Below are positions 1 to 20,718 of a stretch of 20,718 nt of DNA, piece by piece. Under the pieces are notes generated by a model, which saw only the letters and a list, made by a program, of their open reading frames with translations, was not told the origin of the DNA and did not search any database. Position 1 is the stretch's first letter; every line of letters begins with the position of its first letter. Position numbers and translations under genes: made by a program. The stretch comes from Candidatus Hydrogenedentota bacterium (GTDB lineage: Bacteria > Hydrogenedentota > Hydrogenedentia > Hydrogenedentales > SLHB01), in NCBI GenBank assembly GCA_029974275.1, contig JARKSN010000195.1, positions 1-20,718 on the forward strand, given 5' to 3'.

Positions 1-171
1 CACCCGGGCATGCAGGTACATCTCGCTGCGCAGCCCCGTAGTGGGATCCCGATACGCCAGCTTCTCCAACAGATGACAACGCTTCTCCAGGTCCGCGCGG
101 GATCGCGATTCTTCCCGAAGACGTTCCTGAAGATCTGCCACGGCTTTCTTCAGATTCTCAGTCTCGTCCAT
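1..171 (-). CDS. N-terminal part of a GGDEF-like (diguanylate cyclase fold) protein with a short N-terminal coiled coil; truncated by the window edge
   Basis: Manual translation from ATG at 171: MDETENLKKAVADLQERLREESRSRADLEKRCHLLEKLAYRDPTTGLRSEMYLHARV, open to base 1. LAYRDPTTGL resembles the LAxxDxLTGL motif that opens GGDEF domains. GGGAG RBS about 10 nt upstream. Not in the ORF track; the GGDEF motif itself lies outside the window. Confidence 0.7.
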   Translation of the reverse strand, partial: MDETENLKKAVADLQERLREESRSRADLEKRCHLLEKLAYRDPTTGLRSEMYLHARV

Positions 172-211
172 GTAGTGTCTACTCCCACGGCTCCAAGCCC
201 TCCTCCATCCT

Positions 212-227
212 CGCAAAAAACGTGCCG
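212..227 (-). promoter_or_regulatory. sigma-54 (RpoN) -24/-12 promoter for the GGDEF-like gene
   Basis: Minus strand reads CGGCACGTTTTTTGCG: GG-N10-GC with GGCACG and TTGC, close to the TGGCACG-N4-TTGC consensus, about 40 nt upstream of ATG 171. Confidence 0.75.
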
Positions 228-534
228 TTCAATCACCCTTCGTAATTGCCTGTGTTTTATAGCATTTTCACAGAAAACATATTCTATTGGCTTTGGTGGA
301 GTTCCCTCTCCGGAAATGCCTTGTAGCAGAGATAGTCACTTTTGACAACTTTTTATGCTTCTTGAGTAGGCATGTTCCCCGCCCGGGCTCGTCTTGATTT
401 CGCGCAACCGGTGCAGTAGCATGGCTTTTGTCAGGAGCACATCGCTTGCGAAAAGCCTGCGCCGCGGCGGATTCGGGATCGTCGCGAAAGATGGGTGCGT
501 GTTTCACAATCCCGTTTTTTCGATATAGATATAC

Positions 535-594
535 ACATATATGTTCAAACGGATATGTACATATGGTTCTTATGTAATGATGCCTTATTATACT
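535..594 (+). promoter_or_regulatory. candidate sigma-70 promoter with upstream palindromic sites for the 629-3759 operon
   Basis: AT-rich island with TATACT at 589-594 (weak -35) and perfect palindromes ACATATATGT (535-544) and ATATGTACATAT (553-564). Confidence 0.35.
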
Positions 595-628
595 CAGGAC
601 AGCCAGCTTCCGGCGGAACAGAGCGCTC

Positions 629-2308
629 ATGAACGATCCAAACTCTAAGGAGTCCCTAGCGCCGCATATTCTCGTCATCGAGGATGATCCGGCGCAGCGG
701 CTGTTTCTGGACAAGGTGTTGGCGATGTCCGGCTGGACGTGCAAAGTCGCCTCGACGTGCGCCGAGGCCCGCATGCTGTTCGCGAAGGACAAATTCGCCT
801 GCGCGCTCGTGGATTTGGGGCTTCCCGACGGAAGCGGGATGGGGTTGTTGCACGAATTTCACGGGGAAGACCCGTGCCTTACTCTCATCGTCCTCACCGG
901 CGACGCCAGCCCAGAGACCATCATCGGCAGCATGCGGAAAGGCGCTTTCGATTATCTCACCAAGCCGGTCGACATTACGTTGCTCACTGCGGCGGTGACG
1001 CGGGCCCTCGCCCATCACACCCTTCTTCGGGAGCGTTCCGAACTGTTGGCGCTGCTCTTGGACGAGCGCGAGAAGCTGCGCGCGCGCGTCGAACTCGCCA
1101 CGGCCGATATCCGGCAATACGCCGCCGCGTGCGAGCTGAGCAACACCCGCCTTCGCGCCTTGCTGAACTTGACCCAGCTTAGCGCCGGCCACTATTCCGA
1201 CCGCACCCTTTTGATGAGCGTGTTCTCCGAACTCTCTCGCCATCTTCCTTTTTGCTGCGTCGCCTTGTGCGATATCACGCGGCAGAAATTCGTGGCGGTG
1301 ACGGGGCGTGAGGACGGAGAGCTGGAGTTTCACAGCGCAGATGGAGTCATGGAAACATCCGGGTTGGATGTAATGCTGACTGACGCCGATCCTGCGTTTC
1401 AGATCCAGTCATGGGTGTCCCGATATACGGGGCTGGACACTCAGGGCATGTCCGTTTTTGTGTATCCTCAGACATTTTGGAATCGATCCATATCCACCAT
1501 CGGCTTTTATCTGCGGCCGGGGTTCGTGGGCGACGAAGTGGAACAGGAATTCCTGGGCATGTGCGCCTATTTTCTTGCCTTCGAGTACGAGCAGGCCCGC
1601 CTCCTGCTTCAGATAGCGCACCAGGCTAGCTTGGGGAATATCGGGGTGGAGCTCGCCCGCAATTTCGTTCCGCCGCTTTCGGCCATTCGCGTCGCCGCGG
1701 ATTTCGTCAGCGAAACAGGACTTTCTTCAGAGGCCAGTCAGGGCGTCGATATTATCCAGCAGAACGTCGAGCGATTGCGGCGGCAAACCCAGGAATTTCG
1801 CAAACTCTCCTCGCTGCGCGAGGACTCCCTCGAAACCGTGCGCCTCGATGAAATCGTCGGGCAGGCGCTCGAGATGCTTTCCGTCACCATCCAAAATCGC
1901 GGCGTCCGCATCGAACAGGCGTTCGAAGCGGACTGTCAATGCGTTCTGCTCAATGGCACGGCGTTGGCCCGCACCATATTGGATTTGATTCTCAATGCCC
2001 TCCGAACTGTCGAGGTGGGCGGCCTCGTCTCAATACGCGTTTTCGAGAGCGATCCGGACCACGTCGCCTTTGAGATTCGACACGCCGGAACCGCAGAAAA
2101 CTACTATTGCAAGGAGGACATGGCCTTTTTTCCCACAGCCCCCGGACCTGCCCATCGTCATCCCGGCCTTCAACTCGCGGAGCGAACGGTCCATAGTTGC
2201 GGCGGCGTCATCAGCGTCTCTCTTGACGATCGGGAACAGTGCCGTTTGTGCGTCCTTCTTCCCCGGAACGCCGCCAATCCCGGGGCCAAGCGGGAGAAAA
2301 TGGCATGA
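629..2308 (+). CDS. REC + GAF-like + degenerate HisKA/HATPase protein (histidine pseudokinase)
   Basis: Intact receiver (ILVIEDD, LVD62LGLPDGSG, LTG, KPVD), then a coiled coil and a GAF-like middle region. The C-terminus is kinase-like but the H-box reads SLGNIGVELAR344NFVPPL, G1 reads IRHAGT and G2 reads HPGLQL; the N-box-like LILNAL is retained. Confidence 0.85.
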   Translation: MNDPNSKESLAPHILVIEDDPAQRLFLDKVLAMSGWTCKVASTCAEARMLFAKDKFACALVDLGLPDGSGMGLLHEFHGEDPCLTLIVLTGDASPETIIGSMRKGAFDYLTKPVDITLLTAAVTRALAHHTLLRERSELLALLLDEREKLRARVELATADIRQYAAACELSNTRLRALLNLTQLSAGHYSDRTLLMSVFSELSRHLPFCCVALCDITRQKFVAVTGREDGELEFHSADGVMETSGLDVMLTDADPAFQIQSWVSRYTGLDTQGMSVFVYPQTFWNRSISTIGFYLRPGFVGDEVEQEFLGMCAYFLAFEYEQARLLLQIAHQASLGNIGVELARNFVPPLSAIRVAADFVSETGLSSEASQGVDIIQQNVERLRRQTQEFRKLSSLREDSLETVRLDEIVGQALEMLSVTIQNRGVRIEQAFEADCQCVLLNGTALARTILDLILNALRTVEVGGLVSIRVFESDPDHVAFEIRHAGTAENYYCKEDMAFFPTAPGPAHRHPGLQLAERTVHSCGGVISVSLDDREQCRLCVLLPRNAANPGAKREKMA

Positions 2309-3759
2309 ATTCTCACGGATTCCATGCTATTCCGCCGGAAGGAAACGCGTCCGAGGAACCCCGCCAGTCGCGCACGGTTCTTGTGCTGGATATGGATCCG
2401 GGCGTTCGCTGGGCCCTTGAAAAAGGATTGACGGCGTCGGGGTATGACGTCCGTTCTGTATCGAACGTGGGCGATGCCCTGCGCGCCGCGCAAACCGACG
2501 ACATTGGCGTCATCATCCTGGAGATGCTGCCCGAGGCAGGATTGACCGTCGATGTTTTGGGGACGTTGCTGGAAACCCCTTGCGCCCCGCGCATCGTATG
2601 CACCTCGATCGATGCCGCCCCGCAGACCGTCGTAGAATGCATTCGTCGCGGCGCCAGTGACTTCGTGCTCAAACCTTTTGGAATGACCGACATCCGGAAC
2701 GCTCTCAAGCGCGTGCTGCAGCCGAGCGAGGATGAACGTTCCTTTCTGCGGACCCAGCGTCCCGCAGCGCTCGATCCGTCGGGATCGTTCTTGATCGGCA
2801 TCAGTCAGTCGATGCAGGAACTTCGTGAAACCATCGCGCAGGTGGCGCAAACCGACCTCAACTGTCTGTTGCGCGGCGAAAGCGGAACGGGAAAGGACAT
2901 GGCCGCGCGTGAGATCCACCGCCTCTCCCGCCGTTCCGACAAGCCATTTGTCAAGGTGAATTGCACGGCCTTGCCGGAACACCTGCTGGAGAGCGAGCTG
3001 TTCGGATACGAGAAGGGGGCATTCACCGGGGCGGCGTCCAGCAAGCCGGGGCGATTCGAGCTGGCGCATCGCGGCGTGATCTTTCTGGACGAGATCGGCG
3101 ACATGCATCCCAATTTGCAAGCCAAGCTCCTGCAGGTGATCGAGCACAAGGAATTCATGAAGCTCGGCGGCAGACGATCGGTTCAGGTGGATGTCCAGAT
3201 CATCGCCGCCACGAACGCCGATCTCGAACAGCGCACTAAAGAAGGCGTTTTTCGGGGCGATCTCTATTTCCGCCTGAACGAACTCAGCATCTGGGTTCCG
3301 CCCCTTTCTTCCCGCAAGGAAGACGTTCCCTTGCTAGTCCGCCATTTCCTGCAAAAACATGGGCGCTTCGGATCGGGGCATCAGTTGGAGGTGACCGGCG
3401 AGGATTTTGCCGCCCTGACCGCTTATCCGTGGCCGGGCAACGTGCGCGAACTGGAAAGCACCATAAAACGCTGGCTTGCCCTGGGCGTCAAACATCCTCC
3501 GGGAACGTCTGGCAATCATGCCCTTTCTCGCGTCCCGGCGGCGGTTCCCGTTCCATCGCCGCCGCCTGCTCCGGCTGCGATGAATGGCATATCTTTTTCG
3601 GCCTCGGAGGATTCGGATGAGGTCGACGAATTGGAACGCATCCTGTCTGTGCTTGAGGAGCATCAATGGAACCGTCGAAAGGCCGCCGAGACTCTTGGAA
3701 TCAGTTATCAGACGCTTCGGCGCCGTATCGAAAAGTACGGTCTGGACAGGCAAGGCTGA
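2305..3759 (+). CDS. sigma-54-dependent NtrC-family enhancer-binding protein with atypical receiver (REC-AAA+-Fis HTH)
   Basis: Walker A GESGTGKD, GAFTGA, Walker B FLDEIGD, FRGDLYFRLN, WPGNVRELE and C-terminal HTH NRRKAAETLGISYQTLRRRI. Start moved to ATG 2305, which gives an ATGA overlap with the upstream stop (484 aa). Confidence 0.92.
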   Translation: MNSHGFHAIPPEGNASEEPRQSRTVLVLDMDPGVRWALEKGLTASGYDVRSVSNVGDALRAAQTDDIGVIILEMLPEAGLTVDVLGTLLETPCAPRIVCTSIDAAPQTVVECIRRGASDFVLKPFGMTDIRNALKRVLQPSEDERSFLRTQRPAALDPSGSFLIGISQSMQELRETIAQVAQTDLNCLLRGESGTGKDMAAREIHRLSRRSDKPFVKVNCTALPEHLLESELFGYEKGAFTGAASSKPGRFELAHRGVIFLDEIGDMHPNLQAKLLQVIEHKEFMKLGGRRSVQVDVQIIAATNADLEQRTKEGVFRGDLYFRLNELSIWVPPLSSRKEDVPLLVRHFLQKHGRFGSGHQLEVTGEDFAALTAYPWPGNVRELESTIKRWLALGVKHPPGTSGNHALSRVPAAVPVPSPPPAPAAMNGISFSASEDSDEVDELERILSVLEEHQWNRRKAAETLGISYQTLRRRIEKYGLDRQG

Positions 3760-3782
3760 GAAGATAAGAGCGTAAAAGCGGC

Positions 3783-5162
3783 CTACAACTCGAACGGTTT
3801 CCCCTCTTCTTGGATCATGACGTTCGTCATGCCTCGGTCCTTCAGGGCGCCTTCTAGGGCTTCAAGGGCCTCGTCTTCTCCATGCACCAAAACCACCTTC
3901 GCCGCGCAGTCCTTGAAGCGGAGGCCGAAATCGATCAGTTCCGAACGTCCCGCATGAGCGCTGAATCCATTCATCACCTTGACCTCCGCATTCAACGGTC
4001 GGTTGATCCCGAATATCTTGATTTCACGAGCCCGCTCGACAATGCGTCTGCCCAAGGTGTTCTTGGCCTGAAACCCCACAATCAAAATGAAATTGTCGGG
4101 ATTGCCCGCATGGTTGCGGAGATGGTGCAAGATGCGCCCCTGTTCGCACATGCCGGACGCCGAGATGATGATGGCAGGCCCCTTGAGAGCATTGAGCCGC
4201 ATCGATTCCTCGACATTCCGGATATACCGAATGTTTTGCAGTTCGAACGGATCGCCGGCTTCCTGCATGAGGCGCTGAATTTCCGCGTCAAAACATTCCG
4301 TATGCTGCCGAAACACCTCGGTAATGTTCGTCGAAAGCGGGCTGTCGACAAAAACCGGGATGGACGGGATGGCCTTGGCGGTTTCAAGGCGTTTCAACGC
4401 ATATACGATTTCCTGGGTGCGTTCGAGCGCAAAACTCGGCACAAGGATTTTGCCGCCTTGAGCGCAGGCGCGCTGCACGATTTCCGCAAGTTTTTGGTCC
4501 ATCTGTTCGATGGGATCGTGATCGCGATTGCCGTACGTGCCCTCCAACAAGACGACATCCGCCTCGCCGGGAACCCAGGGATCATTCAGGATAGGCATGT
4601 TTTTGCGGCCCAAATCGCCGCCGTACAACAGACGACGCCGTGCGCCGTTATCCTGGAATTCGACCATCGCCATCGCCGAACCGAGCACGTGACCTGCGTC
4701 ATGGAGCGTGCATGTCACATCCGGCGCGATCTCGAAGGACTCGCCATAGGGAACGCAGACGAAGCGCTGCATCGCCGTGCGCACATCGTTTTCGTCGTAC
4801 AGCGGAGCCACAAAGGCGCGACTTTTTTTCGAGAGCCACTCCGCATCGCGCTTTTGAATGTGCGCGCTGTCGAGAAGCATCAACGCGCATAGATCGCGCG
4901 TTGCGCAAGTCGAATATATGCGTCCCCGGTATCCCTGCTTCGTCAACATGGGAATCACGCCGCTGTGATCAATGTGCGCATGACTCAGCACGACGACGTC
5001 CAGCCTGTCAGGGGCGAACGGCAAGAAGCGGTTGCGGGTTTCCGCGTCGCGGCGAACGCCCTGAAACATGCCGCAGTCGAAGAGAATGCGATGGCCGTTG
5101 ACTTCCAGCAGGTGTTTGCTTCCGGTGACCGTGCGCGCGGCGCCGTAGGATGTAAGACGCAT
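3783..5162 (-). CDS. MBL-fold beta-CASP family metallo-hydrolase, probable ribonuclease
   Basis: GAARTVTGS start, SHAHIDHSG (HxHxDH), AGHVLGS, GDLG, EGTYG, SGMCEQGRILHHL, FSAHAG and VHGE motifs are all present. Confidence 0.92.
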   Translation of the reverse strand: MRLTSYGAARTVTGSKHLLEVNGHRILFDCGMFQGVRRDAETRNRFLPFAPDRLDVVVLSHAHIDHSGVIPMLTKQGYRGRIYSTCATRDLCALMLLDSAHIQKRDAEWLSKKSRAFVAPLYDENDVRTAMQRFVCVPYGESFEIAPDVTCTLHDAGHVLGSAMAMVEFQDNGARRRLLYGGDLGRKNMPILNDPWVPGEADVVLLEGTYGNRDHDPIEQMDQKLAEIVQRACAQGGKILVPSFALERTQEIVYALKRLETAKAIPSIPVFVDSPLSTNITEVFRQHTECFDAEIQRLMQEAGDPFELQNIRYIRNVEESMRLNALKGPAIIISASGMCEQGRILHHLRNHAGNPDNFILIVGFQAKNTLGRRIVERAREIKIFGINRPLNAEVKVMNGFSAHAGRSELIDFGLRFKDCAAKVVLVHGEDEALEALEGALKDRGMTNVMIQEEGKPFEL

Positions 5163-5731
5163 CAGATGGAAGCTTCCCTCTCGCGAACGTGCGGTGGATG
5201 GGCGCGATGCTCCGCAATGCAGCGCTCAATCAAACGGCGCGGATCATCGTCGTAGATGATCCGCGATCCCGTGTTCTTCTGGATTATCGGCAACACATCG
5301 TCGATATGGTCGGCGACGCCGCCCGTGCCCGTCAACACCCCGATGGGACGGCCCTCGTCGTATGCAATGGCGAATTCACCCAAGGTTCCCGAACGGCCGC
5401 CCACGATGATCACGATGTCGCAGCTTCGCACGCCGATGACCTCACGCCCCATCAAACCGCTTCCCGTATAGATCATCACGTCTATGTGATCCACGGGACT
5501 GCCGTAGCGATGAACGTGCTCGTACTGACTCAACGCCGGCGACACGCCCACCGTCAGTCCGCCGCGCTCCTTGCACCCCATGGTGGCGAAGTGCGGCAGC
5601 CCGGGACATCCGCCCGTCACCAGCGCGCACCCGGCCTCGGCAATCGCCCGGCCCAATTCTTTGCATCGCTCGACGATTTGAGAGGCCATGCCTCCGCCCG
5701 CGGACCCCATCACCCCGATCTGCAACCGCAT
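5162..5731 (-). CDS. LOG/SLOG superfamily nucleotide-binding protein (TIGR00725-like, putative nucleoside-monophosphate phosphoribohydrolase)
   Basis: IGVMGS, LGRAIAEAGCALVTGGCPG and GGRSGTLGE (PGGxGTxxE-like) motifs. ATG 5731 chosen because GAGGA lies upstream. Stop overlaps the downstream start (TGATG). Confidence 0.85.
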   Translation of the reverse strand: MRLQIGVMGSAGGGMASQIVERCKELGRAIAEAGCALVTGGCPGLPHFATMGCKERGGLTVGVSPALSQYEHVHRYGSPVDHIDVMIYTGSGLMGREVIGVRSCDIVIIVGGRSGTLGEFAIAYDEGRPIGVLTGTGGVADHIDDVLPIIQKNTGSRIIYDDDPRRLIERCIAEHRAHPPHVREREASI

Positions 5732-5769
5732 TGTGTTTTCCTCACTCAATAGATGACCACATCTTCATA

Positions 5770-8505
5770 TTAGAGAAGCGGCAGAGGAATTCCAAGAGCT
5801 GCGTTGATGACAAGTTGCACGTCCATGGCGTCGGTGCGCCCGTCTCCATCGATATCTGTGTCATAGGGAACGGAAAGTCGCAGGGCGCCATTGATAACCA
5901 GTTGCACATCCATGGCGTCCACGCGGGAATCGCCGTCGATGTCCGCAGGATTATCATCGGCCTTATCGTTTGGGTTCGTGCCGCGGTCGACTTCCACCCC
6001 ATCGAGCACTCCGCCGCCGTCCGTGTCGGGGTCGAGCGGGTTCGTGCCCGTGTTGGACGCGCTGGCCCACACCCCTGTGTTGGTCTCCACGCCGTCCTGC
6101 AACCCGTCATCGTCCGTGTCGGGATCGAGCGGATTCGTGCCGATTGCCGCCTCCTCATCATCGGTCAAACCATCTCCATCTTGGTCCACGATAACAAAAC
6201 GCTGGATCGCCATTGTGACGGGGGCGCTTTCGTCTCCCAGATCGCTTATGGCGGTAACGCTGATCGGATTATCGCCTATCTCTAGGTCCACAACCGTTTG
6301 CCATGTGGTTTCGCCGGCTTGATGTCCAATGGAAATTCCGTTGACCTTGAGATCGGCTGTAGCGACATGACACGTGCCCGAAAGGACCAACGAAGCGTTG
6401 GAAGTCGAGAAATTCGCGCCTCCGTTCGTGGTGATGGCCGGCGCAGCGAAATTCGTGGCCCCCACGCTGAAAATCCAGTATGCGTATTCGTTCCACGCTG
6501 GTGAGCCCGATGCAGGCACGATTCGAACGGTGACCTGGCTTTTGCCTGCCGTAAACGAGGCGGGCGCCATCATGCTCTCTTCGCGCCACTTGCGGGAAGA
6601 ATTGGTCGCCGCCGTGTAAAACGCGCCGAGCCGGACATCGTCGATGTAGACGTCGGCCCGCTGAACCTCGCTTTGATCGAACAAGCGACGGATCACCATG
6701 CCCTGATTGCCCGGGGCCAATTTGACGGTGAACTGGCTTTGTCCCGTGAAGGTGCGCCCATCGTCGGAAACCGAGACGTCGTCATCGTCCCCCTCAAAAA
6801 CGCTGGTCAATGAACCGGAAGCCGTTTGGGCGCTCACGGCGTAGGCGTGCGCCGCCTCGCTGGCTGTCTTGCCTACATCCAGCTTGTCCGTGAGAAACAA
6901 CCGCGCCGGCGCGTGATAGTACATCGCAAGAATATACGCATTGCACTGCGTATCATTCGTATGCCCGTGCTCTATCCCCATGCGAAAGCCCCGTTGAAAG
7001 GGAATCGCCTCCTGAAGAAGAATGCGGTACATGCTGCTCTTGTCGGGGGGGCCCGGGATGCGTTGCGTATAGCCCCATGTCGGCAACGTCTTCAACCCCC
7101 AGGCAAAGTAGTAGCCGTCGCAGAAAAAGTCTTCCGCACCCGTGCCTTGCAGCGCAGGCGTTCGGCTGCCGTCGAGATAGATGCGTTCGTCGCCCTCAAA
7201 ATGGATGCGATTCGCATCGCTGTTGGGATCGGGATTGTTCACGGTGCCCGTAACGGATTGCACCACGCCCACAAGATGTCCGGAGCCTTCTGTATGGAGC
7301 ACGGGCATGTCACGGCCTGGCGTGGACGGCTCCGAGATGTTGTACTGGGTCTTGAAATACCCGACGTTGGCGAAACTGTCCGTGAAGGGTTTGTGCGCCA
7401 CATCGAAGGCCACCGGACCCACGGAAGAAGCGCCCGCGTTGAACAACTCCACCTTGGCATGCGTCTCGAACGGCATCGGGAAATAGCAGTAGAGCGTGTT
7501 GCCAGCATCGAGACCGAGCATGAGCGAGCGGGGCGCTATGCCCACGCCATACCGGCCAATCGCGAAGAACAAGCCCAACGGAGCCTCAACGCTTGGGGCG
7601 TCCTCGCCGTTCCAATATATGCGCAGCGTAAGCGCGTTCAACTGGGCTTCCGTGGGCACGGATCCGCCAAAATTCATCCGGATCGCTTGAATCGTTTTGG
7701 GACCCGCAATGTCAAGCAACGTCGAAGCCGCGCCCGCCCCAAGGGTCACGTTGCCGGAAACAACCGTATTGCCCGCAGCATTTTTCGGATCAAGCGACAT
7801 CTTCGCTGGGTCCCAGGCCGCATCGGCGGCGGCTCGGTTTTCCGAACCGGTCCACGACGTCACGCTCGTATCCGGCGTGAAAATATGGTAATCGATGTTG
7901 TAAAACTTGAGTCGCGGCGTGATCACGCCGTTTTTGAGGTAGTTGTTGCTCGTGATTTTGATGCGTTGCGCAAAGGGAATGGGGTAAAAAGAAACGTCTG
8001 CGCCGCGGGCGTAGGCAATGGGATTTCCCTCCGCCTGATAGCGCATCAACGGAGCCAAAAACGGGGCCACCGGCGTGAACCACATTCTCCACAAATCGGT
8101 GCCCAGCGCCCCTGTGCTGAATCGAGGCGTCGGGTTGTTGTCGATATAGATGTTGAGCCCTGGAGGCGATCCCCCGTCATACCCCGTATACCAAAGACGG
8201 TAAATAACCCCCGGCCCTTCCAAATCGCACAAAACGTTCTCTTCGCTCAAGCTGGACGGCGGTTTGGCGATGAAATTGGGGCAGTTGAGATAATTGAGCT
8301 TGTCATCTCTTCCCCCTGTACGATCGAAACTTGACATGTGCCCCGCCTGGGTGTCCAGGCGCAAATAGGGAAGTCTATCAAACGCCGTGATGGCCGCCAG
8401 GCCTTTGGGCTCTGGGGCTGCGGCAAAGACGGTAGGCATGCCCCACAGAGAAGCGATCGTGACAACCACGGCCGCCCGGAATACGTGTATTGGCGCCTGT
8501 TGCAT
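5770..8505 (-). CDS. secreted DUF2961/GH172-family glycoside hydrolase with Ig-like, TSP3-like Ca-binding repeats and C-terminal dockerin
   Basis: SSFDRTGG, LEGPGVIYRLWYTG, LRIYWNGEDAPSVEAPLGLFF, YFPMPF, FEGDERIYLDG, GTGAEDFF and IPFQRGFRMGIEHG are DUF2961 hallmarks. Signal-peptide-like N-terminus from ATG 8505 with a GGAGG RBS; DxDxDGLxD repeats and duplicated dockerin at the C-terminus. Confidence 0.85.
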   Translation of the reverse strand: MQQAPIHVFRAAVVVTIASLWGMPTVFAAAPEPKGLAAITAFDRLPYLRLDTQAGHMSSFDRTGGRDDKLNYLNCPNFIAKPPSSLSEENVLCDLEGPGVIYRLWYTGYDGGSPPGLNIYIDNNPTPRFSTGALGTDLWRMWFTPVAPFLAPLMRYQAEGNPIAYARGADVSFYPIPFAQRIKITSNNYLKNGVITPRLKFYNIDYHIFTPDTSVTSWTGSENRAAADAAWDPAKMSLDPKNAAGNTVVSGNVTLGAGAASTLLDIAGPKTIQAIRMNFGGSVPTEAQLNALTLRIYWNGEDAPSVEAPLGLFFAIGRYGVGIAPRSLMLGLDAGNTLYCYFPMPFETHAKVELFNAGASSVGPVAFDVAHKPFTDSFANVGYFKTQYNISEPSTPGRDMPVLHTEGSGHLVGVVQSVTGTVNNPDPNSDANRIHFEGDERIYLDGSRTPALQGTGAEDFFCDGYYFAWGLKTLPTWGYTQRIPGPPDKSSMYRILLQEAIPFQRGFRMGIEHGHTNDTQCNAYILAMYYHAPARLFLTDKLDVGKTASEAAHAYAVSAQTASGSLTSVFEGDDDDVSVSDDGRTFTGQSQFTVKLAPGNQGMVIRRLFDQSEVQRADVYIDDVRLGAFYTAATNSSRKWREESMMAPASFTAGKSQVTVRIVPASGSPAWNEYAYWIFSVGATNFAAPAITTNGGANFSTSNASLVLSGTCHVATADLKVNGISIGHQAGETTWQTVVDLEIGDNPISVTAISDLGDESAPVTMAIQRFVIVDQDGDGLTDDEEAAIGTNPLDPDTDDDGLQDGVETNTGVWASASNTGTNPLDPDTDGGGVLDGVEVDRGTNPNDKADDNPADIDGDSRVDAMDVQLVINGALRLSVPYDTDIDGDGRTDAMDVQLVINAALGIPLPLL
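5791..5943 (-). repeat. duplicated dockerin-type Ca-binding repeat (intragenic)
   Basis: DIDGDSRVDAMDVQLVINGAL ... DIDGDGRTDAMDVQLVINAAL; also visible in the DNA (gttgcac[g/a]tccatggcgtc twice). Confidence 0.8.
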
Positions 8506-8662
8506 GGTGTTCAAACCTCCAAAGGAAAAATTCGGCAACCTCGTTACAGAAGACAAACCCTTACGCAAAACGAACTGTCTTTTCTCACATAATACAAGAG
8601 GAACGGCGAGACCTTCACTCTTTTTTCATGAAGCAGCCACTCGTCAAATCGACCTCTACACT

Positions 8663-8691
8663 ATTTTGGCACATCTGATGCGGAGAAACAA
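8663..8691 (-). promoter_or_regulatory. candidate sigma-70 promoter for the GH172-LOG-beta-CASP genes
   Basis: Minus strand TTGTTT-N17-CAAAAT with TG at the extended -10 position. Confidence 0.4.
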
Positions 8692-8779
8692 GAGTTTTTC
8701 GCACGGAAATTACAGGATATCGGAGCGTTTTCGTCGTGGATCACGAGATCTCTCAGGCGGCGAGTCGGAAGAAGAAAAA

Positions 8780-9718
8780 TTACCGATTCATTGCATACCA
8801 TGCATAGGTCTTTTGCAATCCCTCCTCCAAGGAAGTTGCAGCCTTAAAACCGAATGCCCTCTCCGCCCGGGATGTGTCCAGAAGACGACGCGGCTGGCCC
8901 CCGGGCTGGCTGGGATCCCACGTCAGTCTTCCGGAAAAGCCCGTCACGCGCTGGATGCGTTCGGCCAATTCGCGAATGCTTATCTCGAAACCTGCGCCGA
9001 TGTTCACCGGTTCTCCGCTATCATAGCGTTCCGCGGCCAACACAATGGCCTCCGCGGCATCTTCGACGTACAGGAACTCCCTGGTCGGCGATCCGTCTCC
9101 CCAGCAAGTCACTTCGTTTCGGCCCTCTGCGATGGCGTCCATGCATTTTTTCATGAGGGCGGGGATGACGTGAGATATCTCCGGATCGAAGTGGTCTCCT
9201 GGACCATACAGATTCACCGGCAACAGGGTGATGGCGTTGAAATCATATTGTTTTCGGTACGCTTGGGCTTGAACGCTCAACGCTTTCTTGGCCAATCCAT
9301 ACGGGGCATTTGTCTCCTCGGGATAGCCATTCCAGAAATCCTCCTCTTTGAATGGGATCGGAAGATGTTTGGGATAGCTGCAGATGGTTCCGATGCCGAC
9401 GAATTTTCCGACCCCGGCTTTCCAGGACTCATGCAGCAGTTGGGCGCCCATCATGAGATTGTCGTAGAAAAACTCGGCCGGGCGGCGCATATTGGCTCCT
9501 ATGCCGCCCACGCGCGCCGCGCAGTGCACCACCATATCGGGTCTATATTCCGCCAAAAGACCTTGCACGTCCGACAGACGCGTCAGGTCTGCGTCCGTCG
9601 ACCGAAAGCGAAAGACTTCTCGCGCTCCCCGTTCCATCAATTTGCGCACGACGTTGGCCCCGAGAAACCCGAAGCCCCCCGTCACCAGGACTCTGCGAGA
9701 TGACCAAAAATGGGTCAT
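8780..9718 (-). CDS. fcl: GDP-L-fucose synthase (GDP-4-keto-6-deoxymannose epimerase/reductase)
   Basis: TGGFGFLG Rossmann motif, [24 protein letters not shown] (YxxxK), [34 protein letters not shown]. Confidence 0.93.
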
Positions 9719-9769
9719 TGTCCATTCTCATGCATGCACTGGCCCTTTGATTCCTTCCTAGGAAATGTT

Positions 9770-11161
9770 CTAGCCGACGTGCTCAAAAAGGCCGCAAGCG
9801 CCGAACCATATTTTGGGAGGAACGGAAGAGGGCTTGCTGGCAGAAGAATCCGGCGCGGGCCTTCGGAGGAACACGCCGCAGCCGGTCATGCCTGGCGGAA
9901 CGGTGAATTTCACCACGGCGAGCGTCCAGTCAGAGGTTCCCGTCACTTCGTTGCTGCGTTGGAAAAAGGCCGCATGGCCGCGGACGTCGTCCTGAACCTC
10001 GAGAGACGCGTTCCCTTCGATGTTTTCGGTTCGGATATATCCGCAGAGCACGTAGGTTTTTCCAGGCGTCACGGCGACGCTTTGCATAACTCCGAGATTT
10101 ACGGAAGGATCTGCCGAAAAAACGATTTGGAGGCTTGCGTTCGTTCCCGTAAACGGCGGAACATTTTGGTCGTCGCGCAACGCCGTTACTCCCTTGGGCA
10201 TATAGAGCCAGCAACTCTTGACGCGCGAGGCCAGCGTGACATCCTCAATCAAATTGACGCCTGTCATGCGTCCGATCTCAATGACTTCGCAGCGGTCGAA
10301 CCAGATGACGCCTTCGGTCTTCGGACTGTCCGGGGCGGCGCGGCGGCGTAACAGAACGTTCACCTCTTGGAGGTCCCAGTCGGCGGTAAAAATCGTGGCC
10401 ACGGGAGTCCAATCGGCGGTTCCCGTCACCGAAACGACCTTCGCGCTGCCGGCAAGCGTGACGGGCGGTGAAACGCCCGGCTTTTGCACTTCCAATTCGG
10501 CAACGCCTTCGACATCTTGAGTCTTGATGAATCCGCGCACCACATAGCGTTTTCCGGGGGTGATTTTTGCAGGGTGAGCAATCCCCAGGTCGACATTGCC
10601 GGCGACCGTCACGCGCAGCGAGCGCGTTCCGTCAACTAGAGAGGCCTTGTCATCTAAAACCGCCTTGATTCCAGTAGGAATTTGCCAATAGGGAATCTTG
10701 CCGTCGCGGGCCACCGGCATGTCAAAACTTCCGTTCTCCAGCAAATTGTCGCTCCCCATGATGATCGGGCGCATAGGGGTTGGCACGGGCGGGGTGCGCG
10801 GGGGGGGCGGGGGCGACGCCGTGGCTCCGGGCGGAGCGGGCATGGGCACCACGACGCCTCCTGGCAAGAGAACCGCTCCTGTGTCTGAATCCAGAGGAGA
10901 GCTTAGAGGAACCCCCGCATCAAACGCGTCCGAAAACTGCTCCTCGGTCATTTGATCGGCCCCGGGAGGGCCCGAGGGGGGCGGCGGGGGAGCGGAAGGC
11001 TGTGGCGGCGCCGGGGCGGTTTGCGTCGTTTGGGGAAGCGGCGCTGTGTCCGGCTGGGAGGGAGCAGGCTGCTTCCGATCGCCGCAGGCCGCGAATAGAA
11101 CCATTACTCCACAGAGAACAAGAGCCTTGCCCGCGCTGCGCACCGCGATAGTTCCAGTCAT
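9770..11161 (-). CDS. lipoprotein with Pro-rich linker and two tandem CBM4/9-like (galactose-binding-like) domains
   Basis: AAGGAGG RBS 7 nt before ATG 11161; lipobox VLFAAC; Pro-rich tether. Two homologous domains: NLLENGSFD..TPGKRYVVRGFIKT..VTGTADWT..LRR..IWFD and NLIE..TPGKTYVLCGYIRT..VTGTSDWT..LRR..IWFG. Confidence 0.8.
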   Translation of the reverse strand: MTGTIAVRSAGKALVLCGVMVLFAACGDRKQPAPSQPDTAPLPQTTQTAPAPPQPSAPPPPPSGPPGADQMTEEQFSDAFDAGVPLSSPLDSDTGAVLLPGGVVVPMPAPPGATASPPPPPRTPPVPTPMRPIIMGSDNLLENGSFDMPVARDGKIPYWQIPTGIKAVLDDKASLVDGTRSLRVTVAGNVDLGIAHPAKITPGKRYVVRGFIKTQDVEGVAELEVQKPGVSPPVTLAGSAKVVSVTGTADWTPVATIFTADWDLQEVNVLLRRRAAPDSPKTEGVIWFDRCEVIEIGRMTGVNLIEDVTLASRVKSCWLYMPKGVTALRDDQNVPPFTGTNASLQIVFSADPSVNLGVMQSVAVTPGKTYVLCGYIRTENIEGNASLEVQDDVRGHAAFFQRSNEVTGTSDWTLAVVKFTVPPGMTGCGVFLRRPAPDSSASKPSSVPPKIWFGACGLFEHVG

Positions 11162-11186
11162 AACTCTTCCTCCTTGTTGCTGCAGC

Positions 11187-11215
11187 ATTATCGTTCAAGA
11201 AAGTGGCGTGATCAA
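11187..11215 (-). promoter_or_regulatory. sigma-70 promoter for the lipoprotein-fcl unit
   Basis: Minus strand TTGATC-N17-GATAAT, just downstream of a terminator and just upstream of the AAGGAGG RBS. Confidence 0.6.
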
Positions 11216-11249
11216 ACTCGCGTTAAGAAGGCATGCGGCACAGGCAACC

Positions 11250-11284
11250 AAAAGGGCCGTCCGAAATGTATTCGGACGGCCCTT
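11250..11284 (-). terminator. intrinsic terminator of the giant surface-protein gene
   Basis: Perfect 14-bp stem AAGGGCCGTCCGAA / TTCGGACGGCCCTT with a 5-nt loop, ending in a short T run on the minus strand, 17 nt after the stop codon. Confidence 0.8.
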
Positions 11285-11301
11285 GGGTGCGTTAGATCAG
11301 G

Positions 11302-14300
11302 TTATGGCGCGGCGCGACGTCGGCGCATGCGGCGCGCACCTGTCACGCCAAGCCCTGTCGCAAGCAGGAGCAATGCTACGGGCGTCGCCACCGGCACGCC
11401 GGGCTGACCGCCGGTGCGCGGAGGACTGTCGGGATCGAGCGGGTTGGTGCCCAGCGCCACTTCGATGCCGTCGGAAACTCCGTCGCCGTCGGTGTCCCAG
11501 TTCTGCCAATCGGTCTCGTTGCCTTCATGCGGCCAACGCATGGGGAATGCCGCATCCACATGGTCCCAGACGCCGTTGCCGTTGACATCTTCAACGGAAT
11601 CGAGCAATCCGTCGCCATCGCTGTCTCCTCCGGGCACGGAAGAGGTCTCGGCTACGCCCGCCAGGAAGAATATGCCCCAAACGTCCGTGTTGGCCACGAG
11701 CGAGGTTTCGCCCGCCTTCTGGAGAGAGGCGTTCATCCATTCGATCTGTTGGGTGCGTCCGTTCACCCGGCCCATGCGCAGCGATGAGACAGGAACGCGT
11801 GTTCCGTCGACGTAGCCGTCGCTGTTTTCGTCCTTGAACCATATCTGCACGGGACCGATGGCGCTGCCGTTGACGAAAGTGGTCTCCGGCTTCACGCGGT
11901 AGCAGGAGCCGTTGAGTATCTGGGCGTCTCCCTCCAGCGGGAATCGAGGTTCCCTGTCCAATGTGATGGTCAGACGGGAAACGCTTGTGATCCGGCCCGG
12001 CAAGACGGTGACTTTGATGAAATCACGGTAGGCCCATCCGCCGATAATGGTCACGATGGCGGTGTTGCTCGGGCTTTGCGTGATGCTCACCGTGCGCGTA
12101 ACCGGCACGGCGGCGTTGCCGGCGGTGTCGGTCACGTTATAGAGGACGGTGTACGTCCCGGGCACGTTCACGTTGACCGGGTTGGTGGTCACAATCCGCA
12201 AAGTGATGTCGCCGTCGATATTGTCCGAAGCGGTCGCGCCGGCATCGGTGTAATCCAGCGTCCACTCTTGGGCGAGCGACGAGGGCCCCAATCGCGTAAT
12301 CACCGGAGCGGTGTTGTCGGCGCGCAGGACGGCAGGGCTTGCCGCGCCCGCCGCTTGGTTGCCGAAACTGTCTTCGGCGCTTCCGGGCAGCACACTGAGG
12401 GCAAGCGTGCCGTCGCCGGTGACGTTGGTGAGCGTCACCGTGCGCTGGAGCGTGCCGGAACCGGAAACCGTGACCGTAGCGGCGGCTGTGCCGGTGGGCA
12501 ACAGGGTGATGCGAGCCAAGTCAAGCGTGACAAGGTCCGCGCCGCTATAGTTGACCGTATAGGTAACCGTCCGGTCTTTGTTCGCAATCGCCGGGTTGGG
12601 TCCGGATACGGAGAGCGTAGGCGGCGTGTTATCCACTTCAAACGTGGCGCTTGACGCCGATGACGCGCAGAGGTTCCCGGCCAGATCGCTGGCCGTTCCG
12701 CTGTCGATGGAGATGCCCAAAGAGCCGTCTCCCGTGATGTTGGAAATGGTCACGGTGCGCGCCGTTATGCCGGAACCCGTCACCGACACTGTGCCATTGG
12801 CGGATCCCGTCTTGTTTAGGGTGACATTCGTGGCTGCCAGGACGATGTCGTCCGCGCCGGCATAGGTGACCGTATACGACACGGTCTGTCCGTTGCGCGC
12901 TTTGGGCTGCGACGGAGCGCTCACGCTCACGGTGGGCTGCGTGTTGTCAACTGTCACCGGGGCGCTGGCAGCGGCGGGCGCAGGGTCGTTGTACCAATCG
13001 GTTCCCGTTCCTGAAGGAATCGAGAGGCTAACGGTCCCGTCTCCGGAGATGCCCGTCAGCGTGATGAGACGCGTGCTGGTTCCGGATCCCGAGACAGTGG
13101 CGGTACCCGTGGCCGTGCCCGTCGTGGCGATCGCAACGTCAGAGGTGAGCAGGTTCACTGCCTTCATGCCGACATAGGTCACGGTATACGTCACTGGCCC
13201 ATGCTGGGTTGGGGTCAGGGACGGTCCGGCGATCGTAACGCCGGGCACCGAAGACATCACCAACACGTTAGCGGGAGAATCCGGCGCCTCCGCCACGTTG
13301 CCCGCTGCGTCAGTCGCGGTGCCAGAAGCGACGGCAATGCCCAATTCGCCGTCGCCGACGATGTTGCTGATCACAATCTGACGGGTGGAAGGCCCGGAAC
13401 CGGAGACAGAGACTTGACCTCCCACACTCCCCGTCGGCAGCAAGGTCACGTCCGAGGCGGCCAGGGAGATGCCTTCGGAATCGAGATTCGCGTCCGCATA
13501 GGTGACGGTGAAGAGCACGGTCGTCGGGTTCGATCCGCCTGCGCGAGCGCTTGATGCCGCGCTCACCGTTACGGTCGGCGCGGTGTTGTCCACCACGACC
13601 GTCGGACTGGCCGAGCTGGCCGGCAAATTGTCATCAAAAACGTCCTTTGCGGCGCCTGCCAGGATGGTGATGCCGAGCGTGCCGTCGCCGGTGATGTTTG
13701 TCACCGTGACGAAGCCGCCTGCGGTTGTGAAGCCGGTAGCAGTCACCGTCGGGGCGTTCGGACCGCTGCTGGGGACTGTCCCCGTCGTGTTCAACTGCAC
13801 GTAGGCGCCAATGTCCGCCAAGGCGCTTGCCGCGTTGGAGAAGGTGACGGGGAAGGAAACTCCCGATCCATCGTTCACGAACCCTGCGCTGGGCGCGCCG
13901 ACGCTGGTTAGGGCTTGGGCGGTACTCACCGTGACCGAAGCGGTCGTTGCAATGCCCGGGGCAAGGTTGCCCGCGAGATCGACGGCTGTGCCTTCGCCGA
14001 TGACGATATGCAACGAACCGTTTCCGGTGCAATTGTCGAGGGTAACGCTGCGCGTGTTGCCGCTCGATCCGCCGATCGTGACCGTGCCGGCGGCCGCATC
14101 GCCGGAGTCAGTCACCACCGTGACATCGGAAGAGGCCAATGTAATTTGGCTCTGACCTCCGTAGGTGATGGTGTACGTCGCCGGTCCCGTCGCGATGAGG
14201 GACGGAGTTGGCGCGCTGGCGCTAATCGTGGGCGGCGTATTGTCCACCGTGACAGAACTTGCGCTCGAAGCCGCGGCCGCGGTCACGCCCCAGAAGTCCG

Positions 14301-17300
14301 CGCCTGAGCCCGAAGCCAGGGAAATGCCCAACGAGCCGTCGCCGCCGATATCCGTCAGGCGAATGGTCCGCGTCGTTATGCCCGTAAGCGCATTCGGAGC
14401 CGCGCCGCCCGGCAGCACGTTCTTTGTGCCGGCAGCCGTGCCCGTTGCGTTCACCGAGACGAGGCTCAACAACGTCGCGTCATTCACGACGCTCGCCATG
14501 CCTTGGTAGCTGATCGTGAAGTCCACGATTCCGGCTTTGACGGGGCCTGCCGGAGCGGGACCGCTAATGGAAACCGATGGGGCGTTGTTTTCCACCTTGC
14601 ATGTGGCGCTGGGGCCGACCGCGGCGGACAAGTTCAACGCGGCATCGCTGGCTGCGCCTTGGTTGACGCTGATGCCCAGCGTGCCGTTCCCCTGAACGCT
14701 CGTAATGGCGATCGTGCAGGTCGCTGTGCCGCTCATGTCGATGTTGCCCGAACGCGACGTCACGCTCAACGCGCCCGTCGCGCTGCCGGTGGCGTTCAGG
14801 GATACGTACGTGTTGACGGTGGGAACGTCCAGATTGACCAGATCGCCGCTCTGGCCGCTGAAGGTCAACACGTATTGGATCGGCCCTGATCCGGTGAGTG
14901 TTGGCGAGGGGCCGCTCGTGATCGAGACCGTCGGCGCGGTCTTGTCAACCGTGAAACTCGTGGAGGCGGAACCGGAATTCCCGGCCACGTCGGTCCCCGA
15001 TACGTTCACGGAAGCGGACCCATTGCTGTCTGAACCGCTCACCACATAGGTGTACACGTAATTGAGACCGCTGCTGGCGCCGCTCTTCGTCGCGGGGTTT
15101 CCGTTGACCGTCACGGTCGGATCGGCGCTTAACGTCTCGGAAGCCGTAAACGAAATGGTCACTGTCGCGCCTTGCTTCGCGTACGCCGGCGCCGCCGTCA
15201 AGGAGGAGAACGTCGGCGCGGTATTGTCCACCGCGAACGCAACGGCCGCCGAGGATCCCAGCGCGGCGTTGGCGGCGTTGTCGCGCGCCGTATTCGCGGG
15301 AATGCTAACGCTTACCTCCGAGGCGCTTCCGGTAATGGACGACAGGGTGATAGTCCGGCTGGAGCCCGATCCGGAGATGGCGATGGAACCCACGGAGACG
15401 CTGCCGTTCTGACTCACGGATACGTCCGTCGACGCCAGGGCGATGGTCGATTCCTGGATGCCGCTCGACACGCCCTCGACGGAGGGATCGCTATAGGTCA
15501 CCGTATAACTCACGGGACCGCCGCGCGTCAACGAAACGCTCGGGGAACCGATCGTCGCCGTCGGCAAGGCGTTGTCCACGGTGAATTCGGCGCTGGGACC
15601 CGCCGCGACGGAACTGTTGCCGGCTCCGTCCGTGGCCGCGCCCGCATCGATCGACAGACGCACCTTGCCGTTGCCCGTGATGCCGGAAATGATGATGGTG
15701 CGGCTTAGGCCGGTGCCGCCAATGGCGCGTTGCGCATTGCTCAAATCCACGCTGCCCGCCGTCTGTTGCAGCGTGACGTATCCCGCACTCGCGCCCGCGC
15801 CGTTCGCCAACGCAATGAGCAAGCTCGAGCTGTTCGCCTCGGTGAAGCTCACCGTGAACGAGACGGTTCCCGACGCGTTCATCGCCGCGGGCGTCGGGCC
15901 TTCCGATATTGTCACCACGGGAGCGACGGTGTCATAGGTCCAACTCAGAATGTTGCTGGGGGCGCAATTGTTTTGCGCGGTATCCTTGGCTCCGCCCGCG
16001 TTCACGCTGATGTCGAACGCACCCTGGCTCGGCACGATCTCGAAGGCATACGAACTGCCCGATCCGGTGAGATTCTGCACCGTGCAATTGGTTGCCGTGA
16101 AACTTGCCGGCGCCGCCAAACCCGTCACCGGCTCGTCAAAGGTCAACGTCACCGGAATGGGAGAAATCTTCGTGTAGCCCAGCGGGACCGACGAACTCAA
16201 TGTGGGCGTCGGGGCCGTATTGTCCACCGGAACCGCCGAACTGGTCACATCCGCCGCGGGACCGCTGTTGCTATTCTGGTCCACGGCGGAGCCGGCCTTC
16301 ACCGTGATGCTCACGTCGCCGTTGCCGCCCGTGATCGGCACCGACACCTGGACCGTCGCCGACGCAGCCGGCAATGCGGGGTTCGGATTGCCCGCCGTGA
16401 CGCTGCCCAGCGTCACGCCCGGCGCATTCACCAGGATGTTTGCGCCTATGGCGCGGTTGATGGTGGAAAGCGCCAAATTATCCGTGTAGGTGATGGTGAA
16501 AACGATCGTGTCGCCCGTCCTTGCATAGGTGCGGTTCGCCGTGATGCTTTGCACCGTCGGGGCTTGATTGTCCAGATTGACGAGCACGCCGCCGCTGTTC
16601 GACGACCACGCGCTCCAGTTGCCCGCTGCATCGCGGCAACGAACCCGTGCGTAGTACGTGGTCGAGTCCACGCCCGTGAACCCATACGTCAATACGGCAA
16701 GGTTGGCATTGTCGAGAATATTGTTGCCGCCTGGGGTCGTGCCGATTTGCACATGGTATCGATCGATGCCACTGCCGCCGATGTCTCCGGGATTGACCCA
16801 ATCGAAGGTCACGTCGAGGCCTGAAGCGGACCCGGTCGGGGCCGCCGGCGTGTTGGGGACGTCGGCGTCATATAGAACCCCGGAAGTCATCGAAGCATAG
16901 GGGCCCGTCATGCCCATGGCGTCTGTCGCGCGCACGCGGCAGAAGTAGGCCGTTCCGCTCGTCCCCGTAAACGGGTTGCTGCTCAAGCCTGGCACGCTGC
17001 CCGAACTCACCACATTCGAGAAAGCCGCATCCGTAGCGATTTGGTAGTCATAGCTCGCCACGCCCGAACCGCTGCCATCCGATGCAGCAGTCCACGTGAA
17101 CGTGATCGCCGTATTGGTCGGGTTCGCTGCGCTCGTAGGCACGCCCGGCGCATCCGGCGCCGTCGTGTCCAGCGTGATGGTGTCTGTCGCATTCGGCGAA
17201 AGGTTGCCCGCCAGATCGATGTAGCGGGCGTAGACCGTTTTCACGCCGTCGCCCGAACTCAGGGTCCACGGCTTGCCGGAAGTGGAATAGGTCTCCGCCG

Positions 17301-18693
17301 TGCTCCATGTCGATCCGTCATTGCTGAACTGCATTTGGTTCACGCCTGACAATGCGTCCGACGCATTCGGCGTCAGAATGACCGACGTAGAGGCAGCATA
17401 CGCATCCCCGGAATTAATCACCACCGCATACGTATTCGGGGCTGTCCGGTCTATCCAGAACGGGCCGCGATGCACGGCGGCGCTCGCGTTGCCCGCATTA
17501 TCGACTGTCCGCACATGGAAGTAATAACTGGTGCCGTCCGACAAGGAAGGACTCGTGTAACTCAGTCCTGTCGTCTCCACCGATGTGTCCGGAGTGGTGG
17601 CGGCGCTCGTGTCCCAGACGTACGAATACCCCGCCACCCCGCTGCCTGAATCCGTTCCCGCGGACCATGTCACGTTCACGGTCGCGCTGTTCGACCACGC
17701 CGAAGGGGCAGGAGAACCGCCTAAATTCGATGGGGCTGCGGGGGCCGTTTGGTCGGCAAAGGAGGCCGTGACAGATTTGTTGCCGTTCATGGTCAGATTT
17801 TGCGGATTGGTCGTGCCCGACAAGGCGCCGGACCAGCCGGTGAAGGTGTATCCGGCGCTGGGGATCGCCTGAACGGATATCACCTCGCCCGAGAGATATG
17901 TACTCCCGCTTGCGGGAGTGACCGAACCGTTGCTTGCGCTCCACGTAAACGTGTAGGACGGGACTGTCACCCCGGCGCTGTTTGCGGAGTAGGACCCATA
18001 ATTACCGACATTATCCCTGGCGCGAACACGCGCGTAATAGGTAGTGCCCTTTGTGCCGGTAAACGAGTAAGAAGTGGTATTGCCAATCCATCCATCGGCG
18101 ACATTGTTGCCACCTGCTGACGTGCCCACTTGGATATAGTAGCCCGCGAGTCCGGACATGCTATCGGACGCTCCACTCCAGCTGAAGGTCACGGTGCTGG
18201 CCGGTGTGCCGCTCACGGAGCCACTCGGCGTCCCCGGCGTGGTGGGCGCGGTGCCGTCGTAATTGAAGTCGGCGGTCACATACCCAGAGGAGTTGCAGAC
18301 AATCTTCACGCGAACTCTGCGGGTGTTGCCAGAAACAAGGTACGATCGAACGGCATTGCCCGTTCGGGTTGCTTGGTACAATTCCCACACAGACCAAGCG
18401 TCTGGCTGAGTGCTGGAATCGGTTCCGCTGGTTTGGAAACTAAAAACCTGCACGTATTCCAAAGTGCCCGTGGCTCTGCCGTAGACCGTGACATTGGGCG
18501 TCGTGGTGCCCGACCATCCGCTGACAAGCCCGTTGATGGTGACGGAGCCAGTGGAATAGTTGGCGTGCGCGGGAACCGCGGCCACGGCCAGCATCAGCGC
18601 CACCCCGATCGCTATCGCCGCTCCCTTCGCGCCTCTCGTGAGCGCGTCGATACGGAACAGAGGCTGTCCCCAGGACTTTTTCCCAGTTTTCAT
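11302..18693 (-). CDS. giant (2463 aa) repetitive cell-surface protein/adhesin: FN3-like, InlB-B-like, Ig-like repeats, DUF5011-like, TSP3-like, C-terminal sorting tail
   Basis: GAGGT RBS; signal peptide ending VPAHA; Ser/Thr/Gly/Ala-rich beta repeats delimited by (V)DNTxP and DxAGN. Also GYTFTGWSG InlB-B-like repeat, DUF5011-like DAGATASDNIDGDIT..GTYTVLYNVTDTAGN, DSDGDGLLD/DTDGDGVSD repeats, and a VPVATP-hydrophobic-RRMRRRR tail. Confidence 0.9.
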   Translation of the reverse strand: MKTGKKSWGQPLFRIDALTRGAKGAAIAIGVALMLAVAAVPAHANYSTGSVTINGLVSGWSGTTTPNVTVYGRATGTLEYVQVFSFQTSGTDSSTQPDAWSVWELYQATRTGNAVRSYLVSGNTRRVRVKIVCNSSGYVTADFNYDGTAPTTPGTPSGSVSGTPASTVTFSWSGASDSMSGLAGYYIQVGTSAGGNNVADGWIGNTTSYSFTGTKGTTYYARVRARDNVGNYGSYSANSAGVTVPSYTFTWSASNGSVTPASGSTYLSGEVISVQAIPSAGYTFTGWSGALSGTTNPQNLTMNGNKSVTASFADQTAPAAPSNLGGSPAPSAWSNSATVNVTWSAGTDSGSGVAGYSYVWDTSAATTPDTSVETTGLSYTSPSLSDGTSYYFHVRTVDNAGNASAAVHRGPFWIDRTAPNTYAVVINSGDAYAASTSVILTPNASDALSGVNQMQFSNDGSTWSTAETYSTSGKPWTLSSGDGVKTVYARYIDLAGNLSPNATDTITLDTTAPDAPGVPTSAANPTNTAITFTWTAASDGSGSGVASYDYQIATDAAFSNVVSSGSVPGLSSNPFTGTSGTAYFCRVRATDAMGMTGPYASMTSGVLYDADVPNTPAAPTGSASGLDVTFDWVNPGDIGGSGIDRYHVQIGTTPGGNNILDNANLAVLTYGFTGVDSTTYYARVRCRDAAGNWSAWSSNSGGVLVNLDNQAPTVQSITANRTYARTGDTIVFTITYTDNLALSTINRAIGANILVNAPGVTLGSVTAGNPNPALPAASATVQVSVPITGGNGDVSITVKAGSAVDQNSNSGPAADVTSSAVPVDNTAPTPTLSSSVPLGYTKISPIPVTLTFDEPVTGLAAPASFTATNCTVQNLTGSGSSYAFEIVPSQGAFDISVNAGGAKDTAQNNCAPSNILSWTYDTVAPVVTISEGPTPAAMNASGTVSFTVSFTEANSSSLLIALANGAGASAGYVTLQQTAGSVDLSNAQRAIGGTGLSRTIIISGITGNGKVRLSIDAGAATDGAGNSSVAAGPSAEFTVDNALPTATIGSPSVSLTRGGPVSYTVTYSDPSVEGVSSGIQESTIALASTDVSVSQNGSVSVGSIAISGSGSSRTITLSSITGSASEVSVSIPANTARDNAANAALGSSAAVAFAVDNTAPTFSSLTAAPAYAKQGATVTISFTASETLSADPTVTVNGNPATKSGASSGLNYVYTYVVSGSDSNGSASVNVSGTDVAGNSGSASTSFTVDKTAPTVSITSGPSPTLTGSGPIQYVLTFSGQSGDLVNLDVPTVNTYVSLNATGSATGALSVTSRSGNIDMSGTATCTIAITSVQGNGTLGISVNQGAASDAALNLSAAVGPSATCKVENNAPSVSISGPAPAGPVKAGIVDFTISYQGMASVVNDATLLSLVSVNATGTAAGTKNVLPGGAAPNALTGITTRTIRLTDIGGDGSLGISLASGSGADFWGVTAAAASSASSVTVDNTPPTISASAPTPSLIATGPATYTITYGGQSQITLASSDVTVVTDSGDAAAGTVTIGGSSGNTRSVTLDNCTGNGSLHIVIGEGTAVDLAGNLAPGIATTASVTVSTAQALTSVGAPSAGFVNDGSGVSFPVTFSNAASALADIGAYVQLNTTGTVPSSGPNAPTVTATGFTTAGGFVTVTNITGDGTLGITILAGAAKDVFDDNLPASSASPTVVVDNTAPTVTVSAASSARAGGSNPTTVLFTVTYADANLDSEGISLAASDVTLLPTGSVGGQVSVSGSGPSTRQIVISNIVGDGELGIAVASGTATDAAGNVAEAPDSPANVLVMSSVPGVTIAGPSLTPTQHGPVTYTVTYVGMKAVNLLTSDVAIATTGTATGTATVSGSGTSTRLITLTGISGDGTVSLSIPSGTGTDWYNDPAPAAASAPVTVDNTQPTVSVSAPSQPKARNGQTVSYTVTYAGADDIVLAATNVTLNKTGSANGTVSVTGSGITARTVTISNITGDGSLGISIDSGTASDLAGNLCASSASSATFEVDNTPPTLSVSGPNPAIANKDRTVTYTVNYSGADLVTLDLARITLLPTGTAAATVTVSGSGTLQRTVTLTNVTGDGTLALSVLPGSAEDSFGNQAAGAASPAVLRADNTAPVITRLGPSSLAQEWTLDYTDAGATASDNIDGDITLRIVTTNPVNVNVPGTYTVLYNVTDTAGNAAVPVTRTVSITQSPSNTAIVTIIGGWAYRDFIKVTVLPGRITSVSRLTITLDREPRFPLEGDAQILNGSCYRVKPETTFVNGSAIGPVQIWFKDENSDGYVDGTRVPVSSLRMGRVNGRTQQIEWMNASLQKAGETSLVANTDVWGIFFLAGVAETSSVPGGDSDGDGLLDSVEDVNGNGVWDHVDAAFPMRWPHEGNETDWQNWDTDGDGVSDGIEVALGTNPLDPDSPPRTGGQPGVPVATPVALLLLATGLGVTGARRMRRRRAAP
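12316..16570 (-). repeat. about 11 diverged ~105-120 aa Ig-like repeats (intragenic)
   Basis: Approximate consensus PTVSxSxPS..GPVTYTVTY..LxxSDVTL..TG..GSG..RTxTxxNITGDGTLGISxxxGxAxDxxGN..VDN, counted by eye from the translation; two Ig-like domains of a different type are interspersed. Confidence 0.8.
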
Positions 18694-18773
18694 GAAATGA
18701 TACCTCGCTTGGTGTTACGGACGCCATGCACTGCTTGACTCTACCCCAGAATAGTCCACCATGAAACGATGTC

Positions 18774-18802
18774 ATTATATCGAGTCGCTCAAAAAAAATC
18801 CA
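18774..18802 (-). promoter_or_regulatory. candidate sigma-70 promoter for the giant surface protein
   Basis: Perfect TATAAT (18779-18774) with weak -35 TGGATT at 17-nt spacing; about 80 nt upstream of the ATG. Confidence 0.5.
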
Positions 18803-18844
18803 CAACGATTTTCATCAATTCGCATATGTCAATACACGAAAAAT

Positions 18845-18866
18845 CGGAAAAATAGTTCTTTTTCCG
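18845..18866. other. 8-bp perfect inverted repeat (operator or weak terminator of the upstream kinase gene)
   Basis: CGGAAAAA-TAGTTC-TTTTTCCG, followed on the minus strand by ATTTTT. Confidence 0.35.
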
Positions 18867-19038
18867 GGACAACTCGCAACGCAAAGGTATTTTTTCCTAC
18901 TATCTGCGGAATTTCACGTACGTAAAACCGATCTGAACCTGACATGGATTTTGTCCAAAATTTGCGCAGCGTTATCAAGCAACGATCGATTCGGAGGGAG
19001 CAAACACACAGAGAAGCGAAGGTAAATCGCCAGGGAGG

Positions 19039-20220
19039 CTACAACAGGGTGATGGGAGACGAAGATTCTTCGAGGATATGCGCTCCTTCCTCGGGCCTCG
19101 CGTTCTTTTTGAGGGTTACCGTGAAGGTGCTTCCCTCATCCGGTTTGCTGGCGACGCGTACGGCGCCGCCGTACAGCGTGGCAAGCTTTTTGACGATGGA
19201 AAGGCCAAGGCCGCTGCCCAGGATGTCGCGGGTTTTGTCGTTCTTGACCCTGAAAAAGTCGGTGAAGAGACGGGCGGTTTCTTCTTGGGTCATGCCGATG
19301 CCGGTGTCGGCGACGGTCACGACTGCCTCGCGATCGCGGTCCTCGATGGAGACTTCGACGGTTCCGTGGTCGCGATTGTATTTGACGGCGTTGGTGACGA
19401 GGTTGTTGAGCATGATCTCCATTTCGCCGCGATCGGCGTTCAACGTCACGGGGACCGTTGCGTGCAGGCGCAGCAGAATGCAGCGGGCATCCGCTTCCGG
19501 TTTGACGGAATCGAGCGCGATTTGGGCTGTTTCGCGCAAATCCACGGGTTCGAATTCGCGCCGTTTTTGGCCCGATTCGATGCGGGTGAGGTCGAGCAGG
19601 TCGTTGATCATTTTGCGCATGTAGCTGGTGCGGTTCGCACACCGCTCGATAACCTGATGATAGACCGCGGGGTCATCGCCCACGGTGTGGTCCTTGAGCA
19701 GATTCAGGTACCCTTCGACGGCGTTCAGGGGGGCCTTGAGTTCGTGCGCCAGCACGGAGATGAACTGGAAACGGACTTGGCGGCGTTCGTGGGCCAGTTT
19801 GCGGGCGTGCCGCGTGAGGAGAAGGTGCTCGGCGGCTTTCAAGACCGTGTTTTTGAGGTCCATTGGGGTGAAGGGCTTGGGGAGGTAATCGTATGATCCT
19901 TTTTTCGTGGCGCGCACCGCGGTCTCGATGGATGCATAGGCCGAGATCATGATTACAAGCATGTCGAGCCCCGTCTCGGCGATTTCGTCGAGGACATCCA
20001 GCCCGCTGATGCCGGGCAATTTATGGTCAAGCAACAGAATATCGGGGGGGCGCTGATGGATGATGGAAAGGGCGGCTTCGCCCGATTCGGCTTGCTCGAC
20101 GTCGAAGCGCACCTCGGATTCCACGGAGAGAATGCTCGGGATATAGTCGCGCAAGGCGCGAGCCACGCCTTGGCGCATGCCGGGCTCGTCGTCGCATATC
20201 AAGACCCGTAAGGTTTCCAT
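19039..20220 (-). CDS. cytoplasmic hybrid histidine kinase (REC-HisKA-HATPase_c)
   Basis: REC with ICDDE, LLDHKLPG and KPF; intact H-box AHELKAPL, N-box NNLVTNAVKYN, G1 DTGIG and G2 GSGLGL; no transmembrane segment. Confidence 0.92.
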   Translation of the reverse strand: METLRVLICDDEPGMRQGVARALRDYIPSILSVESEVRFDVEQAESGEAALSIIHQRPPDILLLDHKLPGISGLDVLDEIAETGLDMLVIMISAYASIETAVRATKKGSYDYLPKPFTPMDLKNTVLKAAEHLLLTRHARKLAHERRQVRFQFISVLAHELKAPLNAVEGYLNLLKDHTVGDDPAVYHQVIERCANRTSYMRKMINDLLDLTRIESGQKRREFEPVDLRETAQIALDSVKPEADARCILLRLHATVPVTLNADRGEMEIMLNNLVTNAVKYNRDHGTVEVSIEDRDREAVVTVADTGIGMTQEETARLFTDFFRVKNDKTRDILGSGLGLSIVKKLATLYGGAVRVASKPDEGSTFTVTLKKNARPEEGAHILEESSSPITLL

Positions 20221-20252
20221 CGCTGTTCCCCGAATCGTCGCCCCCAGCGGCC

Positions 20253-20660
20253 CTACGTGAGCAAACGCTCCACCTCGCGCTTAAGCTGCTCGAAACGAAT
20301 GGGCTTGGCCAGCAGCACATCGGCCTTGATCCACGCGCGCTCTTCTTCGGTTGAGGCGTCAAAATCCATGCCCGTCTCGGTGGCGACGGCGGTCACCATG
20401 ATGATGGGCATGGCGGGCCTCTTTTTCTTCATCTGATAGCACAAGGTGAAGCCTGCGTCCAGATTTTCCATCATGAGATCGACGATGGCCAGATCGGGCT
20501 TGGCGGATTCGAAAGCGCGCATGGCGTCGGCGGCGGTGTTCGCCTCGGCCACGCGGAACCCAGTCGCTTCGAGTTGCAGCCGCTGCTGGAACAAAAAGTC
20601 CTGGTCATCGTCCACCAGCAAGATGGTTTTGGTTTGCTTCGTCGTTTTGGCGTCTTCCAT
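20253..20660 (-). CDS. single-domain response regulator (receiver only)
   Basis: LLVDDD, AIVDLMME, MVTA and KPI motifs; GAGGAAGG RBS; 135 aa with no output domain. Confidence 0.9.
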   Translation of the reverse strand: MEDAKTTKQTKTILLVDDDQDFLFQQRLQLEATGFRVAEANTAADAMRAFESAKPDLAIVDLMMENLDAGFTLCYQMKKKRPAMPIIMVTAVATETGMDFDASTEEERAWIKADVLLAKPIRFEQLKREVERLLT

Positions 20661-20718
20661 GCCTTCCTCTTTCTTTGGTTATCTTGCGCCGTTTTGCGGC
20701 GGCGTTCACGTTTCTAAA

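Follow-up and report, generated by a model that had tools for sequence, protein, structure and literature searches.

A pseudokinase and a pseudo-receiver sigma-54 activator in Candidatus Hydrogenedentota with a likely role in PEP-CTERM gene control

How could a kinase-like protein control its sigma-54 activator when the residues that give and take the phosphate have both been replaced? The question is raised by a locus at the start of a 20,718-nucleotide stretch of DNA (the window; contig JARKSN010000195.1) from a Candidatus Hydrogenedentota bacterium, an uncultured organism present in activated sludge and digesters. An initial annotation of the letters alone had described there a self-contained circuit, apparently free of phosphotransfer, in which a pseudokinase and its activator face a sigma-54-driven, GGDEF-like gene. 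Below, B1 denotes the activator of the pair, B2 a receiver-less sister activator and G000 the source genome; the phylum survey covered 135 genomes of Ca. Hydrogenedentota.

Table 1. Features of the pseudokinase-activator locus in the window
Feature	Position	Strand	Basis or remark
Divergent gene, 5' part (57 codons): coiled coil and start of degenerate GGDEF domain	1..171	-	cut by contig end
Sigma-54 -24/-12 promoter of divergent gene, core GGCACG-N4-TTGC 213-226	212..228	-	kept in 35/35 loci
Predicted palindromic enhancer (UAS), consensus TTGTCA-N4-TGACAA	332..349	none	de novo motif, 121 bp upstream of -24 element
Putative sigma-70-like promoter of pseudokinase-activator operon, TTGATT-N17-TAGCAT	394..422	+	pattern in 11/17 intergenic regions
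Pseudokinase: REC, long coiled coil, GAF-like, DHp, degenerate ATP-binding domain	629..2308	+	Pfam, alignment, fold
Activator B1, sigma-54 enhancer-binding protein: pseudo-receiver, AAA+, Fis-type HTH	2305..3759	+	Pfam, alignment

Loss of the phospho-donor and phospho-acceptor residues

The kinase-like reading frame (559 amino acids) runs into that of B1 (484 amino acids) through an ATGA overlap at 2305-2308, confirming the annotated coupling of two full-length frames. Alignment with four canonical kinases that share its domain layout places Arg344 (codon 1658-1660) at the H-box histidine, HAGTA at the G1 box instead of DxGxG and HPGLQL at the G2 box instead of GxGLGL. The annotated absence of the phospho-His and of the G boxes holds throughout the family: canonical relatives have the histidine and all 66 pseudokinases have lost it, although the proposed exchange for arginine applies to 43 of them, with lysine in 22 and glutamine in one. 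The G1 aspartate is found in 0/66, G2 is lost, and the N-box catalytic asparagine survives in two copies, that of the window included. Pfam scores fall below the cut-off for both HisKA (21.4 versus 26.9) and HATPase_c (15.3 versus 26.4). The DHp-CA fold is nevertheless present, with a mean AF2 pLDDT of 81 and ZraS, LvrB, HK853 and DivL as top Foldseek matches. The N-terminal receiver scores above its Pfam cut-off, with D19, D62 (codon 812-814), T90 and K112 in place and the last three invariant in 66/66, so that the intact D62 of the annotation is upheld. The protein is soluble, with no membrane helix found by inspection of sequence and model and no PAS domain by Pfam. Two other roles were considered and dropped: His331 as a displaced phospho-His is conserved in just 40/66, and a phosphatase activity is at odds with the missing E/D after the H position and with a partner devoid of the aspartate.

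In the receiver of B1, Glu73 (codon 2521-2523) occupies the phospho-Asp position, and glutamate stands there in 62 of 62 activators, in line with the annotated loss. Walker A, GAFTGA (3016-3033), Walker B and the arginine fingers are intact, and the alignment of activators keeps GAFTGA and Walker B in 61/61 each and R317/R323 in 59/59. Matching PF00158 and PF02954, B1 has the AAA+ motifs and helix-turn-helix of a sigma-54 enhancer-binding protein and lacks the phospho-acceptor of the NtrC type.

Decay of an ordinary two-component pair in one lineage, or an assembly error, could leave a similar picture, and the G000 assembly is indeed fragmented (342 contigs). This explanation is extremely improbable and in effect already refuted, since the same His and Asp substitutions recur in relatives spanning 8 families and dN/dS lies far below 1, at 0.04–0.14 in every domain of the pair (medians of 0.07 in the DHp, 0.14 in the dead CA and 0.085 in the pseudo-receiver; 0.04 in the B1 AAA+ and 0.08 in its HTH). 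Contigs from two other DNA runs span both substitution sites, with no other letter at either among the 40 differences shown out of 68. Across the phylum 69 genomes carry the pseudokinase and 65 the activator; 63 carry both and 71 at least one of them. In each of the 61 fetched loci with both genes, the two lie side by side in the same orientation. His loss, Asp-to-Glu exchange, synteny, low dN/dS and the promoter described below are conserved together, a combination that the annotation had put forward as a check, and its own proposed refuters (homologs keeping His or Asp, lost synteny) came out on its side. Judged from these comparisons, both residues were lost long ago, and the losses are fixed and maintained by purifying selection.

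A profile search of 1.84 billion proteins returned the pseudokinase family at full length with about 450-810 bits, followed by a sharp drop to canonical kinases sharing the layout at about 180-214 bits. Searching with the pseudo-receiver gave 21 proteins, and both of those with a named organism belong to Hydrogenedentes; no family member outside the phylum appeared among the matches shown, and one contig bears a Nitrospiraceae label. The 100% complete genome G007 carries a pseudokinase alone, one of the most diverged copies, and yielded neither an activator nor a PEP-CTERM match.

Promoter, enhancer and target genes

Another contig of the same genome ends with the last 109 codons of the divergent gene (G000:C211, L130:8178-8507), and about 21 codons between the two parts are missing from both contigs. 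The 57 codons in the window give no GGDEF match in Pfam, and the GGDEF-fold call rests on the orthologues and on this 3' part. GG[D/E]EF is found in 0/33 of the divergent-gene proteins, with the metal-binding segment deleted, while R63, R98, D101 and R129 (L105 numbering), matched to cyclases, are invariant in 33/33; by their spacing we take them to be the I-site of PleD numbering. By its motifs the protein is thus a dead GGDEF protein with its I-site kept, not a cyclase, and it is predicted to bind c-di-GMP in the manner of a receptor. The gene is present in 39/135 genomes and in 36 of the 69 with a pseudokinase, and it appears to be an accessory target rather than the core output. Of the annotated GGDEF-like output gene, the degenerate fold with its I-site therefore stands, but the catalytic motif and the central place in the circuit do not.

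The core of its promoter has a single match in the window against 0.07 expected. Taken from the window alone this evidence is suggestive at most, because 7/100 shuffles reach it and the full 17-mer departs from the -24/-12 consensus at 3 positions. The call is nonetheless solid, as a -24/-12 site lies 39-74 nt upstream of the divergent start in 35/35 loci, and the near-consensus promoter of the annotation is borne out; rpoN is present in G000. Contigs from two sludge metatranscriptomes are identical to the window over positions 1-187 and 1-159, whereas the pair is barely covered. These contigs carry no strand, start or level and hint weakly that the divergent gene is transcribed.

An enhancer some 100-200 bp upstream had been expected, and a palindrome, TTGTCA-N4-TGACAA, was found de novo where predicted, at 121–125 bp. 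It occurs in 15/18 training loci and in 17/17 held-out loci, in the latter 123-125 bp upstream of the divergent promoter. The same box precedes 25 of 45 sigma-54 promoters of PEP-CTERM genes (1.8 expected by shuffle; 3 and 4 in flanking-window controls), beginning about 100-135 bp upstream, while the other 20 have no strong enhancer; within G000 just 4 of 330 sigma-54-like sites carry it. The spacing shows a periodicity close to one helical turn (R 0.47, p about 0.004), and the pair and PEP-CTERM genes co-occur in 64 genomes, with the pair only in 7, PEP-CTERM only in 13 and neither in 51; the phasing test and such 2x2 tables overstate significance because the genomes are kin. G000 also has genes for an exosortase and a TPR protein. 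The pair-negative genomes G041, G042, G043 and G123 show the enhancer at 0/2 scorable sigma-54 PEP-CTERM promoters, too few to weigh. A phylum-wide profile of the exact pattern (found in 48/135 genomes, among them 5/23 of a family that lacks the pair) was discarded as too noisy, and a strong match at G000:C122:13600, inside a coding region, was treated as chance.

A second activator may read the same box. B2 has no receiver, is 43% identical to B1 and its sister (SH-aLRT 98, in a quick tree only), with the recognition helix SYSSLLRRI against SYQTLRRRI in B1. B2 and the pair occur together in 63 genomes, the pair only in 8, B2 only in 3 and neither in 61. B2 is usually unlinked to the pair, lies directly upstream of polysaccharide export-like genes in G000, and has its own sigma-54 site and enhancer in 7-8 of 17 loci. 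In G031, B2 is found with the enhancer at 2/3 PEP-CTERM promoters, and neither pseudokinase nor B1 was found there. The annotated circuit is hence not self-contained: the same enhancer and sigma-54 site precede many unlinked PEP-CTERM genes, and a second activator, encoded elsewhere, shares the B1 recognition helix. The pair likely controls a set of cell-surface (biofilm-type) PEP-CTERM genes by direct contact.

Contact between the partners and its possible sign

Conservation of the pseudo-receiver peaks in alpha1 (0.82) and in the beta3-alpha3 (0.84) and beta5-alpha5 (0.91) loops, against 0.41-0.46 in alpha2/alpha3; in the pseudokinase, DHp alpha1 reaches 0.73 and the ATP lid 0.25. These conserved faces are the docking faces of kinases and receivers. 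A co-fold of the DHp-CA dimer with the pseudo-receiver scored 0.52 versus 0.01 for the best control, with at least 93% of contacts shared between runs and a partner pLDDT of 84; the mark applied is reached by 116 of 157 solved and 2 of 215 mismatched pairs, and at 0.60 or below by 18 solved pairs and both mismatches. The score may reflect solved kinase-regulator complexes. The conserved faces and the weakly scoring co-fold lend indirect support to contact signalling between the two proteins.

Whether the circuit is free of phosphotransfer has a divided answer: the step from kinase to activator is, given the missing His and the Glu in B1, but the invariant D62 points to phosphate from outside, so that the circuit is probably not phosphate-free overall. 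G000 has roughly 40 kinases. As donor for Asp62 we considered one candidate, a 7TM-GAF-PAS kinase (G000:C24:5676-8183) beside an enhancer-bearing PEP-CTERM gene, and rejected it because it belongs to another operon, which ends in its own Asp-bearing activator in 20/20 relatives. This kinase is not PrsK (score 125 versus 300), occurs in 87/135 genomes, many without the pair, and is absent from some pair-positive ones.

The reading we favour, with slightly less than an even chance, is a contact switch in which the pseudokinase binds the B1 pseudo-receiver and holds B1 off until its own receiver is phosphorylated. The co-oriented, often overlapping genes behind a sigma-70-like promoter would supply matched amounts of both proteins. 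A kinase or small phosphodonor would phosphorylate Asp62, and the change would travel through the coiled coil and GAF domain to the DHp, as in LvrB; the DHp dimer is predicted to dock on the pseudo-receiver at the surface that kinases and receivers commonly share, with no phosphate involved. Once freed, the activator would bind the TTGTCA-N4-TGACAA box, observed as sequence and predicted in function, and turn on the PEP-CTERM genes, the divergent receptor-like gene and, in several genomes, B2, amplifying the response. By analogy this would be a NifL-like switch doing the PrsK/PrsR job of Proteobacteria. Against it stand B2, which shares the recognition helix of B1 and follows the enhancer no less closely, the 20 PEP-CTERM promoters lacking a strong box, and the genomes with PEP-CTERM genes without the pair (13) or the pair without PEP-CTERM matches (7).

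Inhibition is modestly favoured over activation. In the opposite sign, an unlikely reading, the Glu-receiver would keep B1 off and the Asp62-phosphorylated pseudokinase would bind and allosterically activate it in place of phosphotransfer. All the contact evidence fits either sign, and docking seems to fall on the canonical receiver surface, where it is normally activating; yet Asp-to-Glu exchanges in receivers, as in NtrC, often mimic the phosphorylated state. LvrB receiver phosphorylation frees the output domains (PMC13269768, in part), which suits activation, whereas anti-activator pairs, NifL-NifA among them, typically show such coupled expression in matched amounts (PMC12998190, in part). 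It is quite unlikely, in turn, that the enhancer is read mainly by B2, or that B1 and B2 function only as a mixed ring in the manner of HrpR and HrpS (PMC3105312, in part), the pseudokinase acting indirectly via B1. The near-identical recognition helix, sister relation and co-occurrence with the pair would fit, as would the export-like genes beside B2, and G031 would be explained; but the B1 AAA+ module is fully intact and its HTH conserved at the low dN/dS given above, the strongest and most fixed enhancer adjoins the B1 operon, the sigma-54 site and enhancer of B2 itself suit a downstream target, and an obligate mixed ring is contradicted by B2 without B1 in G031.

Signalling without contact is improbable. 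The pseudokinase would then act through a real kinase, either by forming a heterodimer with it or by serving as its scaffold, or would drain phosphate onto Asp62, with B1 under another ligand or under feedback from the divergent protein. The invariant receiver, the coiled coil and preserved c-di-GMP I-site of the divergent protein, and a layout resembling the divergent pspF/pspA would agree with this, but the divergent gene is missing from many pseudokinase-positive genomes, a pure sink would not need a conserved DHp and CA, and co-fold and surface conservation favour direct docking. The contact switch may also be part of something larger, though we consider this rather unlikely: an ancient complete circuit that lost phosphotransfer and kept docking, in which the phosphorylated pseudokinase gates B1, and B1 turns on both its receiver-less copy B2, as a positive-feedback latch, and a dead, c-di-GMP-reading cyclase, all forming a bistable PEP-CTERM/polysaccharide coat switch that replaces PrsK/PrsR in about half of the phylum.

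Comparison with known systems

No description of this pseudokinase-activator system, and no paper linking Hydrogenedentes with PEP-CTERM, was found in the literature searched, mostly without subscription papers or supplements. The comparisons here follow the accessible parts of the papers cited. LvrB (PMC13269768), whose structure 8vc9 is a fold match, is likewise a soluble protein that combines a REC, a signalling coiled coil, a DHp and a CA domain, and phosphorylation of its REC reshapes the output end; it is, however, an active kinase without GAF that signals to an anti-sigma factor, while the pseudokinase is dead and has a GAF-like domain. The divergent protein resembles PelD-type degenerate GGDEF receptors in losing the catalytic motif and keeping the I-site, whose residues (RxxD and two further arginines) are named in PMC7288161, but it is small and soluble, a coiled coil plus GGDEF without a known partner. 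HrpR/HrpS with HrpV (PMC3105312) are also two duplicated paralogous sigma-54 activators under protein-binding control; they lie in tandem, whereas B1 has a pseudo-receiver and B2 has none and is usually unlinked.

PrsK/PrsR/PrsT (PMC1569441, PMC9850573) offer a parallel in targets: a tandem kinase and NtrC-like activator whose profile tracks an enhancer and sigma-54 site before PEP-CTERM genes, an arrangement found here with a different motif. PrsK is a transmembrane kinase, unlike the soluble, dead pseudokinase, and the Prs box is 17 nt ending in TTTACA with a spacer of 63 +/- 11 nt, against TTGTCA-N4-TGACAA about 100-135 nt before the promoter. B1 scores 307.5 against a PrsR cut-off of 502.6 (TIGR02915 / TIGR02916 test), no G000 protein exceeds the PrsK/PrsR family cut-offs, and PrsK is absent from the 25 best families listed for the pseudokinase. 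What is new is the palindromic enhancer, present at 25 of the 45 sigma-54 PEP-CTERM promoters, and the sister activator B2. The pair and the enhancer are candidates for the regulator and the DNA box of PEP-CTERM genes outside Proteobacteria, which Haft et al. 2006 described as still to be found; in other bacteria, PEP-CTERM proteins are tied to floc formation (PMC9850573).

In mechanism a precedent is NifL-NifA of Azotobacter vinelandii (PMC12998190), a kinase homologue without phosphorylation activity and a co-expressed sigma-54 activator, in which the DH and GHKL domains of NifL bind NifA stoichiometrically and so control it. The precedent is partial, because NifL contacts the AAA+ domain of NifA and still binds ADP. 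NifL senses through PAS-FAD and binds ADP/ATP, whereas the pseudokinase has an intact REC and a GAF-like domain with its G boxes gone; NifA has a GAF domain and no receiver, B1 keeps a Glu-substituted receiver whose docking face is conserved, and the targets differ. The PAS-FAD module, nucleotide-binding GHKL, GAF-type activator and nif targets of that system are all missing from the pair. Since all parts are small and soluble, the system could be rebuilt in E. coli despite the uncultured host. A natural kinase-regulator pair that has lost both phosphorylation sites under strong selection offers a test of whether a docking surface can carry the signal alone, by a route unlike that of NifL-NifA.

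Conservation of a pseudokinase and its activator

The window is one complete contig of a 4.4 Mb genome in 342 contigs (G000); among named assemblies, those of Ca. Hydrogenedentota are its closest relatives, and sequencing runs from wastewater, activated sludge and digesters contain near-identical DNA. Its kinase-like protein (GAF-like domain assigned by alignment to protein P0055) and the sigma-54 activator B1 are encoded by ORFs that overlap at ATGA. Alignment to canonical kinases of the same layout places Arg344 at the phospho-His and reveals the absence of both G boxes, and B1 carries Glu73 at the phospho-Asp position of its receiver, next to a live AAA+ domain. The initial annotation had described these losses accurately, along with the -24/-12 core of the divergent gene; rpoN is encoded in the genome.

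Of 135 genomes from the phylum, 69 yielded the pseudokinase, 65 the pseudo-receiver activator and 63 both. In five of the six kinase-only genomes the pseudokinase lies at or close to a contig end; the activator's absence from genome G007 is a real loss. Comparison of 69 kinases and 62 activators bore out the expectation that the substitutions are co-conserved: the H position is never His (of the 66 sequences covered, 43 have Arg, 22 have Lys and one has Gln), and Glu73 is present in 62/62. The pseudokinase's own receiver, claimed to be intact at D62, keeps D62, T90 and K112 in 66/66. Synteny is likewise retained, with the two genes side by side in the same orientation at every one of the 61 loci that contain both, and within-genus median dN/dS is below 1, as proposed, at 0.04-0.14 across all eight domains of the pair (rough values, with dS near 1). 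The residue losses are not decay.

Features of the window and of other contigs of the same genome
Feature	Location	Strand	Description
Pseudokinase	629-2308	+	REC, long coiled coil, GAF-like domain, DHp, CA
Activator B1	2305-3759	+	receiver, AAA+, HTH
-24/-12 core of divergent gene	213-226	-	sigma-54 promoter
Enhancer	332-349		palindrome TTGTCA-N4-TGACAA, by motif sampling
A/T-rich tract	229-330		between enhancer and promoter; same stretch in loci L002, L103, L114
A/T-rich TATATGTGTATAT-type stretch	541-590		upstream of pair operon
Similar A/T-rich TATATGTGTATAT-type stretch	G000:C91, upstream of 18051		before glnK-like gene
Nuclease and SLOG protein	3783-5749	-	Beta-CASP metallo-beta-lactamase fold (nuclease); convergent on B1; neighbourhood not kept in relatives
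DUF2961 protein	5770-8568	-	932 aa; C-terminal end TSP3 and dockerin
Surface protein	11302-18693	-	2463 aa; Ig/fn3/TSP3; C-terminal membrane-anchor-like tail
Activator B2	G000:C331:24120-25211 (L391:8118-9212)		receiver-less; from listing of G000 activators
Second pseudokinase system	G000:C24:5676-10087 (L344)		7TM-GAF-PAS kinase, then REC-GAF-DHp-CA protein

The divergent gene and its control region

The divergent product has 180-193 aa in relatives; in G000 the 3' part of the gene lies at the end of contig C211, with ~21 codons in neither contig. R63, R98, D101 and R129 are invariant, with a residue spacing like that of PleD. They match its four-residue c-di-GMP I-site (PMC7288161). The protein combines a coiled coil with a GGDEF fold but lacks the GG[D/E]EF motif (0/33 copies), and from its sequence we predict a c-di-GMP receptor rather than an enzyme. 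Since strong matches (excluding five weak ones, which are ordinary cyclases) occur in 39/135 genomes and only two families, the gene is an accessory target. A second copy (L199:5599-6150, G009:C177) has no enhancer or sigma-54 site nearby. Genome G030, without the divergent gene, has near B2 a different small ORF (L186:389-778, contig C125), degenerate-GGDEF-like by eye with no Pfam match, behind the same enhancer and sigma-54 site.

The predicted conservation of the GG-N10-GC promoter was confirmed, with a sigma-54 core 5' of the divergent gene in 18/18 first and 17/17 later loci (matrix score at least 10 in 14/17). Motif sampling further upstream yielded the enhancer palindrome, matched in 15/18 loci, mostly at 121-125 bp, and in 17/17 held-out loci, congeners of the training loci, at 123-125 bp. 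In 11/17 loci there is also a sigma-70-like promoter directed towards the pair. In several loci the A/T-rich tract resembles the IHF consensus and may be an IHF site. A strong enhancer match in G007 (L201:1488, contig C37), 2.5 kb from the orphan pseudokinase, lacks a sigma-54 site and could be either a chance occurrence or a remnant.

A candidate PEP-CTERM regulon

A PEP-CTERM gene lies directly downstream of B1 in 7/29 loci and close by in an eighth. A loose enhancer-plus-promoter pattern gave 62 matches in 41 genomes, versus 8 for the reversed control: 15 were 5' of the divergent gene, 19 of a PEP-CTERM gene, 1 of a variant tail and 27 of other genes or due to chance. An unbiased test of the regulon covered 60 of 61 TIGR02595 loci in seven pair-positive genomes, with an enhancer matrix that had been trained on divergent-gene sites only. 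Among 69 PEP-like ORFs (6 without upstream DNA), 45 had a sigma-54 site, and 25 of these 45 carried the enhancer 95-140 bp upstream, where shuffled sequence would give 1.8; the flanking windows gave 3 and 4. The spacings form clusters around 113, 123 and 133 bp. Within G000, the enhancer accompanies 4/330 sigma-54-like sites, of which two belong to PEP-CTERM genes, one to the divergent gene and one to a further gene; this genome encodes exosortase and a TPR gene, and no PrsR above cut-off. Presence of the pair and of PEP-CTERM is concordant in 115/135 genomes (64 both, 51 neither) and discordant in 7 and 13, kin not being independent.

In the genus of G037, where pair-positive genomes lack a PEP-CTERM match, the enhancer and a sigma-54 site lie in front of a family 2 glycosyltransferase (L179:384-1184, G037:C28) ~10 kb from the pair. 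In the outgroup G041, without the pair, two PEP-CTERM-like genes (L253, L265) share a different motif, placed ~95 bp ahead of a weak sigma-54 site, which hints at another regulator.

The regulon claim is most uncertain on one point, namely which activator reads the enhancer. B2 is 43% identical to B1, its sister in a quick tree, and has nearly the same recognition helix. Both B2 and the pair occur in 63 genomes, the pair only in 8, B2 only in 3 and neither in 61. Genome G031, where the pair was not found, has B2 and enhancer-bearing promoters, so the reader may be B1, B2 or both. B2's own sigma-54 site and enhancer occur at 7-8 of 17 other B2 loci and are absent in G000, where B2 follows an ECF sigma/anti-sigma-like cluster and precedes polysaccharide export/chain-length-like genes (named from sequence).

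Proposed mechanism and known systems

We infer that the pseudokinase DHp contacts the B1 pseudo-receiver. Conservation peaks at alpha1 and the beta3-alpha3 and beta5-alpha5 loops of the pseudo-receiver and at DHp alpha1 of the kinase. Co-folding lends weak support (0.52 versus 0.01 for the best control; contact agreement at least 93%; pLDDT 84), at a level reached in calibration by 18/157 solved pairs plus both passing mismatches, and the modelled score may be explained by likeness to solved kinase-regulator complexes. Input would most likely be D62 phosphorylation, transmitted in the manner of LvrB (PMC13269768). The pseudokinase would act as an anti-activator of B1, a role we slightly favour because the two genes are coupled in expression and because Asp>Glu often mimics phosphorylation.

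The second pseudokinase system, present in 85-87 of 135 genomes, keeps His in 21/21 of its 7TM-GAF-PAS kinases and has His>Gln in 21/21 of its REC-GAF-DHp-CA proteins, with G boxes intact in G000. We rejected its 7TM kinase as the D62 phosphate donor, since its operon has its own canonical sigma-54 activator in 20/20 relatives (not adjacent in G000).

Our literature search found no description of the pair system, and by membership tests the pair belongs to neither NifL-NifA nor PrsK/PrsR. With NifL-NifA it shares the combination of a dead kinase and a sigma-54 activator (PMC12998190). It would fill the same role as PrsK/PrsR, PEP-CTERM gene control, and our regulon reasoning mirrors how those were defined (PMC1569441); both the proteins and the DNA box differ. 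The pair is a real, ancient and undescribed form of non-phosphorylating two-component control, and its candidate regulon has been defined.
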